In this document: in pieces, positions 1 through 64,000 of the stretch
Position numbering within the stretch: the stretch's first letter is position 1
Layout: each line of letters begins with the position of its first letter
NCBI GenBank assembly: GCA_021816845.1
Contig: JAKAWT010000001.1
Coordinates: 70,087-134,086, forward strand
Origin: a bacterium
GTDB taxonomy: Bacteria; Patescibacteriota; Dojkabacteria; JAKAPS01; JAJZLI01
Length of the DNA: 64,000 nucleotides
Direction of reading: 5' to 3'
The notes under the pieces: model-generated
The model's input: the letters and a program-made list of their open reading frames with translations, nothing else
What the model was told of the DNA's origin: nothing
Databases searched by the model: none
Position numbers and translations under genes: made by a program

Positions 1-736
1 TAAGTTTAGAAAAATACAAATCCTCTATTTTACCAAAACCGTCTATTATAGCTATTGTTATAGAGGTAGAGTCAATAAGTTCTTCTAATGACTGATGCTC
101 TTTAACCTCAATACCACAACCTATAATTCCTATAACACCAACAGCCAGAGATTTCTTTATGATTTCTTGTGTTATTATATTGCCTACATATATTATAGAA
201 TCTATACAGGAAGAATTGATACTGTCTAGGTTTAAAATACCATTATTATTAGCTATATATTTTAATCTAGCCTCTATGGTCTTACCAAAAACATATTTTA
301 AATTACATCTTACTACTTCTGTATCTATTATAATTTTCCTACCCTCATCTTCAATACTACTTATTTTCCCATCTACATCAGATCTTAATGTTATATCTTC
401 AGGGTAAGATTTTATAAGAATATGTCCTTTCCCAAGTTCAGATAAATCAACAATACCTTCTACCGGAGATACTAAAATCTTCTTCCTTTTTTTTAACATA
501 ATATCCCCTTTATTAATAATTTGACCATGCACAACATGTAAATATTTTTCTGGTTTTGAAACAAAATCTAATACATTAATTCTATATGCCATCTTAGAAA
601 CGGTACCTCTGGCAAGGATGGTATTATCTTTAATTCTATCTCCAGGAGATACTACAACCTCAGCATTATCCATATTATATCTGGTGTATTTATAACCTTT
701 CTGATATACAAATTTTTTTATGTAAGTTATATCCAT
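1..736 (-). CDS. hypothetical protein, 5'-truncated by window start. Two lipoyl/biotinyl-like hybrid-barrel-looking segments; function unknown.
   Basis: Reverse-strand reading frame is open from the window edge to an ATG at 736-734 (MDITYIKKFVYQKG...). It lies directly downstream of the 741..1880 minus-strand gene. It is not in the ORF track because it runs off the window. Confidence 0.4.
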   Translation of the reverse strand, partial: MDITYIKKFVYQKGYKYTRYNMDNAEVVVSPGDRIKDNTILARGTVSKMAYRINVLDFVSKPEKYLHVVHGQIINKGDIMLKKRKKILVSPVEGIVDLSELGKGHILIKSYPEDITLRSDVDGKISSIEDEGRKIIIDTEVVRCNLKYVFGKTIEARLKYIANNNGILNLDSINSSCIDSIIYVGNIITQEIIKKSLAVGVIGIIGCGIEVKEHQSLEELIDSTSITIAIIDGFGKIEDLYFSKL

Positions 737-740
737 TATT

Positions 741-1880
741 TTAAAAACTAAAAGGTTCTAAATTTTCAACCCATTTTTTTATATTACCTATATCTATTTT
801 ATCATCGCTTCTAGTATCAATAACTATATTGTTTCTAGATACTAATTCAACTTCATCCCTTTTTGCTCCTATAAATGAATTTTTAGGCAACTTTATGGTA
901 ATATGAGCCCTACCAAATACAGGAATATTCGTAATATTTTCTCTTTCAACAACTATTTCCCTTATACTCTCATCATCTACTATTTTAACCGGTATTACAG
1001 ATTTCAAAGATGCTCCATGATCAAATCCTACTGTAAAAATATCTACTAAATGAGATATATGTTCAAGCATATCATCAGTACCTTCAACGGAAATTAATGA
1101 AAAAATATTGTCGTCATCTATATACAGACTTGCTGCACCATATAACTCAACTCCATAAAGTAGTGATAGAATGGCCTGGTACTGATGAGGGGCAGACATA
1201 AATTGATATAAATCACCCGTTAAAACTATAATAGGGGTATTCCCATTGTCTTCAAGTGATATGTTTTTTATGAAATTTTTTAAAAGTATGGATATGATTG
1301 GTAGTGCTATATATTCTTTCCTTGTTTGAGGGAATTTTGATATTGCATTAAAAATACTTGTTTTTTTTAATTTGTTTTGTACGAGTGCAAAATCAGAGAT
1401 ATCTTTCATCTTAAAAATATCATCATATGAGTGTTCTATTTCTTGATTCAGTAATTTCTGATCTTGAGATGATGATATGAAAATACCATTTCTAGAAACA
1501 TTAATTACATAGCAAGTCACGTTATTAAATTTTTTTGCAAAATCTTTTGCAATATTGTTAAAATACTCTTGATTTGTTATATAAACTTTATTGGTCACCT
1601 TAAGAAAATCTTTCCTAAATATCCCATATGAAGTATAAATTTCAACATTTAGATTTTCATTGATATTAGAATATGTATATAGATCATTAGAAAGAGAAGA
1701 TATAAAATCACTTATATATTCTGCTCTTTTAAATAGTGGGTTAAAAAATTCTTGAGGAATAGAAAGTTGCTTATTATGAACCATTTTACCATTTTGGTAT
1801 AAGAATCCTTTTACAAAATAGCTATCAAAAACTATTAGTAGTGTCTCATCTTCATGTATGTCTTCCGCAAATATATTCAT
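741..1880 (-). CDS. hypothetical protein, possibly an actin-like ATPase (FtsA/PilM-like) fold. Weak call.
   Basis: 379-aa ORF with good coding texture. Glycine/aspartate phosphate-loop-like segments (LIVFDSYFVKG, IIVLTGDLYQ) are reminiscent of the ASKHA/actin fold. No strong family signature recognised. Confidence 0.35.
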   Translation of the reverse strand: MNIFAEDIHEDETLLIVFDSYFVKGFLYQNGKMVHNKQLSIPQEFFNPLFKRAEYISDFISSLSNDLYTYSNINENLNVEIYTSYGIFRKDFLKVTNKVYITNQEYFNNIAKDFAKKFNNVTCYVINVSRNGIFISSSQDQKLLNQEIEHSYDDIFKMKDISDFALVQNKLKKTSIFNAISKFPQTRKEYIALPIISILLKNFIKNISLEDNGNTPIIVLTGDLYQFMSAPHQYQAILSLLYGVELYGAASLYIDDDNIFSLISVEGTDDMLEHISHLVDIFTVGFDHGASLKSVIPVKIVDDESIREIVVERENITNIPVFGRAHITIKLPKNSFIGAKRDEVELVSRNNIVIDTRSDDKIDIGNIKKWVENLEPFSF

Positions 1881-1898
1881 TAAGGCAGAGAAGGGTTT

Positions 1899-2159
1899 TT
1901 AATCCTTTATAAAATAAGGCAGAATAGACATCTGTCTTGCTCTTTTTATTGATCTAGTAATATTTTTTTGATGTCTATTACAATTTCCAGTCCTGAATCT
2001 TGAAATAATTTTACCTTTCCTAGATATAAACTTTTTTAATCTATAGGAATCAGTATAAGATATCTCCCCAACTCCATTCTGACATAAAGCACAAACTGTT
2101 TGTCTTTTTAAAACTTTTTTCTTTTTTCCTTTTTTAGAAGATGTATTTTGAAAAGCCAT
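1899..2159 (-). CDS. rpsR: 30S ribosomal protein S18
   Basis: The segment ...YRLKKFISRKGKIISRFRTGNCNRHQKNITRSIKRARQMSILPY matches the conserved S18 core. Sits in a classic rpsF-ssb-rpsR arrangement. Confidence 0.85.
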   Translation of the reverse strand: MAFQNTSSKKGKKKKVLKRQTVCALCQNGVGEISYTDSYRLKKFISRKGKIISRFRTGNCNRHQKNITRSIKRARQMSILPYFIKD

Positions 2160-2162
2160 TGT

Positions 2163-2633
2163 TTAAAAAGGTAAATCATCTATAGAATTAATATCTTCTT
2201 CTGGAGCTGGGCTGTCCTTCACAGCCTCTTCAACAACAGGAAGTTCCGGTTTACTATCAGCAGAAATATCAGCATTAACTGATGAATCTCTTGATAAAGG
2301 TGATAAAACTTTCATATCCTCTATTCTTATCTCTGTTTTAGTATGTTTTGTCCCATCATCTTTATTCTCCCAAGATCTTGTTCTTATTTCGCCTTCAACA
2401 TAAACTTTCATACCCATCTTTAATATTTGAGCACATATCTCAGCAAGCTTATTCCATGCTACTATATTGTGAAATTCTGCGATCTCTTGAACATTCCCAT
2501 CAGAGTCCTTCCAAGTACTATTCGTAGCTATTGAAAAAGAACATACTGAATTTCCTTTTGGAGTAGATCTCAACTCAGGATCTCTCGTTAGATTACCAAT
2601 TAATAAAACTTTATTTAATGAACGTGATGCCAT
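2163..2633 (-). CDS. ssb: single-stranded DNA-binding protein
   Basis: OB-fold SSB N-terminal domain (MASRSLNKVLLIGNLTRDPELR...). Acidic C-terminal tail ends in DDLPF, the SSB interaction tip. Located between rpsF and rpsR. Confidence 0.9.
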   Translation of the reverse strand: MASRSLNKVLLIGNLTRDPELRSTPKGNSVCSFSIATNSTWKDSDGNVQEIAEFHNIVAWNKLAEICAQILKMGMKVYVEGEIRTRSWENKDDGTKHTKTEIRIEDMKVLSPLSRDSSVNADISADSKPELPVVEEAVKDSPAPEEDINSIDDLPF

Positions 2634-2654
2634 AATATTTTATACTAAAATAAA

Positions 2655-2990
2655 TTAACTATTCAATTTTTGTTGAGGATCACTAAATTCTACAACTTTG
2701 AATATACCTTGTCGTATAATTTCTCCTATTAGGTAGAGTGATCTTTGTAATTTTGAAATATTTGTCCCTCTAAAATCTTTCCCTTGCTCTAGATTATACA
2801 ATATAAAGTAACCTTCATTGTGCTTTTTTACATCAAAGGCCAAATATCTTTTACCCCAAACATCTTGATTCTTTATATCTAAAGAATTATCTTTAATAAT
2901 ATTTTCTATTTTATTTTGGATGTTTAATCTGACATTCTCGGGAAGAGAAGGCTTAAGTGCTAACATCAACTCATATTTTCTTGTACTCAT
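2655..2990 (-). CDS. rpsF: 30S ribosomal protein S6. Start placed at the internal Met, not the ORF-track Met.
   Basis: MSTRKYELMLALKPSLPENV... matches the S6 N-terminus (M-x-x-YE-x-x-x-x-x-P). The 16 codons upstream in the ORF track are probably not translated. Confidence 0.8.
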   Translation of the reverse strand: MSTRKYELMLALKPSLPENVRLNIQNKIENIIKDNSLDIKNQDVWGKRYLAFDVKKHNEGYFILYNLEQGKDFRGTNISKLQRSLYLIGEIIRQGIFKVVEFSDPQQKLNS

Positions 2991-3108
2991 AAAAAAATAA
3001 CATATTAACTTAGACAAATAGTACCATACAACCACTGTTTTATCAAGGATCTAAATGCTTATGTCTATACAAAGATATCTAATACTAGTAAGACTTAATA
3101 TTTAAATA

Positions 3109-3408
3109 TTAAAATAAGGAAAATAAAACTTTACCTACAATATCTTGTTTCCTTATATATCCAAACTTTCTACTATCTAAGCTGTCATTTAAATTATCTC
3201 CTAGAATATAGTACTCGTTATTTTTAATATCTGATACCCTTTTTAGTATGGGAATATTATTAAATTTATTTGTTTTTACAACAATAATATCTCCTACTTT
3301 TGGATTCGTAAACAAATATTTTATAAAACTCACAAAAACTATGCTACCTTCGGAAATTGTAGGGTACATACTGTCACCTTTAACTTTGAGAAGTTTTATA
3401 AATACCAT
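3109..3408 (-). CDS. sodX: short S26-family signal-peptidase-like protease. Probable NiSOD maturation protease (SodX-like).
   Basis: VKGDSMYPTI...GDIIVV...LKRV...YYILGDNLNDSLDSRKFG carries the S24/S26 catalytic Ser (GDSM) and the SPase I box (GDN..S.DSR..G). It sits immediately downstream of sodN on the same strand, as in Streptomyces sodN-sodX. Function is inferred from context. Confidence 0.5.
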   Translation of the reverse strand: MVFIKLLKVKGDSMYPTISEGSIVFVSFIKYLFTNPKVGDIIVVKTNKFNNIPILKRVSDIKNNEYYILGDNLNDSLDSRKFGYIRKQDIVGKVLFSLF

Positions 3409-3431
3409 CTATAAATATTGTACTTTAGAAT

Positions 3432-3923
3432 CTAACCTTTAGCCCTAGCTTCTTTTACTTTATTAAAAGATTCTGCAACTTTTGACACTGATTCAACCAA
3501 ATTATTAGCATTTTCTGTACTTACAGTTTGTTTTGCTAAGGATGCAAGCTTGCAAGTATTCCATATTAAATCATGCAAATCTGGAATTGTAGCAAGATCA
3601 GATGCTTTAAAATAATCTGTCCACAATATTAGGACCTCTCTTTTAACCCTTTCTGCATGTTCCTCCTTTACAAGGATCCTTCTTGTAATTGAGTTTTGAA
3701 TTTCAATACTACCACTATTACTTTTATATTCATCCGTATCCTTTATAGTATTTATCTGTTCTACCATTGTGGCTACAGTTTTTGCAGCCATCACTGCATC
3801 AAAAGGATCATAGATCCCACAAGGTACGTCACAATGAGCATACACAAAATCAATACTAATGTTTCTTTTTATAAAATTAATGATACCGAATTTAGATAAT
3901 TTGTTTCTTGATACTTTATACAT
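3432..3923 (-). CDS. sodN: nickel-containing superoxide dismutase (NiSOD) precursor
   Basis: The N-terminal pro-peptide is followed by HCDVPCGIYDP, the Ni-hook motif (HCDLPCGVYDP in Streptomyces). Size of ~130 aa after processing fits a NiSOD 4-helix bundle. Confidence 0.85.
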   Translation of the reverse strand: MYKVSRNKLSKFGIINFIKRNISIDFVYAHCDVPCGIYDPFDAVMAAKTVATMVEQINTIKDTDEYKSNSGSIEIQNSITRRILVKEEHAERVKREVLILWTDYFKASDLATIPDLHDLIWNTCKLASLAKQTVSTENANNLVESVSKVAESFNKVKEARAKG

Positions 3924-3970
3924 AATTATAAATATAATATACTAGTTTAATATTATAAAATGAATACTAT

Positions 3971-4534
3971 ATGAATATCAACACCATATTGTTTTATAGG
4001 ATTAACTCAATTATAGCTATTCACTATTTTAATATATTTTTCATCCTCTTTTCTGAGTATTTCATATATATCTTTATAATTTCAACAATATTAATTTTTT
4101 TTATCAAGAATAGAGTAAGTACAAAGCAGAGTAATCAAAATATTATTATATTATCATTATTATCTGCAATATTTGGAGTTATAATAAATGTAATCACTAA
4201 AATTTTTTATTTTGACAATACACCTTATAATATTTTGCCAGGCATAAATAAAATAATACAACTGCCATATTTTAGTATATTATTCTCAAATTCACTTGTT
4301 ATATTAACAGCAATTACAGGCATTATTTATCTATATAACAAAAAGCTTAGTTATTTTTATATTGGAGGGTTAATACTTATTGGGTTTTCAAAAATAGCTA
4401 TAGGACAATATTTTCCAATATACGTAATACAGAGTTATATAATAGGTATTATATCTGCTATTATAATCTATAAATGCCAACATCTATTCTATTTAATATT
4501 TAAGAATATTCAAGCTCTGATCAGTAATAAATAA
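3971..4534 (+). CDS. hypothetical polytopic membrane protein
   Basis: 187-aa highly hydrophobic ORF with several predicted TM segments and no recognisable motif. Its 3' end overlaps the RNase P RNA gene on the opposite strand, so the exact stop or the reality of the C-terminus is uncertain. Confidence 0.4.
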   Translation: MNINTILFYRINSIIAIHYFNIFFILFSEYFIYIFIISTILIFFIKNRVSTKQSNQNIIILSLLSAIFGVIINVITKIFYFDNTPYNILPGINKIIQLPYFSILFSNSLVILTAITGIIYLYNKKLSYFYIGGLILIGFSKIAIGQYFPIYVIQSYIIGIISAIIIYKCQHLFYLIFKNIQALISNK

Positions 4535-4890
4535 GCCGGATTCTGTTTATGTGTTCATCTATCTTGAGACAATATTTCTACTATCTTCCTTGCGTCTTAT
4601 TTTGACTTGCTGGAGATGGAGGTTACAATGCCTTGATGAATCACTTCTCAAGCGGTAGTCTCTTACACTGCCATTTCACCCTTATCCAAAAGATCTAAAT
4701 TCTAGGATCAAGATCCTAAGATCAAAATATTTAGGACGGTATATTTTCTGTTGCCCTTATTCTAAAGATCTCTCCTTACTATATGTTAAATAGCATCTAC
4801 TTCATTGCCTTCCGACAATGCCAGTCCAGACTTTCCTCACACATAGGTTCTTACACTTATGTGCGCGAACACTTATATTACTGATCAGAT
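4516..4890 (-). ncRNA. rnpB: RNase P RNA (bacterial type A-like)
   Basis: The minus strand contains GGAAAGUCUGGAC (P4 5' strand, plus 4823-4835), AAGGGUGAAAUGGCAGUGUAAGAGACUACCGC (the conserved P10/11-P12 region, plus 4648-4679) and ACAGAAUCCGGCUUA (P4 3' strand, plus 4533-4547). Terminal P1 pairing is CUGAUCAGUAAU/AUUACUGAUCAG (plus 4877-4889 with 4516-4528). Local GC is higher than the surrounding DNA. The ends are approximate. Confidence 0.8.
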
Positions 4891-4916
4891 AGAGATATTA
4901 TACCATATAATAGATC

Positions 4917-5132
4917 CTACTTTATAGAAAATGCAGTTCTTAAAGATTGATCAAATGGTAGTGTTCCTATATATATAGATATAATAAATAATATTACGAT
5001 GACAACAACTATAAATATTAGGCTCCATATCAATCTACGTGCAATTGGTTGATAATCATTATCTATAACATTACCTTTATCACGTGCTTTCAAAACTTCA
5101 ATCTCATATTTTAAACTTTTTTTTGATGCCAT
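4917..5132 (-). CDS. small hypothetical membrane protein (single TM)
   Basis: 71-aa ORF with a charged N-terminus and one strong TM helix (LIWSLIFIVVVIVILFIISIYIG). No homology recognised. Confidence 0.35.
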   Translation of the reverse strand: MASKKSLKYEIEVLKARDKGNVIDNDYQPIARRLIWSLIFIVVVIVILFIISIYIGTLPFDQSLRTAFSIK

Positions 5133-5227
5133 AATTCCAATATTGTCAACTATATATAAATGTATTATACTAAATTTTGTAATGTAATTACATATTAGTG
5201 TTTTGATATTAAGAACATATTTTAATT

Positions 5228-6496
5228 ATGCAGGAGATAAATTTCGACTCTCAAAGTTTAATAGAAAATGATATAGAAAATCCTAATCCTAAAAAGCATA
5301 AACATTTTAAAAGGATTAGAAATTGGTATACAAATTTGAGTCAAAATCAAAGATATGTTTTTTGGATATCTGTAATAGTAATATTAATCATAATTTTGGG
5401 TACCACATCAATTTTAGTAATTTTATTCCGACCGAATCAACAAATACCAAAGGTTCAGGCATCTAGCACAAGTAAACCTGTAAAAAAAGTCATTGCAAAA
5501 GTAGCTCCAAAGTATGTAGACCCGCTAGATGGAACTTACGTAACATCTAAAAGTATTTTAAATAGGCCTCCCCTTGCTGTTATGGTAGAAAATTCTACAT
5601 CTGCAAGACCACAATCTGGGTTAAATAGTGCAGATTTAGTTTATGAAGCCCAAGTAGAGGGAGCAATTACAAGATTTATGGCTGTTTATTTAAAAAACTC
5701 TCCAACATCAATAGGCCCTATAAGGAGTGCTAGATTATATTATATCTCTTGGGCTCAAGGACTTGGGGCTATATATACTCATTGGGGTGGAAATATATAT
5801 GCTTTAGAAAAATTACAAAGCCAAAACATTCCTAATCTGAACGGTATTACAACCCCATCAAGTAATAACACTTGTCCAACGTCTGCATCAATAACTTACA
5901 CATTTTGTAGATCATTACAAAGATATGCTCCACATAATGCTTATGGGAATGCTTTAGGATTATGGAATCTTGCAAAAAGTGATGGATTTTTTTCTCAATT
6001 AACTTTAGGTAAGAATGAAACACCTTATCAGTTTGCATCTACACCTAAAACTTCATCCTTAGGTGCTAATGGATCTTCAATAAGCATATTTTTTGATCAA
6101 GGAGTCATTCCATATGATGTACAATGGGTATATGATCAATCTAATAATGATTACATCAGATATAATGGGGGAACACTTCAGTATGATGCAAATACTAACC
6201 AATCTTTAACCGCAAAAAATGTAGTAGTTTTATATATGAATGGTTACACTGAAAGTTATCCTGGCGAAGGGACTACGGAAGCAGCAGCACCTATATGGAT
6301 AATGCAAACAGTAGGATCTGGTAATGCATATATCTTCAATAATGGACATGAGACCAAAGCTACTTGGACCAAAACAAGCAATACTTCTAGAATGCAATTT
6401 AAAGACTTAAATGGTAACCCTATTACATTCCAAAGAGGAGAAATTTGGTTTGAAATATTACAACCACAAACTGGCTCTTTTACTTATACTCCATAA
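5228..6496 (+). CDS. DUF3048 (YerB-like) domain membrane-anchored protein
   Basis: N-terminal TM segment, then PLAVMVENSTSARPQSGL..ADLVYEAQVEGAITRFMAVY and a later GGT..YD..TNQ region typical of DUF3048 N- and C-terminal domains. Confidence 0.6.
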   Translation: MQEINFDSQSLIENDIENPNPKKHKHFKRIRNWYTNLSQNQRYVFWISVIVILIIILGTTSILVILFRPNQQIPKVQASSTSKPVKKVIAKVAPKYVDPLDGTYVTSKSILNRPPLAVMVENSTSARPQSGLNSADLVYEAQVEGAITRFMAVYLKNSPTSIGPIRSARLYYISWAQGLGAIYTHWGGNIYALEKLQSQNIPNLNGITTPSSNNTCPTSASITYTFCRSLQRYAPHNAYGNALGLWNLAKSDGFFSQLTLGKNETPYQFASTPKTSSLGANGSSISIFFDQGVIPYDVQWVYDQSNNDYIRYNGGTLQYDANTNQSLTAKNVVVLYMNGYTESYPGEGTTEAAAPIWIMQTVGSGNAYIFNNGHETKATWTKTSNTSRMQFKDLNGNPITFQRGEIWFEILQPQTGSFTYTP

Positions 6497-6500
6497 ATAT

Positions 6501-7079
6501 ATGATTGATGTATTCTTTGTTTCTAAAGTTAGAGTAAAAATTATTAAATTGTTTATGTTACATACATCTTCTTCATATCATGTAAGAGCAATAGTAAGAG
6601 AAATTGATGAAGAAATTAATGCTGTAAGAAGAATTCTACAAGAGCTTGAAGAAGTTAAAATGCTTACAAGTGAAAAAAATGGAAATAGATTATACTACAC
6701 TTTAAATAAAGATTTCATATTTTTTGATGAACTTTTATCAATGGTCAATAAGGAATTTGGAATTGGAGGAAAAATAATAAAACACAGAGTAAAAATAGGT
6801 AATATAAAAATGGCAATATTATCAAATTCATATATACAAGATAGAAAGAAAAGTGAAACTGATATTGATCTTCTAATAGTAGGATCACAGATAGACAATG
6901 TATATCTAGATAAAATTATAAAGGATTCAGAATTAAAATTAAAAAGAGAGATTAATTATACTTACCTATCCTCTCTCGAGTTTGAATCAATAAAAAGATC
7001 AAGAGAAGATTTTTTAATGGAAATAATAAACAACAAAAAATTAATGCTTATAGGAGATGAATTAGACCTATATAAATAA
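6501..7079 (+). CDS. hypothetical protein with a winged-helix-like region and a nucleotidyltransferase-like (DIDLLIVG) region. Start placed at the first Met after the upstream gene.
   Basis: The ORF-track version overlaps the preceding gene by 86 nt; the Met at 6501 removes the overlap. The segment HVRAIVREIDEEINAVRRILQELEEVKMLTSEKNGNRLYYTLN resembles a wHTH recognition unit. Weak call. Confidence 0.35.
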   Translation: MIDVFFVSKVRVKIIKLFMLHTSSSYHVRAIVREIDEEINAVRRILQELEEVKMLTSEKNGNRLYYTLNKDFIFFDELLSMVNKEFGIGGKIIKHRVKIGNIKMAILSNSYIQDRKKSETDIDLLIVGSQIDNVYLDKIIKDSELKLKREINYTYLSSLEFESIKRSREDFLMEIINNKKLMLIGDELDLYK

Positions 7080-7134
7080 ATATAAATGTCCCCTTCAAAT
7101 TGCACAAATAGGAAAAATAGATTAAAATCAACCT

Positions 7135-8526
7135 ATGTTAAAATTGAATAGGCTTAGAACAAATAAATTAAAAATAAATAAATCTAGAAGGTTTGTTATA
7201 TTAACAATATTCCTTTTCATATTTCTACTTGCAATAGATATCCCTACAATTAATATTAATTTAAAACCTATTGGTATAGATTATAAAACTACTATAAATC
7301 ATCTTACTCTAAACCTAAATATATTTGGTATACATTATACAAATACTTTGAATCCAAGTTTAGGACTAGATTTAAAAGGAGGATCACAACTAGTATTACT
7401 TGCTGACACTTCAAAAATTCCAAGTAGTCAGGTTTCATCTGCAATGCAAGCAGCAAGAAATATAATATCTCAAAGAGTAAATTTATATGGAGTTGCTAAC
7501 GCACAGGTGTATACAGAAACGTATGGAAAACAACAGAGAATTGTTGTTGACCTTGCGGGAGTAAAAAATTTGAAAGAGGCAAAAAAACTTGTTGGAGAAA
7601 CAGCAAAATTAGAGTTTTTAACCCTAAACAAAAATGCTAATTTATCAGCTGTTACAACACCAAATATCCCTATATCAGATTTTTCAAAAAAGACAAATCT
7701 TACTGGAGCAGATCTTCAAAGTGCATCAATAACTTATCAGCAAGGATCTACATCCCCTAGTATACAATTAAATTTTAAACCAGAAGGTCTTACTAAATTT
7801 TCAAATCTTGCAAAAGCAAATGTTGGAAAACCTATTGGTATAGCTTTAGACGGGAAAATTATTGAGAACCCTATAATTAATAAGAATCTTGCTAATGGAA
7901 CTGTATCTTCCCCAATAATAACTGGTAATTTCTCTTTGAACACTGCACAAACATTTGTAGACCAGCTCAATGCAGGAGCATTACCTGTACCAGTAAAATT
8001 AATCGAAGAGAATACTGTAACTGCTACACTAGGTTCGGCATCAATAAAAGCAAGTATATATGCAGGTATACTTGGAGTTCTAATAATACTTCTTTTTATG
8101 GTATGGAATTATGGATATTTAGGACTTGTAGCAGATTTTGCACTTTTGATATATGCACTACTCGCTTTTGCAATATTTAAATTAATTCCAATAACTCTTA
8201 CCCTGGAGGGAATTGCAGGATTCATATTATCCATAGGTATGGCTGTTGATGCTAACATACTAATATTTGAAAGAATGAGAGAAGAAAAGAAGGATGGAAG
8301 GTCAAGAAAATCAGTTATTAACCTTGGATTTAGACGTGCTTGGAATTCTATAAGAGATTCTAATGTATCCACACTTATAACAACATTAGTTTTATATATA
8401 CTTGGAACGAGTCAGATACGTGGATTTGCTATAACTTTGGCTATAGGTGTTATGGTAAGTCTTTTTACAGCAGTAGTAGTCACAAGACATCTATTACAGA
8501 TACTTTATGTTGATAAACAAACATGA
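7135..8526 (+). CDS. secD: protein translocase subunit SecD
   Basis: GLDLKGGSQLVLLAD matches the SecD signature (GLDLRGG). A large periplasmic-type domain is followed by 6 C-terminal TM segments. The downstream gene overlaps by 4 nt and is SecF. Confidence 0.85.
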   Translation: MLKLNRLRTNKLKINKSRRFVILTIFLFIFLLAIDIPTININLKPIGIDYKTTINHLTLNLNIFGIHYTNTLNPSLGLDLKGGSQLVLLADTSKIPSSQVSSAMQAARNIISQRVNLYGVANAQVYTETYGKQQRIVVDLAGVKNLKEAKKLVGETAKLEFLTLNKNANLSAVTTPNIPISDFSKKTNLTGADLQSASITYQQGSTSPSIQLNFKPEGLTKFSNLAKANVGKPIGIALDGKIIENPIINKNLANGTVSSPIITGNFSLNTAQTFVDQLNAGALPVPVKLIEENTVTATLGSASIKASIYAGILGVLIILLFMVWNYGYLGLVADFALLIYALLAFAIFKLIPITLTLEGIAGFILSIGMAVDANILIFERMREEKKDGRSRKSVINLGFRRAWNSIRDSNVSTLITTLVLYILGTSQIRGFAITLAIGVMVSLFTAVVVTRHLLQILYVDKQT

Positions 8527-9407
8527 ACCTAAATATAGTTAAATACAAATATGTCTACCTAATAATCTCAGGATCACTGATGCTTATTGCGATAATATCG
8601 TTACTGATATGGGGACTACAATTTGGTATAGATTTTACTGGTGGAACTGATCTTATATATAAGACAACTGGAACTGAAGCTTCTCTTGTATCTAACTACC
8701 TATCTACAAACTATAAGGGTAGCAGTATAACTAATATAGCCACTGGTACATATCAAGTACAAACAGAACCGTTGTCAGAGAAAACAATTACAGCCTTAGA
8801 ATCTACTCTTACCAAAAATTTTAAATTAAAAAAACCTGAACAGGTAACGACAATAGGACCAAGTATAGGGGTTGAATTACAACATGTTGCTATATATTCA
8901 GTAATTATGGTTATACTTGGTATTATATTTTATATAACCTACTCGTTTAGAGCTGTTCCAAAGCCAGCAAACTCATTCGCTTTTGGTGGGGCAGCAATTA
9001 TAGCGATGATACATGATGTTTTAATAGTGTTTGGAGCATTTTCTATACTAGGACATTTCTTTAATGCCCCGGTAGATTCACTCTTTGTAACAGCTGTCCT
9101 AACAGTTATGGGATTTTCAGTCCATGACACCATAGTTGTATTTGATAGAATTAGAGAGAATCTCATAAAAAAAAGGTCTAATGATTTTAGCTATGTTATA
9201 AATTTCTCACTCATGCAAACATTAAACAGATCACTAAATACATCGTTTACAGTCATACTTGTACTTGTGGCACTATTCCTTGTTGGAGGTATTACAATAA
9301 GATGGTTTGTCATAGCCCTACTTATAGGCGTAACTGCAGGAACATATTCGAGTATATTTGTTGCAAGTCAACTACTTGTTATCTATGCAGAACACAAAAA
9401 ACTATAA
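8523..9407 (+). CDS. secF: protein translocase subunit SecF
   Basis: GIDFTGGT signature and a six-TM C-terminal domain. Translationally coupled to secD (ATGA overlap). Confidence 0.85.
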   Translation: MNLNIVKYKYVYLIISGSLMLIAIISLLIWGLQFGIDFTGGTDLIYKTTGTEASLVSNYLSTNYKGSSITNIATGTYQVQTEPLSEKTITALESTLTKNFKLKKPEQVTTIGPSIGVELQHVAIYSVIMVILGIIFYITYSFRAVPKPANSFAFGGAAIIAMIHDVLIVFGAFSILGHFFNAPVDSLFVTAVLTVMGFSVHDTIVVFDRIRENLIKKRSNDFSYVINFSLMQTLNRSLNTSFTVILVLVALFLVGGITIRWFVIALLIGVTAGTYSSIFVASQLLVIYAEHKKL

Positions 9408-9411
9408 AGTA

Positions 9412-10356
9412 TCATTCAAATTTTACATTCCCATCTTGTATACCATTTTTAAATTCTCTTCCTGTAACATATTGTTTCCCTTCTCTTTGTATGATATCTA
9501 TTTTAAGATAATAGTCTGAGCATCCTACAAAAAGGTCTTTTGTATCATTGAAAATATGTCCTGGTATATTAGATTTTATATCAGTCAAAGTTGCCTCTTT
9601 AATATTACATAAGACTCCATTTAAATATGTCCATGCTGGATAGAAGGCCTTTATTTTATTTCTTATATCTGTAGATTTTATCCCCCAATCAATTCTACCT
9701 TTTTCTCTCTTGAAATCATCTATATAGCAATATGTAGCTTCTTGAGAATCTTGCTTTCTTGGAACAATATTGTTGAAACTAGAAATTGTCTTTTCTAAAA
9801 GATCTGATCCAAGAAGAGATAACTTACTTTCTAATGTTTTATAATTATCTTTATCATCTATATTTATTTTATCTTGCAATAATAGATCCCCTTCATCCAT
9901 CTTATCATTCATTAAAATTATACTGACACCAGTACTTTTATACCCTCTATATATTGCTGATTGTATTGGAGTTGCACCCCTTAGATCTGGAAGTAATGAT
10001 GCATGTACGTTAAGAAATTTATATCTAGATACAATGGATTTTGGAATAATTTTGCCAAATGAAGCTACTACTATATAGTCACAATTTGAAAGTTCAGAAT
10101 CATTTAGATCCTCAAATAATATAGTTTTTATATGATTTTTCTTTGCATATAATAAAACAGGGTTTGATTCAGGTAGAACAGGTTGACTAGATTTTGATCC
10201 ACTGGATTTTAAAACCACAGATTTTAAATCAAAACTTTTATAAATCATGTCTAGTATAGACAATGAAAAATCAGAAGACCCCAGAAATATTATTCTTGAA
10301 CCCTGATTTATATCTATTAAATTCGAATTCACTTGTTTTTTGTGATTTTTATACAT
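9412..10356 (-). CDS. fmt: methionyl-tRNA formyltransferase
   Basis: Formyltransferase N-domain motifs are present: IIFLGSSDFS, VVASFGKIIP, NVHASLLPDLRGATPIQSAIYRG and MDEGDLL. A C-terminal Fmt-type domain follows. Confidence 0.8.
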   Translation of the reverse strand: MYKNHKKQVNSNLIDINQGSRIIFLGSSDFSLSILDMIYKSFDLKSVVLKSSGSKSSQPVLPESNPVLLYAKKNHIKTILFEDLNDSELSNCDYIVVASFGKIIPKSIVSRYKFLNVHASLLPDLRGATPIQSAIYRGYKSTGVSIILMNDKMDEGDLLLQDKINIDDKDNYKTLESKLSLLGSDLLEKTISSFNNIVPRKQDSQEATYCYIDDFKREKGRIDWGIKSTDIRNKIKAFYPAWTYLNGVLCNIKEATLTDIKSNIPGHIFNDTKDLFVGCSDYYLKIDIIQREGKQYVTGREFKNGIQDGNVKFE

Positions 10357-10413
10357 ATAAGATATAATGACATATATAAACTTTATCTTATTTTATCAAA
10401 AAAATGAATCATT

Positions 10414-11943
10414 ATGTTAATAACAATCATATTGTCAGCACTAGTAGTAGGGCTTGGTGGGTTTACTACTTATAAACAGTTATCTTTTACTAAAAATGAA
10501 CAAAAGTTAAAGGATGATCTAAAAAAAGCCAAAGAAGATTTTATAAAAATTAAAGAGGAAGAGAATAACTTGGCCTCAACAAAGGCTCAAGAAATAATTC
10601 TTGACGCTAAAAATAAAGCTTTTGATATTCTAAAAAATAGCGAAACAAAAGAAATTGAAATTAGAAAGCTTCAAAGTGAGAATGAACAGAAAATCCGTAA
10701 TAGACAGAAAGAAATTGATGAGAGGAGCTCTCGTCTAGATGTACAAGAGAAAAAACTAGAACGTGATAAAGAGAGTTTAACAGCTCAAAGGTCTGATTTA
10801 GAGAAAAAATTAGAAGAAATATCATCATTAACAAAAGATAACGCAAAAGCATTACTTCTTGAACAGCTTGACAAAGAGCTTGTTAATGAGAAAGCAAAAA
10901 GGATCAAAGAATTTGAAGATGATATAAGAGCAAAATCTGAAGATATATCAAAAGAGGTTCTAATAGAAACCATGCAAAAAACAGTTTCAGAATATATTGG
11001 ACCAGCAACAACTTCTATAGTAGATATTCCCAATGATGATGTAAAAGGTAGAATAATAGGGAAAGAAGGTAGGAATATCAAATATTTTGAAAAATTAACT
11101 GGTGTTGATTTAATAATAGATGATATGCCTGGTTCAATAACAGTATCTTGCTTTGACCCATTGCGCCGAGAAGTAGGTATCATAGCATTGAGAAATTTAA
11201 TAGAAGATAAAAGAATCCATCCTGGTAAAATAGAAGAATTAGTTAAAAAAGCCAAAGAAGATTTGTCAAAAGAGATAAGGAAATTTGGTGAAAAGATAGC
11301 TTATGATGCAGGAATCACGGGGTTAAGACCTGAATTAATACTTCTTCTTGGTAGAATGAAATATAGATATAGTTATGGACAAAACCTAGCTACACACTCA
11401 TTAGAAATGGTACAAATTGCAGAGAATCTTGCAATAAGTCTTAATGCAGATGTATACATGTCTAAAAAATGTGCATTATTCCATGATATTGGGAAAGTTA
11501 TAACTGCAGAACAAGAGGGATCTCATGTAGAACTTGGAGCAGAAATTGCAAGGAAATATAATCTAGAGGAACAGGTTATAAATGCCATATTCGCCCACCA
11601 TGATATGGCTGAACCAACAAGTGTTGAAAGTGCTATAACAAAAGTTGCAGATAAAATATCTGGAGGTAGACCTGGAGCACGTAATAATTCCTCAGAAATG
11701 TATTCTACAAGAATTAAACAACTAGAAGATACCGTAAAATCATTTGAAGGGGTTGAAGAAGCTTATGCAATATATGCTGGCCGTGAAGTGAGAGTTATAG
11801 TAAAACCGGATATTGTAGATGATGCAAGATTAGCATTACTTTCACACGAAATAGCTGAAAAAGTACAAAAAGAAAATACCTATCCGGGAACAGTACAAAT
11901 AACATTAATTAGAGAAACAAGAGCTGTTTCAAAAGCTAGTTAA
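10414..11943 (+). CDS. rny: ribonuclease Y
   Basis: N-terminal TM helix, long E/K-rich coiled coil, KH domain (IIGKEGRNIKYFEKLTGVDLIIDD), HD domain (HSLEMVQIAE...FHDIGK) and the C-terminal GREVRVIVKPD box. Confidence 0.85.
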   Translation: MLITIILSALVVGLGGFTTYKQLSFTKNEQKLKDDLKKAKEDFIKIKEEENNLASTKAQEIILDAKNKAFDILKNSETKEIEIRKLQSENEQKIRNRQKEIDERSSRLDVQEKKLERDKESLTAQRSDLEKKLEEISSLTKDNAKALLLEQLDKELVNEKAKRIKEFEDDIRAKSEDISKEVLIETMQKTVSEYIGPATTSIVDIPNDDVKGRIIGKEGRNIKYFEKLTGVDLIIDDMPGSITVSCFDPLRREVGIIALRNLIEDKRIHPGKIEELVKKAKEDLSKEIRKFGEKIAYDAGITGLRPELILLLGRMKYRYSYGQNLATHSLEMVQIAENLAISLNADVYMSKKCALFHDIGKVITAEQEGSHVELGAEIARKYNLEEQVINAIFAHHDMAEPTSVESAITKVADKISGGRPGARNNSSEMYSTRIKQLEDTVKSFEGVEEAYAIYAGREVRVIVKPDIVDDARLALLSHEIAEKVQKENTYPGTVQITLIRETRAVSKAS

Positions 11944-11947
11944 AAAA

Positions 11948-13249
11948 ATGAAAAGAATATATTCTTTAGATTTAAAAAAACATAACAAAGAAAACGTACT
12001 TGTAAAAGGCCACATATTCCAGAAAAGAATGATGGGCAAAGTTAATTTTATTATTCTCCGTGATAGAGATGGTCTAATACAAATAGTTTTAAAGGATGCA
12101 AAAGAGATTTTGAAAGTACAGGATCTCATGGATGAAAGTGTTATAGAAGTTAAAGGTATTTGTGTTTATGATGATAGATCACTAAATAAGGCTGAAATTC
12201 ATGAACCTAAAATAACTATAATATCTAAAGTTACAGAACCACTAAAAATAGAAATAAACAAACCTGAGATCCATGCAAATATAGATACTATTCTTGATAA
12301 CAGACCAATTGTGCTAAGAGCTCCTAAAGAAAGAGCTATATTTAAAATCCAAGCAACAATGGCACAAGCATATAGAGAATATGCAATATCAGAAAATGCC
12401 ACAGAAATATTTCCACCAACAATTGTAGGTAGTGCCACAGAGGGTGGATCTGAATTATTCAAGTTTAAATATTACGGAAAAGATGCATATTTGTCACAAT
12501 CTGCACAACTATATAAGCAAATAATGGTTGGAGTATTCGAAAAAGTATTTGCCATAGCCCATTCCTATAGAGCAGAAAAATATGGTACTTCTAGACATAC
12601 TTCAGAATTCATACAGTATGAATTTGAGATGGGATTTATAGATTCATACCTTGATATAATATCTTTTTGTATAAATGCAATAAGATATATTAAGACTAAA
12701 GTTGAAAAAGACAATGCAAAGGAACTTGAAATATTGCAAAAAAAATTACCTTTGATCCCAAAAGATATTCCTATATTAAAATTGAAAGATGCTCAAGAAA
12801 TCATATTTAAAAACACAAAAATAGATAAAAGATCAGAGAATGATCTATCTCCTGAGGATGAAAAAACTATATCAAAAATAATATTGAAAAAATATAAATC
12901 AGATCTTGTGGTTATAACCCATTATCCAATCTCAAAAAGACCCTTTTATACAATGCCAGATAAAGATGATCCAGACAATACTCTAAGCTTTGATTTTATT
13001 TTAAGAGGAGAAGAAATTGCTACTGGAGGTCAAAGAATAAATGATTACAAACAACTTATTGAATCTATAAAAAAGAAAGGTATGAATCCAAACGATTTTG
13101 TTGATTTTCTTGAAATATTTAAATATGGTATGCCAGAGGAAGGAGGATTCGGAATGGGTTTTGAAAGGCTTACTCAACAATTTTTAGGCCTTTCAAACGT
13201 AAGAGAAGCAACTCTATTCCCTAGAGATGTCAAAAGAATTTCACCTTAA
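11948..13249 (+). CDS. aspS: aspartate--tRNA ligase, class IIb, archaeal/eukaryotic-type short form. AsnRS is not fully excluded.
   Basis: 433 aa. OB anticodon-binding N-domain. Class II motif 2 (HSYRAEKYGTSRHTSEF) and motif 3 (GGFGMGFERL). Confidence 0.7.
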   Translation: MKRIYSLDLKKHNKENVLVKGHIFQKRMMGKVNFIILRDRDGLIQIVLKDAKEILKVQDLMDESVIEVKGICVYDDRSLNKAEIHEPKITIISKVTEPLKIEINKPEIHANIDTILDNRPIVLRAPKERAIFKIQATMAQAYREYAISENATEIFPPTIVGSATEGGSELFKFKYYGKDAYLSQSAQLYKQIMVGVFEKVFAIAHSYRAEKYGTSRHTSEFIQYEFEMGFIDSYLDIISFCINAIRYIKTKVEKDNAKELEILQKKLPLIPKDIPILKLKDAQEIIFKNTKIDKRSENDLSPEDEKTISKIILKKYKSDLVVITHYPISKRPFYTMPDKDDPDNTLSFDFILRGEEIATGGQRINDYKQLIESIKKKGMNPNDFVDFLEIFKYGMPEEGGFGMGFERLTQQFLGLSNVREATLFPRDVKRISP

Positions 13250-14427
13250 GGTAAAGCATTTACATAATAGTAGAATGTACCAGTACTCCCGTTTTTAAAA
13301 TAGGCTATACCTGAAAACACATATATAGGCTCTAAAAATTGATGATAATTTTGACCCTCATAATAGCCTAGAGTTACAGAATTTACATAAAATCTGGTAA
13401 CATCCAAGGATGGTTCTACAGTTAAATAAGGATTGCCAGACGAGGAGTATAATGATGATAGAGCACCCTGTCCCCTCTCCATTTTTGCAAAGGCCTGTTG
13501 TGGAGAAATTATATCATAAGTACCAGTACTAGTTCTTTGTATATTGTAGTTAGTAAAGTAGGCAGATATTATACCTGACACTCCTTGTATTGGATCATCT
13601 ATTAGAAACCTTATCAAAGGTAAATTAGGGTCTGGGTTATATATAGGGTATCCTGCAATAGTTTTCTTATAGAATACATAATAACCATTAGACAAGGTAC
13701 CAGATACATTTGAATCTAGTATATTAGTGTCAGTAATTGTTACAGGAGTCTTTGTAAAATTATTTGTAATCTTATAATTATTACCTTCACTTTGATATCT
13801 ATTTAACTCAGGTAAAATATATACAGTTTGGCCTAAACTATTAGTGTAATATAAAGAAGTTAAAAATGATGAAACTGTTTGCAATACAGACAAAGGATCT
13901 TGGAAGTTATCTAATGTATTCCCTTGTTTCTGCTGATAGGCAAAATATCCACTTGGATTATTTTTAAGTTGAATTTGAAAGTTAAAATTCTGGATATTAA
14001 TCTCAAATATATGATTAGTTGAATACCAATCATAGAGAAATTGTGATTTTTGCTGACCCTGACCAGAAAATTGTAATTGTTGAGCAATAGCTGTTGCAAC
14101 ATTCAAAGAATTCACACTGATAGAGGGAGATGATAATCTATAAACAGTCATTATTTTAGGAACCTTTATAAAACTATTCGTAGGTGTAGCAAGTGTATAT
14201 ATAGGATTATCACCTTGTGGAAGTGGGACATAGTGCGTGAATATTATTGGTGGCACGTCGCCAAGAGCATTTGAAGCAATACCATTTTTCAAAGATAAAT
14301 TATTCTCTTTTGATATAGCAGATACTATAAGGAAAGCTAATAGTATAACTATTAACGTTGCTAGAGTTATTACTCCTATTTTGATTCCATTTTCAGTATA
14401 TACTGTAAATCTTGTAAGTCTTGACAT
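13246..14427 (-). CDS. hypothetical membrane-anchored secreted protein
   Basis: 393-aa ORF with an N-terminal TM/signal anchor (IGVITLATLIVILLAFLIVSA) and an N/S/T/Y-rich extracytoplasmic body. No domain recognised. Confidence 0.5.
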   Translation of the reverse strand: MSRLTRFTVYTENGIKIGVITLATLIVILLAFLIVSAISKENNLSLKNGIASNALGDVPPIIFTHYVPLPQGDNPIYTLATPTNSFIKVPKIMTVYRLSSPSISVNSLNVATAIAQQLQFSGQGQQKSQFLYDWYSTNHIFEINIQNFNFQIQLKNNPSGYFAYQQKQGNTLDNFQDPLSVLQTVSSFLTSLYYTNSLGQTVYILPELNRYQSEGNNYKITNNFTKTPVTITDTNILDSNVSGTLSNGYYVFYKKTIAGYPIYNPDPNLPLIRFLIDDPIQGVSGIISAYFTNYNIQRTSTGTYDIISPQQAFAKMERGQGALSSLYSSSGNPYLTVEPSLDVTRFYVNSVTLGYYEGQNYHQFLEPIYVFSGIAYFKNGSTGTFYYYVNALP

Positions 14428-14469
14428 TTGAGTTTATAATATTATTCTTCATCATTATAGATATAAAGT

Positions 14470-15909
14470 ATGAAAAATAACAATATCCAAAAAAAGGTGA
14501 GAACAAGAATAGCTCCATCACCCACTGGTGATCCTCATATAGGTACTTTGTATCAATCAATTTTTGATTATGCTTTTGCAAAACAAAATAATGGTGATTT
14601 TATCCTAAGAATCGAAGATACAGATAGAGATAGGTTTGTTAAGGGAGCAGAAGAAAATATTATTAATGCATTTAAATGGGCAGGAATAGTTCCAGATGAA
14701 AGTCCATCCCAAGGAGGAAAATATTCACCATACAGACAATCTGAGAGATTATATATTTACAAGAAATATATAAATGAGTTAATTAGTCGTAAAAGTGCAT
14801 ATTATTGCTTTTGTAGCAAAGAAAGATTAGCAAAAATAAGAGAAATACAAATAAAGAATAAAGTGCAACCCAAGTATGATAAATATTGTCTTAATTTAAA
14901 GAAGGATGAGATTGATAAAAACTTAGAAGATAATAAACCATATGTGGTAAGGCTGAATGTTCCAAATGATACAGATATAATTTTTGATGACCTTATAAGG
15001 GGTAGAATAATTATTAATACTAAATCAATTGATGATCAAATATTATTAAAAACAGATGGCTACCCTACTTACCATGCTGCTGTTGTAATTGATGATCATT
15101 TAATGGAAATTACCCACATCATAAGAGGAGAAGAATGGATATCATCTACACCAAAACATATACTTATATATAAAGCTTTTGGTTGGGATATACCATATTT
15201 TGCACATTTATCTTTACTTAGAAACAGAGATAAATCAAAAGTCTCTAAAAGGCATAACAATACTTCTATAGATTGGTATAGAGAAGAAGGGTATCTACCT
15301 GAAGCTCTTATTAATTATTTAATATTACTTGGGTGGTCATCACCTGATGGGAAAGAAATAATCTCAATGGATGAATTTGTCAGAAAATTTTCTTTTTCAA
15401 GAGTAACTAAGGGAGGTCCAATATTCGATATAGATAAACTCAATTGGATTAATGGTGTATATATAAGACAACTTAGTTTATTAAATTTAAAAAAATTGAT
15501 AATACCATACTTAAAATATAAAGATATAAAAAGTTCTTATCTAGATAGTATTTTAAAACTAACACAAGAGAGACTTAAAAAATTATCTGAAATTAATGAT
15601 CTAATAAGCTTTTTCATTGAAGATATAGATATTCCAAAAGATTTAATATATGGGATATTTAGTATAAATGATGTTAAGAAAATAATAAAAAACATAATAT
15701 TAATAATAGATAAGTATGGTATAAACGAGGAGAGTGAACAGATTATGAGAGAATATGCACTTAATAATAATTATAAGATAGGAGATTTTTTCATGATTAT
15801 TAGACTTGCAATAACAGGTAGAAAAGCCTCTCCTCCACTATTAGATACTATGTATGTACTGGGAGACAAAAAAGTTAAAGAGAGATTATCAAGATTAATT
15901 AATACTTAA
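14470..15909 (+). CDS. gltX: glutamate--tRNA ligase
   Basis: RIAPSPTGDPHIGT (HIGH region) and VSKR at the KMSKS position. Class I GluRS length and architecture. Confidence 0.85.
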   Translation: MKNNNIQKKVRTRIAPSPTGDPHIGTLYQSIFDYAFAKQNNGDFILRIEDTDRDRFVKGAEENIINAFKWAGIVPDESPSQGGKYSPYRQSERLYIYKKYINELISRKSAYYCFCSKERLAKIREIQIKNKVQPKYDKYCLNLKKDEIDKNLEDNKPYVVRLNVPNDTDIIFDDLIRGRIIINTKSIDDQILLKTDGYPTYHAAVVIDDHLMEITHIIRGEEWISSTPKHILIYKAFGWDIPYFAHLSLLRNRDKSKVSKRHNNTSIDWYREEGYLPEALINYLILLGWSSPDGKEIISMDEFVRKFSFSRVTKGGPIFDIDKLNWINGVYIRQLSLLNLKKLIIPYLKYKDIKSSYLDSILKLTQERLKKLSEINDLISFFIEDIDIPKDLIYGIFSINDVKKIIKNIILIIDKYGINEESEQIMREYALNNNYKIGDFFMIIRLAITGRKASPPLLDTMYVLGDKKVKERLSRLINT

Positions 15910-15960
15910 TATTTGCTGTTTTAACTAATTTAAAAGTATAATTAGATATGTTTTCATTAT

Positions 15961-16032
15961 TGGGAGATAGTTTAATGGCAAAACGCTACGCTCTGGACGT
16001 AGTAAGTCTAGGTTCGACTCCTAGTCTCCCAA
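15961..16032 (+). tRNA. tRNA-Gln (anticodon CTG)
   Basis: Manual cloverleaf fold: acceptor TGGGAGA/TCTCCCA with U1-A72, D-stem GTTT/AAAC, anticodon stem CTACG/CGTAG with loop CTCTGGA, T-arm CTAGG-TTCGACT-CCTAG. No encoded CCA. Confidence 0.7.
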
Positions 16033-16114
16033 ATAGTAGAGTATATCAAAAAAGGTATATACCTAATTGATCGAAAAGTGTATAATTTAGCAGAGAGAGG
16101 AATAAAAATTAAAT

Positions 16115-16450
16115 ATGGCTGAAAATATAAATCACAGACATAAAAATTCTTTATCTTTCCTTGATAAGATAGCATTATATATCACTACTATAGTTGGTAC
16201 AATGTATTGTGCTTTTGTATTTGCAGTAATAGCATTGGCTGGGTTTCCTTTTAAAGGGGCAACACCTCTACAATATGTCTTATGGACATCAACCATATTC
16301 CTTCAATTAGTATTACTCCCAATCATTCTTGTTGGTCAAAATTTACAAAACAGACATGCACAACTTCTAGCTGAACAAATGTATAGAATTGAAGGACATA
16401 ATGAAAGATTACTTGAAGAATTGAATAAACTGAAAAATAACCAACATTAA
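16115..16450 (+). CDS. DUF1003-family membrane protein
   Basis: Two-TM core (IALYITTIVGTMYCAFVFAVIALAGFPF, WTSTIFLQLVLLPIILVGQN) followed by a short coiled-coil tail, the DUF1003 pattern. Confidence 0.5.
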   Translation: MAENINHRHKNSLSFLDKIALYITTIVGTMYCAFVFAVIALAGFPFKGATPLQYVLWTSTIFLQLVLLPIILVGQNLQNRHAQLLAEQMYRIEGHNERLLEELNKLKNNQH

Positions 16451-16555
16451 TTATTAGAACAAGTAGATAAAGATCCATTATAAACTTTTTTGGGATTATT
16501 ATTGGTTTCAATCAATATTTTAGGAAAAAGTATTGAAGTATAGTATAATATTGGT

Positions 16556-17092
16556 ATGGAAAAAACAAATGTCCTAGCCTTTGCAGGATCCCTAAGAAGG
16601 AATTCATATAATAAGATGTTACTTAATAATATGGTCTCTTTGGGGGAAAATATTATAAATATCAATATATTTGATATATCAGAGATACCATTTTTTAATC
16701 AAGATATTGAAAATGAACCTCCAGAAGTAATTAAGGAGTTAAGAAAACAAGTTAATGATTCTGAAGGGGTAATTATTGTCACTCCAGAATATAATTTTTC
16801 TTTCTCTGCAATTACTAAAAACGTAATCGACTGGCTATCAAGAGTAGAAAAACCGTTAGATAATAAACCTGTGTGTATATGTGGTGCATCAGGAGGTTAT
16901 TTTGGTACTGCACGTGCGCAGCTACAATTACGTCCGGTCCTTGCAGCGGTCAATGCTAGAGTTATGTCAAAACCAGATTTGTTTATACCCAATGCTCAAA
17001 ACATATTTTCGGATGGAGGAGAAATTCTAGATACTACTATACAGAATAATATTAAAGATTTTTTACAAAAATTCAATAATTTTATAAAATAG
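16556..17092 (+). CDS. NAD(P)H-dependent FMN reductase family protein (flavodoxin-like fold)
   Basis: NVLAFAGSLRRNSYNK, VIIVTPEYNFSFSAITKNVIDWLSR and GASGGYFGTARAQLQLRPVL match the NADPH-dependent FMN reductase (SsuE/ArsH/YieF) family. Confidence 0.7.
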   Translation: MEKTNVLAFAGSLRRNSYNKMLLNNMVSLGENIININIFDISEIPFFNQDIENEPPEVIKELRKQVNDSEGVIIVTPEYNFSFSAITKNVIDWLSRVEKPLDNKPVCICGASGGYFGTARAQLQLRPVLAAVNARVMSKPDLFIPNAQNIFSDGGEILDTTIQNNIKDFLQKFNNFIK

Positions 17093-17109
17093 GTGTAAAA
17101 TATAAGTGT

Positions 17110-17328
17110 ATGAACAGAGGTCTGGCACAATCAAAATTAGTAATAGCAATATTCTTTTTCATACTAGGTATGATAGTAGGGGTAATTCTATATTATATAT
17201 TTTATCCAGATTCTCCTTATTTAGGTTGGAAAGAAAAAACAATCACAGGAACAACAGTAAAGAATACAAAAATAAATGTAAATAATTCTCCACACGTACA
17301 GCCTAAAACTCCAACTTCTAAATATTAA
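17110..17328 (+). CDS. small hypothetical membrane protein
   Basis: 72-aa ORF with one TM helix (LVIAIFFFILGMIVGVILYYIF). Confidence 0.3.
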   Translation: MNRGLAQSKLVIAIFFFILGMIVGVILYYIFYPDSPYLGWKEKTITGTTVKNTKINVNNSPHVQPKTPTSKY

Positions 17329-17345
17329 TTTCTATCAAAAGTATA

Positions 17346-17430
17346 AATTCTAATCGGAGAGAGAGAGATTCGAACTCTCGATACCATAATGGTATACTAG
17401 CTTTCCAAGCCAGCGCACTAGGCCACTATG
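17346..17430 (-). tRNA. tRNA-Ser (anticodon GGA), type II with a long variable arm
   Basis: Reverse complement: GGAGAGG-TC-GCA-TAGTGGCCTAG-TGC-G-CTGGC-TTGGAAA-GCTAG, long variable arm (TATACCATTATGGTATC), GAGAG-TTCGAAT-CTCTC, then TCTCTCC-G. 3-bp D stem and ~85 nt length are typical of Ser. Confidence 0.75.
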
Positions 17431-17446
17431 CGACCTCTCCATAATG

Positions 17447-18040
17447 TTATTTTATCATTATAAGACCAAAATTATAAAATATAGCAAATAGCACTAATAC
17501 TAATAGACTTCCCCCAATCAACTGATAAATGTTATGTTTCCGTAAAACTAATCTAGAAAACCAGACTATAGGTATTAATAAAGCCACTACTATAGAATAT
17601 TCTTTGTAGAATATAAGAGTGATAACAAATAATGTTGTAATCATTATGGCATGAAAACTAATCTTCCAAAAAAATGTTATTAAAGTAGCAAACAATATAA
17701 TTAAGGTTAAAAGATAAAGGATATGTAATAATTCTTTATCAATTCCATATATATATAAAACTATATCACTAGATAAAAGCCATAAAGTTACTATCAATGA
17801 AGAGATAATCCTATCGTGTATATTACTAAGATCAAAATCAATATCATTAATACCAGTTTTTTTTATTTGAAAAATTAAAAATATCAAAAACAATATCAAT
17901 GGGAACATTATAAGTATGGGTCCGGCAAAGTAGAATTTTGAAATTCTAAAGTTTAAAAGTAGAATTATTGACATTATAGGAACAATTATATAAAAATCAA
18001 AAATTCTTGATACTACTATTGCAAAAATACTTTTATTCAC
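17447..18040 (-). CDS. polytopic membrane protein, weakly PAP2-phosphatase-like
   Basis: Six hydrophobic segments. ISFHA and SRLVLRKHNIYQ loosely resemble PAP2 motifs 2 and 3 (xSGH, SRxxxxxHxxxD). Weak call. Confidence 0.35.
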   Translation of the reverse strand: MNKSIFAIVVSRIFDFYIIVPIMSIILLLNFRISKFYFAGPILIMFPLILFLIFLIFQIKKTGINDIDFDLSNIHDRIISSLIVTLWLLSSDIVLYIYGIDKELLHILYLLTLIILFATLITFFWKISFHAIMITTLFVITLIFYKEYSIVVALLIPIVWFSRLVLRKHNIYQLIGGSLLVLVLFAIFYNFGLIMIK

Positions 18041-18083
18041 TTACTATAATGATATATAAATTAATTTTGGATATACAGAAACA

Positions 18084-18299
18084 ATGATATCACTAATACT
18101 TATAATAATCCTAATTGTTGCATTATTAGCATTTTATATTTTTTTTATATCTTATACAATAAAATCTAATAATTATATTTATAAAGAAATGATGCAAAAT
18201 AAGGAATACAAAAATTTATTTGAATTCTATGAAAAATATGCAAGAGGAGAGATATCAGATGATGAATATTTAATTTTAAAAAATAATATAGAAAAATAA
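18084..18299 (+). CDS. SHOCT-domain small membrane protein
   Basis: N-terminal TM helix, then a C-terminal YARGEISDDEYLILKNNIEK SHOCT-like motif. Confidence 0.5.
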   Translation: MISLILIIILIVALLAFYIFFISYTIKSNNYIYKEMMQNKEYKNLFEFYEKYARGEISDDEYLILKNNIEK

Positions 18300-18533
18300 A
18301 TGTTAGCATATTCTATTATTAACACAATCATATATATAGCATTACTTGTGGGCATTATATATATATCTATTTTTCTAATATCTAATCTTACGGCTTCTGA
18401 TATAGATAAATATAATAAAAAAGCAAAAAAGAAAGCAATAAATATATTGAAAGAAAGGCTAGATAATGGAGAAATTAATAAAGAAACTTATGATAGGATG
18501 AGAGATCATATATCTTCAAAATCAAATGGATAG
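18300..18533 (+). CDS. SHOCT-domain small membrane protein, tandem paralog
   Basis: Starts 1 nt after the preceding stop. N-terminal TM helix, then LDNGEINKETYDRMRDHI SHOCT-like motif. Confidence 0.5.
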   Translation: MLAYSIINTIIYIALLVGIIYISIFLISNLTASDIDKYNKKAKKKAINILKERLDNGEINKETYDRMRDHISSKSNG

Positions 18534-19071
18534 TAATTCATATATTAGTTCAATAAGTTGTAACAGTGGAGAACTAATAACTATAAGGAAACTAGAATGG
18601 ATTTACTCATATAATTTTCTAAAATTTCTTTCTTCAAACTTATTAGATCTTCATGATTTTAGAGGTATAAGTAAAATGATTATTGAAAAATCTGACTCTT
18701 ATGATATACCAGATATAATGAAGAGTATTTATGATGGGGACTGTTTCATTTTATGTGCTTTTAATAAAATCAATGATATTATAGGTTTTTCTGGAGTGTT
18801 CAAAAAATTTAATATAGGTAATTTTGAAATATTTATAGATAATCAATATAGAAATAAAGGTGTGGGCAATATACTTATAAACACAACCTTAAAGTATTCA
18901 AATCATTTAGATATACAAAATATCAATTTAAGTGTAAGGGATAACAATGAAAATGCTATAAAACTTTATAAGAAGAATGGTTTTAAAAAAATTAAAACAA
19001 TTAAAAATAACATTTCATACAAAAAAGCAATAGTCAATGAAGTTATTATGTCTATAGAATTAAACTATTGA
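18526..19071 (+). CDS. GNAT family N-acetyltransferase
   Basis: FIDNQYRNKGVGNILINTTLKYS (acetyl-CoA binding Q/RxxGxG/A motif) and AIKLYKKNGFKK (motif B). Confidence 0.65.
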   Translation: MDSNSYISSISCNSGELITIRKLEWIYSYNFLKFLSSNLLDLHDFRGISKMIIEKSDSYDIPDIMKSIYDGDCFILCAFNKINDIIGFSGVFKKFNIGNFEIFIDNQYRNKGVGNILINTTLKYSNHLDIQNINLSVRDNNENAIKLYKKNGFKKIKTIKNNISYKKAIVNEVIMSIELNY

Positions 19072-19580
19072 ATATGTTGAGAATAACATTTAATTCTGAG
19101 TTCAGATAGTCTATCATTATTTAATATAAAACCATTCTTCCTTAATTTATTAACTATTCTGTCAAAAGTATAAATATCACCATCTGCAGTTTTTTGTAGA
19201 TCTTCTAGATCATTATAGAATACCATCTTCTTATTTTCTGCTTGTTTTCTATATTCCATAATAATATTTTTTAAATTATCAATATCACTTTTCTCGGCTA
19301 CTTTTAGTTTAGAGAATTCTATCTTAACATCCTCACCTAAAACTCTTAAATATTGAGAGATATCCTTTTCTAAAGATATCAAAAATATATTCTTGCCAAC
19401 TAATATATTGCTGATATCATCATTTACAAGAGATCCATCACTTTTATATTCAGGAATAAGGTAATTTGTCTGTATAATGATATTTTCCTTATCTTGTGAT
19501 TTGACGGTCGAAGATACTAATATCCCACCATATTTTTTTTCTATTAACACTATTTTTTGACTATCTAGGTGCTTATCCAT
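19065..19580 (-). CDS. hypothetical protein
   Basis: 171-aa ORF, coding-like, no family recognised. Confidence 0.4.
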   Translation of the reverse strand: MDKHLDSQKIVLIEKKYGGILVSSTVKSQDKENIIIQTNYLIPEYKSDGSLVNDDISNILVGKNIFLISLEKDISQYLRVLGEDVKIEFSKLKVAEKSDIDNLKNIIMEYRKQAENKKMVFYNDLEDLQKTADGDIYTFDRIVNKLRKNGFILNNDRLSELRIKCYSQHIQ

Positions 19581-19779
19581 ATCAGAAAATAAATCCTGTT
19601 ATTATAGATATACCAGAAAATAAATCCTCTAAATATGAGGAAATCTCTTTGATATTATCTTCTTGAATTTCATCTATTTCTATATATTCTGTCATAATAA
19701 TTAATTTTCAAAAATCAATCATTATATCAATAAAAATAGTAGAAGTCAACTACCATTAATCAATACTAAAGTTTTCAGT

Positions 19780-20205
19780 TTAACGTTTGGAATATTGAGG
19801 AGCTTTCCTAGATTTTACTTTATAATACTTCTTTCTTTCAACCATTCTTGGGTCTCTCCTTAAAAGATTGTATTGTGCCAGCGTTTTCTTGTATTCATCA
19901 TTTATTTTAGATAGTGCCCTTGATATTGCTAAAGAAATAGCTTTCAGCTGAGAAACATATCCTCCTCCCTTAGTCTTTGCACTAAAATAGAAGTTATCTT
20001 TAGTCCCTGTAAGGATAAAAGGTTTATCTAGGATAGAGTTCATCATTTCTTTACTAGATGCATATGATGATAGAGATTTATTATTTATTAATGTTTCACC
20101 TTTTCCAGAAAATAATCTTATTGTAGCTGTAGAGGTTTTATTTGTACCTGTTGCATAATAATATTCTATTTTTTTTACTTTTTTTTCAGTCATATTATTT
20201 TTCAA
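19780..20205 (-). CDS. rpsI: 30S ribosomal protein S9
   Basis: C-terminal ...RKKYYKVKSRKAPQYSKR matches the S9 tail (KAPQFSKR). Co-transcribed after rplM. Confidence 0.85.
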   Translation of the reverse strand: MKNNMTEKKVKKIEYYYATGTNKTSTATIRLFSGKGETLINNKSLSSYASSKEMMNSILDKPFILTGTKDNFYFSAKTKGGGYVSQLKAISLAISRALSKINDEYKKTLAQYNLLRRDPRMVERKKYYKVKSRKAPQYSKR

Positions 20206-20614
20206 ATTTTACACTTTTATACTCATGGTTATCATCAGCATAAATATGTAAATAATTAATCATCTCTGCACCAATCTTAGTCTTAGGTAACATTCCTTTA
20301 ACTGAATTCCGAACAACATAATCTGGATTATCTTGTATCATCTTAGAATAAGGCCTAGTAGTTAAGCCTCCAGGATACATAGAATGGGAATAATAAACTT
20401 TAGTATCAATCTTTTTATCATGAATTTTTATCTCTTTAGCATTTATTAAAACTACATGGTCAGAGAAATTGAGGTTAGAAGAATATGTAGATTTACCTTT
20501 ACCTATAAGTAGTTTAGCAATATCCACAGATAAATCTCCTAATCTCTTATCCTTTGCATCTATTAGATACCATTTCCTTTCTACATCTTTTTTTGAAATA
20601 AATTTTGTTAACAT
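20195..20614 (-). CDS. rplM: 50S ribosomal protein L13
   Basis: WYLIDAKDKRLGDLSVDIAKLLIGKGK... and ...YYSHSMYPGG are typical L13. Confidence 0.85.
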   Translation of the reverse strand: MLTKFISKKDVERKWYLIDAKDKRLGDLSVDIAKLLIGKGKSTYSSNLNFSDHVVLINAKEIKIHDKKIDTKVYYSHSMYPGGLTTRPYSKMIQDNPDYVVRNSVKGMLPKTKIGAEMINYLHIYADDNHEYKSVKFEK

Positions 20615-20616
20615 AT

Positions 20617-20970
20617 CTAATTTATTAATCTAATTTTAACCATCCTAGAGTTATCCCCTTTCCTTACTCCTATATGGACAATAGATGTAAAACCAGAAGT
20701 CCTATCCTTATATCGATCATTTAATACCTCTAATACCTTATTTGCTGCAATTTTGGTTGGAAGGGTCTCATAAAGTCTCCTTCTGGCGTTAAGGTCCCCA
20801 GGTTTCCCTATAGATATAATCTTATCCACGAAGGAAGATACAGCCTTTGCCTTAGCTTCGGTAGTTTCTACTTCTTCATATTGGATAATAGAAGCCGCAA
20901 GATTTTTTAACATTAAATCTCTATGACCTTTTACCTTATTTAGTTTTTTTACTTTTTTTAGGTGTCTCAT
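20617..20970 (-). CDS. rplQ: 50S ribosomal protein L17
   Basis: MRHLKKVKKLNKVKGHRDLMLKNLAASII matches the L17 N-terminus (MRHRK..RKL.R...HR.AM.RN). Confidence 0.85.
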   Translation of the reverse strand: MRHLKKVKKLNKVKGHRDLMLKNLAASIIQYEEVETTEAKAKAVSSFVDKIISIGKPGDLNARRRLYETLPTKIAANKVLEVLNDRYKDRTSGFTSIVHIGVRKGDNSRMVKIRLIN

Positions 20971-21745
20971 CTTTATCCTTTTTTAAGATAGTTTTCTTTG
21001 AAATAACCTTTTTTGTAGACTTTTCAGATTTTACTTTATTTTTCATTATTTCCTTTTCAGCACTTACAGGCTCAAATTCAGAATTTAATTGATTAAATAC
21101 TAAATAAGCTTCTATCAACGCAGCTTTTAAAGCAACACTAGGACTTATAGATTTAGTATATATTTCCAGTATTATTTCATCTAAATCAGTCTCATCCCCT
21201 ACCCTAGTATTTGTTACAGTAAAATTTACTCTTGAAACAGGTGAAAAATCAGCATCAATAGGTATTACTCCAGCATAGTTTCTTTTTGAATTATCTAAAA
21301 GGCGATATCCATATGAGTTTTCAATTACAAGTTCCATTGAGAGTTGAGCTTTGGAGTCAGATAATGTAGCAATAATCTGCTCTGGGTTCCTTATTTCGAT
21401 ACTATCAGTAATATTTATATCTGAAGCTCTAACAATTCTTTCACCTTTAGCATTAATCGTTACCGTTTGAGGTTCCTCAGATCTAGATATTAATTGTAGA
21501 TTTTTTACATTTAATATTATATTCATAACGTCTTCATGAACTCCATCAATAGTAGAGTATTCATGATTTATACTATCAATCTTTACTGATGTTACTGCAG
21601 CACCTTTTAGAGATGAAAGAAGGATCCTCCTTAATGTATTTCCAACAGTATATCCATAACCCTTGTTCAATGGAGATATTGAATACTTTCCATAAGAATC
21701 ATTTTCATCTAATGTTTTTATTTTCTGTAAATCTATATTAATCAT
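20936..21745 (-). CDS. rpoA: DNA-directed RNA polymerase subunit alpha. N-terminal domain only, with a lysine-rich tail replacing the alpha-CTD.
   Basis: The alpha-NTD is clear: GYGYTVGNTLRRILLSS, ...VTSVKIDSINHEYSTIDGV..., LEIYTKSISPS. The protein ends after ~230 aa of NTD with KSEKSTKKVISKKTILKKDKDETPKKSKKTK. That tail overlaps the rplQ start by 35 nt. Confidence 0.8.
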   Translation of the reverse strand: MINIDLQKIKTLDENDSYGKYSISPLNKGYGYTVGNTLRRILLSSLKGAAVTSVKIDSINHEYSTIDGVHEDVMNIILNVKNLQLISRSEEPQTVTINAKGERIVRASDINITDSIEIRNPEQIIATLSDSKAQLSMELVIENSYGYRLLDNSKRNYAGVIPIDADFSPVSRVNFTVTNTRVGDETDLDEIILEIYTKSISPSVALKAALIEAYLVFNQLNSEFEPVSAEKEIMKNKVKSEKSTKKVISKKTILKKDKDETPKKSKKTK

Positions 21746-21762
21746 AATTTTAAATAATAATA

Positions 21763-22383
21763 TTATCTAGAATAGTATTCTACCACAAGACTAGGTTGAA
21801 TACTTGGGTCAAAAAAATCTTTTTCAGGTAGAGATTCAATTGTAGCTTTATCTTTAGATACATTAATCCAGTTTGGTATATTTAGCTCAACTCCTTTCAG
21901 AGGATCTTTGAAAAACTCCGTATCCATACTTTTTATCTTTAACTCTATTACATCATTAGGATTCAATAAAGTTGAAGGTACATTATTTGATCTCCCATTA
22001 ATAGTAAAATGTCCATGAGTAACTAATTGTCTTGCTGTAGCCCTATTTGGGGCATACCCTATCCTGAATACCACGTTATCAAATCTCCTCTCTAAAACTT
22101 GTAATAATGTTAATCCTGTATCACCTTTTTTCTGAAGAGCTATATCATAATATCTCCTAAATTGTTTCTCTAAAATTCCATACATTCTCTTAATTTTTTG
22201 TTTTTCCCTGAATTGTATAGCGAAATTTGACTGCCTTTTATAAGAGAATCTATTAGATCCTGGTAAAGCACCATTCCTCCTTATAAATGGGCACTTAGAT
22301 GTATAACACTTAGAACCCTTTAAATAGAGCTTTTGGTGTTCCCTTAAACATTGTTTACATTTTGATTCAGTATATTTTGCCAT
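21763..22383 (-). CDS. rpsD: 30S ribosomal protein S4
   Basis: MAKYTESKCKQCLREHQKLYLKGSKCYTSKCP (zinc-ribbon N-terminus) followed by the S4 domain. Confidence 0.85.
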   Translation of the reverse strand: MAKYTESKCKQCLREHQKLYLKGSKCYTSKCPFIRRNGALPGSNRFSYKRQSNFAIQFREKQKIKRMYGILEKQFRRYYDIALQKKGDTGLTLLQVLERRFDNVVFRIGYAPNRATARQLVTHGHFTINGRSNNVPSTLLNPNDVIELKIKSMDTEFFKDPLKGVELNIPNWINVSKDKATIESLPEKDFFDPSIQPSLVVEYYSR

Positions 22384-22386
22384 AGT

Positions 22387-22767
22387 TTATTTTCTAGGTT
22401 GTTTCTTAGCCCTACATCCATTATGTGGAATAGGTGTTATATCAGATAAAGATAATATTTTAAGCCCTGATGATTTTAAACTTTTTACAGCCATTTGTCT
22501 ACCCATACCCGGACCAGATATGAACACATCTACATCAGAAAGACCATATTTTTGAGATTTTAAAACTGCATCCTCTGCAACTCTAGAAGCTGCAAAAGGA
22601 GTACTTTTACGAGCTCCTTTAAATCCAACAACTCCAGCAGATGATGATGCAAGAACATTTCCTGATATATCTGTTAAAGTTACTATAGTATTATTAAAAG
22701 TAGAAGCAACGTATGCCTTTCCTTTAGTAATTCTAACTTTTTCTTTTCTAATTTTTTTTTCTGCCAT
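22387..22767 (-). CDS. rpsK: 30S ribosomal protein S11
   Basis: VVGFKGARKSTPFAASRVAED...GPGMGRQMAVKSL...PHNGCRAKKQPRK is canonical S11. Confidence 0.85.
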   Translation of the reverse strand: MAEKKIRKEKVRITKGKAYVASTFNNTIVTLTDISGNVLASSSAGVVGFKGARKSTPFAASRVAEDAVLKSQKYGLSDVDVFISGPGMGRQMAVKSLKSSGLKILSLSDITPIPHNGCRAKKQPRK

Positions 22768-22768
22768 A

Positions 22769-23170
22769 TTATTTCTTCTCTATTTTTTTATTTAAACCTC
22801 CAACTGCAACTCTGACCTTACCTTTTCTTGTACGAGCATTATGCCTTGTACGTTGGCCTCTAACAGGTAATCCAATTTTATGTCTAACACCTCTGTAGGA
22901 ACGTATATCTCTTAATCTTTTTATATCTTGATAAACTTTTTGTCTTAGATTACCTTCTACTAAAATATCCCCCCCCTCTATAGCAGACCTTATTCTTGCT
23001 ATTTCGTCATCTGTTAAATCATATGTCCTCTTGTCAAGACTTATCCTTGCTCTTTCAAGTATTTTTCTAGATACAGAAACCCCTACTCCAAATATACTTG
23101 TAAGGCTTATTTCTATTCTTTTTTTTACAGGTAATTCAACACCTGCAATTCTTACTTGATTTTGTGCCAT
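22769..23170 (-). CDS. rpsM: 30S ribosomal protein S13
   Basis: [30 protein letters not shown]... and the [14 protein letters not shown] tail. Confidence 0.85.
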
Positions 23171-23286
23171 TATCCTTGTCTTTGTTTATGCTTAGGAGAT
23201 CTCTTACAATATACAAAAAGTACTCTCTGTCTTTTTACGACATAGCAACTTTTACATATTTTTTTCACAGAAGACCTAACCTTCAT
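23170..23286 (-). CDS. rpmJ: 50S ribosomal protein L36
   Basis: Manual translation of the minus strand gives [38 protein letters not shown] (38 aa). This is the L36 zinc ribbon C-x2-C...C-x4-H. Its stop overlaps the rpsM start by 1 nt. It is shorter than the ORF-track cutoff. Confidence 0.8.
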
Positions 23287-23288
23287 AA

Positions 23289-23528
23289 TTAATATCTATA
23301 AATTATTCTCCCTCTTTTCAAATCATATTTTGAGATTTCAACCTTAACTTTGTCACCTACCAATATCTTTATATAATGCATTTTCATCTTCCCAGAAAGA
23401 TAAGCAAAAACCTCCCTACCATTTTCAAGCTCTACTTTAAAAGATAAATCCGGATATGCCTCTTTAACAACACCATTAAAATCTATTTTATCTTTTTTAT
23501 CTTTACCTTGAGTCTGGGCTCCTTCCAT
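23289..23528 (-). CDS. infA: translation initiation factor IF-1
   Basis: ...[63 protein letters not shown] is the IF-1 S1-like OB fold. Confidence 0.85.
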
Positions 23529-23610
23529 AAATATTATTTTAAAAACACAAGAAATATTATAACAGAGAAATATTAAGTGTGCAACATATAAATATAAAAA
23601 TCAAGGTTGC

Positions 23611-23655
23611 GGGCTGAGGTCTTGATTGTTTTTTAACAAAAAAGACCTCGAGCCC
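23611..23655 (-). terminator. stem-loop between the upstream small-protein gene and infA. Candidate intrinsic terminator or attenuator.
   Basis: GGGCTGAGGTCTT...AAGACCTCGAGCCC is a 13-bp near-perfect stem, GC-rich against a ~30% GC background. On the minus strand it is followed by a T-rich run. Confidence 0.4.
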
Positions 23656-23666
23656 GAGAGGAGAGA

Positions 23667-23906
23667 CTATAAAGTCTGATGTTCTCCAGGGATTTTCATC
23701 CTCATTGCTTCAGTTAATATATAACCTAAAGTCATACCAGTTAATACTGATGTTATTACTATAAAGATTTCTGCCTTAAATAACAGACCACTTATAGCCC
23801 CACCCGCTGTACCAAGTAATGGAGTCAACCAATAACCAAAAGCAACTCTAACATAGTATATGAACTTATCAGCCATAAAGTCTCCTTTTAGAGAGGTTGA
23901 AGACAA
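23667..23906 (-). CDS. small hypothetical membrane protein
   Basis: 79-aa ORF with two hydrophobic helices (YWLTPLLGTAGGAISGLLF, IFIVITSVLTGMTLGYIL). No family recognised. Confidence 0.35.
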   Translation of the reverse strand: MSSTSLKGDFMADKFIYYVRVAFGYWLTPLLGTAGGAISGLLFKAEIFIVITSVLTGMTLGYILTEAMRMKIPGEHQTL

Positions 23907-24011
23907 AATATTTGTCTTCTTTGCCTACATCAGGATTTCTCCTAGAATGGAGTATATCATATAATTCTATGGGTTCAAAATTGGATATATCTTTATGATA
24001 TAATTGATGTT

Positions 24012-25733
24012 ATGTTAGATAAGGATCAGATAAATACAATTAAGAATCGAATTAATATTGTGGATATAGCATCCGAACATTTAAGCCTAAAAAAAACAGG
24101 TAGATCCTATTTTGCATTATGTCCATTCCATCAAGAAAATACTCCATCTTTTTCAATTAATGAAGATTTTCAATTTTTTCATTGTTTTGGTTGTCAAGAA
24201 TCCGGCGATGTAATAACATTTATTGAGAAAATAGAGAACATCGATTTCAATGAGGCTATTGAAATTTTAGCAAAAAGAGCAGGTGTGAAAATAGAAAAGA
24301 AATATGATAAAAATGATGTGCAAAGATCAAATAGAATCGACATTCTACGGATAAACACTTTAGTCGTAGATTTCTTTCAGTCAGAACTATTAAAAAGTAG
24401 GGAGGCTATATCATATTTACAAAAAAGATCTATAAAGAAAGAAAGTGTTAAGACTTTTAAAATTGGGTATAACCCAAAAGGGGATAATCTCACAAGATTT
24501 TTAAAGTCTAAAGGAATTTCTAGGGAATTAGCAATAAAATATGGTTTTACAAAGAATCCAGATTCAAAAGATAGTAAGAATCAAATATTACTACATGACA
24601 AATTTCAAAACAGAATCGTATTTCCAATATCTAATATTAAAGGTAACATAATAGGTTTTACGTCAAGAGCAATTGATGACAGGAGCATACCAAAATACTT
24701 AAATTCACCAGAAACAGATGTTTTTAAAAAAAGTGATGTACTATATGGAATTGATGTTGCTAAAAATCATATCACAAAACAAGACTTTGTTATAATTACT
24801 GAGGGTAATATAGATGTTATACAATCTAATCAAAATGGAATCTTAAACATAGTGGGTATTCAAGGGACAGCTATAACTGAGAACCATCTGAATATGCTGA
24901 AAAGATTTACAAACAATATATATTTCGCATTTGACTCTGATAAGGCAGGTTATCTCGCATTAAGAAAAAGTTCTTTGTTAGCTGAAAATAGGAATTTCAA
25001 TACAATGGTAATAGATCTTGGAGAAGCTAAAGATATTGATGAATACATATTAAAATATGGTAAAGAGAGATGGCATTTAGCAGTCAGCAAGGCTAAGGAT
25101 TATTTATCTTTTATAATGGATTATGAAATAAATAATAATAATATTAAAAGCTATAAGGGCAAAATAGCAGTTATTGAGAATATATCAATAGTATTAAAAA
25201 GTATACCTAATGCTATAAAAAAGAGTTTTTTTGTATCAGAACTTTCTAAGAGACTTGATCTTAGTTTTGATACTATAGATCAATACATTCAAAAAAATGT
25301 TAGAGAACAACCTATAGATAGTATATCTAAAGAAATTCATAAAACTCGTATCAATAAAAATATTGAAATCTATTTTATATATATAATAATTAATTATCCA
25401 GAATTGAGAAGCTTGGCAATTTCAAATATAAAACCAGATTATCTAAAAGATCCATATTCAAAGAAAATCTATGAACATCTTATTCTAAATAACTTTACAA
25501 AGGATATAGATACAATAGATATGAGTATACAAAGATCTGTTAGTCAAGAATACATTATGAATGATGACATTAAAAAAATAGAAATTGATATTTCAAATAT
25601 AGTGAAAATAATTAAAAACAGATATATAAAAGATACAATTAAGGATCTTAAAAACCAACTCAAAAATGACCCTAAAGAGAACCAAAGAATACTTAAAAAA
25701 ATAGGACGATTATCCTCAGAATATATACAATAA
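24012..25733 (+). CDS. dnaG: DNA primase
   Basis: Zinc-binding domain (CPFHQENTPSFSINEDFQFFHCFGCQESGD) and the TOPRIM region (VIITEGNIDVIQ..., FAFDSDKAG). Confidence 0.85.
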   Translation: MLDKDQINTIKNRINIVDIASEHLSLKKTGRSYFALCPFHQENTPSFSINEDFQFFHCFGCQESGDVITFIEKIENIDFNEAIEILAKRAGVKIEKKYDKNDVQRSNRIDILRINTLVVDFFQSELLKSREAISYLQKRSIKKESVKTFKIGYNPKGDNLTRFLKSKGISRELAIKYGFTKNPDSKDSKNQILLHDKFQNRIVFPISNIKGNIIGFTSRAIDDRSIPKYLNSPETDVFKKSDVLYGIDVAKNHITKQDFVIITEGNIDVIQSNQNGILNIVGIQGTAITENHLNMLKRFTNNIYFAFDSDKAGYLALRKSSLLAENRNFNTMVIDLGEAKDIDEYILKYGKERWHLAVSKAKDYLSFIMDYEINNNNIKSYKGKIAVIENISIVLKSIPNAIKKSFFVSELSKRLDLSFDTIDQYIQKNVREQPIDSISKEIHKTRINKNIEIYFIYIIINYPELRSLAISNIKPDYLKDPYSKKIYEHLILNNFTKDIDTIDMSIQRSVSQEYIMNDDIKKIEIDISNIVKIIKNRYIKDTIKDLKNQLKNDPKENQRILKKIGRLSSEYIQ

Positions 25734-25781
25734 TATACCAATTAAAATTCTTGATAATTTGGATATCCCCTCTCTATACGA

Positions 25782-25810
25782 TTGACAAAAAGATATAAAT
25801 GTGATAGAAT
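25782..25810 (+). promoter_or_regulatory. candidate sigma-70-type promoter for the SLT-domain gene
   Basis: TTGACA, then a 17-nt spacer, then TAGAAT, located 88 nt upstream of the 25898 ATG. Confidence 0.45.
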
Positions 25811-25897
25811 ACTGCTTGTGTTTAATTTTTCCCACCTGTAGTTTATTTAATTTTATTTATATTACAGGGCTAAAATTAGTAGTTACACAAATATTAA

Positions 25898-26470
25898 ATG
25901 AATACAATTGATGTATCGAAGCGATCGCCTAAATGGCTATTGTTTATATTAGCTTCTCTTATTATCCCCCCAATAATTTTTGCTAAACCAATAAATTACA
26001 ATCAAATAAAGAACAATTCAGAAAACCATGTCATGAAGAATAGTTTTCATAGCAAGGCTGTAACACTAACTACATTAACAACAAGAATCAAACCTGCAGA
26101 AAAAATTCAGGAATCTATAGTAGGAGTTAAAGAAGCAGTGTTTGCAACTTACACACCTTCTGTAGTAACACCTCCATCTAATACATATTTATCTGGAGAG
26201 AGTGTTTATTTACCTACAATTAATGCTGCAGCATCAAAATATGGTTTAAATCCAGAATTATTAATCAGCATCATTTCTTGCGAAAGTGGATTTAATCCTA
26301 GAGCATATAACCCTTCTGGAGCATCTGGTATAGCACAATTTATGCCTTCAACCTTTTATGGAAGTTGGAATATATATAGTGGAGGTGGGTTATGGAATCC
26401 TACGTCACAAATATACGCTATGGCACTAAAAATTTCTCAAGGAGGATTAACTGCTTGGGTATGCAGATAA
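25898..26470 (+). CDS. secreted lytic transglycosylase (SLT domain) protein
   Basis: Signal peptide, then LLISIISCESGFNPRAYNPSGASGIAQFMPSTF. This contains the catalytic ES motif and the GxxQ(F/L)M box of family-1 lytic transglycosylases. Confidence 0.65.
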   Translation: MNTIDVSKRSPKWLLFILASLIIPPIIFAKPINYNQIKNNSENHVMKNSFHSKAVTLTTLTTRIKPAEKIQESIVGVKEAVFATYTPSVVTPPSNTYLSGESVYLPTINAAASKYGLNPELLISIISCESGFNPRAYNPSGASGIAQFMPSTFYGSWNIYSGGGLWNPTSQIYAMALKISQGGLTAWVCR

Positions 26471-26484
26471 TTATAAATTAACTA

Positions 26485-27234
26485 TCAATAGCTAACGTTT
26501 ACACCTGCAAGATTGGGTACAAGATAGTATTTACCATTCATATTCTCTACCATTTGTGATGCATCAAACTGTACTGCAACATAAGTTGTTTGAAGATTAT
26601 GAATACTGAATGTCTGAGCGATCTCTAAATAATCATTTGATGCAACAACCAAATTCTTAGTAACGCCATTAATCGTCGCAGTAGCTGATGCTATATATAG
26701 CTTAATATCACTATATGAACCAGAAATAAGTGATGTAGAGCCTAAATACTCTATATTTTGTGAAGAAAGAGACAATAAATTTGAAGTAACATTATTTGTT
26801 AGATCTAATGTCTCCCACCCATTATACTTATAAGATTTTGTATTCGTAGTGTTATTATTATATTTAACTTCAACCTTTCTGAATACTATTGACACATTCT
26901 GTGGAGAGACTAAATCCTTAGTATTTGACTGAATAGCATTTGTCCCATCTGTGATCCCAAACTGCAAGTTTCCTTGTAAATTTTTAGGATATTGGTTAGA
27001 AAAATTTAATTTATAATTTGCAGGCCCCTGATCTATTGCAGCAGTAGGAATATTATTTTGGACATTAGAAGAACTGTTTTGTGCAACTATATTAGAAGCA
27101 TGTTCTAAGGATGAGCCAATAAGTATACCCACTGATAATATTATTGCTACAAAAACAGCAATCCACAGAACTTTAGTCCAATTAATCTCCATATCGTTAT
27201 TTAGAGGATTTGTCAATACATGTTTTATTCCCAT
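26485..27234 (-). CDS. hypothetical membrane-anchored extracytoplasmic protein
   Basis: N-terminal TM (VLWIAVFVAIILSVGILIGS) and an S/N/T-rich body. Downstream of the histidine kinase on the same strand. Confidence 0.45.
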   Translation of the reverse strand: MGIKHVLTNPLNNDMEINWTKVLWIAVFVAIILSVGILIGSSLEHASNIVAQNSSSNVQNNIPTAAIDQGPANYKLNFSNQYPKNLQGNLQFGITDGTNAIQSNTKDLVSPQNVSIVFRKVEVKYNNNTTNTKSYKYNGWETLDLTNNVTSNLLSLSSQNIEYLGSTSLISGSYSDIKLYIASATATINGVTKNLVVASNDYLEIAQTFSIHNLQTTYVAVQFDASQMVENMNGKYYLVPNLAGVNVSY

Positions 27235-27251
27235 AAATATAATTTTATAAA

Positions 27252-27761
27252 TTATTTACTAGGGTGTGTCTTATAATATTCTACAATAGAAGTATACACC
27301 TTTGATGTTTTTGCTAAGTCTTCAGTAAATAACACATCCTGTGTATTTATTCTCATTTGATCCATAGGTCCATATGACAAAGATGGAGAAAGATGTATCA
27401 ATGTATACTGAGATTGATTATTATTGCTACTAGAGCTCCCAGAAGAACTGTTCAATTTTAAATAAAACACCTTATCCAAATAAATCCACTGACTAGATAT
27501 GCTTTCTATTTGTCCAAAATATATACTAGAAGTAGAATTATTTAAAAATACAGCCTGATAACCAGAACTACCTTTTAGTGGAACATATGAAGAACCATTT
27601 TGTGATCTAACTCCACCTATATTAAGAAAAAAACCCACAATTACTAAAAACACAACTATAATTATGGCCGCCATAGGGATTATCTGAAACTCACCTCCCA
27701 ATCCTCTACTGGCTTCAGCAGTAACATCTGCATACTTATAAACATTTTGTTGATTATTCAT
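27252..27761 (-). CDS. hypothetical membrane-anchored extracytoplasmic protein
   Basis: N-terminal TM (IIPMAAIIIVVFLVIVGFFLNIGG) and an S/N-rich body. Confidence 0.45.
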   Translation of the reverse strand: MNNQQNVYKYADVTAEASRGLGGEFQIIPMAAIIIVVFLVIVGFFLNIGGVRSQNGSSYVPLKGSSGYQAVFLNNSTSSIYFGQIESISSQWIYLDKVFYLKLNSSSGSSSSNNNQSQYTLIHLSPSLSYGPMDQMRINTQDVLFTEDLAKTSKVYTSIVEYYKTHPSK

Positions 27762-27823
27762 ATATGTAATTATTAAAATAAATAAAATTAAATGTCAATA
27801 CCACTAAAACTAATAGTAATAAA

Positions 27824-28816
27824 TTACTCTACATAAGGGAAATATAAATAGAAAACAGATCCCTTATTTTCAGTAGACTCTGCTTTTATATGTCCTCCCA
27901 ACTTCTCAATACCTATTTTGGATATATACAACCCCAAACCAATACCATCATAATTATAATTAAGCATATCTGTTTTCCTTGTAAAAGGTGTAAACAAATC
28001 TTCTTCATGGACATTTGAGAAACCTATTCCTGTGTCAGATATTTTAATAACATAAAATTTGTCCTCTTTGTAGAAAGATATTGATATAATACCATCTTTT
28101 TTATTGAATTTAATAGCATTGGATACTACATTTGCAATAATAGTTTCTAATATACTCTTATTGGTTTTTATTATTTTTAAATTTGAATCAAAAGAGTATC
28201 CTATGGCAATATTATTTAAATGATTCTCTTTATCTACAACATTTTTCACCAATTCTTCAATATTTATAGATTCAGTAGTTATATCTTGTGAACTAGCTTG
28301 AAAAAAAATCAAACTTAGAATTTCTTCAATTATTTGATTCAAATCGCTGGCACTTTTAGATATCCTGTCAACAATTTTTTTATCCTCTAAAGATAAGTTG
28401 TTATTATCTTTAAGTATGTCTATATAACCAGAAAGCGATGATACTGGAGTCCTGAGGTTATGAGATACAAGATAGATAAAATCATCTTTCATTTTATCTA
28501 TTTTATATGACTCATTTTGGAGCTTCATAAAATCTGTCCTTAGTTTACTTAAAGAGGTATTTAGATTTACAAATTCTGGGTTTTCAAAATTTGGAGTGAA
28601 ATTTATATTACCAATTTTTATAGCTTCACCAAGTTCTTTAACCTTGAATATGTCAGATATGTAATTTCTAAAAAGAAATAGTAAACAAAGTATAAAACAT
28701 AAAATCAACACAAAGAACAACACTGACAAAAAAGTCAGTCCAAACACAATGAAGTTAAATGTTACAAAAACTATAAATAGCAGTAAAACTATATATAGCC
28801 TATTCTTCATTGTCAT
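27824..28816 (-). CDS. sensor histidine kinase
   Basis: Two N-terminal TMs, an H-box (LVSHNLRTPVSSLSGYIDIL), N-box (NVVSNAIKFN) and G-boxes (DTGIGFS, GIGLGLYISK). Confidence 0.75.
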   Translation of the reverse strand: MTMKNRLYIVLLLFIVFVTFNFIVFGLTFLSVLFFVLILCFILCLLFLFRNYISDIFKVKELGEAIKIGNINFTPNFENPEFVNLNTSLSKLRTDFMKLQNESYKIDKMKDDFIYLVSHNLRTPVSSLSGYIDILKDNNNLSLEDKKIVDRISKSASDLNQIIEEILSLIFFQASSQDITTESINIEELVKNVVDKENHLNNIAIGYSFDSNLKIIKTNKSILETIIANVVSNAIKFNKKDGIISISFYKEDKFYVIKISDTGIGFSNVHEEDLFTPFTRKTDMLNYNYDGIGLGLYISKIGIEKLGGHIKAESTENKGSVFYLYFPYVE

Positions 28817-28820
28817 AATT

Positions 28821-29015
28821 TTATCCTAAAAATGTACTTCCATTCTTTGCATCTAGAGATAACAATAATAACACTATTGCAATTAACATATAATCACTAG
28901 GTTTAAAGAGTAATCTCATATTAGAAGCAAAAAATCCTAAAGCTCCAAGTAATATAGCTAAAATACCTAAATAAAATAGAACTTTTTGAAAAGTTTTTGA
29001 TTTCATAAAAATCAC
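28821..29015 (-). CDS. small hypothetical membrane protein
   Basis: 64-aa ORF with two TM helices, directly upstream of the histidine kinase. Confidence 0.3.
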   Translation of the reverse strand: MIFMKSKTFQKVLFYLGILAILLGALGFFASNMRLLFKPSDYMLIAIVLLLLSLDAKNGSTFLG

Positions 29016-29048
29016 CTCCTTTTGTTTTTATATAAAAAAAATAAATAA

Positions 29049-29585
29049 CTATTTAAACTTTCTCTTGTACTCTTCTATTGTATCTTTTATAAAATCCTGT
29101 GCAACCTTTTTACTCTCCCATCCTTCTACTTTAGTGTATTTATCTTTCATTAGGTTTTTATAATTTTCAAAAAAGAATTCTATTTCTTTTAATTTATGTC
29201 CATGCAAATCAGATAATTCATTAACGTTATTATAATGAGGATCATCTACAGGTACGCCAAAAATTTTATGGTCTAACTCCCCAGTATCATCCATCTTCAT
29301 CATACCCAAAATTTTAACGTTAATCACTACTCCAGGGAACGTTGGTTGAGATGATAGGCACATTATATCCATTGGATCATTATCATATTTATTCCATGTT
29401 TGAGGTATTAAACCATATTCAATAGGATAAGGTAATGGAGCGTAAGTAGCTCTATCTAACATTAAAACACCATATTTCTTATTAAATTCAATTTTACCAT
29501 GATACCCACGAGGGTTCTCTACAATCATATATACTGTTTCTGGAAAGTTGTCGCTTGTTGGTAATTCATGAAAAATATTAGACAT
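29049..29585 (-). CDS. ppa: inorganic pyrophosphatase (family I)
   Basis: ENPRGYHGKIEFNKKYGVLMLDR, DPMDIMCL and HGHKLKEIEFFFENYK match the soluble PPase signature. Confidence 0.85.
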   Translation of the reverse strand: MSNIFHELPTSDNFPETVYMIVENPRGYHGKIEFNKKYGVLMLDRATYAPLPYPIEYGLIPQTWNKYDNDPMDIMCLSSQPTFPGVVINVKILGMMKMDDTGELDHKIFGVPVDDPHYNNVNELSDLHGHKLKEIEFFFENYKNLMKDKYTKVEGWESKKVAQDFIKDTIEEYKRKFK

Positions 29586-29716
29586 ATCAAATTTTTGATA
29601 AAATAATTATAGACCCTAAGACCTAACAAAGATTATTAACCATTTTAAAAAAAAATACAATAATATATATAAAACCTATTAGATAGATAAAGTATTCTGA
29701 AGAAATAAATCTGTAA

Positions 29717-30490
<774 letters not shown>

Positions 30491-30506
30491 ATCGTATTTT
30501 ATTTTT

Positions 30507-30767
30507 CTAGGTAAAATTCACAAATACTTTAGCTTGATTATTTGTAAAGACCAAAATACCATTATCAATAGTAATAAATTTTTCCTCTTTGGATCCTTTT
30601 TCGAGGTATTTAATCTTACCTGATAATAATATAGATACAAAATTTATATGATTTTTAAGTATGTCAAAATCTCCAATTTGACTTTTTGCAGAGAAATGAG
30701 AGACCTCTCCATCAAATAATCCTCCTTTCAAAGATAATATTTTTAGGGTAAAATATTCTTTATCCAT
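30507..30767 (-). CDS. atpC: F0F1 ATP synthase subunit epsilon (N-terminal beta-sandwich only)
   Basis: 86 aa, in the last position of the atp operon, with an epsilon-like beta-sandwich pattern. No C-terminal helical hairpin. Confidence 0.65.
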   Translation of the reverse strand: MDKEYFTLKILSLKGGLFDGEVSHFSAKSQIGDFDILKNHINFVSILLSGKIKYLEKGSKEEKFITIDNGILVFTNNQAKVFVNFT

Positions 30768-30770
30768 AGT

Positions 30771-32988
<2,218 letters not shown>

Positions 32989-32992
<4 letters not shown>

Positions 32993-34389
32993 GATAGTAA
33001 AAATTTCATTAATTCTTGATTTTCAACATCTTCTTCTTTGAAATCAGATATATTTCTCAATTTCTTAATATTCCTTTTCATTTTATATACATCTTCTACT
33101 TTTATATCCATATAATGTGAGAGTACAACTGTAATTAATACTTTCTGTTCAAATAAAGTATATGATTCTCCAATATCTTGGTTAAATAGAATATTAATTT
33201 TTTCACCTCTATCCAAATCTGCAAGTACTGATGATGGCATATTAACTCCAAAATGAGAAAATTTATACGCTTGATCATATTTAATTAAGGCCATATTTAG
33301 TTTTTCTGATATAGATTGCATAAATATCTCCTGCACTCTTTTACCTATTCTAGATACTGAGATTCCAGTATTGATTGCTGGCCTTATTCCTTTTAAATAT
33401 AACTCCCTATCAAAAAAAAGTTGCCCATCTGTTATAGATATGACATTAGTAGGAATATATCCAGTGAAATCATTGTTCTGAACTGATATTATGGGAAGGG
33501 CAGTCAAAGATCCCTCGTTATTTTTCACCCTACCAGCTCTCTCAAGAAGTCTAGAGTGAAGAGAGAAAACATCAGCAGGATAAGAATCTTTACCTGGAAA
33601 AACACCCTCTATCAAGGATATTTCCCTATATGATTTAGCATGCTCTGTAAGATCATCATATACTATTATGACATCCTTTCCCATACTCCATAAAGCCTCT
33701 CCAATGGAACATCCTGCAAATGGAGCAAGATAGGACTCAACAGGAAGCAATTCTGCTTTAGCAACTAAAACAACAGAAAATTCCAGCGTTCCACTATCCT
33801 CAAGTGATGTGATAATGCTAGAGACTTGATCATTTGTCTTACCTATTAGTACATAAACAATAAGTGATTTATCTTTTTGGTTACGGATAAGATCAATAAG
33901 GAAAGTTGTCTTTCCAGTCTTATTATCTCCAAGGATAACTTCTCTTTGACCAAAAGCTAATGGGAATAATGTGTCTACAACAAGATTACCTGTTTCTATT
34001 TGTTTTTTTATATCATCCCTTTGTATTATTGATGGCGCATCCCTAAAAATATCCAATTCTTTTGTATCTAATATTTTTCCTTTCCCATCTAGAGGCTCTC
34101 CAAAAACATTTATTACTCTACCTAAAGTATTCAAACCAAAAGACACAGTAAGAGTATCTTGTAGAACTAAGGCCATTTGTCCGGGGATAATACCTCTATC
34201 TTCAATGAGTACAATCTTTGATATATCATCATTAATCTCATTAACAAATCCACGCGAATTAGATTCAAATAATATTTGGCTTCCAGTTTTTAAATTTCTA
34301 AAACCTCTAACCTCACAAAATATTGAGTTAACAGCAATAACTTCACCAACTGCAACCCCATTTTTTAAGTTCTCTTTAAAACTAATCAT
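32989..34389 (-). CDS. atpA: F0F1 ATP synthase subunit alpha
   Basis: Walker A (GDNKTGKTT) and alpha-type N-terminal beta-barrel. Confidence 0.9.
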
Positions 34390-34987
34390 TGGCTTTTATT
34401 TTTATATTGAAATCCTTTGATTCTAAATCATTTTGTATATCTTGATTTTTAGATACTACATCTCCCAATTTTGAATTTGTTGGATTGTGATCTATAGGAG
34501 CTATAATATCAATGATCTTATCAAGATTTTGGTTCAGTACATTAGAGTATGAGAAATCAAAATATGAGAAAGATGTTTTTAATACTACTCCTCCTCCTAT
34601 AGAATGATCTATCTTGTATGCAATGATAACATTCCCTTTAATTTTTTCTCTGAAGAAATTATATAATTTATCTTTGAAATCATCTGTAGCCTCTAAAGAT
34701 AATATTACATATATTTTTTTAGTATTCTTTTTAAAATCTAATAGAGCTGATTGTAATCGTTTTAGTTCTTCTATATCATCTGTTACTTTTCCATCTGTAC
34801 TGATCCCATAAGTATTAGAAAGCAAACTTAAAAGTGAAGTATTAATAACAAAATCACCCTCAAAATTGACATCTACTCTTCTTTGTATATCTCTAAATTC
34901 TATAAATTTTATATACAGATTCAAAGACCTAATACAAATATTAAGATATTCTATATCTCTAATTTTTGAAGCTAAATTATAATCCAT
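34382..34987 (-). CDS. atpH: F0F1 ATP synthase subunit delta (OSCP-like) with a C-terminal extension
   Basis: VIIAYKIDHSIGGGVVLKTSFSYFDFSYSNVLNQ resembles the delta C-domain. Operon position fits. Confidence 0.55.
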   Translation of the reverse strand: MDYNLASKIRDIEYLNICIRSLNLYIKFIEFRDIQRRVDVNFEGDFVINTSLLSLLSNTYGISTDGKVTDDIEELKRLQSALLDFKKNTKKIYVILSLEATDDFKDKLYNFFREKIKGNVIIAYKIDHSIGGGVVLKTSFSYFDFSYSNVLNQNLDKIIDIIAPIDHNPTNSKLGDVVSKNQDIQNDLESKDFNIKIKAND

Positions 34988-35837
34988 ACCTTATTTCATC
35001 TATATGTTTTTCTAAGATATCAAAAATATAATCTTCTTGATCTTCTAAAGATACAGTGATATTCAAAACTTCTTTTATAACATTAACTATTACTAAAGCT
35101 GAGTCCTTTCTTATTGAATTAATAAAGTCTTCCCTAAGCTTCTTTGCATCTTCATTTAATTGATCAGAAAAAACACTTACTTTTTCTTTTTCTTGGTTTG
35201 CAACATCATCTAGTATCTTGGTAGTTTTAGATCCAATCTCTTGGAGATAATTATTATATATTTCCATATTCATTTTGGAAAATGAATCTATGCTTTGATT
35301 AATCTTATTCAAAACTTCCTCTATAGTTTTTGAAATTTCCGCTTGAGATCCTGAAAGCATTGTCTGATAAGCACTTTCAAAACTTTGCACTTGTGCTTCT
35401 AGATTTCTATTTATATCCTGTAACCCTGAGACAAGAACATTGGAAGAATCAGACATAGCTGACTCTTGGGTGGAAAGATTCTTTTCTATCTCAGCAATTT
35501 TTTTGTTATATATATCTGTGAGCTTATTTTTAAAATCTTCTTCTATTTTTTTATACAGTTCTTGTATAACAAACGATTCATTGTTAACTTCATTAATAAT
35601 ATCTGTAGTCTTGTTCTCTACTTCACCAACAATTTTATTTACATCTTTATTGTCTATATTTGCAGATTTTAGTATAACCTTTGAATCTAAACCTTTAGTG
35701 TCAATTGAATTTTTATTAACCCCAGCATCAAGATGTCCAGCATCAGGATGCCCAGATTTAGAACGCATCAGGTAGAAAACGAGTAACAAAAACAATAATA
35801 TAAGTAAAACTATTACAATTATAACAATCAGTAACAT
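34977..35837 (-). CDS. atpF: ATP synthase subunit b-like protein (N-terminal TM plus long coiled coil). Unusually long at 286 aa.
   Basis: Single N-terminal TM helix (LLIVIIVIVLLILLFLLLVFYL) and an E/K/Q-rich helical body. First gene of the atp block. Identity inferred mainly from position. Confidence 0.45.
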   Translation of the reverse strand: MLLIVIIVIVLLILLFLLLVFYLMRSKSGHPDAGHLDAGVNKNSIDTKGLDSKVILKSANIDNKDVNKIVGEVENKTTDIINEVNNESFVIQELYKKIEEDFKNKLTDIYNKKIAEIEKNLSTQESAMSDSSNVLVSGLQDINRNLEAQVQSFESAYQTMLSGSQAEISKTIEEVLNKINQSIDSFSKMNMEIYNNYLQEIGSKTTKILDDVANQEKEKVSVFSDQLNEDAKKLREDFINSIRKDSALVIVNVIKEVLNITVSLEDQEDYIFDILEKHIDEIRYGL

Positions 35838-35950
35838 AGTATTAATTTAGCAATTTTATAAGTTTTTTACAAATTGGTATGGATGAGGCATATATGTAGA
35901 AATCATAATTTGACTATTCATATTATTTTATATACATTTATGAATATATT

Positions 35951-36772
35951 ATGGATGTTAAAATTTTTTATAAATCATTACTTCTTCTGTTTTTATCATC
36001 ATTATTCCTATTTGTCCCTATTAGAGATATAAATGCAAATAGCATTGGTAACATAGCACAAAACTATATTGCTTTAACTCACGGAATGCAAACTGGAGAA
36101 ATAGTATCATTAATATCAAAAAATACTTTTGCAGGAGTATATCCATCAGCAAAACCCAATGACCCTAATGTTTTTGGGGTAATTGATTTTAATAGTACTG
36201 TAATTACAGGAATAACAGCTCCTAATAGAATCCCTATTATTCAATCAGGAACAATTAATGTATACGTATCAAACTTAAATGGAAATATCCAAAAAGGTGA
36301 TCTTATAACTTCATCAATAGTTCCTGGAGTAGGAGAAAAAAATACAAATACAGGAATGGTAATAGGTGTAGCTAATGCATCTTTTTTGAAGAGTAATATA
36401 ATAAAAACAGAAACTATAAATGTGAAAGGTAAAAATGTCAAAATAAGTATAGAAAAAATTCCAGTACTATTAAGTTTTCAAGAATATTATGATAACAATG
36501 CCCTACAAAGCCAATTTAATGGATTTCTTCCAAATTTTATAAAAAAAGGAGTTTCTTTTGTAAATATCATCATAGCTATAATTATAGTATTGATGGGTTT
36601 TATAATTTTTCTAATTGGAACTTTATCATCATTAAGACAGCTTATGGGTGCTATGATAAGAAATCCTACATCAAAAAGATTAGCAATAAATAGTGCGATA
36701 ATAGTCATTTTTATATTACTTTTAATTTTCATCCTTACAATAGCTATGGGTTATGCATTCTTAGTAATATAA
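35951..36772 (+). CDS. family C protein: secreted domain plus C-terminal 2-TM hairpin (RNP loop). Paralog of 29738..30490. First gene of the surface-protein cluster.
   Basis: Signal peptide with cleavage-like site (ANS), conserved GNIQKGD/IPGVGEK blocks, and C-terminal LRQLMGAMIRNPTSKRLAINSAIIVIFILLLIFILTIAMGYAFLVI. Confidence 0.55.
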   Translation: MDVKIFYKSLLLLFLSSLFLFVPIRDINANSIGNIAQNYIALTHGMQTGEIVSLISKNTFAGVYPSAKPNDPNVFGVIDFNSTVITGITAPNRIPIIQSGTINVYVSNLNGNIQKGDLITSSIVPGVGEKNTNTGMVIGVANASFLKSNIIKTETINVKGKNVKISIEKIPVLLSFQEYYDNNALQSQFNGFLPNFIKKGVSFVNIIIAIIIVLMGFIIFLIGTLSSLRQLMGAMIRNPTSKRLAINSAIIVIFILLLIFILTIAMGYAFLVI

Positions 36773-36831
36773 ATTAAAGTCTTATTGACAAATACTGGCA
36801 ATTATTATAAATTGATATAAATTAATATAAG

Positions 36832-37950
36832 ATGAATAAAAATATGAAAATAATGAAAAGAATGGCGTTAAGGATAACAAATATATTCTTAATATTATCT
36901 TTATCGTTATATGCTTTTTCAGCATTACCTTTCTTAGCTAATACAGATGCAGCATCTTTGACTCCATTAACTGATGTTATGTCTAATTCTGGAGGATATG
37001 GGACAGGTGGCCCTCAAACAGTTTCAACTGCGAATGTATCTCACTCTTTTTCGTATACAACCCCAACTGCATATACAACCTCAAGTACTATTGATATATA
37101 TATACAAACAGCATCATCAATAGGTGGAGGTGAAGCAGCTACTGCTTTCTCTTCTGTAGCTGCAACTACCTCTACTGTAACAGTAAATGGTACTGCTGCA
37201 ACTGCAGTGACTCTAACAAATGGGGTATCAGATTCTAATTTTGCTGGATACACATTTACTGAAGTTGCAATTACTGTACCTGTAGCTATATCATCTGGTG
37301 CAACTGTTACAATAAATGGTATTACTGCAACTAACCCTTCTACTGCTTCATCATCAACAAATCAGTATGTTATTGATATCCAAGACTCAAATGGTAATGA
37401 CGGATATATGGCTGTACCTATAGTCACTAATGCATCAGTTGCCGTAACAGGAAGAGTTACCCCTTCTATAAATTTTAGCCTATCATCAAATACAACATCA
37501 TTTGGGGTAATGCAACTTGGAGTAGTTAACACATCGTCACCTGCAACAACATTGACCGTTTCAACAAATGCTCAATCTGGTGCAGTTGTATATGTATATG
37601 ATCATGGTAATGGAACATCTGGAGGTTTATATAACTCTATAGCAAATCATCTTATCCCATCATCTAGTACAACTTTAGCTGGAGGAACTGAAGGATATGG
37701 TATTAATGCTGCAACTACTTCAACCAGTGGTACTGGAGGAGTTATAGGTACAATGTCTGTATCATCACCATATAATGGGACAGGAGATGCAGTTGGAGCT
37801 TTAGCTTTATCATCTACAACTCTAGCCACTGGTACAGCTCCCATGTACGGAGTTACTATACAAGTAAACTATCTTGCAGCTATCAGCGTCACTACCCCTG
37901 CTGGTATATACAATGATGATGTAACCTACGTAGCTACTGGAAAATTCTAA
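36832..37950 (+). CDS. family A secreted S/T/A-rich protein. Conserved N-terminus SLTPLTDVMSN and C-terminal module ...VNYLAAISVTTPAGIYNDDVTYVATGKF.
   Basis: Signal peptide (…LANTDA^AS). The C-terminal ~130 aa align with 39931..40890 and 45562..47439 (TGRVTPSINFSLSSNTTSFGV..., TEGYGINA..., SPYNGTGDAVGAL). Confidence 0.6.
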   Translation: MNKNMKIMKRMALRITNIFLILSLSLYAFSALPFLANTDAASLTPLTDVMSNSGGYGTGGPQTVSTANVSHSFSYTTPTAYTTSSTIDIYIQTASSIGGGEAATAFSSVAATTSTVTVNGTAATAVTLTNGVSDSNFAGYTFTEVAITVPVAISSGATVTINGITATNPSTASSSTNQYVIDIQDSNGNDGYMAVPIVTNASVAVTGRVTPSINFSLSSNTTSFGVMQLGVVNTSSPATTLTVSTNAQSGAVVYVYDHGNGTSGGLYNSIANHLIPSSSTTLAGGTEGYGINAATTSTSGTGGVIGTMSVSSPYNGTGDAVGALALSSTTLATGTAPMYGVTIQVNYLAAISVTTPAGIYNDDVTYVATGKF

Positions 37951-37975
37951 AATATAGATAGTATTTGGGTAATTA

Positions 37976-38977
37976 ATGAAAAATTTTATAGTCTCTAAAA
38001 AAACATATATTGTTTTTGTAACAGTTTTAATAATATTATTACTCTCCCCTATTAATTCTTTTGCACAGCAACCAAACAGCACATCTACATTTTCTGGTGC
38101 TTTAAACTCCTCAACAAAATCTCATGAAGGAGCTACAACAAGTGGTATTACAGTATCACCTCTTCTAACGACAATATTTCTGAATAAAACAGAGAACTCT
38201 ACCCAATATATAACTTTATTTAATAACAACTCAACCCCAATAACTGTCAGTTTAGCATTCTCCAATTTTATATCAAAAAACCAATTTGGAGCACCTGAAT
38301 TTTTAGGTTTTTCAAAAGGACAAATACAGGATACAAATTTATTAATACAATCTCCTACTTCTATAACGCTTCCACCTTTAAAAACAATAAAAGTACCGTT
38401 AACAATTCTCACAAATAATAATACTCAACCAGGAGAATACTTCATTGGAGCTTTTGCTGTCATTAAAGGAAATACTATTAGATCAGCACCGGTATCTATA
38501 GCTACAAATTCTGCTATAGGATCATTATTTTTAATTAGAATTAATGGAAAAGTTTCTGAGACAGGATATATACAATCTTTTTCTGCAACAAAAAGTTTGT
38601 TTACTGGTGGGGCTGTAAACTTTCAGGCAATATTTAAAGACACAGGGAACGTAGACCTTATACCTCAAGGAGTAATTGATATATATAATATGTTTGGGAA
38701 GAGAGTAGCAAGTATTACATTTAACCAAAATAGAGCTATAGTCCTACCTGTTGGTGTGAATAGTAGAATATATAATTCTTCATGGAATCCTGAATCTTTG
38801 GCTTTTGGAGAATTCACAGCAAAATTATTTTTAACATATGGAACAACTACAGTAACAACCATATATCAATCTACAAATTTTTGGATAATACCTTTATGGC
38901 TTGAAATACTTGCAATAATAATAGTTATACTTATAGTTACATGGATAGTAAGGTTACGCTTAAAATTAAGGACATAA
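37976..38977 (+). CDS. family B protein: secreted ~270-aa domain, C-terminal TM anchor and basic tail (…WIVRLRLKLRT)
   Basis: Signal peptide (…NSFA^QQ). Shares LIRINGKVSETGYIQSFSATK with ITINGKIISSGYIQNFGATK in 44642..45568, and a similar architecture with 42390..43304. Confidence 0.6.
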   Translation: MKNFIVSKKTYIVFVTVLIILLLSPINSFAQQPNSTSTFSGALNSSTKSHEGATTSGITVSPLLTTIFLNKTENSTQYITLFNNNSTPITVSLAFSNFISKNQFGAPEFLGFSKGQIQDTNLLIQSPTSITLPPLKTIKVPLTILTNNNTQPGEYFIGAFAVIKGNTIRSAPVSIATNSAIGSLFLIRINGKVSETGYIQSFSATKSLFTGGAVNFQAIFKDTGNVDLIPQGVIDIYNMFGKRVASITFNQNRAIVLPVGVNSRIYNSSWNPESLAFGEFTAKLFLTYGTTTVTTIYQSTNFWIIPLWLEILAIIIVILIVTWIVRLRLKLRT

Positions 38978-39882
38978 TACCTAGACACCTAGTGTCTGAA
39001 CACATTATCTTAACAAATAAAAGTTTAAGTAACTTAATTAGTTATATTGTATCTTTAGTATTTTTATTCATATCTTTGTTTATCTTGATAATAAACATTT
39101 CTTCCTCAGTGTATGCCCAGAATTTTTCACAACCATTTACCCAAAGTGCAGGTAAACAAACTGTAAATATTCACGCTTATGCCCCACTACTAGATAACTG
39201 GGCATATATAATATCCAGTCAGGGGAAAATATATATTAGACAAGAAAATACGATATATATGAATGAAAAGATTCCTGTATATGTACAAACATTTGGAACA
39301 AATAAAACACCACTCCGTGATCAAACAATTTTTCTGTCATCACCTGATACGAAATATGGTCTACATATAATCGAGCCTAAAATCCCAACAAATGTTAAAG
39401 GATTAACAATCGGCTATATAACATCAACATACAATCAACCTATTATGTACACAATCATAGCAACTGACACGACATATGCAGAAGCCCCAGTAGTATTTAA
39501 AAACATGCTTCAAGTACAATACTATCCATCAAGAAACTATAAGCCTCCATTCTTTACAAATATTCTTAATTCCTTAGGAAATTTATTCTCATCAACAACA
39601 AATATCTTAGATATATTTAGTATTGTCATTGCAATTATCACATTTTTAATAGTGGAAAGAAAATTGCTAATATCAAAAATATCTATAACAATACAAAATC
39701 AATATAGAGTTTTATTTGGTATGCTAAGGATCTTAGTGATACCATATATTATATCAATTTTTGCGTTATACAACCAACACTCATTAATTAATTATATATC
39801 TATTGCACTCCTTGTACTGGTTAGTGTACATTTTATATTAGTATATATAAAAAATCTGAAGGAAGCAGTCTCTAAATCTTAG
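38941..39882 (+). CDS. membrane protein: N-terminal anchor, ~170-aa extracytoplasmic domain and a C-terminal 3-TM domain. Start uncertain.
   Basis: Overlaps the previous gene by 37 nt, so the real start may be further downstream. Hydrophobic C-terminal segments: IFSIVIAIITFLIV, VLFGMLRILVIPYIISIFALY, ISIALLVLVSVHFILVYI. Confidence 0.45.
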   Translation: MDSKVTLKIKDIIPRHLVSEHIILTNKSLSNLISYIVSLVFLFISLFILIINISSSVYAQNFSQPFTQSAGKQTVNIHAYAPLLDNWAYIISSQGKIYIRQENTIYMNEKIPVYVQTFGTNKTPLRDQTIFLSSPDTKYGLHIIEPKIPTNVKGLTIGYITSTYNQPIMYTIIATDTTYAEAPVVFKNMLQVQYYPSRNYKPPFFTNILNSLGNLFSSTTNILDIFSIVIAIITFLIVERKLLISKISITIQNQYRVLFGMLRILVIPYIISIFALYNQHSLINYISIALLVLVSVHFILVYIKNLKEAVSKS

Positions 39883-39930
39883 GATACAGATTTTAGAGAT
39901 TGTATTGCTTGATAATATAAAGATATAAAT

Positions 39931-40890
39931 ATGAACACTTTAACTAAGGATAACCTTAACAAAATTAAAAAAAGTGTGTTAGTTTTGGTACTTATATTAT
40001 TAGTATTGTCTACAGGTATTTTATATTCTGTAAATGCAGCAACACTGACTCCAATATCAGATACTATGTCAAACCAAACAGTATCAGTGTCATCAGCAAA
40101 TAATTTCTCATTTGATGCAGTATCTGGTATTCCAGCTTCAGGAACAGTGACCATAACATTTCCATCAGGGTTTACTTCTGTAGCAGTGACTTCAGCAACA
40201 TCATCTATGTCAGGTGCAACATTTTCAGTTACTGGTAATGTTGTAACAGTAACAAACGGTACTACTGCTGTAACAGCCGGAACTACAGTAACGATATCTA
40301 ATATAACAGCCATAAATCCTAGTACAGCATCATCTACATCTACTCAATATATTATTACAATATCTGATTCAGGAGGTGACAACGCATCAATTGCTGTTGC
40401 CATAGTAACAAGCTCTCAAGTAACTATATCTGCAACAGTAAATCCTACAATAACTTTTTCAATCTCGTCCAATAGTATAAGTTTTGGTGTGTTAACTGCA
40501 ACCACAGTTTCATCTCAAACTAATACATTAACACTTTCAACTAATGCTTCTAAAGGGGCTAATATCACAGTCTATGACCTTAATGCTGGACTATTACAAA
40601 ATGTCTCATCTGGACACTTAATTGCATCTTCTACAGCAACCCTATCTGCAGGAACAGAAGGGTATGGTATTAATGGATCTGGGGCGGGAGGATTAACAGT
40701 TGTATCTCCGTATAATGGCACAGGTGATGCGGTTGGAGCATTGGTAAAGACAGCGCAAAATTTAGCATCCATATCTGTACCAGTATCAGGAGGGACAGTA
40801 ACTGTAAATTATTTGGCTGCAATATCTGCCGTAACCCCAGCAGGAACATATGCTGATACAATAACATATATAGCTACAGGGAATTTTTAG
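39931..40890 (+). CDS. family A secreted protein (N-terminus ATLTPISDTMSNQ, C-terminus ...VNYLAAISAVTPAGTYADTITYIATGNF)
   Basis: Signal peptide (…SVNA^AT). Shares a ~270-nt near-identical DNA segment with 45562..47439. The C-terminal module is conserved with 36832..37950. Confidence 0.6.
   Translation: MNTLTKDNLNKIKKSVLVLVLILLVLSTGILYSVNAATLTPISDTMSNQTVSVSSANNFSFDAVSGIPASGTVTITFPSGFTSVAVTSATSSMSGATFSVTGNVVTVTNGTTAVTAGTTVTISNITAINPSTASSTSTQYIITISDSGGDNASIAVAIVTSSQVTISATVNPTITFSISSNSISFGVLTATTVSSQTNTLTLSTNASKGANITVYDLNAGLLQNVSSGHLIASSTATLSAGTEGYGINGSGAGGLTVVSPYNGTGDAVGALVKTAQNLASISVPVSGGTVTVNYLAAISAVTPAGTYADTITYIATGNF
40069..40330. repeat. ~270-bp near-identical direct repeat, copy 1 (inside 39931..40890)
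   Basis: Sequence starting ATCAGATACTATGTCAAACCAAACAGTATCAG and running to ...ACTACAGTAACGATATCTAATATAACAGC is ~95% identical to 45675..45945. Confidence 0.8.
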
Positions 40891-40964
40891 AAATTTACTT
40901 TATAAGAATCATCTAGATATATTTAATATTAAACTCTATTCTGCTATTATTTATATATTAAAGT

Positions 40965-42386
40965 ATGAAAAAATATATATTCCTCTTTATATTTTGTTTT
41001 ATAATATTATTTGTACCAAAGATACTGGTGCCTGAAACCGTTCTTGCCCAAAATTATGTATCTACAGACTATATTTTATCAGATCCAGTTTTTGGAGAAT
41101 CAGGTCCTTATGTATCATCTCCATCATTTAAAGAGAGAAGTGCTCTTGGACAAACAGCTACAGGTATATCACAAAGTACCAATTTTATTTTAAAATCAGG
41201 ATTTGAATATTATTCTGGACAATCTGTTCCATCAATTACAATGTCACTAAATACCAATTTGATTAACTTCAATACTGTAGCTCCAAATACAATAGTCAAA
41301 TCTCCAACAAATTCAATCATTACAATATCATCCAATGCAGAATCTGGATATAACCTTTATATAGAGCAAAATAATAATCTTACAAACCAACAAGGGGATA
41401 CTATACCTCAAGTTTCAAATGGAGCAACTACAACTACTGCAGCACCATGGACATCGGCATCATATTATGGTTTAGGATATAACTGTTCTTCAGCGAATAC
41501 GTATGAACAAGCAGTTCTTGTAAATTCTCCAATTGGATTCTGGTCACTAGGAGAAACAACAGGTACTACAGCATACGATTTATCTGGAAACGGGAACAAT
41601 GGAACATATACAGGAGGATATACTCAAGGAGCCCCTGGCCCTATATCTAATTCTAATTTGGGAAATTCTACACTATTTAATGGATCTAATTCATATGTAT
41701 CACTCCCAAATGTAATACAACCATATACAATAATTACTATATCCTTATGGTTTAAAACAACATCTGATGGAATAATATTAGGATATCAAAATGCTACGGT
41801 AGGATCGGCTCAAAATGATTATGTACCAATTATATACATAGGAACTGATGGTAAATTAAGAGCTGAATTATGGAATGGTTTAGTTGATCCTATAACTACA
41901 ACTAATACTGTCAATGATGGTAGATGGCATAATATTACTCTGGTTGCAAACTCCACTACTCAAAGTTTATATTTTGACAATTCTCTTGTAGGTACATTAT
42001 CTGGAACAATAACTAATTTAACTATGACTTATAATCAGTTAGGTACTGGGTACGGATCAAGTTGGCCATCAACAAATGGATCATGGTTTTACTTTAAAGG
42101 AGGTATCTCTAACGTATCTATATATACATCTGCCTTATCATCTTCTCAAATACAAACCCTTTTTAATGATGGTATAAATTCTACTCAAGCGTTTTGTTCT
42201 CCCGATTTTATAAATACAAATTATTATAGACAACTATCATCTACAACAAATACTGAATTTGCATCATATTCCTCTATAGCAACAAACCAAACAATAACTG
42301 TTGGTTATGCAGTTAATGTATCAAACATTCAAGCATCAGGAATATATACAAACAATATTATATATACATTAACAGGAAATTACTAA
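40965..42386 (+). CDS. secreted protein with a LamG/concanavalin-A-like lectin domain and a family-A-like C-terminal end (…IIYTLTGNY)
   Basis: YDLSGNGNNGTYTGG...GAPGPI...LFNGSNSYVSLPN...ITISLWFKT...DGRWHNITLV is the LamG_3/ConA-like jelly-roll pattern. The C-terminal ...ASGIYTNNIIYTLTGNY is like the family A ends. Confidence 0.6.
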   Translation: MKKYIFLFIFCFIILFVPKILVPETVLAQNYVSTDYILSDPVFGESGPYVSSPSFKERSALGQTATGISQSTNFILKSGFEYYSGQSVPSITMSLNTNLINFNTVAPNTIVKSPTNSIITISSNAESGYNLYIEQNNNLTNQQGDTIPQVSNGATTTTAAPWTSASYYGLGYNCSSANTYEQAVLVNSPIGFWSLGETTGTTAYDLSGNGNNGTYTGGYTQGAPGPISNSNLGNSTLFNGSNSYVSLPNVIQPYTIITISLWFKTTSDGIILGYQNATVGSAQNDYVPIIYIGTDGKLRAELWNGLVDPITTTNTVNDGRWHNITLVANSTTQSLYFDNSLVGTLSGTITNLTMTYNQLGTGYGSSWPSTNGSWFYFKGGISNVSIYTSALSSSQIQTLFNDGINSTQAFCSPDFINTNYYRQLSSTTNTEFASYSSIATNQTITVGYAVNVSNIQASGIYTNNIIYTLTGNY

Positions 42387-42389
42387 ATT

Positions 42390-43304
42390 ATGCAATTAAT
42401 CAAAAAATTTATAATTTCAATTATAGTATTATCGTTTCCTCTTGTATCCTCAATAAATACCTTCGCAATCTCGCCACAGGAAAGTATAAGAGTTACCCCT
42501 GCTTATATATCTCTAACTGAAAAATCCGGATCAAGTGCGTATGAGAATCTATCAATATTCAATAATTCCAACACTACTTTAAATCTTAATATATATACAC
42601 GAGGTATACAGTATGATCATAAAAAATTGATACTTATAAATTCTATATTACAATCTAATATTGAAAATTGGATTTCTATAAAAACTACAAAAATAAGTGT
42701 ACAACCACATAAAACACAGAATGTGCCAGTATATATTAATGTACCAAAAAATGAGAAATATGGTTCATACAATGGTGGAATAGTTATTTCAAATATACCA
42801 CAATCAAAAGTAGGAAATTCTACAATATTCGGAAGAATAATTGTGAACGTTTTTGTGAATATAAGAGGAAAAAATAAAGGATACTCAAATATAAATATAT
42901 CAAATTTAAATCACCCTTCTTTAGTATTTCAAAATTCAGCAATATTAAATTTAGAAACTTATAATCCTGGCCCGTATAATAATGCATATAAAACTAATAT
43001 TTACACATCATCAATATTCGGTTTATCAAATACTAATATTGGTAGAATAGGATTAGAAAATATACTTGTAGGGCAAAAAAGATACAATACTGTAGATTTA
43101 AAAAATTTAAAAATAGGTATAAATTATGTACAGATACAGCTTTCAAATATAGGTAATAATACTAAATCAAATGTGAATTTTACTATTTTCTATATACCAT
43201 TCTATACGATATATATTCTAATACTTATATTAATAGTAATATTTATGTACCATCTATATAGATTAAGAAAAATACAAAGAAAATTAAAAAACCGTAAGCA
43301 ATAA
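42390..43304 (+). CDS. family B protein: secreted domain, C-terminal TM anchor and basic tail (…YRLRKIQRKLKNRKQ)
   Basis: Signal peptide (…NTFA^IS) and the same architecture as 37976..38977 and 44642..45568. Confidence 0.55.
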   Translation: MQLIKKFIISIIVLSFPLVSSINTFAISPQESIRVTPAYISLTEKSGSSAYENLSIFNNSNTTLNLNIYTRGIQYDHKKLILINSILQSNIENWISIKTTKISVQPHKTQNVPVYINVPKNEKYGSYNGGIVISNIPQSKVGNSTIFGRIIVNVFVNIRGKNKGYSNINISNLNHPSLVFQNSAILNLETYNPGPYNNAYKTNIYTSSIFGLSNTNIGRIGLENILVGQKRYNTVDLKNLKIGINYVQIQLSNIGNNTKSNVNFTIFYIPFYTIYILILILIVIFMYHLYRLRKIQRKLKNRKQ

Positions 43305-43494
43305 TCATTATTAAATTCTGTAATAGTTGATTGATTAAAATTTCATGGTAAAAAATACTAAATATACCATTTTTTTTAAATCTCAACTTCCACTATATAT
43401 GTTTTAGCTATTTTGAATTTTTTCATATAACTATTATTACATTAAACAACCTAGTTACTAAATACTAATATATCTATGTATTTAGATTTTATCG

Positions 43495-44496
43495 CTATTT
43501 AAAAATGTATATACCATCTTTAATATCATATGACTTACCACATTTTTGACATACTAATTTTTTAGAATATAAATTCTTAAGATCTCCATGACATATTGGG
43601 CAGCACAAACTATCTTTAAAAATATCTTTAATATCTTTTGCTTTATCTAAAAAATTATTTTTTAAATTATCATCTTTTAAAAGATATAAAAATATGCTTG
43701 GACCAAAATATGTTTTAGAAAATATAATTCCAAATTTATTATCCAAAGATATTAATATGTTCGTATTAAATAGTTTTTTGAAATATTTTTGTCTGAAATT
43801 TGATGCTGAAAAAACTTTCTTAACTATTAAGTGATTTTTTACTAGAGTTTTAATAATATATGAAGGTGAAAAATTTAAGAATATTTGATCATTTAAAAAT
43901 CCTTGAGAATCATTTTTATGCGGAATGGAATAAATATCTTGTTTTCTAAAATCTTTATCTTTAAAATGTCTCATTCTTGATAACATATGATCCTTATTTG
44001 CAAATTCCAAAATAAAACTATTTGATATCACTCTTGATATTTCACTTATTGCAAGATCAGGATTTTCTATATGATGTAAAACCCTAACTAACATGCCTGA
44101 GGAGATTGATCCATCTTTAAATGGCATGTTATATATGTCCCCACAAACTTTAAAAACATTTGAATCTAGATTATTTTTACCTTCTGCTTTTTTTAGATTA
44201 GAAAATGAGTAATCAAAAAGTATTGAATATGAATATTTATTCTGGTATAGATCAGTGAGCCTACCATACCCTCCACCTATATCTATAAATGACCTCGAGT
44301 TGTTGGGTTTAGACTTAAATAGATTATTATCCTTTAATAATTTAGATAGTATATTCCTTTCAGATTGGTTTTCATATTCCCTATCTTTCCAATATTTCCT
44401 ATAATCATATTCTAAATTTGAATCATAATCTTGGACTCGTATTTTTGTATTCAAACTTTTTTTATTAATACTTCTAGTATTGGTCATAGGGTTCAT
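43495..44496 (-). CDS. class I SAM-dependent methyltransferase fused to a C-terminal Trm112-like zinc-ribbon domain
   Basis: Motif I (FIDIGGGYGRLTDL) and motif post-I/II (VCGDIYNMPFKDGSISSGMLVRVLHH). C-terminal CCPICHGDLK...CQKCGKSYDIKDGIYIF is a Trm112/DUF343-like zinc ribbon. Confidence 0.65.
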   Translation of the reverse strand: MNPMTNTRSINKKSLNTKIRVQDYDSNLEYDYRKYWKDREYENQSERNILSKLLKDNNLFKSKPNNSRSFIDIGGGYGRLTDLYQNKYSYSILFDYSFSNLKKAEGKNNLDSNVFKVCGDIYNMPFKDGSISSGMLVRVLHHIENPDLAISEISRVISNSFILEFANKDHMLSRMRHFKDKDFRKQDIYSIPHKNDSQGFLNDQIFLNFSPSYIIKTLVKNHLIVKKVFSASNFRQKYFKKLFNTNILISLDNKFGIIFSKTYFGPSIFLYLLKDDNLKNNFLDKAKDIKDIFKDSLCCPICHGDLKNLYSKKLVCQKCGKSYDIKDGIYIFK

Positions 44497-44641
44497 TTTA
44501 CATTAAAAGTATAATATTTTGTAGTCCCTATAAATATTATACTTTTATTATGTTAAACTATATAAAATAGACTTGGATCCAGATCCAATGGATCAGAACT
44601 ATTGGATCAAGATCCTCTAATCTAATCAAGTCTAGACTATT

Positions 44642-45568
44642 ATGAAAAATTTTATAAAATTAACTTTATTATTACTGCCAATACTAACAATATTTTTCGC
44701 TAGTAATATATACGCTAAAATTATTCCTGACAAAGGAATCACTCTATCACCTGTAATATCTAAGATAACATTAAATAAGGGAGAAACTTATAATGGTAAA
44801 CTATATATAACATATAATAATAACTCAAAAGTTAATGCAAATATTTTAGTTTATGCATTTAGACAATCAGGTGACACTGCACATCCGAAATTCTCAAACA
44901 AAATAAATAAACTTTCTGAATCAATTCATTGGATTAAGATTCAAAAAAATGTAACTTTGTATCCACATAAATCCATTGCAATTAACTATACAATAAATGT
45001 GGCAAATAATGCATCTCCAGGTGGACATTTCTTATCAATAATAGTATCAATAACTAAATCAGGGAATGAAAAGATTGTCGAATCTGTAGGATCTCTACTT
45101 ATTATTACTATAAATGGAAAAATTATATCTTCTGGATATATACAAAATTTTGGAGCTACAAAAAAAATATTTTTAGAAAATCCAATAAATTTATATCTAG
45201 ACTTTGCAAATACTGGGAATATACAACTATCACCATTTGGGTATATTACAATTTCAAATATATTTGGAAATACAATAAAAGTAATAGAAATAAATAAAAA
45301 TCAATCTTTAGATTTACCAAAAAGTACGAGATTGTATACTACTAATTTTAATTTGAAAAATTTTATTAATCAGTTTGGGATATACCAGGCAACTTTGAAT
45401 CTTACATATGGATACCCAGGGCATTTCGTAAATACTCAAAGTTCTAGTACATTCTATTATTTTAATTATTTATACCTAATTATATTACTTCTTATCATAA
45501 TTGTTATCATACTTTATATAATTAAAAGAAAACATAATAAAAAATTATTGTTTTTTAAAAAATGGTAA
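44642..45568 (+). CDS. family B protein: secreted domain, C-terminal TM anchor and basic tail (…IKRKHNKKLLFFKKW)
   Basis: Signal peptide (…NIYA^KI). Conserved block with 37976..38977. The stop overlaps the start region of the next family-A gene. Confidence 0.6.
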   Translation: MKNFIKLTLLLLPILTIFFASNIYAKIIPDKGITLSPVISKITLNKGETYNGKLYITYNNNSKVNANILVYAFRQSGDTAHPKFSNKINKLSESIHWIKIQKNVTLYPHKSIAINYTINVANNASPGGHFLSIIVSITKSGNEKIVESVGSLLIITINGKIISSGYIQNFGATKKIFLENPINLYLDFANTGNIQLSPFGYITISNIFGNTIKVIEINKNQSLDLPKSTRLYTTNFNLKNFINQFGIYQATLNLTYGYPGHFVNTQSSSTFYYFNYLYLIILLLIIIVIILYIIKRKHNKKLLFFKKW

Positions 45569-47439
45569 AAAAATATTCAATAAAATTTGTTACAGTATTA
45601 AGTATATTCGGATTATTTTTCTTATCAATATATCCAATATTTACTAGTGTACAAGCCGCTTTAATAACACCTTTATCAGATACTATGTCAAACCAAACAG
45701 TATCAGGATCATCAGCAAATAATTTCTCTTTTGATGCAGTATCTGGTATTCCAGCTTCAGGAACAGTGACCATAACATTTCCATCAGGGTTTACTTCTGT
45801 ATCAGTGACTTCAGCAACATCATCTATGTCAGGTGCAACATTTTCAGTTACTGGTAATGTTATAACAGTGACAAATGGTACCACTGCTATAACAGCTGGA
45901 ACTACAGTAACCATATCTAATATAACAGCTACAAACCCATCTATTGCCTCATCATCGACAACACAATATATAATAACAATATCTACATCAGGTGGTGATC
46001 AGGCATCAGTTGGAGTAGTAATAGTAGCATCGTCAACCTATGGATCTGGACCTTCAGGAGATATATATCAACAAGCTATAACCATAAATAGTACAAATAC
46101 AAGTACACTAACTAACTATCAGGTGGAAGTAACATTAAATACTCAAACACTCATATCTGCAGGTCAAATGCAGGCAGATTGTGCAGATATTAGGTTTACA
46201 GATTCTTCTGGGAATCTTCTTCCTTATTGGATTGAATCAGGCTGTGATACAACCTCAACTCAAATATGGATTAAAATTAATACTATAGCAGCATCAACAA
46301 ATACAACAATTTTTTTATATTATGGATCATTAAACGCAGCACCGGAGAGTAATGGACATACTACATTCAATTACTTTGACCAAGGAAGTCAAATCAATAA
46401 TTGGATAACTTCTGGATCATCTGGGCAGAATACAGCTACAGGAGATCCAGCTCCTTCATATTATGCAAACTCTTCAAACGGTGATTATATGTATAAAAAC
46501 ATAAACCTTACATCAAATGAATTACTAACCTTTGATGCTAATACAAATGCATTAGGAGATTTTTATTTTCTTACAAACTCCTCTGGGGCTGGGCAGATGT
46601 ATAGGACAGGTATAAGTTCTGGATGGTTCGGTTTTGCCACAACTAATTCTTGGACATCTTGGACTGCACCTACAGGTACATCTCCAATAAGTGCAAATAC
46701 TTGGAATAAATACCAAATTGCGATTACTTCTCCAACCTCTGCAACATTGTATTATAAACTAACATCAGGAGATTCTCCATTAATAAATGGTACATTACTT
46801 GGAACATATACAATTTCTAATAATGGAGGATATATAGGACTTGTAGGGGACGCAGCAGGATCAAGTAATATTACCTACTGGGATAATATTATTGTTAGAC
46901 AGTACTCTTCCCCAGAACCAACAACAACAGTATCTACAACAGTCACTAATCTGACAAATAACCAGCTACAACTTGAAGTAGGTGTTAATCCTTTTATTAC
47001 ATTCCAGGTTAGTTCTAATTCACTAAACATAGGAACTCTATCACCAACTTTGGTATCATCAGCTACAAATTCATTAACATTATCATCTAATGCTTCCAAT
47101 GGAAGCAATGTATCTGTAATGGATGCTAATGCTGGATTATATAATTCTGCTGATAGTCATAAAATAATATCTACAACCACAACTCTTCAAGCTGGAGTAG
47201 AAGGATATGGAATAAATGCATCTACTACATATTCAGGTTTAAATATAGAATACCCATATAATGGTACTGGAGATAGTATTGGTGGGCTATCCCAAACTGC
47301 ATCATCAACATTATGTTCTTCTACAACAACTGTAAATGCAGCAAATATTGTTATAAATTATCTTGCATCGATTTCAAATATAACCCCATCAGGTCCATAT
47401 CAAGATCAAGTCATTTTCATAGCTACAGGCAATTTCTAA
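45562..47439 (+). CDS. family A secreted protein with an inserted DUF2341/LamG-like module (625 aa)
   Basis: N-terminus ALITPLSDTMSNQ... and C-terminus ...VINYLASISNITPSGPYQDQVIFIATGNF. The central segment ...CADIRFTDSSGNLLPYWIESG...TQIWIKIN...TIFLYYG... matches the DUF2341 hallmark. More jelly-roll-like sequence follows. Confidence 0.6.
   Translation: MVKKYSIKFVTVLSIFGLFFLSIYPIFTSVQAALITPLSDTMSNQTVSGSSANNFSFDAVSGIPASGTVTITFPSGFTSVSVTSATSSMSGATFSVTGNVITVTNGTTAITAGTTVTISNITATNPSIASSSTTQYIITISTSGGDQASVGVVIVASSTYGSGPSGDIYQQAITINSTNTSTLTNYQVEVTLNTQTLISAGQMQADCADIRFTDSSGNLLPYWIESGCDTTSTQIWIKINTIAASTNTTIFLYYGSLNAAPESNGHTTFNYFDQGSQINNWITSGSSGQNTATGDPAPSYYANSSNGDYMYKNINLTSNELLTFDANTNALGDFYFLTNSSGAGQMYRTGISSGWFGFATTNSWTSWTAPTGTSPISANTWNKYQIAITSPTSATLYYKLTSGDSPLINGTLLGTYTISNNGGYIGLVGDAAGSSNITYWDNIIVRQYSSPEPTTTVSTTVTNLTNNQLQLEVGVNPFITFQVSSNSLNIGTLSPTLVSSATNSLTLSSNASNGSNVSVMDANAGLYNSADSHKIISTTTTLQAGVEGYGINASTTYSGLNIEYPYNGTGDSIGGLSQTASSTLCSSTTTVNAANIVINYLASISNITPSGPYQDQVIFIATGNF
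45675..45945. repeat. ~270-bp near-identical direct repeat, copy 2 (inside 45562..47439)
   Basis: ~95% identical at the DNA level to 40069..40330. Also explains the look-alike antisense ORFs 39879..40313 and 45555..45914. Confidence 0.8.
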
Positions 47440-47448
47440 AAATATATA

Positions 47449-47817
47449 TTAAAATTCTTTCTTCCCTTTATCAATTATACTGAATGATAGCTCTGCACAC
47501 TTTATCCTTGATAAAGATAGTTCCACCATTAAATCCTCTCTTACCTCATTAAAAAAATCAATATCTATATCATCAATATATTTACCTTTTATTTTATCCG
47601 TAAGAATTGAGGTAGCAGCTTTTGATATTATACAGCCTTCACTTTCAAATGATATATCTATAATTTTCTTTTTATCCTTTTTTATATATAAAGTTATATT
47701 ATCTCCACAAACTGGGTTTTCACCATGAAGTACTAAGTTGTGATCTTTTATCACCCCATAATTCTTTGGATTTTTATATAAATCCATTAAATATGCTCTT
47801 ATCATTTGATTATCCAT
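47449..47817 (-). CDS. sufU: SufU/IscU-type Fe-S cluster scaffold (NifU N-terminal domain family)
   Basis: HGENPVCGDNITLYI, FESEGCIISKA and the C-terminal C in KCAELS give the three-Cys IscU/SufU pattern. Confidence 0.7.
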   Translation of the reverse strand: MDNQMIRAYLMDLYKNPKNYGVIKDHNLVLHGENPVCGDNITLYIKKDKKKIIDISFESEGCIISKAATSILTDKIKGKYIDDIDIDFFNEVREDLMVELSLSRIKCAELSFSIIDKGKKEF

Positions 47818-47820
47818 ATC

Positions 47821-49044
47821 TTATTTATAATAATCTATAATTTTAGAAAGTGATTTTACAAGTGCATTAATATCTGATTTATCGTTATATATATATAAAC
47901 TAACACGTGAGAGAGCTTGTACATTAAATTTTTTCATCAAAACCTGTGCACAATGATGTCCAGCACGAATTGCTATATTATCTTCATCTAAAAAAGTTGC
48001 AACATCATGAGGATGTACCCCAGAGATGTTGAATGATATAATTCCTGTATCACGAGAATCTCCATATATTTCAACTTCTTTTAAAGTAGATAATTGATAA
48101 TGAGTATACGTGGATAAATCCTTAATATATTTGTGGATATTACTAATCCCTAAATCATTTATATATTCTATGGATTTACGAAATGCTATAATATCAACAA
48201 AATTTGGAGTCCCAGCTTCGAATTTATATGGGGCATCTTTAAAAGTACAAGAATCTTTTGATACAGAAAGTATCATCTCCCCTCCACCATATAATGGTTC
48301 CATTTTATCAAGTAGTTCTTTTCTACCATATAACACACCAACACCCGTAGGTCCCATCATTTTGTGTGCAGAAAATGCATAAAAATCACAATCTATGGTT
48401 TTTACATCAACACCAATATGACCTACTGCTTGAGCTCCATCAATAATTACATATGATCCAACATCTTTTGCCATTTTAGTAATTTTTTTAACATCATTAA
48501 TAACTCCAAGTACGTTAGATATATGCACCACAGATACAATTTTAGGTTCCTTTTGTGTTATTAAATCAAGATTTGTAAACTGACCAGATTTATCTACTTC
48601 AAGATACAAGATATTAAATCCTATTTCTTTTTGTAGGATTTGCCATGGAACAATATTAGAATGATGTTCCATTTCAGACAAAAGTACATTATCTCCTTTT
48701 TTGAGTATAGATTTTGCAAAAGAATATACCACCGTATTCAAACTTTCAGTCGTATTTTTTGTAAATATAATTTCACTAGTTTCAGCATTTATAAAATCGG
48801 CTACAGCTTTTCTAGTTTCTTCATACATAGAAGTTGCTTCCTCTGATATTCGGTATAAACCTCTAAATACATTAGCATTATAGTTCTCATAAACTTTTTT
48901 TATCTCATCTATAACAACTTGAGGCTTTTGTGTAGTTGCTGATGAATCAAGATATATAAAATCTTTCTCCTGTGATCCAGATCCGTGAGATATGGATCCT
49001 TGGAATTTTGCATTTTTAAATATTGGAAAATTTTTTTTATCCAT
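47821..49044 (-). CDS. sufS: cysteine desulfurase (SufS family, class V aminotransferase)
   Basis: PLP-lysine motif (SAHKMMGPTGVGVLYG) and a catalytic Cys loop near the C-terminus (AGHHCAQ). Confidence 0.85.
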   Translation of the reverse strand: MDKKNFPIFKNAKFQGSISHGSGSQEKDFIYLDSSATTQKPQVVIDEIKKVYENYNANVFRGLYRISEEATSMYEETRKAVADFINAETSEIIFTKNTTESLNTVVYSFAKSILKKGDNVLLSEMEHHSNIVPWQILQKEIGFNILYLEVDKSGQFTNLDLITQKEPKIVSVVHISNVLGVINDVKKITKMAKDVGSYVIIDGAQAVGHIGVDVKTIDCDFYAFSAHKMMGPTGVGVLYGRKELLDKMEPLYGGGEMILSVSKDSCTFKDAPYKFEAGTPNFVDIIAFRKSIEYINDLGISNIHKYIKDLSTYTHYQLSTLKEVEIYGDSRDTGIISFNISGVHPHDVATFLDEDNIAIRAGHHCAQVLMKKFNVQALSRVSLYIYNDKSDINALVKSLSKIIDYYK

Positions 49045-49808
49045 TAAGTTTCCTTATACACTATATTTTTATAACCTTTTTTATCAATTTTATAAGCAAG
49101 ATCTACATCTCCTTCCTGTACTATTTTACCATTAACCATAATACTAACTTTTAGAATATCTAATTTTTCAATAATTCGTTTTGTATGAGTTATGATGAGG
49201 AAAGATGTTCCTTCTTCTTTTAATTTTTTTATACCCTGGCTAATAAGCATAAGACCATCAACATCAAGCCCAGAATCTATTTCATCAAGGATCGCTAACT
49301 TAGGTTTTAGAACTGCCATTTGTAATAACTCAAGTCTTTTTTTCTCTCCCCCAGAAAAACCTTCATTTAGATTACGTGCTATGAAAGCATCATTGATACC
49401 AAGTTCCTTAGATAATTTTCTTAAATCTCTTGCAAATTCAAATATAGGAACGTCAATTTTGTGTATAGCTTTATATGATGCATGCAAAAATGTACCAACA
49501 TTAACTCCTGGTACCTCTACTGGATGTTGAAACGAAAGAAATAACCCCATTAGAGCTTTTTTAGTAACAGATAAGTTTGTAATATCCTTTGATAAAAATT
49601 CTACACTACCAGAGTGTATAGAATATGATGGATCTCCCATTATAACTTGTGCAAGTGTAGATTTCCCGGAACCATTAGGTCCCATTACAGCCTGAATAGA
49701 ATTTTCTGCCATCTTAAAATTTACACCTTTTAAAATCTCTTTATCTTTATATTCTAGATCCTTGTTTAATCTAACATGCAAATTTTTTATCTCTAATAAA
49801 TTCTTCAT
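49044..49808 (-). CDS. sufC: Fe-S cluster assembly ATPase SufC
   Basis: Walker A (GPNGSGKST), ABC signature (FSGGEKKR) and Walker B (ILDEIDSGLD). Confidence 0.85.
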   Translation of the reverse strand: MKNLLEIKNLHVRLNKDLEYKDKEILKGVNFKMAENSIQAVMGPNGSGKSTLAQVIMGDPSYSIHSGSVEFLSKDITNLSVTKKALMGLFLSFQHPVEVPGVNVGTFLHASYKAIHKIDVPIFEFARDLRKLSKELGINDAFIARNLNEGFSGGEKKRLELLQMAVLKPKLAILDEIDSGLDVDGLMLISQGIKKLKEEGTSFLIITHTKRIIEKLDILKVSIMVNGKIVQEGDVDLAYKIDKKGYKNIVYKET

Positions 49809-50197
49809 AATATATCAATTAATTTTATTTCTTCAAATTTAGTTATTATCTCTTTATTTATTGTATTTATGATATGTGCACTTTTACATATTGGAGAATA
49901 TTTACAGTCTCCAGAAAAACAATCTGTCATAGAAAGATTTTTTTCTAATGATACAAAAACATCAATCAAAGATATATTCTCTATTTTCTTAGCTAATATA
50001 TATCCTCCATTTACACCCTCTTTAGATGATAATAATCCTCCATGTTTAAGGTTAGATACTATTTTTCTTGAAAAGGCTAAAGGGATGCCAGTAGACCTAG
50101 ATATCTCCCTAAGTTTGATCTTTTTATTATCCTTAGTACTTTCAAAAATAACAGATAGTATTAAAAGTGCATAATCTTCTTCTTTTGTTAGCCTCAT
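49805..50197 (-). CDS. Rrf2-family transcriptional regulator (IscR/SufR-like, three Cys)
   Basis: wHTH (LREISRSTGIPLAFSRKIVSNLKHGGLL) and C-terminal C-x5-C-x5-C (CFSGDCKYSPIC). Confidence 0.75.
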   Translation of the reverse strand: MRLTKEEDYALLILSVIFESTKDNKKIKLREISRSTGIPLAFSRKIVSNLKHGGLLSSKEGVNGGYILAKKIENISLIDVFVSLEKNLSMTDCFSGDCKYSPICKSAHIINTINKEIITKFEEIKLIDIL

Positions 50198-50382
50198 GAA
50201 CTTACACCATAAAAGTATCAGTTCTGAGTATATCAGATTTAATATACTCTAATCAATAAAAATGGGTTCGAATCTGAATATAAGTCTTTTAATAGTGATT
50301 CTCCCTACTTATGTTTCCTACTCTAGATATGCCCATGCTTTATCCTCTTCATCTGTATTCCAATTATCTAAGCCACTTAAAC

Positions 50383-50550
50383 TTAGGATATACTCATCAT
50401 TTGTGTTATTCTCTTTTTAGCAGTTTTGGTAATTTTAATTTTACCTGACCTTGCAGTAAGTCCAACTGCATCCTTAAATCTACTTTCCTCAAGCAAGGAT
50501 TCTGGTATATGAATACTTCTAGAACTCCCAATCGTAACAATTGTTGTCAA
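50383..50550 (-). CDS. unannotated small ORF: AbrB/MazE-like (SpoVT-AbrB swapped-hairpin) protein with a possible TTG start. Candidate orphan antitoxin or regulator.
   Basis: Manual minus-strand translation gives LTTIVTIGSSRSIHIPESLLEESRFKDAVGLTARSGKIKITKTAKKRITQMMSIS (55 aa). It fits the AbrB/MazE pattern (vtIg.srsi.IP..l.e.l.l..gd.v.l....gkI.i.k). It is below the ORF-track size cutoff. Confidence 0.35.
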   Translation of the reverse strand: MTTIVTIGSSRSIHIPESLLEESRFKDAVGLTARSGKIKITKTAKKRITQMMSIS

Positions 50551-50644
50551 AAACCTGTCTCTTATTGTGATCTTTTCCTAATTTAAGAGTTTTATATATA
50601 TCATAACTTATTTATATTATGTCTTGCCTATAACAGACAATATA

Positions 50645-50956
50645 CTATTTATCTATAGCATATAATTTACCATTTCTAATCAATGTTTTTAAAACTTTAA
50701 TAGGTCTTGTAGCTGGAAGTGATTGTACCGAACCTGTATTAAGATCAAATTGGGCCCCATGGTGTATACATATAATACTTTCCGAGTCTTCCTGAATAAT
50801 TCCATCTTGCAATGGATACTTTTCATGAGAACACATGTTTTCAAACATAAAAACTCTATTCTCCATTCTATAAACTACAAATTCTCCAAGTTTATTATTA
50901 AAAACCACTGATTGATGCAGAGGAAAATCATTTATATCACCAAGTAGTATTTCCAT
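50645..50956 (-). CDS. Rieske [2Fe-2S] domain protein
   Basis: CSHEKYPL...CIHHGAQF is the Rieske CxH...CxxH pair. It is embedded in the suf locus. Confidence 0.65.
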   Translation of the reverse strand: MEILLGDINDFPLHQSVVFNNKLGEFVVYRMENRVFMFENMCSHEKYPLQDGIIQEDSESIICIHHGAQFDLNTGSVQSLPATRPIKVLKTLIRNGKLYAIDK

Positions 50957-50976
50957 ATTTTATATAATAGATGTAT

Positions 50977-51645
50977 CTAGATACATAAGAATCTTTTATT
51001 TATATCTGACATAATTGTATCATATACTTTATTTTCTCTAATGGGATATAACTGACTTTCTAAAAATCCTTTCACAATTAGGTTCTCTGCTATACTCCTA
51101 TCTAAACCTCTTGATTCAAGATAAAATATTTCATCATCATTGATTTCTGACATAGCTGAATTGTGAGATGCTTTTACATCATCTGGTAATATTTCTAAGG
51201 CAGGAACAACTTTTGATATAACATTGTCAGATAAAAGTAGTGTTTTCTCATCAAAATAATCAAATGAATGTTGAGCATTCCTATCTATTCTTATTAATCC
51301 ATTTATATAGGATTCAGAATTATTATACATAACTCTCCTTACTACAGTACGTGCATTAGTTTCTGGAGATTTATGTATTGAAGATATATTTAAATTGAAT
51401 TTATGAATAGGTATATTTCCTTTACGACTATTATAGAAATCAGCCCTACCAACTTCCAATATATATACATAACAAAAAGAATCAATCCCCTGCAATATAA
51501 AATCAAGAGTTATATTATATTCTCCAGGACTATCTGCAAATAATATATAATTTAGCGTTTCTCCCCTTTTTATTATATACGTATCTGCATATTCTTTTTT
51601 TAAACTGTCAGATAATTTGAAATATATAGTCTTAATACCATTCAT
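50977..51645 (-). CDS. sufD: SufD-like protein, short form (C-terminal half of the SufB/D fold only)
   Basis: C-terminal DEIFYLESRGLDRSIAENLIVKGFLES parallels the SufB tail in the adjacent gene (DQLFYLESRGLDYNEATSLIVSGFLEP). 222 aa versus ~430 typical. Confidence 0.6.
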   Translation of the reverse strand: MNGIKTIYFKLSDSLKKEYADTYIIKRGETLNYILFADSPGEYNITLDFILQGIDSFCYVYILEVGRADFYNSRKGNIPIHKFNLNISSIHKSPETNARTVVRRVMYNNSESYINGLIRIDRNAQHSFDYFDEKTLLLSDNVISKVVPALEILPDDVKASHNSAMSEINDDEIFYLESRGLDRSIAENLIVKGFLESQLYPIRENKVYDTIMSDINKRFLCI

Positions 51646-53081
51646 TAGCCTACTGAATTTTCCATCTCAAGTTTAATTAATCGATTCAATTCAACTGCAT
51701 ATTCCATCGGGAGCTCTCTTGCTATCGGCTCTAGGAAACCACTAACTATAAGACTAGTTGCTTCGTTATAATCAAGACCACGTGACTCTAAATAAAATAA
51801 TTGATCCTCTCCTATTTTAGATACTGTAGCTTCATGTTGTATTAATGGTCTTTTGGCATTATCTACATCTATAGTAGGGTATGTATCTGTTCTTGAATCT
51901 GCATCCATTAAAAGTGCATCACAAACAACATCAGCCTTCATTTTTTCTATATTATTTTCTGCTCTAATAAGCCCCCTATATGTAGTCCTTCCACCATCTC
52001 TTGATATAGATTTAGATATAACTCTAGATGTGGTGTTTGAAGCATTGTGTATAATTTTTGATCCAGCATCTATATGTTGTCTACTTGATGCTGACGCTAT
52101 TGATAAAACTTCCCCATGAGCCCCCTCCTCCATTAGATATACTGAAGGATATTTCATTGTAACCTTAGATCCAAAATTACCATCTACCCAAAACATTTTT
52201 GCATTTTTATAAGCTTTTGCTCTTTTTGTAACTAAGTTATAAACATTTTTAGACCAGTTTTGAATTGTTGTATATCTAACATTAGAATTTTCCTTACACA
52301 CAATCTCAACCACTGCAGAATGAAGAGAATTTTTGTCATAAATTGGTGCCGTACAACCCTCCAAATAATGTACTGATGAAGCCTCTTCTGCCACAATTAG
52401 TGTTCTCTCAAATTGTCCCATTGCTTTTGCATTTATCCTGAAATATGCCTGAAGTGGGGTTTCTACTTTTACTCCCTTTGGAACGTATACAAAAGATCCT
52501 CCTGACCAAACTGCAGAATTTAGAGCTGCAAATTTATTATCATATGGAGGTATTATTGTTGAAAAATACTTCCTTACAATATCAGGATATTGTTGTACAG
52601 CTGAATCCATATCTGTAAATATGACACCTTTATCTTCTAATTCCTTTAGGATACTATGATATACAACTTCACTTTCAAACTGAGCACCTACTCCTGATAA
52701 GAAATTTCTTTCAGCCTCTGGTATCCCTAGTTTATCAAAAGTTTCTTTTATCTCGGGAGAAACATCGGCCCAACTCTTCACAGATTTATCCTGAGCACGA
52801 AGAAAATAATAAAAATCTTCAAAATTTATATCTGATAAATCAGCTCCCCACAAAGGCATTGGTTTTGATAAAAATATATCGTATGATTTCAATCTAAAAT
52901 CCCTCATCCATGAAGGCTCATTCTTCATATATGATATTTCCGCCACTATGTCCTTATTAAGTCCTTTTTTTGCTTTAAATTTATATTTTGATTTTGTTCT
53001 AAATCCAAACTTATATTCGTCTTCTAAGGATTCTCTTATTTTTACATTTGTTTTGCTATTCTTTTGTAATATTTCTTTCAT
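51645..53081 (-). CDS. sufB: Fe-S cluster assembly protein SufB
   Basis: 478 aa with the SufB beta-helix core and the conserved C-terminal ...HEATVSKIGEDQLFYLESRGL.... Confidence 0.85.
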   Translation of the reverse strand: MKEILQKNSKTNVKIRESLEDEYKFGFRTKSKYKFKAKKGLNKDIVAEISYMKNEPSWMRDFRLKSYDIFLSKPMPLWGADLSDINFEDFYYFLRAQDKSVKSWADVSPEIKETFDKLGIPEAERNFLSGVGAQFESEVVYHSILKELEDKGVIFTDMDSAVQQYPDIVRKYFSTIIPPYDNKFAALNSAVWSGGSFVYVPKGVKVETPLQAYFRINAKAMGQFERTLIVAEEASSVHYLEGCTAPIYDKNSLHSAVVEIVCKENSNVRYTTIQNWSKNVYNLVTKRAKAYKNAKMFWVDGNFGSKVTMKYPSVYLMEEGAHGEVLSIASASSRQHIDAGSKIIHNASNTTSRVISKSISRDGGRTTYRGLIRAENNIEKMKADVVCDALLMDADSRTDTYPTIDVDNAKRPLIQHEATVSKIGEDQLFYLESRGLDYNEATSLIVSGFLEPIARELPMEYAVELNRLIKLEMENSVG

Positions 53082-53194
53082 AATTTGTTATTCACAACTG
53101 ATTATAGCATCTTTATTAATATACATACTAAAATATATAGTTTGTAATAAAAATTAGAGGATAATAATGATATTATATGATAACATTTCTACAT

Positions 53195-53446
53195 TTAAGG
53201 CCAAATTTGATTGCCATTTTCATCTTTTAATATTATTGCAGAAGTTGGACAGCTCTTTGCTGCCTCAAGAATAGTCTCATAATCTGAAACATCTAAGTCT
53301 AATACATACGCACGGTTCTCAGTATTTAGAGCAAATGTTTTAGGATCTATACCAACACAAGAAGCAGCACCAATACAAATATCAGGGTCAATCTCAATAT
53401 ATATTTTCCTGCCTTCGGTAGTTTTATAAATATTATTCTCTGACAT
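53195..53446 (-). CDS. small ferredoxin (single [3Fe-4S]/[4Fe-4S] cluster type)
   Basis: IEIDPDICIGAASCVGIDPKTF...AAKSCPTSAI fits the C-x2-A/C-x2-C...CP ferredoxin pattern. Confidence 0.6.
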   Translation of the reverse strand: MSENNIYKTTEGRKIYIEIDPDICIGAASCVGIDPKTFALNTENRAYVLDLDVSDYETILEAAKSCPTSAIILKDENGNQIWP

Positions 53447-53670
53447 TACGAATCTATCTCTATAACCTCTTTAATCTCAGGAAATTCTTCTTTAATTATT
53501 GTTTCTATACCTCCCTTTAATGTCATAGCAGATAGAGCACACCCAGAACAAGCTCCTACCATTTTAACTGTGACTATATTATTTTTAACCCCAACAAGCT
53601 CTACATCACCTCCATGCTGATATATAAAAGGTCTTATCTCATTTAGAACATTTTCTATCTTGTTTTTCAT
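53446..53670 (-). CDS. Nfu/NifU C-terminal-domain Fe-S cluster carrier protein
   Basis: VLNEIRPFIYQHGGDVELVGV...VKMVGACSGCALSAMTLKGGIE with the CxxC pair. Confidence 0.7.
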   Translation of the reverse strand: MKNKIENVLNEIRPFIYQHGGDVELVGVKNNIVTVKMVGACSGCALSAMTLKGGIETIIKEEFPEIKEVIEIDS

Positions 53671-53688
53671 GAATTAATTATACCACAA

Positions 53689-54324
53689 CTATCCTTTAAC
53701 AACACAAGAGAGAGGTTGTGTTAACTCTCCCCAAAGACCATACCCAGGAGGAGCTGAAGCATTAATTGAATTTCCATTAACATTTATGATAGGTGATTCT
53801 CCACCAGTAAGGTAAAATACTCCCCCTCCTTCTTTACAGAACCCAACAGCGTACCCTACTGGGAAACCTCCTAAATTACTTGACTGTCCAGAATTAACAT
53901 AGTCATCAACATAGAAGTATTGTGTTTGTGATGCAGATGTGAAGTTAGAGGAACCAGGATATCCATCAAATCCAGACCCTCCCGCAGAAGCTACACCAGT
54001 TAAAGCAGTGGATTGTACAACCCAATCATATGCTGGAGAATTACTAGGTTGATAAATAGCAAAACAGACATGTCCATTATTTGAGGTTCCCCCTATACAA
54101 GAAGAATTTTGATTCTCAAATAATACATCTGAAGGATAGTAGTGGTGACTATTAAAATAATTCTGCATATCTTTATTTATAGCCGATATAGCTGTGGATC
54201 TTACCTCATCTCTAGCTGTTACCTGAGCAGATCCTAGCCCAATAATGGCAATAGCAACCAAAATGCCTATAATAGCCATCACTATAAGAAGTTCAACCAA
54301 AGTAAATCCATCAGATCTAGGCAT
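53689..54324 (-). CDS. type IV pilin/pseudopilin (prepilin with class III signal peptide). Start placed at the internal Met.
   Basis: MPRSDG^FTLVELLIVMAIIGILVAIAI carries the G/FTLxE prepilin peptidase site and the hydrophobic alpha1 helix. The body is Gly/Ser-rich with a C-terminal Cys pair (C...C). Confidence 0.7.
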   Translation of the reverse strand: MPRSDGFTLVELLIVMAIIGILVAIAIIGLGSAQVTARDEVRSTAISAINKDMQNYFNSHHYYPSDVLFENQNSSCIGGTSNNGHVCFAIYQPSNSPAYDWVVQSTALTGVASAGGSGFDGYPGSSNFTSASQTQYFYVDDYVNSGQSSNLGGFPVGYAVGFCKEGGGVFYLTGGESPIINVNGNSINASAPPGYGLWGELTQPLSCVVKG

Positions 54325-54520
54325 TTTATTAAAAATTCTATATATCTTCATACAAAAATAATACCCTAAATAGAAATTTTTTTAAATGCATAGAGAATAT
54401 AGATCTAATAAATGGTAATTCAACAGATCAAGATCCTATGGATTCAGATCCAAGACTATAGAAGACTATAGAATTATTTTTCAATATTACATATAATACT
54501 CATGGTTTATATTAATCTTT

Positions 54521-55681
54521 ATGAAAATATTTAACAGTGGATCCATACCTTCTAATTCAAGTTTAAGTAATTTAGGCCTTACTTATGATGATATATTAAT
54601 CGTACCTAAGAGATCTGAAATATTATCAAGAAATGATACAGATCTTGAAACTAATCTTACAAAAAATATAAAGATAAAAACTCCAATTATAAGTGCTAAT
54701 ATGTCCTCAGTAACTGAATCTAGAATGGCAATTGATATGGCTTTATTTGGAGGAATAGGTTTTATCCACAGATTTATGACTATAGAAAGATGTGTTGATG
54801 AGATAAAAAAAGTAAAAAATTATCATTATGATAAAGAGAAATATAAATCAGCATCAAAAGATAAAAATGGAAAATTATTGGTTGGAGCTTCAATAGGTGT
54901 CAGAGATAATTATATGAAAAATACTGAAATGTTACTTACTGCTGGAGCAGACATAATAGTGATAGATGTAGCACATGGACACTCTATAAAAGCAATAAAC
55001 GCCGTTAAAGATCTAACCTCAGAATTTAAAGGATCTGGATCCAAAGGTTCTAAATCCAAGGACGATATAGTTCTTATAATAGGTAATATAGCTACATATG
55101 ATGCTGCTACAGAATTTATACAGCTTGGAGTTGATGCTTTAAAGGTAGGAATAGGACCTGGATCTGCTTGCTCAACTAGAATAGTTACTGGTGTTGGCAT
55201 ACCTCAAATTACAGCTATAGATGAAGTTTATAGAGCATCTAAAATCACTGGTATTCCAATAATAGCAGATGGAGGAATAAGGAATTCTGGAGATATAGCA
55301 AAAGCACTAGCTTGTGGAGCATCAAGCGTCATGATAGGAAATTTACTTGCAAGAACAATATCCTCTTCTGGAAATACAGTAGATATAAATGGAGAACTTT
55401 TTAAAGAGTATAAAGGAGAAGCTTCAAGAGCAGAAATGAACAAACAGTTTAAATTAGAAAGAAGAATAAATACAAAAAATCTAGTACCTGAAGGGGTGGA
55501 AGGTAGAGTACCAATTGATGGTACAGTCGAAGATACTTTAAATCGTTTAACTGGAGGCATACGATCTAGTATGAGCTACACTAATTCTAGAACATTAAAA
55601 GAATTTAGAGATAATGCAGAATTTATACAAATAACTACTGCAGGATTTAGAGAGAGTGCCCCTCATGATATTATATTATGA
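54521..55681 (+). CDS. guaB: IMP dehydrogenase/GMP reductase family protein (no CBS domains)
   Basis: GLTYDDILIVP, VGIGPGSACSTRIVTGVGIPQITAI (active-site Cys loop), IADGGIRNSGDIAKALACGASSVMIG and C-terminal ...ITTAGFRESAPHD. Confidence 0.75.
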   Translation: MKIFNSGSIPSNSSLSNLGLTYDDILIVPKRSEILSRNDTDLETNLTKNIKIKTPIISANMSSVTESRMAIDMALFGGIGFIHRFMTIERCVDEIKKVKNYHYDKEKYKSASKDKNGKLLVGASIGVRDNYMKNTEMLLTAGADIIVIDVAHGHSIKAINAVKDLTSEFKGSGSKGSKSKDDIVLIIGNIATYDAATEFIQLGVDALKVGIGPGSACSTRIVTGVGIPQITAIDEVYRASKITGIPIIADGGIRNSGDIAKALACGASSVMIGNLLARTISSSGNTVDINGELFKEYKGEASRAEMNKQFKLERRINTKNLVPEGVEGRVPIDGTVEDTLNRLTGGIRSSMSYTNSRTLKEFRDNAEFIQITTAGFRESAPHDIIL

Positions 55682-55998
55682 CCACTAAAACAGAGGACTT
55701 AACAAGCCAGACTCTAAATATACTTAAGGAATCAGACCTTAGTGAAGAAGATAAAACAAAACTTGCAAGAGATCTCATAGTCTCTTTGAGTGAAAATGAT
55801 GAGAATAAGGGGGTAAAAGTAATATCAGACCTTTGGGATTATGTAAAAAGTTCTTTTCTACCTACCTATGGTATTGTTGTTGGAGTAAAAAAAATTACTA
55901 ATGATGAGGTCACATCAGGAGTTATATGTATTCTAATCAATCTGGCATCAACACTTATTACAGTTTACTACCTCTCTAAACTATTAACCCTAGCTTAA
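55678..55998 (+). CDS. hypothetical protein
   Basis: 106-aa ORF with a 4-nt overlap with guaB (coupled). Acidic N-half and hydrophobic C-terminus. Confidence 0.35.
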   Translation: MTTKTEDLTSQTLNILKESDLSEEDKTKLARDLIVSLSENDENKGVKVISDLWDYVKSSFLPTYGIVVGVKKITNDEVTSGVICILINLASTLITVYYLSKLLTLA

Positions 55999-56039
55999 TC
56001 TAGAGTACACGTACCTAGATATTTACAGAGATTATTAAT

Positions 56040-57923
56040 TTAATAATCATAATCAATATGATCTGGATCTATATCAGACAAGAACCTAGAGGGAGGATTA
56101 TCTTGATACCTACCATAAAGCATTCTTTTTTGAGCAAATGATAAAAATAGTCTTTCTTTTGCTCTAGTCATAGCTACATAACACAATCTCCTCTCTTCCT
56201 CCATCTGTTCAAGATCCATAAAGGACCTTTGATGAGGGAATATATTCTCCTCCATCCCTATAATAAATACATTTTTAAATTCTAATCCTTTTGCTTGATG
56301 GATACTCATCATGGTTACAACATTTGAAGATTCCTCTATTTCTTCCTTCTGAACCAAAGATATATCAAATAGTAGATCTGTAATTGTTTCGTATTTTAGT
56401 GCCATACCAATAAATTCATAAATATTTTCCATCCTAGATATGCCTAAATCACCTTCTGGTAAAACATATTTTTCGTAATCAATTTTTTTTACAACATACT
56501 TTATAAATTCTGATGGAGTTAACTCTGAATTCACTGAACTCAAACATTTCCTCAAATCCTCTATAATACCAACAAATGATAAGACTTGAGGTGTTAATGA
56601 TTCTTTCATATTTAATATATATTCACCAATAGAAAGACCCTCTAAGGATGCCTGCTCTTGTAATCTTGATAAAGTTGTAGCACCAATTTTACGAGTTGGC
56701 ACATTTATAATACGTGTTAAAGCCACTGTATCATTTGGATTGACTATAAATCTTAGGTACGAAACTATATCTTTTATCTCTTTTCGTTGATAAAATTTTA
56801 ATCCACCAAAAATCCTATATGGAATTTGATCACGGACAAAATATTCTTCTATAACCCTTGATTGAGCATTAGTACGATATAAAACTGCATAATCAGAAAA
56901 ATTAGTTTTGAGTATTTTTATCTTATCTACAACATATCTCGCTTCATCAACTTCATCTAATGCTTGATATAATTTTACTGGATGACCTACCTGATTCTCT
57001 GTCCATAATTTTTTTTCATATCTTAATCTATTTTGAGCTATTACAGATTGAGATGCTGCTAGTATTCTTTTTGTTGATCTGTAATTTTGTTCCAGTTTAA
57101 TTATCCTCCCATTTGGAAAATCTTTTTTGAAAGATAATATATTTTGTATATTAGTTCCTCTCCAAGAATATATGTTTTGATCAGGATCTCCTACGAAACA
57201 AACATTATCACAAGATATTTCCTTTATAAGATTATATTGAATGTTATTTGTGTCTTGATACTCATCAACAAGAATATATTTAAGGCTATTTTTGAATTTA
57301 TTTTTAAAATCAATATCGTTTTTTAAAAGATATAAACTATTAAATAATATATCATCAAAATCCATTGCATTATTTTCTTTTAATCTTTTTTGATACAGAG
57401 GATATGTAGCTTGTATAATTTCTTCATAGAAATCATTTGCTATGTACTCTGATGGAAATACATAATTTGACTTAGCTTTTGATATACCAGATAAAATAGC
57501 ATTTGGAGAAAATTTTGAAGAATCTATGTTTAACTCTTTAAAAATTTCCTTCATGATTTTTTCTTGATCATCATCATCAAATATTACTAAGTTCTTTGAC
57601 AGATTAATTCTCTCACCTTCTAATCTTAAAATATTTAGAAATACTGAATGAAAAGTACCTAGATATGGAAAATATAAATGTCCACCAAGAAGATCAGTAA
57701 TTCTCTCTCTAATTTCAAATGCAGCTTTATTAGTAAATGTAACAGCGAAAATCTCAGAAGGATGTATATTCTTTTCTTTGATTAAATATGCAATTTTATA
57801 TGTTAGAGCCTTTGTTTTCCCAGATCCAGCACCGGCCAGTACAAGAAGGGGAATATTTATTCCCTCTAATACTGCTTCTTTCTGCTTATTATTTAAATCG
57901 TTCAACATACGGAAGTTGTTCAT
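56040..57923 (-). CDS. pcrA: ATP-dependent DNA helicase, UvrD/PcrA/Rep family
   Basis: Walker A (AGAGSGKTKALTYKIAYLI), motif Ia/II (ILVDEYQDTN), and motifs V-VI (MSIHQAKGLEF, VAMTRAKERL). Confidence 0.8.
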   Translation of the reverse strand: MNNFRMLNDLNNKQKEAVLEGINIPLLVLAGAGSGKTKALTYKIAYLIKEKNIHPSEIFAVTFTNKAAFEIRERITDLLGGHLYFPYLGTFHSVFLNILRLEGERINLSKNLVIFDDDDQEKIMKEIFKELNIDSSKFSPNAILSGISKAKSNYVFPSEYIANDFYEEIIQATYPLYQKRLKENNAMDFDDILFNSLYLLKNDIDFKNKFKNSLKYILVDEYQDTNNIQYNLIKEISCDNVCFVGDPDQNIYSWRGTNIQNILSFKKDFPNGRIIKLEQNYRSTKRILAASQSVIAQNRLRYEKKLWTENQVGHPVKLYQALDEVDEARYVVDKIKILKTNFSDYAVLYRTNAQSRVIEEYFVRDQIPYRIFGGLKFYQRKEIKDIVSYLRFIVNPNDTVALTRIINVPTRKIGATTLSRLQEQASLEGLSIGEYILNMKESLTPQVLSFVGIIEDLRKCLSSVNSELTPSEFIKYVVKKIDYEKYVLPEGDLGISRMENIYEFIGMALKYETITDLLFDISLVQKEEIEESSNVVTMMSIHQAKGLEFKNVFIIGMEENIFPHQRSFMDLEQMEEERRLCYVAMTRAKERLFLSFAQKRMLYGRYQDNPPSRFLSDIDPDHIDYDY

Positions 57924-58346
57924 TTATTATTGAATATTTTTTTAAATATGATGACATCACCCAACCTGTACTATTAGTAGCACCATCACCATTAAAACCT
58001 ATAAATTTCATTTTCACCTCATACCATCCTGAACTATATTTTTCTATTGTAACACTTGTATTGGTAATAATTGAAGTATGTGAAGATGACAATGGTGGGT
58101 TGTATAAATTTATATTTCCAATTGAATTTATAGATACTATAATCATAGGATAGTTTTTTTATAAACATGTGGCTCCTTAATTTAAAATATATGTGTTTTT
58201 CCACCTAGAAATTAGACTATCTGAAGAATTGTTAATATTTGCAAATATTGGAATTTGTATAATATTAGAAAATATAAAAATTACATTACAAACATCTGAA
58301 GTACAAGTGCCTAGGGCAACTTTAACAATATTTTTATATTTCATAC

Positions 58347-59282
58347 TCAAACTATATATAGAACAAAAAAGGTAACAAATAAATACAAAATTATAGCAAT
58401 AAATAAAGGTCTGTCTTTATACCAAATTGTCTCAGGAACACCACCTTCTTTTTTGACATATAGATTATACATATATCTTGCAATTATATAAAAAATTATA
58501 GGTATTGTGACTTTAACCCAGTGAGGATTTTTTAAATGACTAGGTAAAAAAGACGAAATAATACTTGGAGTGTGAGAATTTAAATCTTCATTATACGAAA
58601 ATAGTATATAGGACATAAATGTTGCAGCAGCAGTCATTGCTATAAGATTATCTAACAGTTCTTTTGGATAAGATTTTAAAACATTTCTATGTATAATAGC
58701 ATTTTTAAAAGACATTATTGTAATTTCTGCTCTCCTCTTCCCAAATGCAACAAATAAGGATAATGCTACTATGAAAATAACAAACCATGAATTTATAGAT
58801 GAACCTATAACAACTCCTCCTGCTAAAACACGTAATACAAAGAGTGTAGCAGTAGTTAGTGAGTCTATTATTAATATTTCTTTTAAATATAATGAATATA
58901 TTACGACAATAATGTAATAAGCAACAAATATACCAGCTAAATACTCACTAACTAAAATAGAGAAGAATAATCCTATTATAAAAAGTATCATAGATATAAT
59001 TAAAGCCTCTCCTCTGGACACAAAACCTGCAGCTATAGGTCTATGCTTTTTCTGAGGATGTATTTTGTCTCTTTTATAGTCAACTATATCATTAATAAGG
59101 TATGCTGAAGATGATAATACTACAAGAATAAAAAATGATAATATTACTATAGTATCATCATGTATATTGAAAATATCTCTATTGTAAAAAAGAAAAGCAA
59201 AAACCAACAGATTTTTAACCCATTGACGTGGTCTTAAAGCTAGAAAAATATATTTAGCATGGTTTAACAACTTATTCATCAA
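58347..59282 (-). CDS. UbiA-family prenyltransferase, decaprenyl-phosphate phosphoribosyltransferase-like
   Basis: ALRPRQWVKNLLVF, NDIVDYKRDKIHPQKKHRPIAAG (first Asp-rich motif NDxxDxxxD) and a polytopic membrane core. Confidence 0.7.
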   Translation of the reverse strand: MMNKLLNHAKYIFLALRPRQWVKNLLVFAFLFYNRDIFNIHDDTIVILSFFILVVLSSSAYLINDIVDYKRDKIHPQKKHRPIAAGFVSRGEALIISMILFIIGLFFSILVSEYLAGIFVAYYIIVVIYSLYLKEILIIDSLTTATLFVLRVLAGGVVIGSSINSWFVIFIVALSLFVAFGKRRAEITIMSFKNAIIHRNVLKSYPKELLDNLIAMTAAATFMSYILFSYNEDLNSHTPSIISSFLPSHLKNPHWVKVTIPIIFYIIARYMYNLYVKKEGGVPETIWYKDRPLFIAIILYLFVTFFVLYIV

Positions 59283-59320
59283 TATGTATTATAATACATA
59301 TACAAAGATATGAATATATT

Positions 59321-60535
59321 ATGAAAAAATATGACATAGGATATATTAGTATTTTTTTAACAATAATTGGAGTAACTTTAGGCAGTTTATTGCTACGTTC
59401 CAATGTTTTTGCTGGTAAATATTATAGTAATATCCTCAAAAAAGATATCTCATATATTAAAGATGGACAATATACTAATCTCTGGAAAAATTTGTCTCTA
59501 TATCAGAAACAAAAATTTATTAATGAAAATAATTTCATTAATTTTATGAAAAACAAATACCATCCTTTGAATATATCTATAAAAAATCTAACTGTACTTA
59601 ATCATACAAAAATGGAGACCACACTATCAGTAATATTAAATATGCAATCTCCAAATAAAAATTATATCGTCCCTAAATACTATAGAAATAACTTCAAAAT
59701 TGTATTAAATAATAACAATCAATTTATACATATGGGTCAATTTTCTCTTACATCTCCAATAGTGAAGAATACAACAACTGGTAATATGACAGTTGATATA
59801 CCTATTGTTATGTTACATAGAGTTGCCCCAGTCTTCCCTAAAAGATCAAATTTTAACTCACAATATGGGTATTTACTTGATTATAATCTGACTCTGCTAA
59901 GCTCTGCTTTTATACAACAATTACAATGGTTAAAACAAAATAATTATAAAACCATAACTCTAACTGAACTCTACAATCACTATTACTATAATACTGCTAT
60001 CCCTAAAAAACCTATAATTCTGACATTTGATGATGGTAGATTGAGTGCATACACATATGGAGTCCCTATATTACTGCAGTATCATGATACTGCAACATTT
60101 AATATAATCACAGGATTTGTAGGTTCAAGTAAAAAAAATTATCAGTATATGACATGGAAAGTTATAAAAACAATCCAAAAAGAAGGTATGCAAATCGAGT
60201 CACATACTGTAACACATCTTGCACTAGGATCATTACCACCAAATTTAATGCAATATCAAATACTTATATCTAAACAAAAACTAGAACAAGAACTTGGAAT
60301 TCCAATTCAATTTTTAGCTTATCCTTCTGGATCACCTTTTAGGGATAACAACATAAAACAGGAACAAGAATTAACCACCTTAATGGAACAAGATGGATAT
60401 ATAGGAGGAATGTTAGATCAGAGATATAATCAAACGAAGCAGAATCTTAAAAATTCTTATCACCTATATAGAATTAGAGATTCTGGTAATATCTCACTAT
60501 CGCAATTTATATATGAAATCCAAAGTAGTGAGTAA
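59321..60535 (+). CDS. membrane-anchored polysaccharide deacetylase (CE4/NodB domain)
   Basis: N-terminal TM, then PIILTFDDGRLSAYTYGVPIL (TFDDG motif 1) and later His-containing motifs (ESHTVTH). Confidence 0.65.
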   Translation: MKKYDIGYISIFLTIIGVTLGSLLLRSNVFAGKYYSNILKKDISYIKDGQYTNLWKNLSLYQKQKFINENNFINFMKNKYHPLNISIKNLTVLNHTKMETTLSVILNMQSPNKNYIVPKYYRNNFKIVLNNNNQFIHMGQFSLTSPIVKNTTTGNMTVDIPIVMLHRVAPVFPKRSNFNSQYGYLLDYNLTLLSSAFIQQLQWLKQNNYKTITLTELYNHYYYNTAIPKKPIILTFDDGRLSAYTYGVPILLQYHDTATFNIITGFVGSSKKNYQYMTWKVIKTIQKEGMQIESHTVTHLALGSLPPNLMQYQILISKQKLEQELGIPIQFLAYPSGSPFRDNNIKQEQELTTLMEQDGYIGGMLDQRYNQTKQNLKNSYHLYRIRDSGNISLSQFIYEIQSSE

Positions 60536-60536
60536 C

Positions 60537-62330
60537 TTATGTATATAGTTTTATAAATACATCAGAGGGAATATCTACTTTACCGAATCTCTTTGTTCTC
60601 TTTTTACCTTTTTTTTGTTTTTCCAACAGTTTCATCCTCCTTGTTGGATCACCACCATATAATTTTTGAGTAACATCCTTCCTGAATGCCTTAACATCCT
60701 CTCTTGCAACAATTTTTCCATTTATACTTGCTTGTATAGGAATAGAGAATTGAGTTCTTGGAATGAGATCTTTCAATTTAGTACAATATTGTAAAGCTAC
60801 CTCTAATGCCTTATCTTTATGAATTAACATGGACAAAGGCTCTATCAATTCATGATTTACTAAAAAATCAACTCGCACAACTTCAGTGTCGAAAAACCCA
60901 ATAAGTGAATAATCCATAGATGCATCACCAGAAGTTAGAGATTTTAAATCATCAAAAAAATTAAAAATCAATGATGATAAGGGAAGATTAATTGTTATTA
61001 TAACTCTTTCAATATTTACACTTTTATTCTGTGAAAATGTAGAGTTTATAAAAACACCTCTTTTTGATGATATAAATGATACAATTTTATTAAAATATTG
61101 TTGTGATGCAATAATATCCATAGATACATATGGCTCTTTGATATTTATTATTTTTGAGAAATCAGATATTTCAGTAGGGCTAGTAATATCAGCTTCTGTA
61201 TAATCACTATAAGTAACATGGTATTCCACTGAAGGTATACTCATAAAAATAGATACATTATATTCTATTTCTAATCTTTCTTTGACTACATCAGCATGTA
61301 GCAAACCTAAGAATCCACATTTATATCCAAAACCTAATATTTCATTAGTAACTGGTGTAACATCCAAAGAATAGTCATTTAATGATAATTTCAAAACTGC
61401 ATCTTTAAAATTGTCTATATCTGCAGCATCAACTGGATATATTGATGCAAAAACCATACTTTTAGGTTTAGAAATCTCAAATATAGGTTTATCTTGAATA
61501 TTTTTCACTATTGTATCCTGGACAACAACATCTTTGACATATTTTATTCCTGTAGTGACAAAGCAAACATCTCCAGCATGTACTTCATTTTGTGGATCGA
61601 GTTTACCTCTTACATATCCTAATGATAGAACTTGCATGGGCTTTTTCTTTGAGCAAAAATATATTGTATCACCCTTTTTTAATATACCATCTACGACTTT
61701 TACAAGAAGAATAACACCTTGGTACTCATCAAAGAAAGAATCAAAAACAAACCCTCTAAAATTTTTTGATACATCACACAAGGGTTGAGGAATTTTTTCT
61801 ATTATTGCATTTATCAATTTATCTATTCCAATACCTGTCTTACCAGAAGTGAATATTATATCTTCCTTATTAAATCCTAATATTGCTTTAATTTCAGCTA
61901 ATACTCTATCTATATCTATACCTTTTATATCTACTTTATTTAAAACGGGTATAACAGGTATATTTAATTCTATGGCCTGAAGGTAATTACCTATGGTTTG
62001 GGCTTCAATACCCCCAGATGCATCTATAAGAAGTATTGCCCCATCTGAGGCTTTTAGCGACCTTGCAACTTCTCCTTGAAAATCAACGTGTCCCGGTGTA
62101 TCTATAAGGTTTAATGTATAACCTTTATATTCCATACGGATTGTTTGTAGTTTAATAGTAATACCTCTTTCTCTCTCAAGCTCAAGGTTATCTAAGAATT
62201 GATCTTTTAAATCTCTTTTTGATATTGTATGGGTATATTCCAAAAGCTTATCTGATAAAGTAGATTTACCGTGGTCAACATGGGCGATAATTGAGAAATT
62301 ACGAATTTTAGAAGATGGATTAAAATCCAT
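60537..62330 (-). CDS. lepA: elongation factor 4
   Basis: IRNFSIIAHVDHGKSTLSDKLL (G1), DTPGHVDF (G3), NKVD (G4) and the LepA-specific C-terminal domain. Confidence 0.9.
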   Translation of the reverse strand: MDFNPSSKIRNFSIIAHVDHGKSTLSDKLLEYTHTISKRDLKDQFLDNLELERERGITIKLQTIRMEYKGYTLNLIDTPGHVDFQGEVARSLKASDGAILLIDASGGIEAQTIGNYLQAIELNIPVIPVLNKVDIKGIDIDRVLAEIKAILGFNKEDIIFTSGKTGIGIDKLINAIIEKIPQPLCDVSKNFRGFVFDSFFDEYQGVILLVKVVDGILKKGDTIYFCSKKKPMQVLSLGYVRGKLDPQNEVHAGDVCFVTTGIKYVKDVVVQDTIVKNIQDKPIFEISKPKSMVFASIYPVDAADIDNFKDAVLKLSLNDYSLDVTPVTNEILGFGYKCGFLGLLHADVVKERLEIEYNVSIFMSIPSVEYHVTYSDYTEADITSPTEISDFSKIINIKEPYVSMDIIASQQYFNKIVSFISSKRGVFINSTFSQNKSVNIERVIITINLPLSSLIFNFFDDLKSLTSGDASMDYSLIGFFDTEVVRVDFLVNHELIEPLSMLIHKDKALEVALQYCTKLKDLIPRTQFSIPIQASINGKIVAREDVKAFRKDVTQKLYGGDPTRRMKLLEKQKKGKKRTKRFGKVDIPSDVFIKLYT

Positions 62331-62331
62331 T

Positions 62332-62688
62332 TTATTTTTTTGTATTTGAAACTTGACCTTTAGAACCTTTGGATCTAGATCCTGTGGACTTAAATCCTTG
62401 GCTATTTTTGCCTATTTTTGACTTTATGACTTTGAAATCTTCAGGATGAGATTCTCTCAAAAGTATTTTTGATAATCTTGATTTCTCCCTTGCAGCCTTA
62501 TTTTTATGATAAATATTTTTTTTGGCCATTTTATCAATAATAGAAAATAAAGCTGATAAAGATTTTGAATCTGGGTTTTTGTGATAAGCTTTAGTCATTT
62601 TATCGACATTAGTTCTATAACCATTATTGAGAAAGGTTCTTCTTTTAGTTCTTCTTATATCCTTCAAAGATGATTTTAAATTTGCCAT
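62332..62688 (-). CDS. rpsT: 30S ribosomal protein S20 with a basic C-terminal extension
   Basis: MANLKSSLKDIRRTKRRTFLNNGYRTNVDKMTKAY... matches S20. It has a ~25-aa extra K/S/G-rich tail. Confidence 0.8.
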   Translation of the reverse strand: MANLKSSLKDIRRTKRRTFLNNGYRTNVDKMTKAYHKNPDSKSLSALFSIIDKMAKKNIYHKNKAAREKSRLSKILLRESHPEDFKVIKSKIGKNSQGFKSTGSRSKGSKGQVSNTKK

Positions 62689-62774
62689 ATGAGTTTGAGT
62701 ATACTAGAAAAATTACCCTAAATCAAATAATTAAGGGTCAAAATCTAATTATTGAGATTAGCATTATATGTTTT

Positions 62775-62848
62775 GGAGGAGGAGGAGATAGTGTTTTAAA
62801 AGTTTTATAAGGGATTACCTTAACTTTTAAGAACACTACCCCTCCTCT
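62775..62848 (-). terminator. long GC-rich hairpin downstream of the L,D-transpeptidase gene. Candidate terminator or small structured RNA.
   Basis: GGAGGAGGAGATAGTGTTTTAAAAGTT...(17-nt loop)...AACTTTTAAGAACACTACCCCTCCTC gives a ~22-bp imperfect stem, unusual in a 30% GC background. Confidence 0.35.
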
Positions 62849-62962
62849 CTCTCAATTATTTATCAGCAACTCTGAGAAGGATCGTACGAATACGATAAAT
62901 TCTACTATGTTACTGAAAGTTCTTTCCATAGAGGTCCTCCATTGGATCTAGTTTTGACATTG

Positions 62963-64000
62963 TTATGCAGGCTGAAACTGAGACCAGGGGATATTCCAAT
63001 CTCCTTCGCCGTTTTGTGCTTCATTTGCCTGAAGACTAGTACCTGAGATGATGACTACGTCACCTGGCTGGGAGAAGTTGTAGAACCATTGGGCATGATC
63101 AGGGTTTTGTTCAACACAGCCGAACGAAACGTTGTAGTGACCGTGATCATATACATCCCATGGAGCGCTGTGTATATAGTACCCATCTGTACTAATGGCA
63201 ACATCTAGGTACACGTTTTCAGCGTATATACCTGGAAATCCAATAGTTGCAGAGTTCATGAACACTACTGGCTCTTTGTAAAGGACCACCAATGTCCCAG
63301 AGATTGTTTGAAACCCCGACCTACCGAGACTCACAGGAAACGTGTAGAGAAGCTGATTTCCATTGTAGACCTGCATCTGATCAGTTAAAGCACTGATTTT
63401 AGTTAGATGCTGATTTACTACAGTAAATGAGCTTTGTACCTGTGAGGTTACAAGTCTCTGACCATTCAGTACTAAGCCATCAAGATTTACGGAGAGTGTT
63501 GCATTTTCGTTCAAAGGCCAGAAGTTTTCTGGTCTACCGTCCACCTCTGTCTGCGACCACCAATGCCACCCTACAGGATCTACGATAGATTCTGTAGTAT
63601 TCAGCCTAGATAGAATCTCCTGTTGCAAAGAGACTGGAATAGGGGTTGAAAATTGAACTACCCATGTTGCCCCCATACCCACCTGTTGACCCTTAGAAGG
63701 AGAAACTGTTATATTGACAGTCCCTGCTGGTAAAGGTTCAAGTGGAGTTTGGAAGGAGACATTTTTACTCAAAGTAAGTGCTGGTTCCCCACCACGTGCC
63801 TTAAGTGACAAGTCAAATTTAGTATCCCATGCCATCCACTGTACTGGAGTCCACTTATAAAGTTTCAACTTATTAGTGGAGTCTCCCTGTGAAGAAACCA
63901 GTTTTCCCTGGATGATTGTCCCAGACTGTGTCTTGACAACCAATGTCATAATACGAGCATTTTGTATTGCAATCCCTATTGTTGCATTTGGATTTACATA
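62963..64000 (-). CDS. L,D-transpeptidase (YkuD domain) protein. The ORF is probably open to the window edge, so it is 5'-partial. GC is anomalously high.
   Basis: C-terminal catalytic motif YYIHSAPWDVYDHGHYNVSFGCVEQNP (His/Cys of the LDT fold). The frame stays open from the annotated Met at 63949 to position 64000. Local GC is ~45% versus ~30% elsewhere. Confidence 0.6.
   Translation of the reverse strand, partial: YVNPNATIGIAIQNARIMTLVVKTQSGTIIQGKLVSSQGDSTNKLKLYKWTPVQWMAWDTKFDLSLKARGGEPALTLSKNVSFQTPLEPLPAGTVNITVSPSKGQQVGMGATWVVQFSTPIPVSLQQEILSRLNTTESIVDPVGWHWWSQTEVDGRPENFWPLNENATLSVNLDGLVLNGQRLVTSQVQSSFTVVNQHLTKISALTDQMQVYNGNQLLYTFPVSLGRSGFQTISGTLVVLYKEPVVFMNSATIGFPGIYAENVYLDVAISTDGYYIHSAPWDVYDHGHYNVSFGCVEQNPDHAQWFYNFSQPGDVVIISGTSLQANEAQNGEGDWNIPWSQFQPA

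Follow-up and report, generated by a model that had tools for sequence, protein, structure and literature searches.

A sodN-sodX gene pair encoding a nickel superoxide dismutase precursor and its putative maturation protease in a Patescibacteria (CPR) bacterium

We analysed a 64,000-nucleotide stretch of DNA (hereafter the window) from a Patescibacteria (CPR) bacterium, and we consider it highly probable that two adjacent genes on its minus strand form a two-gene sodN-sodX unit, in which sodN encodes the precursor of a nickel superoxide dismutase (NiSOD) and sodX an S26 protease that matures this precursor ahead of His30. The present analysis established that both products belong to their respective families, that the nickel ligands, the catalytic dyad and the motif at the cleavage site are conserved, and that the genes show synteny and purifying selection. 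The pair is a known and ordinary system: standard annotation pipelines would name both genes, and close relatives already bear these names. The elements on which the assignment is based are the following:

3432..3923, minus strand: sodN, 163-aa NiSOD precursor, ATG start, stop codon 3432..3434
3837..3923, minus strand: pro-peptide, SodN residues 1-29, MYKVSRNKLSKFGIINFIKRNISIDFVYA, as read from the sequence
3804..3836, minus strand: Ni-hook HCDVPCGIYDP, SodN His30-Pro40, with predicted cleavage between VYA and H (between positions 3837 and 3836)
3109..3408, minus strand: sodX, 99-aa S26 Ser/Lys peptidase, ATG start, Ser13 codon 3370..3372, Lys56 codon 3241..3243

The scheme that we propose borrows cleavage, nickel binding, hexamer formation, activity and co-transcription from the Streptomyces and Prochlorococcus systems. 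Translation of sodN would yield a cytoplasmic precursor of 163 aa, in which the 29-aa pro-peptide would block formation of the nickel site, because this site can form only with a free alpha-amine on His. The co-encoded SodX, soluble and 99 aa long, with Ser13 as predicted nucleophile and Lys56 as predicted general base, would recognise the signal-peptidase-like Val(-3)-Tyr-Ala(-1) and cut ahead of His30. The freed N-terminus HCDVPCGIY would then fold into the Ni-hook, where nickel would be bound by the amine and imidazole (axial) of His1, the amide and thiolate of Cys2 and the thiolate of Cys6. The 134-aa subunit (about 15.0 kDa), a predicted four-helix bundle, would assemble, presumably into a hexamer, and dismutate superoxide by Ni(II)/Ni(III) cycling.

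The NiSOD precursor, its leader and its hook

Judged by its profile matches, the minus-strand frame 3432..3923 encodes a precursor of the NiSOD family. The NiSOD-family HMM match that an earlier note on this DNA had put forward as a check was obtained with two models, PF09055 (128.5 bits, cut-off 25, E = 2.9e-37) and the NCBI equivalog TIGR02753 (145 bits, curated cut-off 90, E = 1.8e-42). A phmmer search of the PDB returned Streptomyces NiSOD chains only (1t6u/1q0d, E about 1e-15), the alignment running to the C-terminus from His30, the counterpart of His1 of the mature Streptomyces enzyme. With E-values of 1.5e-20 to 1.8e-42 for the family matches of the sodN and sodX products, chance is effectively excluded.

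An AlphaFold (AF2) model of SodN, computed with 20 homologues as input, reached a mean pLDDT of 85, with 119 residues at a pLDDT of at least 90, and displays a four-helix bundle. Foldseek matched this model to all NiSOD chains of the PDB (16 chains, E 3e-7 to 7e-6, target-normalised TM 0.81-0.91); the next match had E = 0.1 and nothing else was significant. Compared with Streptomyces NiSOD, SodN has helices 1 and 2 separated by an insertion of 13 residues (approximately residues 57-69, window 3717..3755, minus strand), a region in which the model places a short additional helix at residues 64-68. The pLDDT dropped below 50 at residues 1-10 and 27-34, in the leader and the hook, and this low confidence fits the N-terminal disorder of NiSOD in apo enzyme structures.

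The Ni-hook HCDVPCGIYDP that the earlier note had recognised is indeed present, at SodN residues 30-40. Its first part (HCDVPCGIY, residues 30-38) follows the motif His-Cys-x-x-Pro-Cys-Gly-x-Tyr, with His1, Cys2 and Cys6 at the ligand positions, and H1, C2, D3, P5, C6 and Y9 were invariant in 82/82 aligned NiSOD sequences, 1T6U included. Upstream of the hook, the residue at -1 of the predicted cleavage site was Ala in 81/81 precursors, and position -3 was occupied by Ala, Val, Ile or Leu in the aligned precursors (Val in SodN), a pattern that reads as the small-residue rule of S26 peptidases.

The leader described in the same note is also there, with a length of 29 aa instead of about 28. It is basic (pI 10.3) and its maximum Kyte-Doolittle 19-residue window is 0.74; devoid of a hydrophobic or membrane-spanning core, it is not a signal peptide or export signal. 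Leaders of patescibacterial relatives measure 17-29 aa, which puts the present one at the long end, and conservation among relatives extends to at least -17, the surplus being an N-terminal stretch that is poorly conserved and also present in P0004. The view that the pro-peptide is atypically long holds at most weakly against these relatives, but the whole precursor, at 163 aa, falls inside the 145-166 aa published for cyanobacterial NiSOD precursors (PMC8346466). Besides the ATG, the sole other canonical start codon of sodN is a GTG at codon 27, and the ATG at 3923 was therefore retained as the start.

SodX and its relation to signal peptidases

By family, SodX is best described as a soluble, minimal S26 peptidase of the NiSOD maturation type. 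It scored 73.5 bits (cut-off 63.25, E = 1.5e-20) against TIGR02754, the model of the nickel-type superoxide dismutase maturation protease, in a match that is colinear and runs end to end, with SodX residues 7-95 on positions 1-89 of the 90 of the model. It also matched PF10502 (81.1 bits, E = 1.2e-22), in agreement with the earlier reading of 3109..3408 as a 99-aa S26-type peptidase, and the S26 boxes on which that reading relied are all found in the frame, namely GDSM (Ser13), LKRV (Lys56) and GDN..S.DSR..G. Ser13 and Lys56 align with the catalytic Ser/Lys of S. aureus SpsB; among the SodX-like neighbours of sodN, S13, P16 and K56 were invariant (61/61), and GDN, S76, D78, S79 and G83 were conserved in 52-59 of the 61. 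The AF2 model (pLDDT 84) adopts the core fold of S26 peptidases, and Foldseek related it to SpsB/SipA (query-normalised TM 0.74-0.80). A 98-aa relative, 80% identical to SodX, bears the NCBI name 'nickel-type superoxide dismutase maturation protease'. The Ser/Lys dyad, whose absence would have spoken against the maturation pair, is thus in place, the cut-offs of TIGR02753 and TIGR02754 are both exceeded by the products of adjacent genes, and the NiSOD profile match and the dyad together support the sodN-sodX reading. We also considered SodX as a LexA/UmuD-type S24 self-cleaving protein and rejected this candidate, as PF00717 gave 41.5 bits, below the S26 and TIGR02754 matches, and GDN..S.DSR is an S26 signature.

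The alternative that survives best, although we judge it very improbable, is that the 99-aa protein serves the cell as its general type I signal peptidase (LepB/SipS-like), with an incidental position beside sodN, and is not a dedicated NiSOD protease. Against TIGR02227, the general model of signal peptidases, SodX likewise passes the cut-off (73.2 bits versus 47), and with a score nearly equal to that for TIGR02754, so that the HMM score alone cannot separate the two kinds of enzyme, and small residues at -3 and -1 are the general rule for S26 enzymes. Type I signal peptidases (S26A: LepB, SpsB, SipS) moreover share with SodX the catalytic core fold, the Ser/Lys dyad, the GDN-S-DSR box and the small-residue preference at -1/-3. 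The TIGR02227 match, however, is split into two stretches, in contrast to the colinear TIGR02754 match over 89/90 positions, and SodX is about half the size of these enzymes, predicted to be cytoplasmic and to serve a single dedicated substrate. The membrane anchor expected of a type I signal peptidase was not found in SodX: a TAG stop abuts the ATG upstream and only 10 residues precede GDSM, which makes an anchor impossible, and hydropathy windows along the protein peak at 1.06. A longer sodX, extended upstream so as to hold such an anchor, is ruled out by the same stop. The 160-172 aa homologues P0129-P0132 have a hydrophobic segment at the N-terminus and an insertion between the KR and GDN boxes; SodX has neither, and the missing insertion is also a difference from the type I enzymes. 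The adjacency to sodN, finally, recurs in 60/80 loci from Patescibacteria, DPANN, Chloroflexota and others, as would suit a dedicated maturation protease.

The small size of SodX, which the earlier note had considered atypical, turned out to be usual: TIGR02754 has only 90 positions, the frames of the 41 same-strand SodX neighbours, taken from stop to stop, mostly comprise 95-134 codons (two outliers have 223 and 249), and the named relative is one residue shorter. Some database SodX calls (83-116 aa; L088 5494..5745, P0124, P0127) begin at a Met located right after the catalytic Ser. The L088 frame is open upstream of the called start, where it encodes ...KILFKILKVKGDSM, and the last 20 codons of this upstream part hold no ATG, GTG or TTG; the real start is hence located upstream or non-canonical, and the short entries are probably truncated calls.

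We give even less credit to the idea that maturation or use of the SodN-like protein follows another route, for instance via an internal start or with another metal, and that SodX is not needed: the GTG at codon 27 could in principle start M-Y-A-H, and ten sodN-carrying cyanobacteria without sodX have been reported (PMC8346466), but such a start would still leave three residues ahead of His and call for an endoprotease, the conservation of the leader extends well upstream of this codon, and the hook motif is specific to the nickel enzyme family. Maturation of SodN by the adjacent SodX remains the reading that we favour.

Gene order, selection and distribution

The surroundings of the pair comprise the following features:

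2655..3035, minus strand: rpsF, mechanical ORF with GTG start, 126 aa
3248..3442 and 3696..3899, plus strand: ORFs overlapping the sodN-sodX region
3409..3431, minus strand: sodN-sodX spacer, 23 nt, no terminator
3952..3981, minus strand: candidate sigma-70-like promoter for sodN-sodX, TTGATA-18-TATAAT, 11 of 12, the best-scoring site of the region
3971..4534, plus strand: 187-aa membrane-protein ORF, divergent from sodN, very hydrophobic, with a sub-threshold PAP2 match (24.7 bits versus 27.2)
4517..4884, minus strand: RNase P RNA, bacterial class A (Rfam RF00010, 179 bits, full length)

By analogy with the characterised systems, sodN and sodX would be co-transcribed. Promoter- and terminator-type sites were no more frequent than in shuffled sequence, and the site at 3952..3981 is accordingly given as a lead only; no Shine-Dalgarno sequence is evident upstream of sodN or sodX. 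Downstream of sodX lie rpsF, ssb and rpsR. Both the public record and the relative have an rpsF that starts at the ATG at 2990 and encodes 111 aa (MSTRKYEL...). The two plus-strand ORFs that overlap the pair look like low-complexity AT-rich shadow ORFs. The 3' end of ORF 3971..4534, on the opposite strand, overlaps the RNase P RNA by 18 nt; this ORF has a counterpart at the same place in the relative L087 and none beside sodN in another, L088. We rejected the product of this ORF as a nickel permease, a role suggested by analogy with cyanobacterial sodT, on account of this absence in L088, of a PAP2 match that stays below threshold and of the lack of any nickel-permease match.

In L087, with 75-80% protein identity, the order PAP2-like / sodN / sodX / rpsF / ssb / rpsR is the same, down to the 23-nt spacer, and the sodN-sodX arrangement is also the same in L088. 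Comparison with the 75-80% identical relative gave dN/dS values of 0.24 for sodN and 0.16 for sodX (dS 0.6-0.7), alongside about 0.10 for the flanking rpsF and ssb; both genes are under purifying selection. The GC content of sodN-sodX equals that of its neighbours (26-29%), the window as a whole having 29.5%. Shared gene order and spacer, dN/dS and flank-like GC indicate that the pair is native, conserved and under selection, and a recent horizontal island was rejected in view of the flank-like composition and the conserved synteny.

These data also bear on the proposal that sodN-sodX has lost its function and persists as a relic, or was recently acquired by horizontal transfer and goes unused in this organism. 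The NiSOD phylogeny is patchy and includes horizontal transfer (PMC8346466), and no nickel transporter was seen nearby (about 82 kb), two points that such a proposal could claim. Against it stand two intact frames that retain every catalytic and ligand residue, the dN/dS values of both genes, a gene order identical to that of a relative of only 75-80% protein identity and a GC content indistinguishable from that of the flanks, so that we see hardly any chance of its being correct. A native and conserved sodN-sodX pair accounts for the locus.

The survey of species-representative genomes yielded 592 related stretches, of which 80 loci (L007-L086) were retained for comparison; as the search patterns were AHCD[IV]PCG and LILW[TS]DYF, this sample is biased towards the present NiSOD subfamily. 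The retained loci belong to Patescibacteria classes, DPANN archaea, Chloroflexota/SAR202, MAGs labelled 'Gammaproteobacteria' and others. An S26-like ORF occurs within 500 bp of sodN in 60 of the 80, spread over several phyla, either downstream on the same strand (41 loci) or divergent upstream (19 loci, mostly Chloroflexota), and Pfam adds three further loci with an S26 neighbour. Pairs of this kind are common in Patescibacteria.

SodN itself has 3,806 homologues; among the nearest that bear a name, many belong to Patescibacteria MAGs ('Patescibacteria group bacterium'), and homologues across Patescibacteria carry the NCBI name 'superoxide dismutase, Ni'. NiSOD is widespread in Patescibacteria, DPANN archaea and Chloroflexota, and its presence in a reduced genome is therefore not exceptional. 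The earlier note, which had found a NiSOD noteworthy in a reduced, AT-rich genome, overstated the case in view of these homologues and of the many CPR and DPANN lineages among the loci kept. A report on groundwater Patescibacteria MAGs counts sodN among the SOD genes, and the papers retrieved on NiSOD in CPR mention it only in passing.

Characterised NiSOD systems, nickel supply and wider neighbourhood

Streptomyces NiSOD (SodN; PDB 1T6U, 1Q0D) belongs to the same family and has the same fold; sequence identity is about 30% along the entire mature chain. Its ligand set (His1, Cys2, Cys6), together with Asp3, Pro5 and Tyr9, is identical to that of the SodN described here, Ala likewise occupies -1 of its cleavage site, and the gene for the cognate S26 peptidase is adjacent in both cases (SCO5254/SCO5255 in Streptomyces). 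The leader differs in length, with 29 aa here versus 14 aa in Streptomyces. The orientation differs as well: sodN and sodX are co-directional here, whereas in S. coelicolor the 5' region of sodN lies, according to PMC3919588, within the sodN-sodX intergenic region, which implies a divergent pair. No regulation of the Nur/sodF type known from Streptomyces is evident at the present locus.

The sodN-sodX pairs of marine cyanobacteria (Prochlorococcus/Synechococcus) likewise combine a small genome with a compact NiSOD and a maturation protease. PMC3919588 (citing Eitinger 2004) reports an experimental demonstration that Prochlorococcus NiSOD depends on its cognate peptidase, and PMC3919588 and PMC8346466 present this requirement as established for both Prochlorococcus and Streptomyces. 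The only cyanobacterial MAG of our sample (L085) has HCDGPCGVY with Thr17/Gln47, versus HCD[IV]PCGIY with Ala17/His47 here, and the present SodN belongs to a different NiSOD subfamily from the cyanobacterial one. A further difference is that no candidate nickel permease adjoins the pair here.

The main departure from the Streptomyces enzyme concerns the second coordination sphere, which in the latter includes a His1-Glu17-Arg47 hydrogen-bond triad (PMC5722923). SodN lacks this triad, with Ala46 and His89 at the positions of Glu17 and Arg47, and it also has Glu (E96) in place of His54. In our subfamily-biased sample, position 17 is Ala in 75/82 sequences and position 47 is His in 80/82, and the subfamily has Glu or Asp instead of His at position 54. 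The triad is a feature of the characterised enzyme that is absent from the family models, and its loss consequently leaves NiSOD membership intact; Ala/His in place of the Streptomyces Glu17/Arg47 amounts to a mild peculiarity at the subfamily level. As a tentative idea that we regard as possible but rather unlikely, the HCD[IV]PCGIY / Ala17 / His47 / Glu-or-Asp54 subfamily might tune the axial His1 through a second-sphere network other than the Glu17-Arg47 triad of the Streptomyces enzyme, the only NiSOD characterised structurally, and meet its nickel needs with no dedicated importer encoded nearby. If true, the smallest known SOD would have a very widespread, uncharacterised variant that differs in mechanism and suits ultra-small genomes.

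As to nickel supply, about 82 kb annotated with Pfam (the window plus 10 kb on either side) revealed no nickel importer or chaperone, and housekeeping genes only. The flanks beyond the window were taken from contig DAIBVT010000002.1 (MAG GCA_027425355.1), part of which is identical to the window. In the 80 loci sodN has 150 immediate neighbours, and the 25 Pfam families commonest among them likewise include no nickel-transport family (NiCoT, HupE/UreJ, CbiM).

The commonest of these neighbours are pyridine-nucleotide disulphide oxidoreductases (7/150). In two relatives (L088, region 3978..4974; L007, 2397..2972), sodN is directly preceded by a gene for an NADPH-dependent FMN reductase (PF03358), which in L088 has a divergent gene for an HxlR-type regulator beside it. 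In the window, an FMN_red gene is located at 16556..17092 on the plus strand, about 13 kb from sodN. Taken together, the genes around sodN may form a loose oxidative-stress neighbourhood.

The sodN-sodX pair shows that this CPR bacterium invests in defence against oxygen radicals, its choice being the most economical SOD, an enzyme free of any iron requirement. The same window, which carries the FMN reductase gene, also holds, in its regions 30.5-35.8 kb and 47.4-53.7 kb, an F-type ATP synthase operon, a Suf Fe-S assembly cluster accompanied by an Rrf2 regulator, and genes for a Rieske protein, a ferredoxin and NifU-like proteins. The ATP synthase, Suf, Rieske, ferredoxin and NifU-like genes fit an oxygen-exposed lifestyle of this bacterium.

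Between these two regions, positions 35951..47439 on the plus strand hold about eight same-strand ORFs of 273-625 aa, with Laminin_G_3 and DUF2341 as their only Pfam matches. Their products may be located at the cell surface or associated with pili. At 53689..54351, the window encodes a pilin-like N_methyl protein.

Follow-up and report, generated by a model that had tools for sequence, protein, structure and literature searches.

The closest described relative of the locus examined here is the "Pam" pilus, which a 2026 preprint (bioRxiv 10.64898/2026.03.03.709456) first described in ultrasmall (CPR) bacteria as a surface fibre built by strand exchange. In Candidatus Mycosynbacter amalyticus the system consists of the pilins PamA, PamB and PamE, the chaperones PamC and PamD, the tip protein PamT and the anchor PamR, and the pilins have been seen as filaments by cryo-EM (bioRxiv 10.64898/2026.03.03.709456). 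More distant comparisons are provided by the chaperone-usher pili (classical Pap/Fim, alternative CFA/I and archaic Csu), by the WxL/Csc clusters of Firmicutes, which encode a small and a large WxL protein together with a WxLIP of the architecture DUF916-DUF3324-TM (PMC10599100, PMC9772566; PDB 9i1y, 9i25), and by chaperone-free donor-strand fibres such as TasA, archaeal threads, bundling pili and cannulae, which, unlike this locus, are made without dedicated chaperone genes.

The cluster analysed here lies in a window of 64,000 nucleotides (the whole stretch of DNA that was analysed) and is, with a high degree of probability, a pam-type pilus operon of a Patescibacteria (CPR) bacterium. Its products are probably the pilus subunits, a lectin-bearing tip protein and the membrane-anchored chaperones of a Pam pilus. 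The locus is judged to be a real but divergent member of this very recently described system. An ORF check of the window confirmed the coordinates of all ORFs, and the three paralogous families of the original prediction, here called A, B and C, were recovered at the positions it gave. Its assignment of all ten genes to these extracytoplasmic families fails for two of them: 43495-44496(-), a methyltransferase gene, and 38941-39882, whose product (X) forms a family separate from A, B and C. The core logic that had been proposed, a donor-strand-exchange fibre with subunits paired with membrane-tethered chaperones, is that of the published model for the homologous Pam pili; the system can no longer be called undescribed, because the 2026 preprint and the NCBIfam models NF058581 and NF058579 cover it. 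The pairing extends to related genomes: among 33 related loci across Patescibacteria, 31 have a family-A gene beside a family-B gene. What was obtained here is homology to the Pam pilins and PamT, predicted folds, conserved synteny and membrane topology.

The family-A genes and the segments of their products that matter for what follows are:
36832..37950, plus strand: A1, Pam-type pilin, 372 aa (NF058581 CPR_Pam_pilin_C E 1.5e-7; family HMM E 1.8e-81)
39931..40890, plus strand: A2, Pam-type pilin and minimal family member, 319 aa (NF058581 E 1.8e-10)
40411-40449, plus strand: donor-like linker core of A2 (linker aa 157-173)
40450-40887, plus strand: C-terminal domain (CTD) of A2 (aa 174-319)
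45562..47439, plus strand: A3, large Pam-type pilin, 625 aa (NF058581 E 5e-10; DUF2341 E 1.3e-21)
46177-46404, plus strand: DUF2341 domain of A3 (Pfam E 1.3e-21)
46957-46995, plus strand: linker of A3, NNQLQLEVGVNPF
47011-47436, plus strand: CTD of A3

Comparison with the Pam system was made through the NCBIfam models and the published description. The three pilins match the whole of NF058581 (model positions 3-148 of 148 in A1) at 31.6-41.1 bits, below the curated cutoff of 55. As all window proteins fall below the NCBIfam cutoffs, membership rests on the E-values and on a transitive link. NF058581 is matched by 25 of 74 family-A homologs, the best of them, P0031, at 117 bits, and A2 is 35% identical to P0031 over 99% of its length. 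The P0031 contig carries a family-B gene (HMM E 2e-87) immediately after P0031 and, ahead of it, a gene for a lectin-containing protein whose C-terminal domain is that of family A.

Within the alignment of A1, A2 and A3, identity to the reference A1 is 42-50%, with A2 at the upper value of 50%. The N-terminal domains (NTDs) of A2 and A3 are nearly identical, and the two genes share a 300-nt repeat at 90% identity; antisense ORFs within the family-A genes reflect this shared sequence. In A3 the DUF2341 domain is followed by a lectin-like insert of ~180 aa. The AF2 model of A2 (pLDDT 93) has a nine-strand NTD (aa 42-156), a coil linker (aa 157-173) and a beta CTD (aa 174-319) that is Ig-like in the model; this is the layout of the Pam pilins, which likewise have two domains, a nine-strand NTD, a linker and a CTD with a truncated Ig fold. 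PamA and PamB carry two and three disulfide pairs, whereas A1 and A2 contain no cysteine. The conserved mature N-terminus that had been noted (AASLTPLTDVMSN / AATLTPISDTMSN / AALITPLSDTMSN) was confirmed, and orthologs retain it, although the regular expression given for it was slightly off, and the blocks of the C-terminal module (GTEGYGIN, PYNGTGD, NYLAAIS...ATGNF) are conserved across the 74 homologs. The description of these proteins as full of N-x-S/T sequons did not survive a shuffle test, in which the fraction at or above the observed value was 0.17-0.47 for family A; sequon richness is a composition effect.

The fourth subunit, T, was recognised through its C-terminal relation to family A, which was borne out, both having the C-terminal module's first and last strands:
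40965..42386, plus strand: T, PamT-like tip subunit with lectin module, 473 aa (NF058579 CPR_pilus_PamT E 2e-10; Laminin_G_3 E 3e-17)
41052-41204, plus strand: N-terminal SxxY hairpin region of T
41232, plus strand: start of the first CTD strands of T
41679-42155, plus strand: LamG domain of T, inserted into the CTD (Laminin_G_3 E 3e-17)

T matches NF058579 over aa 10-152 with 40.5 bits against a cutoff of 240, and only the N-terminal 60% of the model is covered because the LamG domain is inserted. It is also matched by an HMM built only from the small pilins of distant CPR loci (E 1.4e-8), hhalign placing aa 90-134 on the small-pilin CTD, and its C-terminal strand ends in ...YTLTGNY. No VTxSATV-type donor linker was found ahead of the T domain. 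With its LamG lectin domain and its lack of a donor linker, T is proposed to be the distal tip adhesin. The Pam system has an acceptor-only tip subunit, for which T is the candidate counterpart, and shares with the locus the lack of an usher, the several pilin paralogs per operon, the adjacent ATP synthase operon (in the neighbourhood analysis of the preprint; here atpF-H-A-G-D-C lies beside the cluster) and the restriction to CPR. The locus departs from Pam in that its tip protein has a LamG domain inserted in an Ig domain, one of its pilins carries a lectin-like insert besides DUF2341, it encodes three chaperone paralogs where Pam has two, and the family C proteins are additional conserved neighbours.

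The chaperone candidates are the family-B proteins:
37976..38977, plus strand: B1, membrane-anchored PapD-like / WxLIP-like chaperone, 333 aa
38465-38512, plus strand: disordered hairpin loop of B1 (aa 164-178)
38894-38971, plus strand: C-terminal TM helix of B1, then basic tail
42390..43304, plus strand: B2, second chaperone paralog, 304 aa (family HMM E 1.7e-47)
44642..45568, plus strand: B3, third chaperone paralog, 308 aa (family HMM E 5.8e-81; WxLIP HMM E 6.7e-5)

B2 starts 3 nt downstream of T, and the last 7 nt of B3 lie within the start of A3. Identity to B1 is 22% for B2 and 34% for B3, and the family HMM recovers all three with E-values of 1e-47 to 1e-83. Topology prediction agreed with the proposed layout, with a signal peptide, one C-terminal TM helix and a K/R tail in 3/3. 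In the AF2 model of B1 (pLDDT 88) two beta-sandwich domains, aa 53-189 and aa 197-304, precede the TM helix. Family B has a PapD/CfaA-like two-domain fold with a TM anchor, and resembles PamC and PamD, which are PapD/FimC-like chaperones with a C-terminal TM helix. No significant sequence similarity of family B to PapD-family chaperones was found.

The two-domain PapD-like fold is common to family B and the chaperone-usher pili, family B being tethered by its TM helix. Chaperone-usher pili also share with family A a conserved C-terminal strand whose last residue is aromatic and, as is predicted for family A, an incomplete Ig-like domain and a donor strand with alternating hydrophobic residues. 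The family-A linker weakly resembles the C-terminal ...ITVTASVDPVID of PDB chain 2hb0 (CFA/I fimbrial subunit E), a segment that we take to be the CfaB donor strand fused to CfaE, and weak Pfam matches to SCPU (Csu-type pilin) occur in 4 of 24 small CPR pilins. However, there is no significant sequence similarity between the two systems, and the locus has an extra N-terminal domain that would give a linear, uncoiled fibre. CPR bacteria are monoderm, and the locus, unlike chaperone-usher pili, has neither an usher nor an outer membrane; Pfam and NCBIfam scans of all cluster proteins found no usher-like gene among the ten. The suggested relation to TasA/camelysin failed, with no Pfam Peptidase_M73/TasA match in any locus protein or in the 74 family-A homologs.

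In chaperone-usher pili the donor strand is an N-terminal extension, whereas in this locus it is most likely the inter-domain linker (..VTISATVNPT.., unstructured) and not the mature N-terminus. Conservation within family A peaks in the C-terminal strand (2.93 bits) and in this linker (2.86 bits), as it does in the Pam pilins (bioRxiv 10.64898/2026.03.03.709456). The original prediction had the processed N-terminus (A-A-x-L-T-P-x-S-D-T-M-S-N) donated, as in classical chaperone-usher pilins, and this we regard as highly improbable. It is true that this block immediately follows the signal-peptidase site and is retained in orthologs, with a related block, AATLTN.YIRLNRM, in the wider family, but at 2.27 bits it is less conserved than the linker, and in the AF2 monomer of A2 it is the strand (aa 42-46) with which the N-terminal sandwich begins, with pLDDT block means of 96-98 over aa 41-60. 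The small single-domain pilins of distant CPR loci carry a donor-like strand, VTVSATV, at their mature N-terminus; this strand, however, aligns with the linker of the two-domain pilins and not with their N-terminus. In the cryo-EM structures of PamA and PamB it is again the linker, not the N-terminus, that occupies the groove of the neighbouring subunit (bioRxiv 10.64898/2026.03.03.709456).

The remaining genes in and around the cluster are:
38941..39882, plus strand: X, candidate pilus terminator / membrane anchor, 313 aa
39151-39201, plus strand: N-terminal strand-like motif of X, GKQTVNIHAYAPLLDNW
35951..36772, plus strand: C1, family C, 273 aa; its place directly upstream of A1 is conserved
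29738..30490, plus strand: C2, family C paralog, 250 aa, convergent with atpC (BLASTP E 3e-16 to C1)
30507..35837, minus strand: ATP synthase genes atpF-H-A-G-D-C (ORFs; synteny in related loci L003 and L004)
43495..44496, minus strand: SAM-dependent methyltransferase with Trm112p-like zinc ribbon (Methyltransf_11 E 3e-13; Trm112p E 1e-5)

X has a signal/anchor, a mature N-terminal strand-like motif, a domain of ~150 aa and three C-terminal TM segments, and in close relatives it always follows B1. Its motif, SVTV(G/E)GY(T/V)PLL.NW, is similar to the pilin linker and is retained in 4 orthologs. X matches no Pfam or NCBIfam model. PamR is RbmA-like, with a strand at its N-terminus and a TM helix at its C-terminus, whereas X has three TM segments, and no similarity of X to the RbmA-like PamR or to RbmA/FnIII was detected; X is proposed by analogy as a candidate functional counterpart of PamR. 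C1 has a signal peptide, then a beta ectodomain (~165 aa) and, at the C-terminus, a hairpin of two TM segments whose R-N-P loop is invariant in 8 sequences; the proposed paralogy of C1 with C2 is upheld at 33% identity. The ectodomain of one homolog matches Pfam XM1_gp53_minor_capsid at 29.7 bits. The hairpin weakly resembles the F-type ATPase c subunit, C2 is adjacent to atpC in L003 and L004 too, and atpB and atpE are absent from the 64,000-nt window, in which a c subunit was looked for and not found. A weaker reading is that family C may be a membrane module derived from the ATP-synthase c subunit, coupling or anchoring the pilus beside an atp operon without atpB/atpE. The methyltransferase, whose orthologs adjoin B2 orthologs in L003-L005, is cytoplasmic and probably outside the pilus system, though a conserved neighbour.

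By homology with Pam pili, or by analogy, we infer polymerisation, the donated strand, the order of the subunits and the role of X as follows. All products would be exported by Sec and then cleaved after an A-x-A site. A1, A2 and A3 are each predicted to have a beta-sandwich of nine strands at the N-terminus, then an extended linker in which small or hydrophobic residues alternate (V.I.A.V-N-P), and at the C-terminus an incomplete Ig-like domain. B1, B2 and B3 would hold each newly exported subunit by placing a strand of the long hairpin loop into the open CTD groove, and this chaperone strand would then be swapped for the linker of the next subunit, so that a linear fibre grows from the membrane without an usher. 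T would form the distal adhesive tip, A3 with its DUF2341 and lectin-like inserts could be an adhesive shaft subunit, and X, with its donor-like N-terminal strand and three TM segments, is a candidate terminator and anchor.

The resemblance to Csc/WxL complexes that had been remarked on proves to be true homology for family B, but no WxL-domain match was found for family A. On profile comparison, family B and Firmicute WxLIP are clearly homologous over their full length: hhalign of 7 Firmicute WxLIPs against the family-B profile gives probabilities of 99.2-99.7% over about 272-314 columns, and an HMM of the same number of Firmicute WxLIP sequences matches B2 directly (E 1.9e-7). PF06030 is matched by 61 of 88 family-B homologs, the window proteins themselves staying below the Pfam gathering score (for B2 against Pfam WxLIP_PGBD, E 2.3e-4). 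On the subunit side, A1, A2 and A3 have no W-x-L, in agreement with the original prediction, no Pfam WxL match occurs among 74 family-A and 24 small-pilin homologs, and hhalign of WxL against the family-A CTD or the small pilins is not significant (probability 0.6-12.7%). WxL/Csc clusters include a small LPXTG-anchored protein (CscD), with sortase dependence implied, whereas neither the cluster proteins nor the window's long ORFs showed an LPxTG motif, and no sortase was found in the window.

WxL complexes have been described as peptidoglycan-bound platforms rather than fibres, and in the published AF2 prediction a WxLIP hairpin strand fills a gap in the beta-sandwich of its partner (PMC10599100, PMC9772566). 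The locus could likewise encode non-filamentous adhesin complexes of the WxL/WxLIP type, in which each family-B protein is the permanent anchor of one A or T protein, held by strand complementation without polymerisation. We consider this unlikely. Published models do give WxLIP the role of a scaffold that stabilises WxL proteins, the pairing of family-B genes with family-A or T genes is close to 1:1, a ratio of three chaperones to four subunits would also be compatible with stable holder complexes, and distant CPR loci share with WxL clusters a common grammar of large subunit, small subunit and WxLIP-like gene. Against this, family A lacks significant similarity to WxL domains, the homologous pilins of M. 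amalyticus form visible filaments, the best-conserved part of family A is an exposed linker with a donor-like alternating pattern, and it is specifically T that lacks this linker, which is sensible only for a polar polymer.

A Pam-type fibre remains the preferred reading, and its relation to the Firmicute clusters may be an old one. We suggest, tentatively and as a possibility that is rather less than even, that CPR Pam pili and Firmicute WxL/Csc clusters are two branches of one ancient chaperone-assisted strand-complementation system of monoderms. The literature on WxL domains describes an N-terminal strand joined through a long unstructured segment, and this is how a self-complemented donor strand looks in a monomer model. 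Should the subunits prove related as well, donor-strand exchange would be the predicted way in which WxL proteins polymerise, or at least are handed over, and the family-B homologs, which run into the thousands (10,260 cluster representatives), would then be the sign of a very widespread fibre system that has gone largely unrecognised.

The cluster is probably a Pam-type pilus locus, and a divergent member of that type lying below current thresholds, the Pam proteins of Ca. Mycosynbacter amalyticus being set beside it through their published description and the NCBIfam models. Cryo-EM of filaments from this CPR parasite revealed the pilins PamA and PamB, in which the C-terminal domain takes the linker of the next subunit by donor-strand exchange (bioRxiv 10.64898/2026.03.03.709456). 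The same operon encodes PamC and PamD, PapD/FimC-like chaperones with a C-terminal transmembrane (TM) helix, together with the linker-less tip PamT, a further pilin PamE and the RbmA-like membrane anchor PamR, and ATP synthase genes are its conserved neighbour (10.64898/2026.03.03.709456). The system had originally been thought possibly undescribed, but one 2026 preprint and two NCBIfam models already cover it. The window is AT-rich (~29% GC) and part of a metagenome-assembled genome, and the annotation of the cluster proteins is hypothetical only. Its features, including three ordinary housekeeping RNAs, are as follows.

4517-4884, minus strand, bacterial RNase P RNA class A (179 bits)
15960-16033, plus strand, tRNA-Gln(CTG)
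17354-17441, minus strand, tRNA-Ser(GGA)
29738-30490, plus strand, C2, family C
30507-35837, minus strand, atp operon
35951-36772, plus strand, C1, family C
36832-37950, plus strand, A1, family A (putative Pam-type pilin)
37976-38977, plus strand, B1, family B (putative membrane-anchored chaperone)
38941-39882, plus strand, X, candidate terminator and anchor
39931-40890, plus strand, A2, family A
40965-42386, plus strand, T, PamT-like putative tip
42390-43304, plus strand, B2, family B
43495-44496, minus strand, SAM methyltransferase with a Trm112p-like zinc ribbon
44642-45568, plus strand, B3, family B
45562-47439, plus strand, A3, family A

Every ORF named in the original prediction is present at its coordinates, and the three paralogous families that it proposed are borne out by pairwise identities and family HMM scores. 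A1 shares 50% identity with A2 and 42% with A3, and T has the first strands and last strand of the C-terminal domain (CTD) module in common with family A and matches an HMM made solely from distant CPR small pilins (E 1.4e-8). B1 shares 22% identity with B2 and 34% with B3, all three scoring between E 1e-47 and 1e-83 on the family-B HMM, while C1 and C2 match by BLASTP at E 3e-16 and the R-N-P loop of family C is invariant (n=8 sequences). The proposed topology also agrees with a hydropathy scan, which gives signal peptides in all ten proteins, a single C-terminal TM helix with a basic tail in each family-B member and a two-TM hairpin in family C. No extra paralogs were found elsewhere across the 64 kb. 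The grouping of ten genes into three families holds for most of them, but the methyltransferase, on the opposite strand inside the cluster, is cytoplasmic and X falls outside all three. The reported richness in N-x-S/T sequons equals the expectation from S/T/N-rich composition, as judged by shuffling, and is not an enrichment beyond it. The methyltransferase adjoins the B2 ortholog in three related loci (L003-L005), and no evidence points to an action on the pilins. A promoter and terminator scan yielded fewer sites than shuffled sequence and was uninformative on operon structure. The region a few kb upstream encodes an SLT-domain lytic transglycosylase at 25898-26470 and, on the minus strand at 26485-27234, a DUF4382 protein; the former could aid fibre passage through the cell wall, although nothing ties it to the locus.

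A Pfam scan of the family-A core returned no match, TasA, camelysin, AbpA and WxL, the identities that had been raised for it, included. In NCBIfam, by contrast, the model NF058581 (CPR_Pam_pilin_C, Pam pilus system pilin subunit) aligns in full with the last ~145 residues of each of A1, A2 and A3 (E 1.5e-7, 1.8e-10 and 5e-10, respectively), at 31.6-41.1 bits and hence below its cutoff of 55 bits. A homolog search with A2 gave 119 proteins from Patescibacteria, including Woesebacteria, the named ones being called hypothetical or DUF2341 domain-containing; among 74 aligned homologs, 25 match NF058581 and seven match PamT. The best homolog, P0031, reaches 117 bits on NF058581, well over the cutoff, and is 35% identical to A2 across 99% of the A2 length. 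On its contig, P0031 comes after a lectin-containing protein with a family-A CTD at its end and is directly followed by a family-B gene (HMM E 2e-87).

In the AlphaFold2 model of A2, built from the 74-sequence alignment (pLDDT 93), aa 42-156 contain nine strands, aa 174-319 form a beta domain, and the linker between them at aa 157-173 (AIVTSSQVTISATVNPT) is without secondary structure. Across the 74 homologs this linker and the C-terminal strand are the most conserved segments (2.86 and 2.93 bits per column), the N-terminal block (2.27) and the remaining N-terminal domain (1.93) being less so, and the same pattern, with linker and C-terminal strand highest, is found in Pam pilins (preprint 10.64898/2026.03.03.709456). 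The N-terminal block had originally been favoured as the donor strand; its conservation stands above that of the rest of its domain and below that of the linker, and we consider this variant most improbable, preferring the linker as the candidate donated strand.

Structural databases added little. Single-sequence PDB searches with A2 and B1 found no match, and the family-A and small-pilin profiles gave no significant one, the Pam structures evidently being absent from the PDB copy searched. Foldseek with the whole A2 model recovered only generic tandem-Ig proteins (integrins, MSCRAMMs) at TM-scores of ~0.25 and was uninformative. The sole fimbrial sequence match of the family-A profile, PDB 2hb0 (CFA/I fimbrial subunit E), was not significant (E 2.9); it aligns the A2 linker (aa 161-173, ..VVVTATVPPTF..) to ..ITVTASVDPVID.. 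at the C-terminal end of 2hb0, a segment that we take to be the CfaB donor strand fused to CfaE.

The second NCBIfam model, NF058579 (CPR_pilus_PamT), matches the N-terminal 150 residues of T (E 2e-10). From this PamT-like N-terminus T continues into the first CTD strands (aa 90-134), a LamG domain inserted within the CTD (aa 239-397, E 3e-17) and the conserved last strand, and no VTxSATV-type linker was found in it. This predicted architecture fits the expectation for a distal tip adhesin that only accepts a strand; T orthologs range from about 470 to 780 aa. The two core domains of A3 are separated by a DUF2341 domain and a lectin-like insert. A 300-nt direct repeat of 90% DNA identity (40029-40328 in A2, 45648-45947 in A3) encodes the N-terminal domains of the two pilins and indicates a recent duplication or gene conversion between their genes; it also accounts for the near-identical antisense ORFs at 39879-40313 and 45555-45914 (both minus strand). 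In X, the signal sequence is followed by a conserved motif, SVTV(G/E)GY(T/V)PLL.NW, that is like the pilin linker, then by a domain of ~150 aa and three TM segments, and we infer that X may take the terminating and anchoring role given to PamR in Pam.

A genome scan with an 8-sequence query and one genome per species gave 33 related loci, M. amalyticus not among them, and a family-A gene adjoins a family-B gene in 31 of them. L003 and L004 retain the full set of C1, A1, B1, X, A3, B3, T and B2 as well as the methyltransferase, sufSU, the atp operon, C2, ppa and a histidine kinase, with inversions relative to the window; L005 retains all of these apart from the atp operon and C2, which are absent. 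More distant genomes, labelled Paceibacterota, Wolfe-, Brenner-, Jorgensen- and Liptonbacteria (L011-L033), have related pilin-chaperone modules in the form of a three-gene triad, for example L011:10421-11026 and L016:10574-11164, comprising a large protein with a terminal family-A CTD, a small pilin of ~200 aa and a family-B (WxLIP-like) gene. In the small pilins VTVSATV directly follows the signal peptide and precedes a CTD with a conserved Cys pair, so that the donor-like strand is N-terminal, as in classical pilins; NF058581 is weakly matched by 14 of 24 and Pfam SCPU (Csu-type pilins) by four.

Two further loci stand apart. L028 (CAZGFX010000003.1), labelled 'uncultured Gammaproteobacteria bacterium', has a family-A-like gene and no family-B gene, and its bin is probably mislabelled or chimeric. 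In L042, from another CPR genome, a 1,884-aa protein beside a pilin-chaperone pair (12412-18066) has the family-A N-terminal block (..SSMKDTMSNQ..) at its start and numerous fn3/Pur_ac_phosph_N repeats, and the product of the next gene (18182-21212) is 2,949 aa or longer and includes a Peptidase_S74 domain, of the phage tail-fibre chaperone type. One or both may correspond to the 'tail fibre-like protein' of the preprint's neighbourhood network (10.64898/2026.03.03.709456).

For family B, a word-based search found eight homologs and an exhaustive profile search went far deeper, to 10,260 cluster representatives at E<=1e-3 and 1,207 at E<=1e-30. In the AlphaFold2 model of B1 (pLDDT 88), aa 53-189 and aa 197-304 form two beta-sandwich domains, the hairpin loop at about aa 164-178 is disordered and aa 307-332 form a TM helix, and because of this architecture family B is assigned the membrane-tethered chaperone fold of PamC/D, for which NCBIfam holds no model. 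Pfam WxLIP_PGBD (DUF916) is matched by 61 of 88 family-B homologs (best E 4e-11), and EfmWxLIP1 is the best PDB sequence match of the family-B profile (E 5e-4). WxLIP proteins, of DUF916-DUF3324-TM organization, were taken from seven Firmicute WxL clusters on plasmids; they align with the family-B profile over essentially full length at 99.2-99.7% hhalign probability (n=7), and their seven-sequence HMM directly matches B2 (E 1.9e-7) and B3 (E 6.7e-5). Judged by these comparisons, family B is clearly homologous to Firmicute WxLIP. Csc/WxL clusters combine small and large WxL proteins with WxLIP as their conserved partner, and in AF2 models the WxLIP hairpin strand fills a gap in the WxL sandwich (PMC10599100). 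WxL and DUF916 are unmentioned in the Pam preprint (10.64898/2026.03.03.709456), and no paper joining Pam chaperones with WxLIP was found in the literature collection searched.

The suggested resemblance to Csc/WxL complexes therefore survives for family B and finds no support for family A: hhalign of WxL against the family-A CTD or small CPR pilins gave 0.6-12.7% probability, which is not significant, and neither W-x-L nor LPxTG motifs were found. What remains is a motif-level likeness (first strand ..F..FG.., last strand Y..T.T[WY]), rejected as evidence of homology. Firmicute WxL clusters do have the same gene grammar as the distant CPR triads, and the locus might on that account encode non-filamentous holder complexes of WxL type; with family A showing no significant similarity to WxL domains, we regard such complexes as unlikely and favour a Pam-type fibre.

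Such a fibre would be built from subunits that leave the cell via Sec, the open CTD of each being covered by a hairpin strand from a membrane-tethered family-B protein until the linker of the next pilin replaces it, giving a linear polymer. T would occupy the tip, A3 would act as an adhesive shaft subunit, and X would close and anchor the fibre. Homology, predicted folds, topology and synteny are what the analysis itself established. Polymerization, the donated strand, subunit order and the role of X are inferred, and our confidence in such details is lower than in the identity of the locus. Relative to the Pam system of M. amalyticus, the lectin-inserted tip, cysteine-free pilins, three chaperones, different candidate anchor and family C neighbours are peculiar to this one.

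Family C has few homologs (n=15), the ectodomain of one passing Pfam XM1_gp53_minor_capsid (29.7 bits); C1 and C2 themselves received no PDB or Pfam assignment. With hand-entered c-subunit sequences, hhalign of the family C hairpin against the F-type c subunit gave 39% probability (E 3e-4; reversed control 0.2%), and the top three matches of a c-subunit HMM over all fetched DNA are family C members (E 0.009-0.11). This apparent resemblance is marginal, and the second TM helix has no conserved acidic residue. The atp operon consists of atpF-H-A-G-D-C only and has a family C gene on either side; atpB and atpE were not found in the 64-kb window, L003, L004 or any other fetched locus.

The hypothetical annotation and the scores under NCBIfam thresholds imply that Pam-type pili reach more divergent CPR lineages than current models do, and for host recognition in an episymbiotic bacterium the tip and shaft subunits with their lectin modules offer concrete candidates. 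The main wider interest of the locus lies in the homology of Pam-type chaperones with Firmicute WxLIP, which ties a CPR fibre to widespread, poorly understood surface clusters of Gram-positive adhesion and virulence and suggests a common, testable mechanism for both.

Follow-up and report, generated by a model that had tools for sequence, protein, structure and literature searches.

In the 64 kb window (the whole stretch of DNA analyzed here), which comes from an uncultured Patescibacteria (CPR) bacterium, two genes carry a segment that is nearly identical at the nucleotide level, whereas the sequences flanking it in the same genes are far less similar. We asked which process had made these segments alike and why it was limited to one part of each gene. 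The genes and segments concerned were as follows.

39931..40890, plus strand: gene A, encoding a Pam-like pilin of 319 aa with two domains (match to NCBIfam NF058581 CPR_Pam_pilin_C with E 1.8e-10 and 41 bits; cutoff, 55)
45562..47439, plus strand: gene B, a 625-aa Pam-like pilin (Pfam DUF2341, E 1.3e-21; NF058581, E 5e-10 on aa484-625)
40055..40242, plus strand: core of the putative conversion tract, gene A copy; codons 43-104, corresponding to strands one to six of the N-terminal beta-sandwich as mapped on the AF2 model (pLDDT 92.5)
45674..45861, plus strand: core of the putative conversion tract, gene B copy; codons 39-100
40243..40410, plus strand: decaying 3' shoulder in gene A, covering the rest of the N-terminal domain (82% then 69% identity, dS 0.53 then 1.03)
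45862..46029, plus strand: counterpart of this shoulder in gene B

When the window was compared with itself, no long repeat other than this pair was found in its 64 kb. It was a direct repeat with an offset of 5619 (40029-40328 versus 45648-45947; 300 nt, 90% identity). The core, 40055-40242 versus 45674-45861, was identical at 184 of 188 nt (97.9%), with mismatches at 40088, 40089, 40110, and 40183 and a longest exact run of 72 nt (40111-40182). In contrast, the flanks of the gene pair were only 51-69% identical, so the segment was indeed more alike than the rest of the two genes. The 5' edge of the core was sharp, with 8 mismatches within 40041-40054. On the 3' side, identity between gene A and gene B fell to 82% over aa105-134, to 69% over aa135-162, and to about 56-57% in the C-terminal domain, and paralog-specific states reappeared from the diagnostic site at 40243. 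Identity to the gene B copy was 92.8% over 40055-40330 and decayed beyond 40330, and a blastn local alignment of 40055-40410 with 45674-46029 gave 88.3%. The first-pass annotation had assigned approximately 95% identity to 40069-40330. The near-identity was real; however, the measured value was 92.4%, making that figure slightly generous, and the tract begins 14 nt earlier in gene A, at 40055.

The architecture of the two genes placed the segment within a single domain. Gene A comprises a signal peptide, an N-terminal beta-sandwich (aa~42-156), a linker, and a C-terminal Ig-like domain (aa~174-319); in its AF2 model (pLDDT 92.5), a helix spans residues 6-27 and strands occupy 42-156 and 174-317. 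Gene B, whose first 7 nt are shared with the chaperone-like gene upstream of it, contains in addition an insertion of ~310 aa with the DUF2341 domain between the end of the N-terminal domain (aa158) and the linker and C-terminal domain (from aa~466). The first-pass annotation had proposed that recombination could drive this insertion, a view that our results did not support. Full-length orthologues of gene B with the same insertion were present in two related loci, L008 and L010 (61-63% identity), and a third, L011, matched across the insert at 58%; because these relatives carry it, the insertion must be old. The insertion point, at aa158, lies about 54 codons beyond aa104, where the near-identical core ends. 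The DUF2341 insertion thus predates the tract and has nothing to do with it.

Synonymous divergence changed abruptly along the gene pair. The dS between gene A and gene B was 0.04 in the core, but in the signal peptide it was 0.92, over the last part of the N-terminal domain 1.03, and in the C-terminal domain about 1.86, i.e., near zero in the core and saturated in the C-terminal domains. Third codon positions agreed at 60 of 62 codons in the core, whereas 42% of them did so outside the tract (binomial P about 2e-20). Identical third positions formed an unbroken run of up to 46, compared with a maximum of 27 in 100,000 permutations (p < 1e-5). In codons 36-41, just 5' of the core, the amino acids were conserved between the two genes and the synonymous sites differed, indicating that protein constraint alone is insufficient to account for the nucleotide identity.

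The relationships of the two genes to their orthologues also changed at the tract. Orthologues of both genes were found in L002, L006, and L008, and orthologues of gene B were also found in L010, L011, and L050. Since relatives carry separate A and B orthologues, the paralogs are older than these lineages. In the C-terminal domain, identity was 0.77-0.79 between gene A and its orthologues and 0.76 between gene B and L008_B, whereas gene A and gene B were 0.57 identical. In the core, the identity matrices gave 0.98 for gene A versus gene B and 0.75-0.88 for all other pairs. Each window gene therefore groups with its own orthologues outside the tract, whereas within the tract gene A and gene B group with each other. 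L002 and L006, which carry both genes, showed ~77% A/B identity in the tract stretch and grouping by gene rather than by genome. The putative conversion event in the window is lineage-specific. Only three clean diagnostic sites were available in the core, and these were mixed as to the direction of transfer; the tract was closest to the gene B orthologue L050_B (0.87-0.88), although the L050 genome may simply be the closest relative.

Taken together, the dS contrast (0.04 in the core versus about 1.86 in the C-terminal domain) and the incongruent grouping of the tract bear out the recombination among paralogs that the first-pass annotation had proposed, and interlocus gene conversion between the two pilin paralogs very probably made the segments near-identical. 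Under this explanation, non-reciprocal homologous recombination between direct-orientation paralogs 5.6 kb apart would have copied about 190-280 nt of the N-terminal domain from one gene to the other. The latest event would have overwritten about 190 nt, which encode strands one to six of the N-terminal beta-sandwich. Both signal peptides, the last part of the N-terminal domain, the linker strand, and the acceptor domains at the C terminus would have been spared, as would the DUF2341 insertion that gene B carries. The 3' shoulders are possibly older conversion tracts, in which case their decay would probably record events longer than the latest one. Two open reading frames on the opposite strand mirror the sense tract and bear on one of the alternatives.

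39879..40313, minus strand: antisense ORF of 144 aa, an artefact mirroring the sense tract; the frame has stops in orthologues
45555..45914, minus strand: antisense ORF of 119 aa, an artefact; the frame has stops in orthologues

A false near-identity could also stem from assembly, if reads of two diverged copies or of two strains had been collapsed or wrongly joined. Such an artefact could be suspected because the window is a short-read MAG contig and because metagenomes gave no matches, whether scanned with the protein of gene B or with a degenerate DNA pattern of the NTD. We consider it very unlikely, however. The core contains 4 differences and its longest exact run of 72 nt should be shorter than typical read lengths, so that the copies are separable, and proteins identical to those of gene A and gene B are each on record for 4-7 NCBI/ENA contigs, one of them a different contig of 484 kb. 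Nor does a collapse produce a 3' decay or leave paralog-specific sites in place, and the same pattern was present in the unrelated assembly L012. The first-pass annotation had offered recent duplication as the other possible origin. Either an entire gene or only its 5' part would have been duplicated, and all but this segment would then have diverged rapidly. The operon family does show tandem duplication: the pil1 gene of L002 is duplicated with 90% identity over 951 nt. Nevertheless, the separate orthologues in relatives, the saturated dS of the C-terminal domains, and an A/B identity of only about 77-83% in the tract stretch among relatives make this origin extremely improbable.

The suggestion that the segment is a hallmark of antigenic variation likewise found no support. 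Cassette recombination as a programmed mechanism of antigenic or phase variation, in which the tract would be the variable cassette, might be expected of surface pilins of an episymbiont, and the modules of the neighboring tip protein vary strongly between relatives (473, 776, and 1071 aa). In Neisseria pilE/pilS, variant segments from many silent cassettes are moved into one expression locus, creating diversity. The window shares with that system RecA-type gene conversion acting on pilin genes; in contrast, it holds just two copies, both complete expressed-type genes that have been made alike, and silent or truncated donor cassettes were absent within the 64 kb. The dN/dS between orthologues in the tract region was 0.13-0.15, and the region is under purifying selection. 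The effect is homogenizing rather than diversifying, and we give cassette variation very little chance of being correct. Nucleotide-level purifying selection on an embedded element, such as an antisense gene, an RNA structure, or a regulatory site, would be suggested mainly by the long antisense ORFs over both copies. Both ORFs exist as listed by the first-pass annotation, which had called them artefacts, and stop codons break the antisense frame in L008_A, L008_B, L002_B, and the third pilin paralog. A wobble-position test of these ORFs was dropped, as in this frame the third codon positions of the sense and antisense strands fall on the same base pairs. Orthologue dS in the same stretch was normal (0.63-0.80) and no Rfam family matched in the tract, leaving an embedded element with almost no probability.

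Gene conversion between the two genes would leave a plain pilin (A) and a pilin with a lectin-like module (B) sharing an N-terminal domain, with their linkers and C-terminal domains distinct. In solved Pam filaments, the subunit-subunit contacts are supplied by the N-terminal domain, which suggests that the common domain may keep B compatible with A for co-assembly in one filament, and the diverged linker and C-terminal domain may separate chaperone specificity and assembly order. A neutral alternative, in which the tracts stop where flanking homology ends, fits equally well. It is conceivable, though rather unlikely, that conversion confined to the N-terminal domain is selected and recurrent, keeping the filament-packing domain identical among pilins that co-polymerize in one Pam-type filament while assembly order and chaperone pairing come to be encoded by diverging linkers and C-terminal domains. 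If this were true, the domain-exact boundaries in L012 and the involvement of the same domain in three lineages would be the expression of a structural rule for pili of this class.

A similar pattern was found elsewhere. A tandem pilin pair in the distant relative L012 shared a 384-nt exact run spanning the whole N-terminal domain, and the dS of its C-terminal domain was 1.74; conversion of the N-terminal domain only thus appears to have recurred independently in this lineage. The L008 A/B pair had a dS of 0.46 in the core versus 1.38 in the C-terminal domain; this contrast, based on about 51 synonymous sites, is only suggestive of conversion. Repeats in L015 were rejected as pilin-gene repeats, being internal repeats of a giant ORF.

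Interlocus gene conversion and concerted evolution are known in bacterial paralogs such as tuf genes, rRNA operons, and fimbrial subunit genes. The window resembles these cases in having a short non-reciprocal tract between direct repeats, with dS low inside and saturated outside and grouping by genome within the tract. It differs in that the tract is limited to one domain of a two-domain pilin and that the same domain is affected in independent lineages. Gene conversion itself is a textbook process, encountered here in a newly described pilus family. Pam pili were first described in 2026 and are thought to make the first contact between CPR episymbiont and host. Recombination would thus have exchanged the N-terminal domain between Pam-like subunit genes more than once and in independent lineages, with the donor-strand and acceptor parts staying distinct. 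Such domain-limited exchange offers an evolutionary handle on which parts must match and which must differ between co-expressed pilins, and whole-gene pilin phylogenies and orthology calls will be mosaic.

The assignment to this family was drawn from the pilins and from the genes around them, which were arranged as follows.

30771..35837, minus strand: operon for the F-type ATP synthase, located directly upstream of the pilus genes (Pfam annotations)
35951..36772, plus strand: 273-aa secreted or membrane protein, the first gene of the operon; without Pfam or NCBIfam family match, conserved in L004
36832..37950, plus strand: third pilin paralog, 372 aa (NF058581, E 1.5e-7), with a different N-terminal domain and outside the conversion
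37976..38977, plus strand: chaperone-like protein 1, with signal peptide, beta domains, and C-terminal TM helix (the last evident from the translation); 34% identical to 44642-45568
38941..39882, plus strand: 313-aa membrane protein in the operon; without Pfam or NCBIfam family match, position conserved in L002, L004, and L006
40965..42386, plus strand: PamT-like protein, candidate tip adhesin (Pfam Laminin_G_3, E 3e-17; LamG/ConA-like lectin domain)
42390..43304, plus strand: chaperone-like protein 2 (Pfam WxLIP_PGBD, E 2.3e-4, sub-cutoff), paralog of 44642
43495..44496, minus strand: class I methyltransferase with Trm112-like zinc ribbon, splitting the operon (Pfam Methyltransf_11, E 3e-13; Trm112p, E 1e-5)
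44642..45568, plus strand: chaperone-like protein 3, directly 5' of gene B (AF2 pLDDT 82; two beta domains and a C-terminal helix at 276-307)

The Pam pili of CPR bacteria consist of PamA, PamB, and PamT with the chaperones PamC and PamD, and an ATP synthase neighborhood has been reported for pam loci (Troman et al., bioRxiv 10.64898/2026.03.03.709456). In the same report, the sequence identity of PamA and PamB is low, and recombination, gene conversion, and paralogs go unmentioned (bioRxiv 10.64898/2026.03.03.709456). The window is like these loci in its Sec signal peptides and its AF2-predicted N-terminal beta-sandwich, linker, and C-terminal Ig-like domain, in having several pilin paralogs per operon, a PamT-like gene, an adjoining ATP synthase operon, and a Patescibacteria host, and in its chaperone-like proteins, which have two domains and a TM helix at the C terminus; for chaperone-like protein 3, AF2 and Foldseek gave a PapD/FimC-like fold. 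In contrast, its scores lie below the NCBI cutoffs, at 31-41 versus 55 bits for the pilin C-terminal domain and 40 versus 240 for PamT; it has three chaperone-like genes instead of two, and its gene B carries the DUF2341 insertion and its PamT-like gene a LamG domain.

The full-length NF058581 model matched all three pilins with E 1.5e-7 to 1.8e-10 (31.6-41.1 bits, below the cutoff of 55), and the PamT-like protein matched NF058579 CPR_pilus_PamT at model positions 6-142 of 241 (E 2e-10, 40 bits against 240). Gene A and gene B are therefore probably distant relatives of the Pam donor-strand pilins, a membership that rests on sub-cutoff HMM scores. The third pilin paralog was 41% identical to gene A in amino acids and about 52% identical in nucleotides over the tract. 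A sequence search of the PDB with gene A gave no match, and the Foldseek PDB matches of the pilin model were only generic two-Ig-domain proteins or adhesins and FocH, with no Pam entry among them; a profile search with the pilins gave a weak match to CfaE (E 0.011). Gene A had 103 homologues, and the named homologues, together with those related loci with organism names from a GTDB scan whose query was built from 16 sequences, were overwhelmingly from Patescibacteria. A promoter and terminator scan was uninformative in this AT-rich DNA, giving fewer sites than in shuffles. In L002 and L006, too, a class I methyltransferase occupied this position.

At E <= 0.1, 37976 and 42390 matched no NCBIfam family at all and 44642 gave only a spurious STEVOR match, so that none of the three matched a Pam chaperone model. 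In Foldseek, the top hits of chaperone-like protein 3 were the WxLIP structures 9i1y/9i25 (E 1e-11), followed by the chaperone-usher chaperones CsuC, CfaA, and FimC (E 1e-7 to 1e-8), and a profile search with the chaperone-like proteins gave a weak match to EfmWxLIP1 (E 0.09). The WxL clusters of Firmicutes encode small WxL, large WxL, and WxLIP proteins, the last consisting of DUF916, DUF3324, and a TM helix (PMC10599100; PDB 9i1y, 9i25). The chaperone-like proteins of the window share this WxLIP architecture, and WxLIP is their best structural match; in contrast, the pilins had no Pfam WxL-domain match, and descriptions of WxL proteins present them as surface proteins bound to peptidoglycan rather than as filaments. 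The chaperone-like proteins thus resemble Firmicutes WxLIP, and their homologue in L012 passes the Pfam WxLIP_PGBD cutoff.

The first-pass annotation had reported a repeat shared by two genes of the window, here called A and B. Self-comparison of the 64 kb confirmed it with slightly corrected figures: the window holds a single long direct repeat at a fixed offset of 5619 nt, and both copies lie in frame.

39931-40890, + strand: gene A, 319 aa, repeat copy 1
45562-47439, + strand: gene B, 625 aa, repeat copy 2

The core of the repeat (40055-40242 and 45674-45861) is identical at 184 of 188 positions (97.9%), with mismatches at 40088, 40089, 40110 and 40183 of the gene A copy and a longest exact run of 72 nt. 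Identity from 40055 out to 40330 is 92.8%; over 40069-40330, where about 95% had been given, the near-identity stood but the measured figure was 92.4%. The 5' edge is sharp, with 8 mismatches in the 14 nt before 40055, and 3' of the core identity falls stepwise to 82% and 69% (the shoulder) and then to 56%.

Nei-Gojobori dS on the A/B codon alignment (gene A numbering) was 0.92 in the signal peptide, 0.04 in the core (codons 43-104), 0.53 in codons 105-134, 1.03 in codons 135-162 and 1.86 in the linker and C-terminal domain. Third codon positions were identical in 60/62 core codons, compared with 42% outside the tract (binomial P ~2e-20), and the longest run of identical third positions was 46, against a maximum of 27 in 100,000 permutations. 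Codons 36-41, directly 5' of the tract, encode like amino acids in A and B but differ at synonymous sites, and this internal control indicates that protein conservation alone does not yield nucleotide identity between the two genes. The core identity reflects neither chance nor protein-level constraint.

Relatives were taken from contigs found via gene A homologues and from 42 more loci obtained by scanning GTDB species genomes. Orthologues of both genes were present in three related loci (L002, L006 and L008), which excludes the recent duplication that had been offered as an alternative. Across the linker and C-terminal domain, window A was 0.77-0.79 identical to its orthologues and window B 0.76 to that of L008, whereas A and B were 0.57-0.64 identical everywhere, and the saturated dS of this domain likewise excludes a recent duplication. 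In the core, window A and window B were 0.98 identical, whereas every other pair, orthologous or paralogous, reached 0.75-0.88; in L002 and L006 the two genes were only ~77% identical across this stretch, and sequences grouped by gene, not by genome. Core dS between orthologues was 0.63-0.80, indicating no unusual nucleotide-level constraint, and core dN/dS was 0.13-0.15, indicating purifying selection. Such a combination typifies non-reciprocal, lineage-specific transfer from one old paralog to another, and shows that one of the two direct-repeat genes received a short tract from the other. The gene conversion proposed in the first-pass annotation is thus supported by the core at 0.98 against 0.57 in the C-terminal domain and by normal orthologue dS. 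Paralog-specific states return at 40243, beyond which each gene is again nearer its own orthologues, indicating that the last event spanned ~190 nt; older conversion tracts may account for the intermediate dS of the shoulder. Clean diagnostic sites for the direction of transfer are few and mixed. The tract is nearest to the gene B orthologue of L050 (0.87-0.88), but the L050 population may simply be the nearest relative.

The window, contained in contig DAIBVT010000002.1 of the MAG GCA_027425355.1, has a GC content of ~29%, and the operon around the two genes and its neighbourhood contain the following features.

36832-37950: third pilin paralog, NF058581 match below cutoff
40965-42386: tip candidate, partial NF058579 (PamT) match and LamG domain
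37976-38977, 42390-43304 and 44642-45568: chaperone-like proteins, mutual paralogs, all three with a signal peptide and a TM helix at the C-terminus
directly upstream, opposite strand: ATP synthase operon

Gene A had no Pfam match. The NCBIfam model NF058581 (Pam pilus system pilin subunit) matched the C-terminal 140 residues of gene A, gene B and the third paralog over its full length (E 1e-7 to 1e-10), with scores under the curated cutoff. Gene A was modelled with AlphaFold2 from a 46-sequence alignment (mean pLDDT 92.5); the model comprised a signal helix (6-27), strands (42-156), a linker and further strands (174-317), a predicted fold that corresponds to the Pam pilin architecture. Foldseek against a PDB copy without a Pam entry returned only generic two-Ig-domain adhesins. 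The model of 44642-45568 (pLDDT 82) showed two beta domains followed by a terminal helix, and its best PDB matches were WxLIP of Enterococcus faecium (9i1y, 9i25; E ~1e-11), ranking above the chaperone-usher chaperones CsuC, CfaA and FimC. The 2026 description of the Pam system concerns Ca. Mycosynbacter amalyticus, in which PapD/FimC-like chaperones with a C-terminal membrane helix are encoded in an operon near ATP synthase genes (bioRxiv 10.64898/2026.03.03.709456). Based on the pilin and tip matches, the gene A model, the chaperone-like proteins and the ATP synthase neighbourhood, we took the locus to be a donor-strand pilus operon of distant, Pam-like type, with scores under NCBI's own family thresholds.

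A class I methyltransferase fused to a Trm112-like zinc ribbon (43495-44496, - strand) lies in the middle of the operon on the opposite strand, and L002 and L006 carry a class I methyltransferase at the same position. PamA Ser356 carries a post-translational modification (bioRxiv 10.64898/2026.03.03.709456). The 286-aa product of 34977-35837 (- strand), encoded between the pilus operon and the ATP synthase delta-subunit gene, gives weak matches to apolipoprotein-like helical repeats and is kept in L004. Only three Rfam matches in the window reached gathering level.

4517-4884, - strand: bacterial RNase P RNA class A, 179 bits
15960-16033, + strand: tRNA-Gln(CTG)
17354-17441, - strand: tRNA-Ser(GGA)

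The core corresponds to gene A residues 43-104, the first six strands of the N-terminal sandwich, and the shoulder to the remainder of that domain. The N-terminal domain of gene B extends to residue 158; next come a ~310-residue insertion (Pfam DUF2341 at 206-281) and, from about residue 466, the linker and C-terminal domain. The insertion was found in the full-length gene B orthologues of L008 and L010 (61-63% identity), in L011 (58% over the insert) and in the partial L050 orthologue (86% nucleotide identity), indicating that it long predates the tract. The core also ends ~54 codons before the insertion point, and the suggested link between the tract and DUF2341 shuffling is not supported. 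The mature N-terminus, A-A-x-L-T-P-x-S-D-T-M-S (encoded in 39931-40060), is among the best-conserved motifs of the pilin family alignments (A2/A3), with A36, A37 and D44 nearly invariant, and occurs in L012 too. In the L006 gene B orthologue (9607-11140), a DUF2341-containing block splits the N-terminal domain, and the second copy of a 113-nt exact repeat (9867-9979 and 11028-11140) reaches exactly to the end of the contig. Either the domain has truly been rearranged, or the contig is misassembled.

All fetched loci were compared with themselves, and 13 within-locus pilin pairs were then subjected to codon analysis. One further clear case was found, in L012, a distantly related lineage; its pilins share ~43% identity with gene A, and both match NF058581 weakly. 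Its tandem genes (3308-4273 and 4283-5263) have a 384-nt exact run in common (3404-3787 and 4394-4777) that begins just past the signal peptide and stops at the border between N-terminal domain and linker, and their C-terminal domain dS is 1.74. The N-terminal domain was thus the target in no fewer than two lineages independently. In L008, A/B dS was 0.46 in the core versus 1.38 in the C-terminal domain, and the two genes were the closest pair for either in the dS matrix; with ~51 synonymous sites, this sign of conversion is suggestive only. The process in L002 was another one: the entire third pilin gene has been duplicated in tandem (1-2119; 90% identity over 951 nt, dS 0.34). The codon analysis gave no comparable signal for the pilin pairs of L013, L015, L016, L017, L010, L011, L044 and L048. 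Downstream of its tandem pair, L015 contains a giant ORF (4860-12263; >2468 aa) that runs off the locus and has internal ~500-nt repeats at 97% identity.

False near-identity caused by assembly collapse is unlikely, because the copies differ, with no exact run longer than 72 nt, the exact A and B proteins recur on 4-7 contigs (one a different 484-kb contig), and the separately assembled L012 has the same pattern. An embedded antisense gene or RNA keeping the copies alike is contradicted by normal orthologue dS in the tract, by stop codons in the antisense frame of both L008 genes, L002 gene B and the third paralog, and by the lack of an Rfam match at the tract; those stops agree with the earlier description of the antisense ORFs as by-products. 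The antigenic variation that had been read from the repeat does not fit either. Conversion homogenises rather than diversifies, and two defining features of a cassette system are missing: the window has no silent copies, and there is no diversifying selection (dN/dS 0.13-0.15).

RecA-dependent recombination generates conversion tracts, whose ends lie where homology gives out, and on a neutral reading the tract limits would be set by flank divergence. In solved Pam filaments, the N-terminal domain stabilises the linear fibre through additional contacts from one subunit to the next, and a single filament can contain two pilin types in succession (bioRxiv 10.64898/2026.03.03.709456). By sharing the N-terminal domain of gene A, gene B with its lectin-like insertion would fit the same lattice, and pairing would stay specific through the divergence of linkers and C-terminal domains and through dedicated chaperone-like genes. 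Selection for lattice fit and the neutral reading appear inseparable on present evidence. The tract adds a new example of a known process, here in a pilus family described only recently, and its domain-precise recurrence is of modest interest.

The chaperone-like proteins of the window and L012:5274-6257 resemble WxLIP (DUF916/DUF3324) of Firmicutes WxL clusters, in line with the Foldseek ranking. Pfam WxLIP_PGBD scored over its cutoff in L012, for the gene after the pilin pair, and under it in the window. WxL is not mentioned in the Pam preprint (bioRxiv 10.64898/2026.03.03.709456), and our literature search found no link between WxL and Patescibacteria. The Pam-like and WxL systems may be related, a separate lead worth following. 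In many Patescibacteria loci (L020-L036, L042, L045 and L047, labelled Paceibacterota, Wolfebacteria, Brennerbacteria, Jorgensenbacteria and others), there are two forms of the pilin C-terminal domain, one standing alone as a short ~200-aa protein and one at the C-terminus of a 600-1770-aa protein encoded beside it. This pairing mirrors the small-WxL/large-WxL arrangement, and these loci widen the pilin family past the classes stressed in the preprint. The candidate tip adhesin shows what looks like rapid module turnover: the N-terminal ~115 and C-terminal ~250 residues of the PamT-like protein are kept and the middle is swapped, with LamG in the window (40965-42386; 473 aa), Kelch-like repeats in L002 (5292-7622; 776 aa) and many ~150-nt repeats in L006 (3288-6503; 1071 aa).

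Follow-up and report, generated by a model that had tools for sequence, protein, structure and literature searches.

What is the role of two neighboring genes in which lectin-like modules are joined to a putative polymerization scaffold? Both lie in a 64,000-nucleotide stretch of DNA (hereafter the window) from the MAG of an ultrasmall bacterium of the Patescibacteria/CPR. A preliminary description of the window considered their products as tip or adhesin variants of one protein family (family A) and pointed to a possible episymbiotic lifestyle; as the organism belongs to the Patescibacteria/CPR, this link is apt. The analysis presented here indicates that both genes probably encode accessory subunits of a Pam-type pilus, namely a putative tip with a nested LamG domain and a pilin carrying DUF2341, each paired with its own chaperone-like gene and with modules that would bind a host ligand.

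The Pam pilus of Ca. Mycosynbacter amalyticus, reported in a 2026 preprint, consists of the pilins PamA, PamB and PamE, the tip subunit PamT and the chaperones PamC and PamD (bioRxiv 10.64898/2026.03.03.709456). PamA and PamB form the filament and have a layout of N-terminal domain (NTD), linker and C-terminal domain (CTD), PamC and PamD have a C-terminal TM helix, and the location of PamT at the fiber tip is a proposal based on AlphaFold (bioRxiv 10.64898/2026.03.03.709456). The pam operons are reported to be adjacent to ATP synthase genes. Lectins, adhesins, LamG and DUF2341 are not mentioned in the preprint, which leaves host recognition open (bioRxiv 10.64898/2026.03.03.709456).

Both open reading frames were recovered exactly as previously described, and all motifs quoted for them (CADIRFTDSSGNLLPYWIESG, YDLSGNGNNGTYTGG, LFNGSNSYVSLPN, ISLWFKT and IYTLTGNY) occur in the translations. 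The supposed polymerization scaffold is a pilin scaffold according to the Pam profile matches given below. The features of the locus are listed in the table.

Table. Features of the pilus locus and its surroundings, in order of position in the window.
Feature	Position	Strand	Evidence or remark
F-type ATP synthase genes, divergent from the pilus locus	30771..35837	-	
Second plain pilin, 372 aa	36832..37950	+	
Third chaperone-like protein, 333 aa	37976..38977	+	
Multi-TM protein with extracellular beta domain, 313 aa	38941..39882	+	conserved position
Plain pilin of the shaft type, 319 aa; paralog closest to the 625-aa protein	39931..40890	+	
PamT-like tip subunit with inserted LamG, 473 aa	40965..42386	+	ORF; NCBIfam PamT; hhalign
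PamT-specific N-terminal segment, residues 30-88, SxNYxL-type motifs	41052..41228	+	
Pilin-CTD-like Ig domain, part 1, residues 89-178, ending GLGYNC (Cys174)	41229..41498	+	
Inserted LamG/ConA-like jelly-roll, residues 179-404	41499..42176	+	Pfam, AF2, Foldseek
Ig domain, part 2, residues 405-473, opening near Cys411, closing with IYTLTGNY	42177..42383	+	
Chaperone-like protein, 304 aa	42390..43304	+	3 nt after the 473-aa tip gene
SAM-dependent methyltransferase with Trm112-like zinc ribbon, conserved neighbor	43495..44496	-	Pfam; synteny
Chaperone-like protein, 308 aa, C-terminal TM helix	44642..45568	+	
Pam-type pilin with DUF2341 + jelly-roll insert, 625 aa	45562..47439	+	ORF, Pfam, NCBIfam, AF2
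Pilin N-terminal beta-sandwich, residues 33-158	45658..46035	+	paralog identity; pLDDT >88
Inserted two-part module, residues 159-463	46036..46950	+	Pfam, AF2, Foldseek
Linker and candidate donor strand, residues 464-478, LTNNQLQLEVGVNPF	46951..46995	+	
Pilin C-terminal Ig-like domain, residues 479-625, ending ATGNF	46996..47436	+	NCBIfam; paralog identity

The 473-aa protein begins with a signal peptide (residues 1-28), and its PamT-specific segment is kept in all 21 tip homologs and in plain PamT-like proteins; hhalign found no equivalent of this segment in the pilin NTD or linker. The NCBIfam profile PamT (NF058579, equivalog) matched the protein with an E-value of 2e-10 and 40.5 bits (curated cut-off 240), and after in-silico deletion of LamG the remaining sequence aligned over its entire length with the profile (positions 6-241 of 241). 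When compared using hhalign, the pilin CTD matched PamT-like proteins and the tip with a probability of 98.7% (E 2.5e-16), and nothing corresponding to the pilin NTD or linker was found in the 473-aa protein. Judging from these comparisons, it is a single pilin-CTD-like Ig domain devoid of NTD and linker strand. The AF2 model of the Ig scaffold is poor (pLDDT <50), so that its fold is taken from profile homology alone. Laminin_G_3 (PF13385) was detected in residues 239-397 (E 3.3e-17, 63.5 bits, gathering threshold 27.6), and residues 180-405 were modeled as a compact jelly-roll (pLDDT 80-96) that matched lectin and CBM jelly-rolls in Foldseek with a probability of 1.00 (e.g., AbnA domain 4, the trans-sialidase lectin domain and BoNT/TeNT Hc-N). 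The module is inserted into the loop following YGFGY(N/R)C of the tip scaffold, which in many plain PamT-like forms is a short Cys-X7-9-Cys hairpin. Cys174 and Cys411 (nearly invariant and invariant, respectively, among the 21 tip homologs) lie on either side of the insert, the base of which they probably hold together by a putative disulfide. Because the protein is homologous to PamT, the proposed tip subunit, 'tip adhesin' appears to be its best reading.

The 625-aa protein (signal peptide, residues 1-32) was modeled by AF2 as three compact domains with a mean pLDDT of 91.2. It shares 85% amino acid identity with the 319-aa paralog (39931-40890) in residues 26-158 and 52% in residues 464-625, with about 305 additional residues in between; the earlier statement that it retains the family-A N-terminus and C-terminal module and has gained some 300 residues is thus confirmed. 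At the DNA level, the NTD-coding region and the paralog gene share a 300-nt repeat (90% identical). The insert is composed of a DUF2341 sandwich (Pfam residues 206-281, nt 46177-46404) and a distal ConA-like jelly-roll (residues ~275-460). DUF2341 (PF10102) was found with an E-value of 1.3e-21 and 77.3 bits (gathering threshold 23.4), and the insert is folded into jelly-rolls according to AF2 (pLDDT 84-98). Foldseek matched it to PDB lectin domains and to viral DUF2341/ConA-like proteins, the viral DUF2341 proteins being the top structural matches; the lectin domain of the V. cholerae sialidase was also among the matches of the jelly-roll modules. The NTD and CTD are beta-rich and compact in the model, with a floppy stretch where the linker sits: residues 466-474 (pLDDT <50) are the sole inter-domain stretch of low confidence, at the position expected for the linker strand. 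The linker LTNNQLQLEVGVNPF aligns with SSQVTISATVNP of the 319-aa paralog, and by analogy with the Pam preprint residues 464-478 are a candidate donor strand. As it retains NTD, linker (with the candidate donor strand) and CTD, this protein could both donate and accept a strand; it therefore does not look like a tip but like a decorated, polymerizable pilin (shaft or adaptor).

The lectin-type inserts predicted in the preliminary description are hence real, with both Pfam matches above gathering and both modules folded as jelly-rolls (pLDDT ~80-97) instead of disordered linkers. Its placement of the modules between N- and C-terminal blocks applies to the 625-aa protein but not to the 473-aa protein, which has no family-A NTD and bears LamG nested in an Ig loop; conversely, its tip-adhesin assignment suits the PamT homolog but not the protein with the complete NTD, linker and CTD.

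The profile CPR_Pam_pilin_C (NF058581, cut-off 55) matched all three pilins (E 1.5e-7 to 1.8e-10, 32-41 bits) over its whole length and up to the protein C-terminus; for the 625-aa protein, the match covered residues 484-625 and profile positions 2-148 of 148 (E 5.1e-10, 39.6 bits). Reversed and shuffled sequences used as controls yielded no Pam match at E<=1, so the matches are not a composition effect. Regarding the clusters related to the tip scaffold, 89 of 121 are plain PamT-sized proteins (200-300 aa), and such relatives from other CPR reached 25-59 bits with the PamT profile, similar to the 473-aa protein; the 240-bit cut-off therefore delimits close orthologs only. Every Pam profile score of this locus is below the NCBI curated cut-off, which suggests that the locus represents a distant branch of the Pam system.

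Three paralogous chaperone-like proteins are encoded at the locus, each with a C-terminal TM helix. In the 304-aa protein, a signal peptide precedes two beta domains, and the TM helix is followed by a basic tail; this protein yields a weak match to Pfam WxLIP_PGBD, and its gene comes after that of the tip in all related loci. The last 7 nt of the gene of the 308-aa protein are also the first 7 nt of the DUF2341 pilin gene. No NCBIfam PamC/D profile match was obtained for these proteins, which are called chaperone-like based on architecture and WxLIP homology. The methyltransferase is probably not part of the pilus system, and the 313-aa multi-TM protein might, as a guess, serve as anchor or terminator. 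With TM-anchored chaperone-like genes, several pilins and a tip adjoining ATP synthase genes, the layout is that of a Pam operon. The block of four genes (DUF2341 pilin, chaperone, tip, chaperone) is conserved in the related loci L004-L009 and L010; it adjoins ATP synthase genes in 4 of 7 related genomes examined, is present in two others without ATP synthase genes in the stretch read, and is mostly present on the short seventh contig. Instead of being variants of family A, as had been supposed, the 473-aa and 625-aa types are dedicated components, conserved together with a separate chaperone-like gene for each in 7 of 7 related loci examined.

The modules evolve as cassettes on a scaffold that is 80-90% identical among close relatives. 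For the tip homologs, identity amounts to 85-91% in the scaffold and drops to 45-61% in LamG. In some of the pilin homologs, NTD and CTD are about 80% identical but the distal domain only 24-29%; others display the reverse pattern. Close relatives carry a different LamG, two LamGs, Kelch propellers at two different insertion sites or an unrelated distal domain, and one distant relative has a CBM_4_9 fusion. The neighboring genes of the collinear relative L010 are 79-88% identical, apart from the methyltransferase gene (66%); its tip protein has acquired a Kelch propeller and contains a different LamG.

If both proteins are Pam-type subunits, the 473-aa protein would offer one incomplete Ig domain; lacking NTD and linker strand, it could only accept a strand and must therefore cap one end of the fiber, most likely the distal tip, with the ~226-aa LamG jelly-roll projecting from the Ig-domain loop. 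The 625-aa protein, being a full pilin (NTD, linker strand, CTD), could be incorporated into the fiber with its module pointing to the side; it would serve as an adaptor following the tip or be part of a decorated stretch. Both genes are paired with a chaperone-like gene of their own (304 and 308 aa, respectively). Judging from fold and context, the ligand of the jelly-roll modules would be located on the surface of the host cell, a glycan being the most likely candidate; against this, LamG_3 and DUF2341 are broad families without a defined ligand, and ConA-like folds are found in enzymes, too. Replacement or multiplication of the modules, as in the relatives, would retarget the fiber.

The preliminary reading, in which both proteins are alternative tip adhesins and the 625-aa protein also caps fibers, would account for lectin-type modules and a chaperone-like gene being associated with either protein. 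It is nonetheless improbable, given that the 625-aa protein has kept the NTD (85% identity with the shaft pilin), linker strand and CTD of a polymerizing pilin, and that NTD and linker are absent from the 473-aa protein only. We likewise doubt that the modules are enzymes with the host wall or extracellular polysaccharide as target, or structural decorations by which the fiber is made stiffer or shielded. The ConA-like fold is common to glycoside hydrolases and lyases, glycosidase domains are among the Foldseek matches, and ConA-like genes of Patescibacteria phages have been read in the literature both as adhesins and as glycosidases. However, what was matched in those enzymes is their non-catalytic part (lectin or CBM domains), the other matches being receptor-binding domains of toxins, Pfam assigned Laminin_G_3 and DUF2341 but no GH family, and Kelch propeller swaps, LamG duplication and CBM_4_9 fusion are typical of binding modules.

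The locus might also encode a WxL-type cell-surface complex (Csc/WxL-like, as in Firmicutes) and not a long pilus; the module proteins would then be the counterparts of 'large WxL proteins', which contain host-binding domains, and a WxLIP-like partner anchored in the membrane would hold them at the surface. The profile built from the chaperone-like proteins did match E. faecium EfmWxLIP1 (9i25_C, 9i1y_A) over ~225 residues, almost its full length, with an E-value of 2.8e-5, and 5 of 19 family members touched Pfam WxLIP_PGBD, albeit below gathering (21.6 vs 27.3); DUF3324 was not matched by the chaperone-like proteins. WxL clusters moreover contain like parts, i.e., a small protein, a large binding-domain protein and a two-Ig TM partner with predicted strand insertion. 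We regard this explanation as unlikely, since Trp and the WxL motif are absent from the pilin CTDs (the sole W-x-L lies within LamG), Pfam WxL gave no match at E<=0.1, the Pam C-domain profile matches the pilins, which also seem to retain the NTD-linker-CTD layout of PamA/B, and the ATP synthase neighborhood agrees with the pam operons. The WxL and Pam systems may even be homologous, in which case there would be no true alternative to the Pam-type pilus.

In the chaperone-usher tip adhesins FimH and PapG, a lectin domain is located N-terminal to an acceptor-only pilin domain, which starts the fiber. The 473-aa protein likewise combines a lectin-type module with a predicted acceptor-only pilin domain and a putative dedicated chaperone step, but here a loop of the pilin domain harbors the module, which also has a fold different from those of the FimH and PapG lectin domains. 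Unlike in chaperone-usher pili, there is no usher and no outer membrane (no Pfam match to usher or PapD was found in the locus), and the chaperone-like proteins are membrane-anchored, unlike the periplasmic PapD-like chaperone; by analogy, the system would work like chaperone-usher pili without being one of them. TafC of the haloarchaeal Tat-fimbriae, a minor subunit of a strand-donation fiber, also has a laminin-G-like domain and is modeled at the outward-facing fiber end (PMC11821415). Like TafC, the 473-aa protein is a predicted minor fiber subunit with a LamG-type domain, but TafC is archaeal, Tat-exported and a proposed strand donor, with LamG at the C-terminus instead of nested; the NCBIfam TafC profile (NF052521, cut-off 410) yielded 22-34 bits in the LamG region only (473-aa protein, 22.1 bits).

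WxL/Csc clusters of Firmicutes comprise WxL proteins, described as peptidoglycan-bound and not as pilus subunits, and WxLIP (DUF916-DUF3324-TM) (PMC10599100). They share with this locus a probably homologous partner protein, as well as a small protein and a large one with binding domains, both having a common C-terminal domain; the C-terminal domains found here differ in lacking the WxL motif and a Pfam WxL match. DUF2341 was proposed to be an adhesin domain of proteins linked to (type IV) pili and often occurs in large surface proteins of CPR (PMC4858521, PMC11809585). The DUF2341/LamG proteins of type IV pili and the giant CPR exoproteins are not donor-strand pilins, whereas here DUF2341 is embedded in a Pam-type pilin.

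The Pam system and this locus have in common signal-peptide pilins with NTD, linker strand and Ig-like CTD (predicted for this locus), a single-domain PamT predicted to be acceptor-only, TM-helix chaperone-like proteins without an usher, adjacent ATP synthase genes, a CPR host and significant NCBIfam Pam matches. Unlike in Pam, LamG forms part of the PamT-like subunit (relatives have two LamGs or Kelch propellers there), one pilin bears a 305-aa DUF2341 and jelly-roll unit, and three chaperone-like genes are present instead of two. The LamG- and DUF2341-bearing subunits are the best candidates for the host-recognizing parts of the fiber.

The 473-aa and the 625-aa protein carry lectin-type modules within what is probably the scaffold of the Pam pilus. 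Residues 239-397 of the 473-aa protein matched Laminin_G_3 (E = 3.3e-17) and residues 206-281 of the 625-aa protein matched DUF2341 (E = 1.3e-21) in Pfam, both well over the gathering scores, so that the LamG and DUF2341 domains proposed in the preliminary description are present. Both are modelled by AlphaFold2 as folded domains and not as disordered linkers, with a pLDDT of 80-96 for the LamG region and of 84-98 for the insert of the 625-aa protein (residues 163-465; mean of 91 over the whole protein). Lectin-type jelly-rolls were matched by both inserts in Foldseek. For the LamG module these were non-catalytic jelly-rolls (AbnA domain 4, a trans-sialidase lectin domain and the clostridial neurotoxin Hc-N domain), and for the DUF2341 insert the lectin domain of the V. 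cholerae sialidase, NTNH/BoNT jelly-rolls, archaeal-virus DUF2341 proteins and tailed-phage proteins of the ConA-like or LamG type. (Note that the entire 625-aa model yielded mostly meaningless multi-domain alignments, and only domain-level matches with a probability of ~1.0 were used.)

The Pam system was described in 2026, when the pilins PamA and PamB were identified by cryo-EM of 'Ca. Mycosynbacter amalyticus' filaments; in each, an N-terminal β-sandwich is followed by one linker strand, which the neighbouring subunit receives, and by an open Ig-like domain at the C-terminus (10.64898/2026.03.03.709456). Further products of the pam operon are the PapD-like chaperones PamC and PamD, both with a transmembrane helix at the C-terminus, PamT, a single domain without linker strand and the proposed tip, and the proposed anchor PamR (10.64898/2026.03.03.709456). 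When compared with the models named 'Pam pilus system' in NCBIfam release 20, the three pilins of the window matched CPR_Pam_pilin_C across the full profile and up to their own C-termini (E = 1.5e-7 to 1.8e-10), and the 473-aa protein matched PamT (E = 2e-10), every Pam profile score being below the strict NCBI cut-offs. Reversed and shuffled sequences gave no Pam match like that of the real proteins, which rules out a compositional artefact. When both proteins, a PamT-like profile and a pilin profile were searched against the PDB, no Pam or WxL structure was matched, the sole matches being to CfaE, non-significant (E = 1.9), and to LamG relatives.

The pilus genes form a series of secreted-protein genes at 35951-47439, nearly all on the forward strand, with the F-type ATP synthase genes directly upstream in divergent orientation (Table). 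[quoted passage not shown] Two of their genes are paired with those of the module-bearing proteins: the 308-aa chaperone gene overlaps the 625-aa pilin gene by 7 nt, and the 304-aa chaperone gene begins 3 nt past the 473-aa gene. The window has a G+C content of ~29%, contains ordinary chromosomal genes (DnaG, UvrD, LepA, RNase Y, GltX, SecDF and Suf) and matches a portion of the metagenome-assembled genome GCA_027425355.1 identically. Promoter and terminator scans of this AT-rich window were uninformative, with fewer sites than in shuffles. A class A bacterial RNase P RNA and two tRNA genes were the sole Rfam matches in the window, and no rRNA was among them. The SAM-dependent methyltransferase encoded within the pilus locus has a Trm112-like zinc ribbon at its C-terminus; its position, beside the chaperone gene of the tip and ahead of nifU-sufS-sufC, is kept in six of seven related loci, the exception being L007, and subunit modification is one conceivable role in the pilus.

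Features of the window, domains of the 625-aa protein and identities of homologs
Feature	Position	Strand	Details
RNase P RNA, class A	4517-4884	-	179 bits
tRNA gene	15961-16032	+	
tRNA gene	17355-17440	-	
F-type ATP synthase genes	30771-35837	-	
Locus gene 1, membrane protein			273 aa
Locus gene 2, pilin	36832-37950	+	372 aa
Locus gene 3, chaperone-like protein	37976-38977	+	333 aa
Locus gene 4, multi-TM protein			313 aa
Locus gene 5, pilin	39931-40890	+	319 aa
Locus gene 6, LamG protein	40965-42386	+	473 aa
PamT-specific N-terminal segment of gene 6	41052-41228	+	residues 30-88
Locus gene 7, chaperone-like protein	42390-43304	+	304 aa
Locus gene 8, methyltransferase	43495-44496	-	
Locus gene 9, chaperone-like protein	44642-45568	+	308 aa
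Locus gene 10, DUF2341 protein	45562-47439	+	625 aa
Direct repeat	40029-40328 and 45648-45947		300 nt, 90% identical
Spurious antisense ORFs	39879-40313 and 45555-45914	-	
625-aa protein	residues 26-158		85% identical to 319-aa pilin
625-aa protein	residues 464-625		52% identical to 319-aa pilin
625-aa protein, N-terminal domain (NTD)	residues 33-157		compact (AlphaFold2)
625-aa protein, insert	residues 163-465		compact (AlphaFold2)
625-aa protein, C-terminal domain (CTD)	residues 475-625		compact (AlphaFold2)
625-aa protein, between domains	residues 158-162 and 466-474		sole low-confidence inter-domain stretches (AlphaFold2)
Tip homologs P0004/5/6/11/12/13			scaffold 85-91%, LamG 45-61% identity
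Pilin homologs P0054/56/57			NTD/CTD ~80%, distal insert domain 24-29% identity
Pilin homologs P0051-53			scaffold ~52%, insert 69-77% identity

The preliminary description had regarded both proteins as candidate pilus tip adhesins, a reading that suits the PamT-like 473-aa protein and is not favoured for the 625-aa protein. The second low-confidence stretch of the latter (NNQLQLEVG) aligns with SSQVTISAT of its 319-aa paralog, where the Pam linker or donor strand is placed. This puts the insert between NTD and donor strand and leaves the protein with all the parts predicted to serve in donating and accepting a strand. It is probably a decorated or adaptor pilin, not a tip. The direct repeat, the largest in the 64-kb window, encodes the NTDs of the 319-aa and the 625-aa pilin and creates two look-alike spurious antisense ORFs. 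Its restriction to the NTDs, set against the much lower identity of the CTDs, points to a duplication or gene conversion that was recent and affected the NTD alone.

The 473-aa protein has no pilin NTD; in alignments, its residues 89-130 correspond to the beginning of the pilin CTD and its final 42 residues to the end. In-silico removal of residues 179-404 left a 249-aa sequence that matched positions 6-241 of the 241 positions of the PamT profile and also aligned with the pilin C-domain profile. An exhaustive search with scaffold residues 29-178 yielded 121 clusters, 89 of which were plain proteins of 200-300 aa that match PamT in like manner. When a profile of 55 pilins was compared with one of 46 PamT-like sequences, the pilin CTD alone was matched (probability of 98.7%, E = 2.5e-16), and the PamT-like family gave no match to the pilin NTD or linker. 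According to the alignment with the plain forms, the LamG domain is located in the loop following the YGFGY(N/R)C motif, which in many plain proteins is a short Cys-X7-9-Cys hairpin. Both cysteines flanking the insert are conserved in the LamG-bearing family, Cys411 in every member and Cys174 in nearly all, which suggests that a disulfide between them may staple this module at its base. The scaffold had a pLDDT below 50 in the AlphaFold2 model, and its fold was not read from that model. These features support the reading of this protein as a tip adhesin, binding itself being predicted, and the preliminary interpretation as a whole is supported in part. In the PamT-specific N-terminal segment a SxNYxL...G motif is doubled; this ~50-residue unit is present in 12 copies in the 2694-aa protein P0214, which came up in the exhaustive search, and might serve as a plug, a self-complementing strand or a repeat module.

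Domain identities, insertion points, gene pairing, synteny and mosaicism were observed directly; the course of assembly is drawn by analogy with the Pam preprint. Subunits would be exported via Sec, and membrane-anchored chaperones would capture their incomplete Ig domains. As an acceptor only, the PamT-like subunit would form the distal cap and display LamG, the DUF2341 pilin may join behind it or in the shaft itself, with a shaft-like NTD whose lateral contacts would suit the 319-aa pilin, and plain pilins would elongate the fibre. The jelly-roll modules would then contact a ligand on the host surface, most likely a glycan. The fibre proteins (372, 319, 473 and 625 aa) consist to 45-49% of Ser, Thr, Asn and Gly and to 5-7% of charged residues (K+R+D+E), and Cys and Trp are absent from the plain pilins. 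Extra density was seen on a Ser of PamA (10.64898/2026.03.03.709456), and heavy glycosylation of the Ser/Thr-rich proteins is therefore a possibility by analogy.

Seven related loci were compared, six from species-level genomes (L004-L009) and one from a JGI contig (L010). The order DUF2341 pilin, chaperone, tip, chaperone is found in L004-L009, and the core pilin block and the ATP synthase genes lie upstream in L004, L006 and L008. The fetched stretches of L005 and L009 do not contain the ATP synthase genes, nor that of L009 the core pilin block; L007 differs in context, being without ATP synthase, methyltransferase and Suf neighbours. In the window and L010 the DUF2341 pilin and its chaperone are placed beyond the methyltransferase. 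L010 shares the gene order of the window as far as the end of its contig at the 308-aa chaperone gene, except for an extra copy of the 372-aa type at its start: two tandem pilin genes (positions 1-2119) are 84-88% identical to the single copy of the window. Pilin copy number is thus another point in which close relatives differ.

In this clade it is the lectin-type modules that differ from one close relative to the next (Table). The neighbouring pilus genes of L010 are 79-88% identical to those of the window (methyltransferase, 66%), yet a Kelch propeller of ~290 aa has been added to its tip, whose LamG is also a different one. Two LamG domains occur in tips P0007 and P0008, a Kelch propeller in another Ig-domain loop in P0012 and P0013, a Kelch propeller nested within LamG in P0022, extensive Kelch repeats with LamG in P0208 (1090 aa) and an N-terminal CBM_4_9 in one distant tip relative. 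By sequence comparison, the 473-aa and 625-aa types are conserved, dedicated components and the modules are cassettes. Diversity-generating (TR/VR-like) and other repeats were sought in the window, and the only large one was the 300-nt NTD duplication; with no repeat there to drive targeted hypermutation, recombination is the likelier source of module variation.

The finding matters because it supplies testable host-recognition candidates in CPR bacteria: residues 179-404 of the 473-aa and 159-463 of the 625-aa protein are expressible candidates for the step of CPR episymbiosis in which the host is recognised, and the tip allele offers a sequence marker whose distribution in metagenomes could be compared with that of host taxa. 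Tentatively, and with some doubt on our part, LamG, Kelch and DUF2341 cassettes on tip and adaptor could be the host-range determinants of Pam-type pili, exchanged by recombination like phage receptor-binding proteins, with Pam and WxL/Csc as two branches of one ancient chaperone-assisted, usher-less fibre family of bacteria without an outer membrane.

Lectin-bearing subunits have functional analogues in FimH and PapG of chaperone-usher pili; membership of that family is ruled out by the lack of an usher and the membrane-anchored chaperones. The WxL/Csc clusters of Firmicutes are made up of strikingly similar parts, and the profile of the chaperone-like family (three window proteins and L004-L009 orthologs) matched the E. 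faecium WxL-interacting protein EfmWxLIP1 (9i25_C, 9i1y_A) over ~225 residues (E = 2.8e-5), of which these proteins are, as far as profiles indicate, homologs. The pilin C-domains have neither a WxL motif nor a Pfam WxL match and hence do not belong to the WxL family. A deep relationship of the two kinds of loci is plausible, and the homology ties the CPR system to a widespread, poorly understood Gram-positive surface system. The Pam preprint does not mention WxL and compares PamC/D with PapD/FimC only (10.64898/2026.03.03.709456). In the haloarchaeal Tat-fimbriae, the strand-donation subunit TafC bears a laminin-G-like domain that was modelled at the end of the fibre (PMC11821415). For archaeal type IV pili, DUF2341 was suggested to be a pilus-associated adhesin domain, and it is also present in giant CPR exoproteins (PMC4858521, PMC11809585). 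ConA-like lectins in CPR genomes have been tied to attachment in general terms only. The closest system is the Pam pilus, with which the locus shares several pilins, a PamT-like protein, TM-anchored chaperone-like proteins and adjoining ATP synthase genes. The last are found beside the pilus locus in the window, L004, L006 and L008, in agreement with the conserved and unexplained association in the preprint, whose authors state host recognition as an open question and mention no lectins, adhesins, LamG or DUF2341 (10.64898/2026.03.03.709456). The present locus probably encodes a recently described kind of pilus, in a variant with lectin-type modules in the predicted tip and one pilin.
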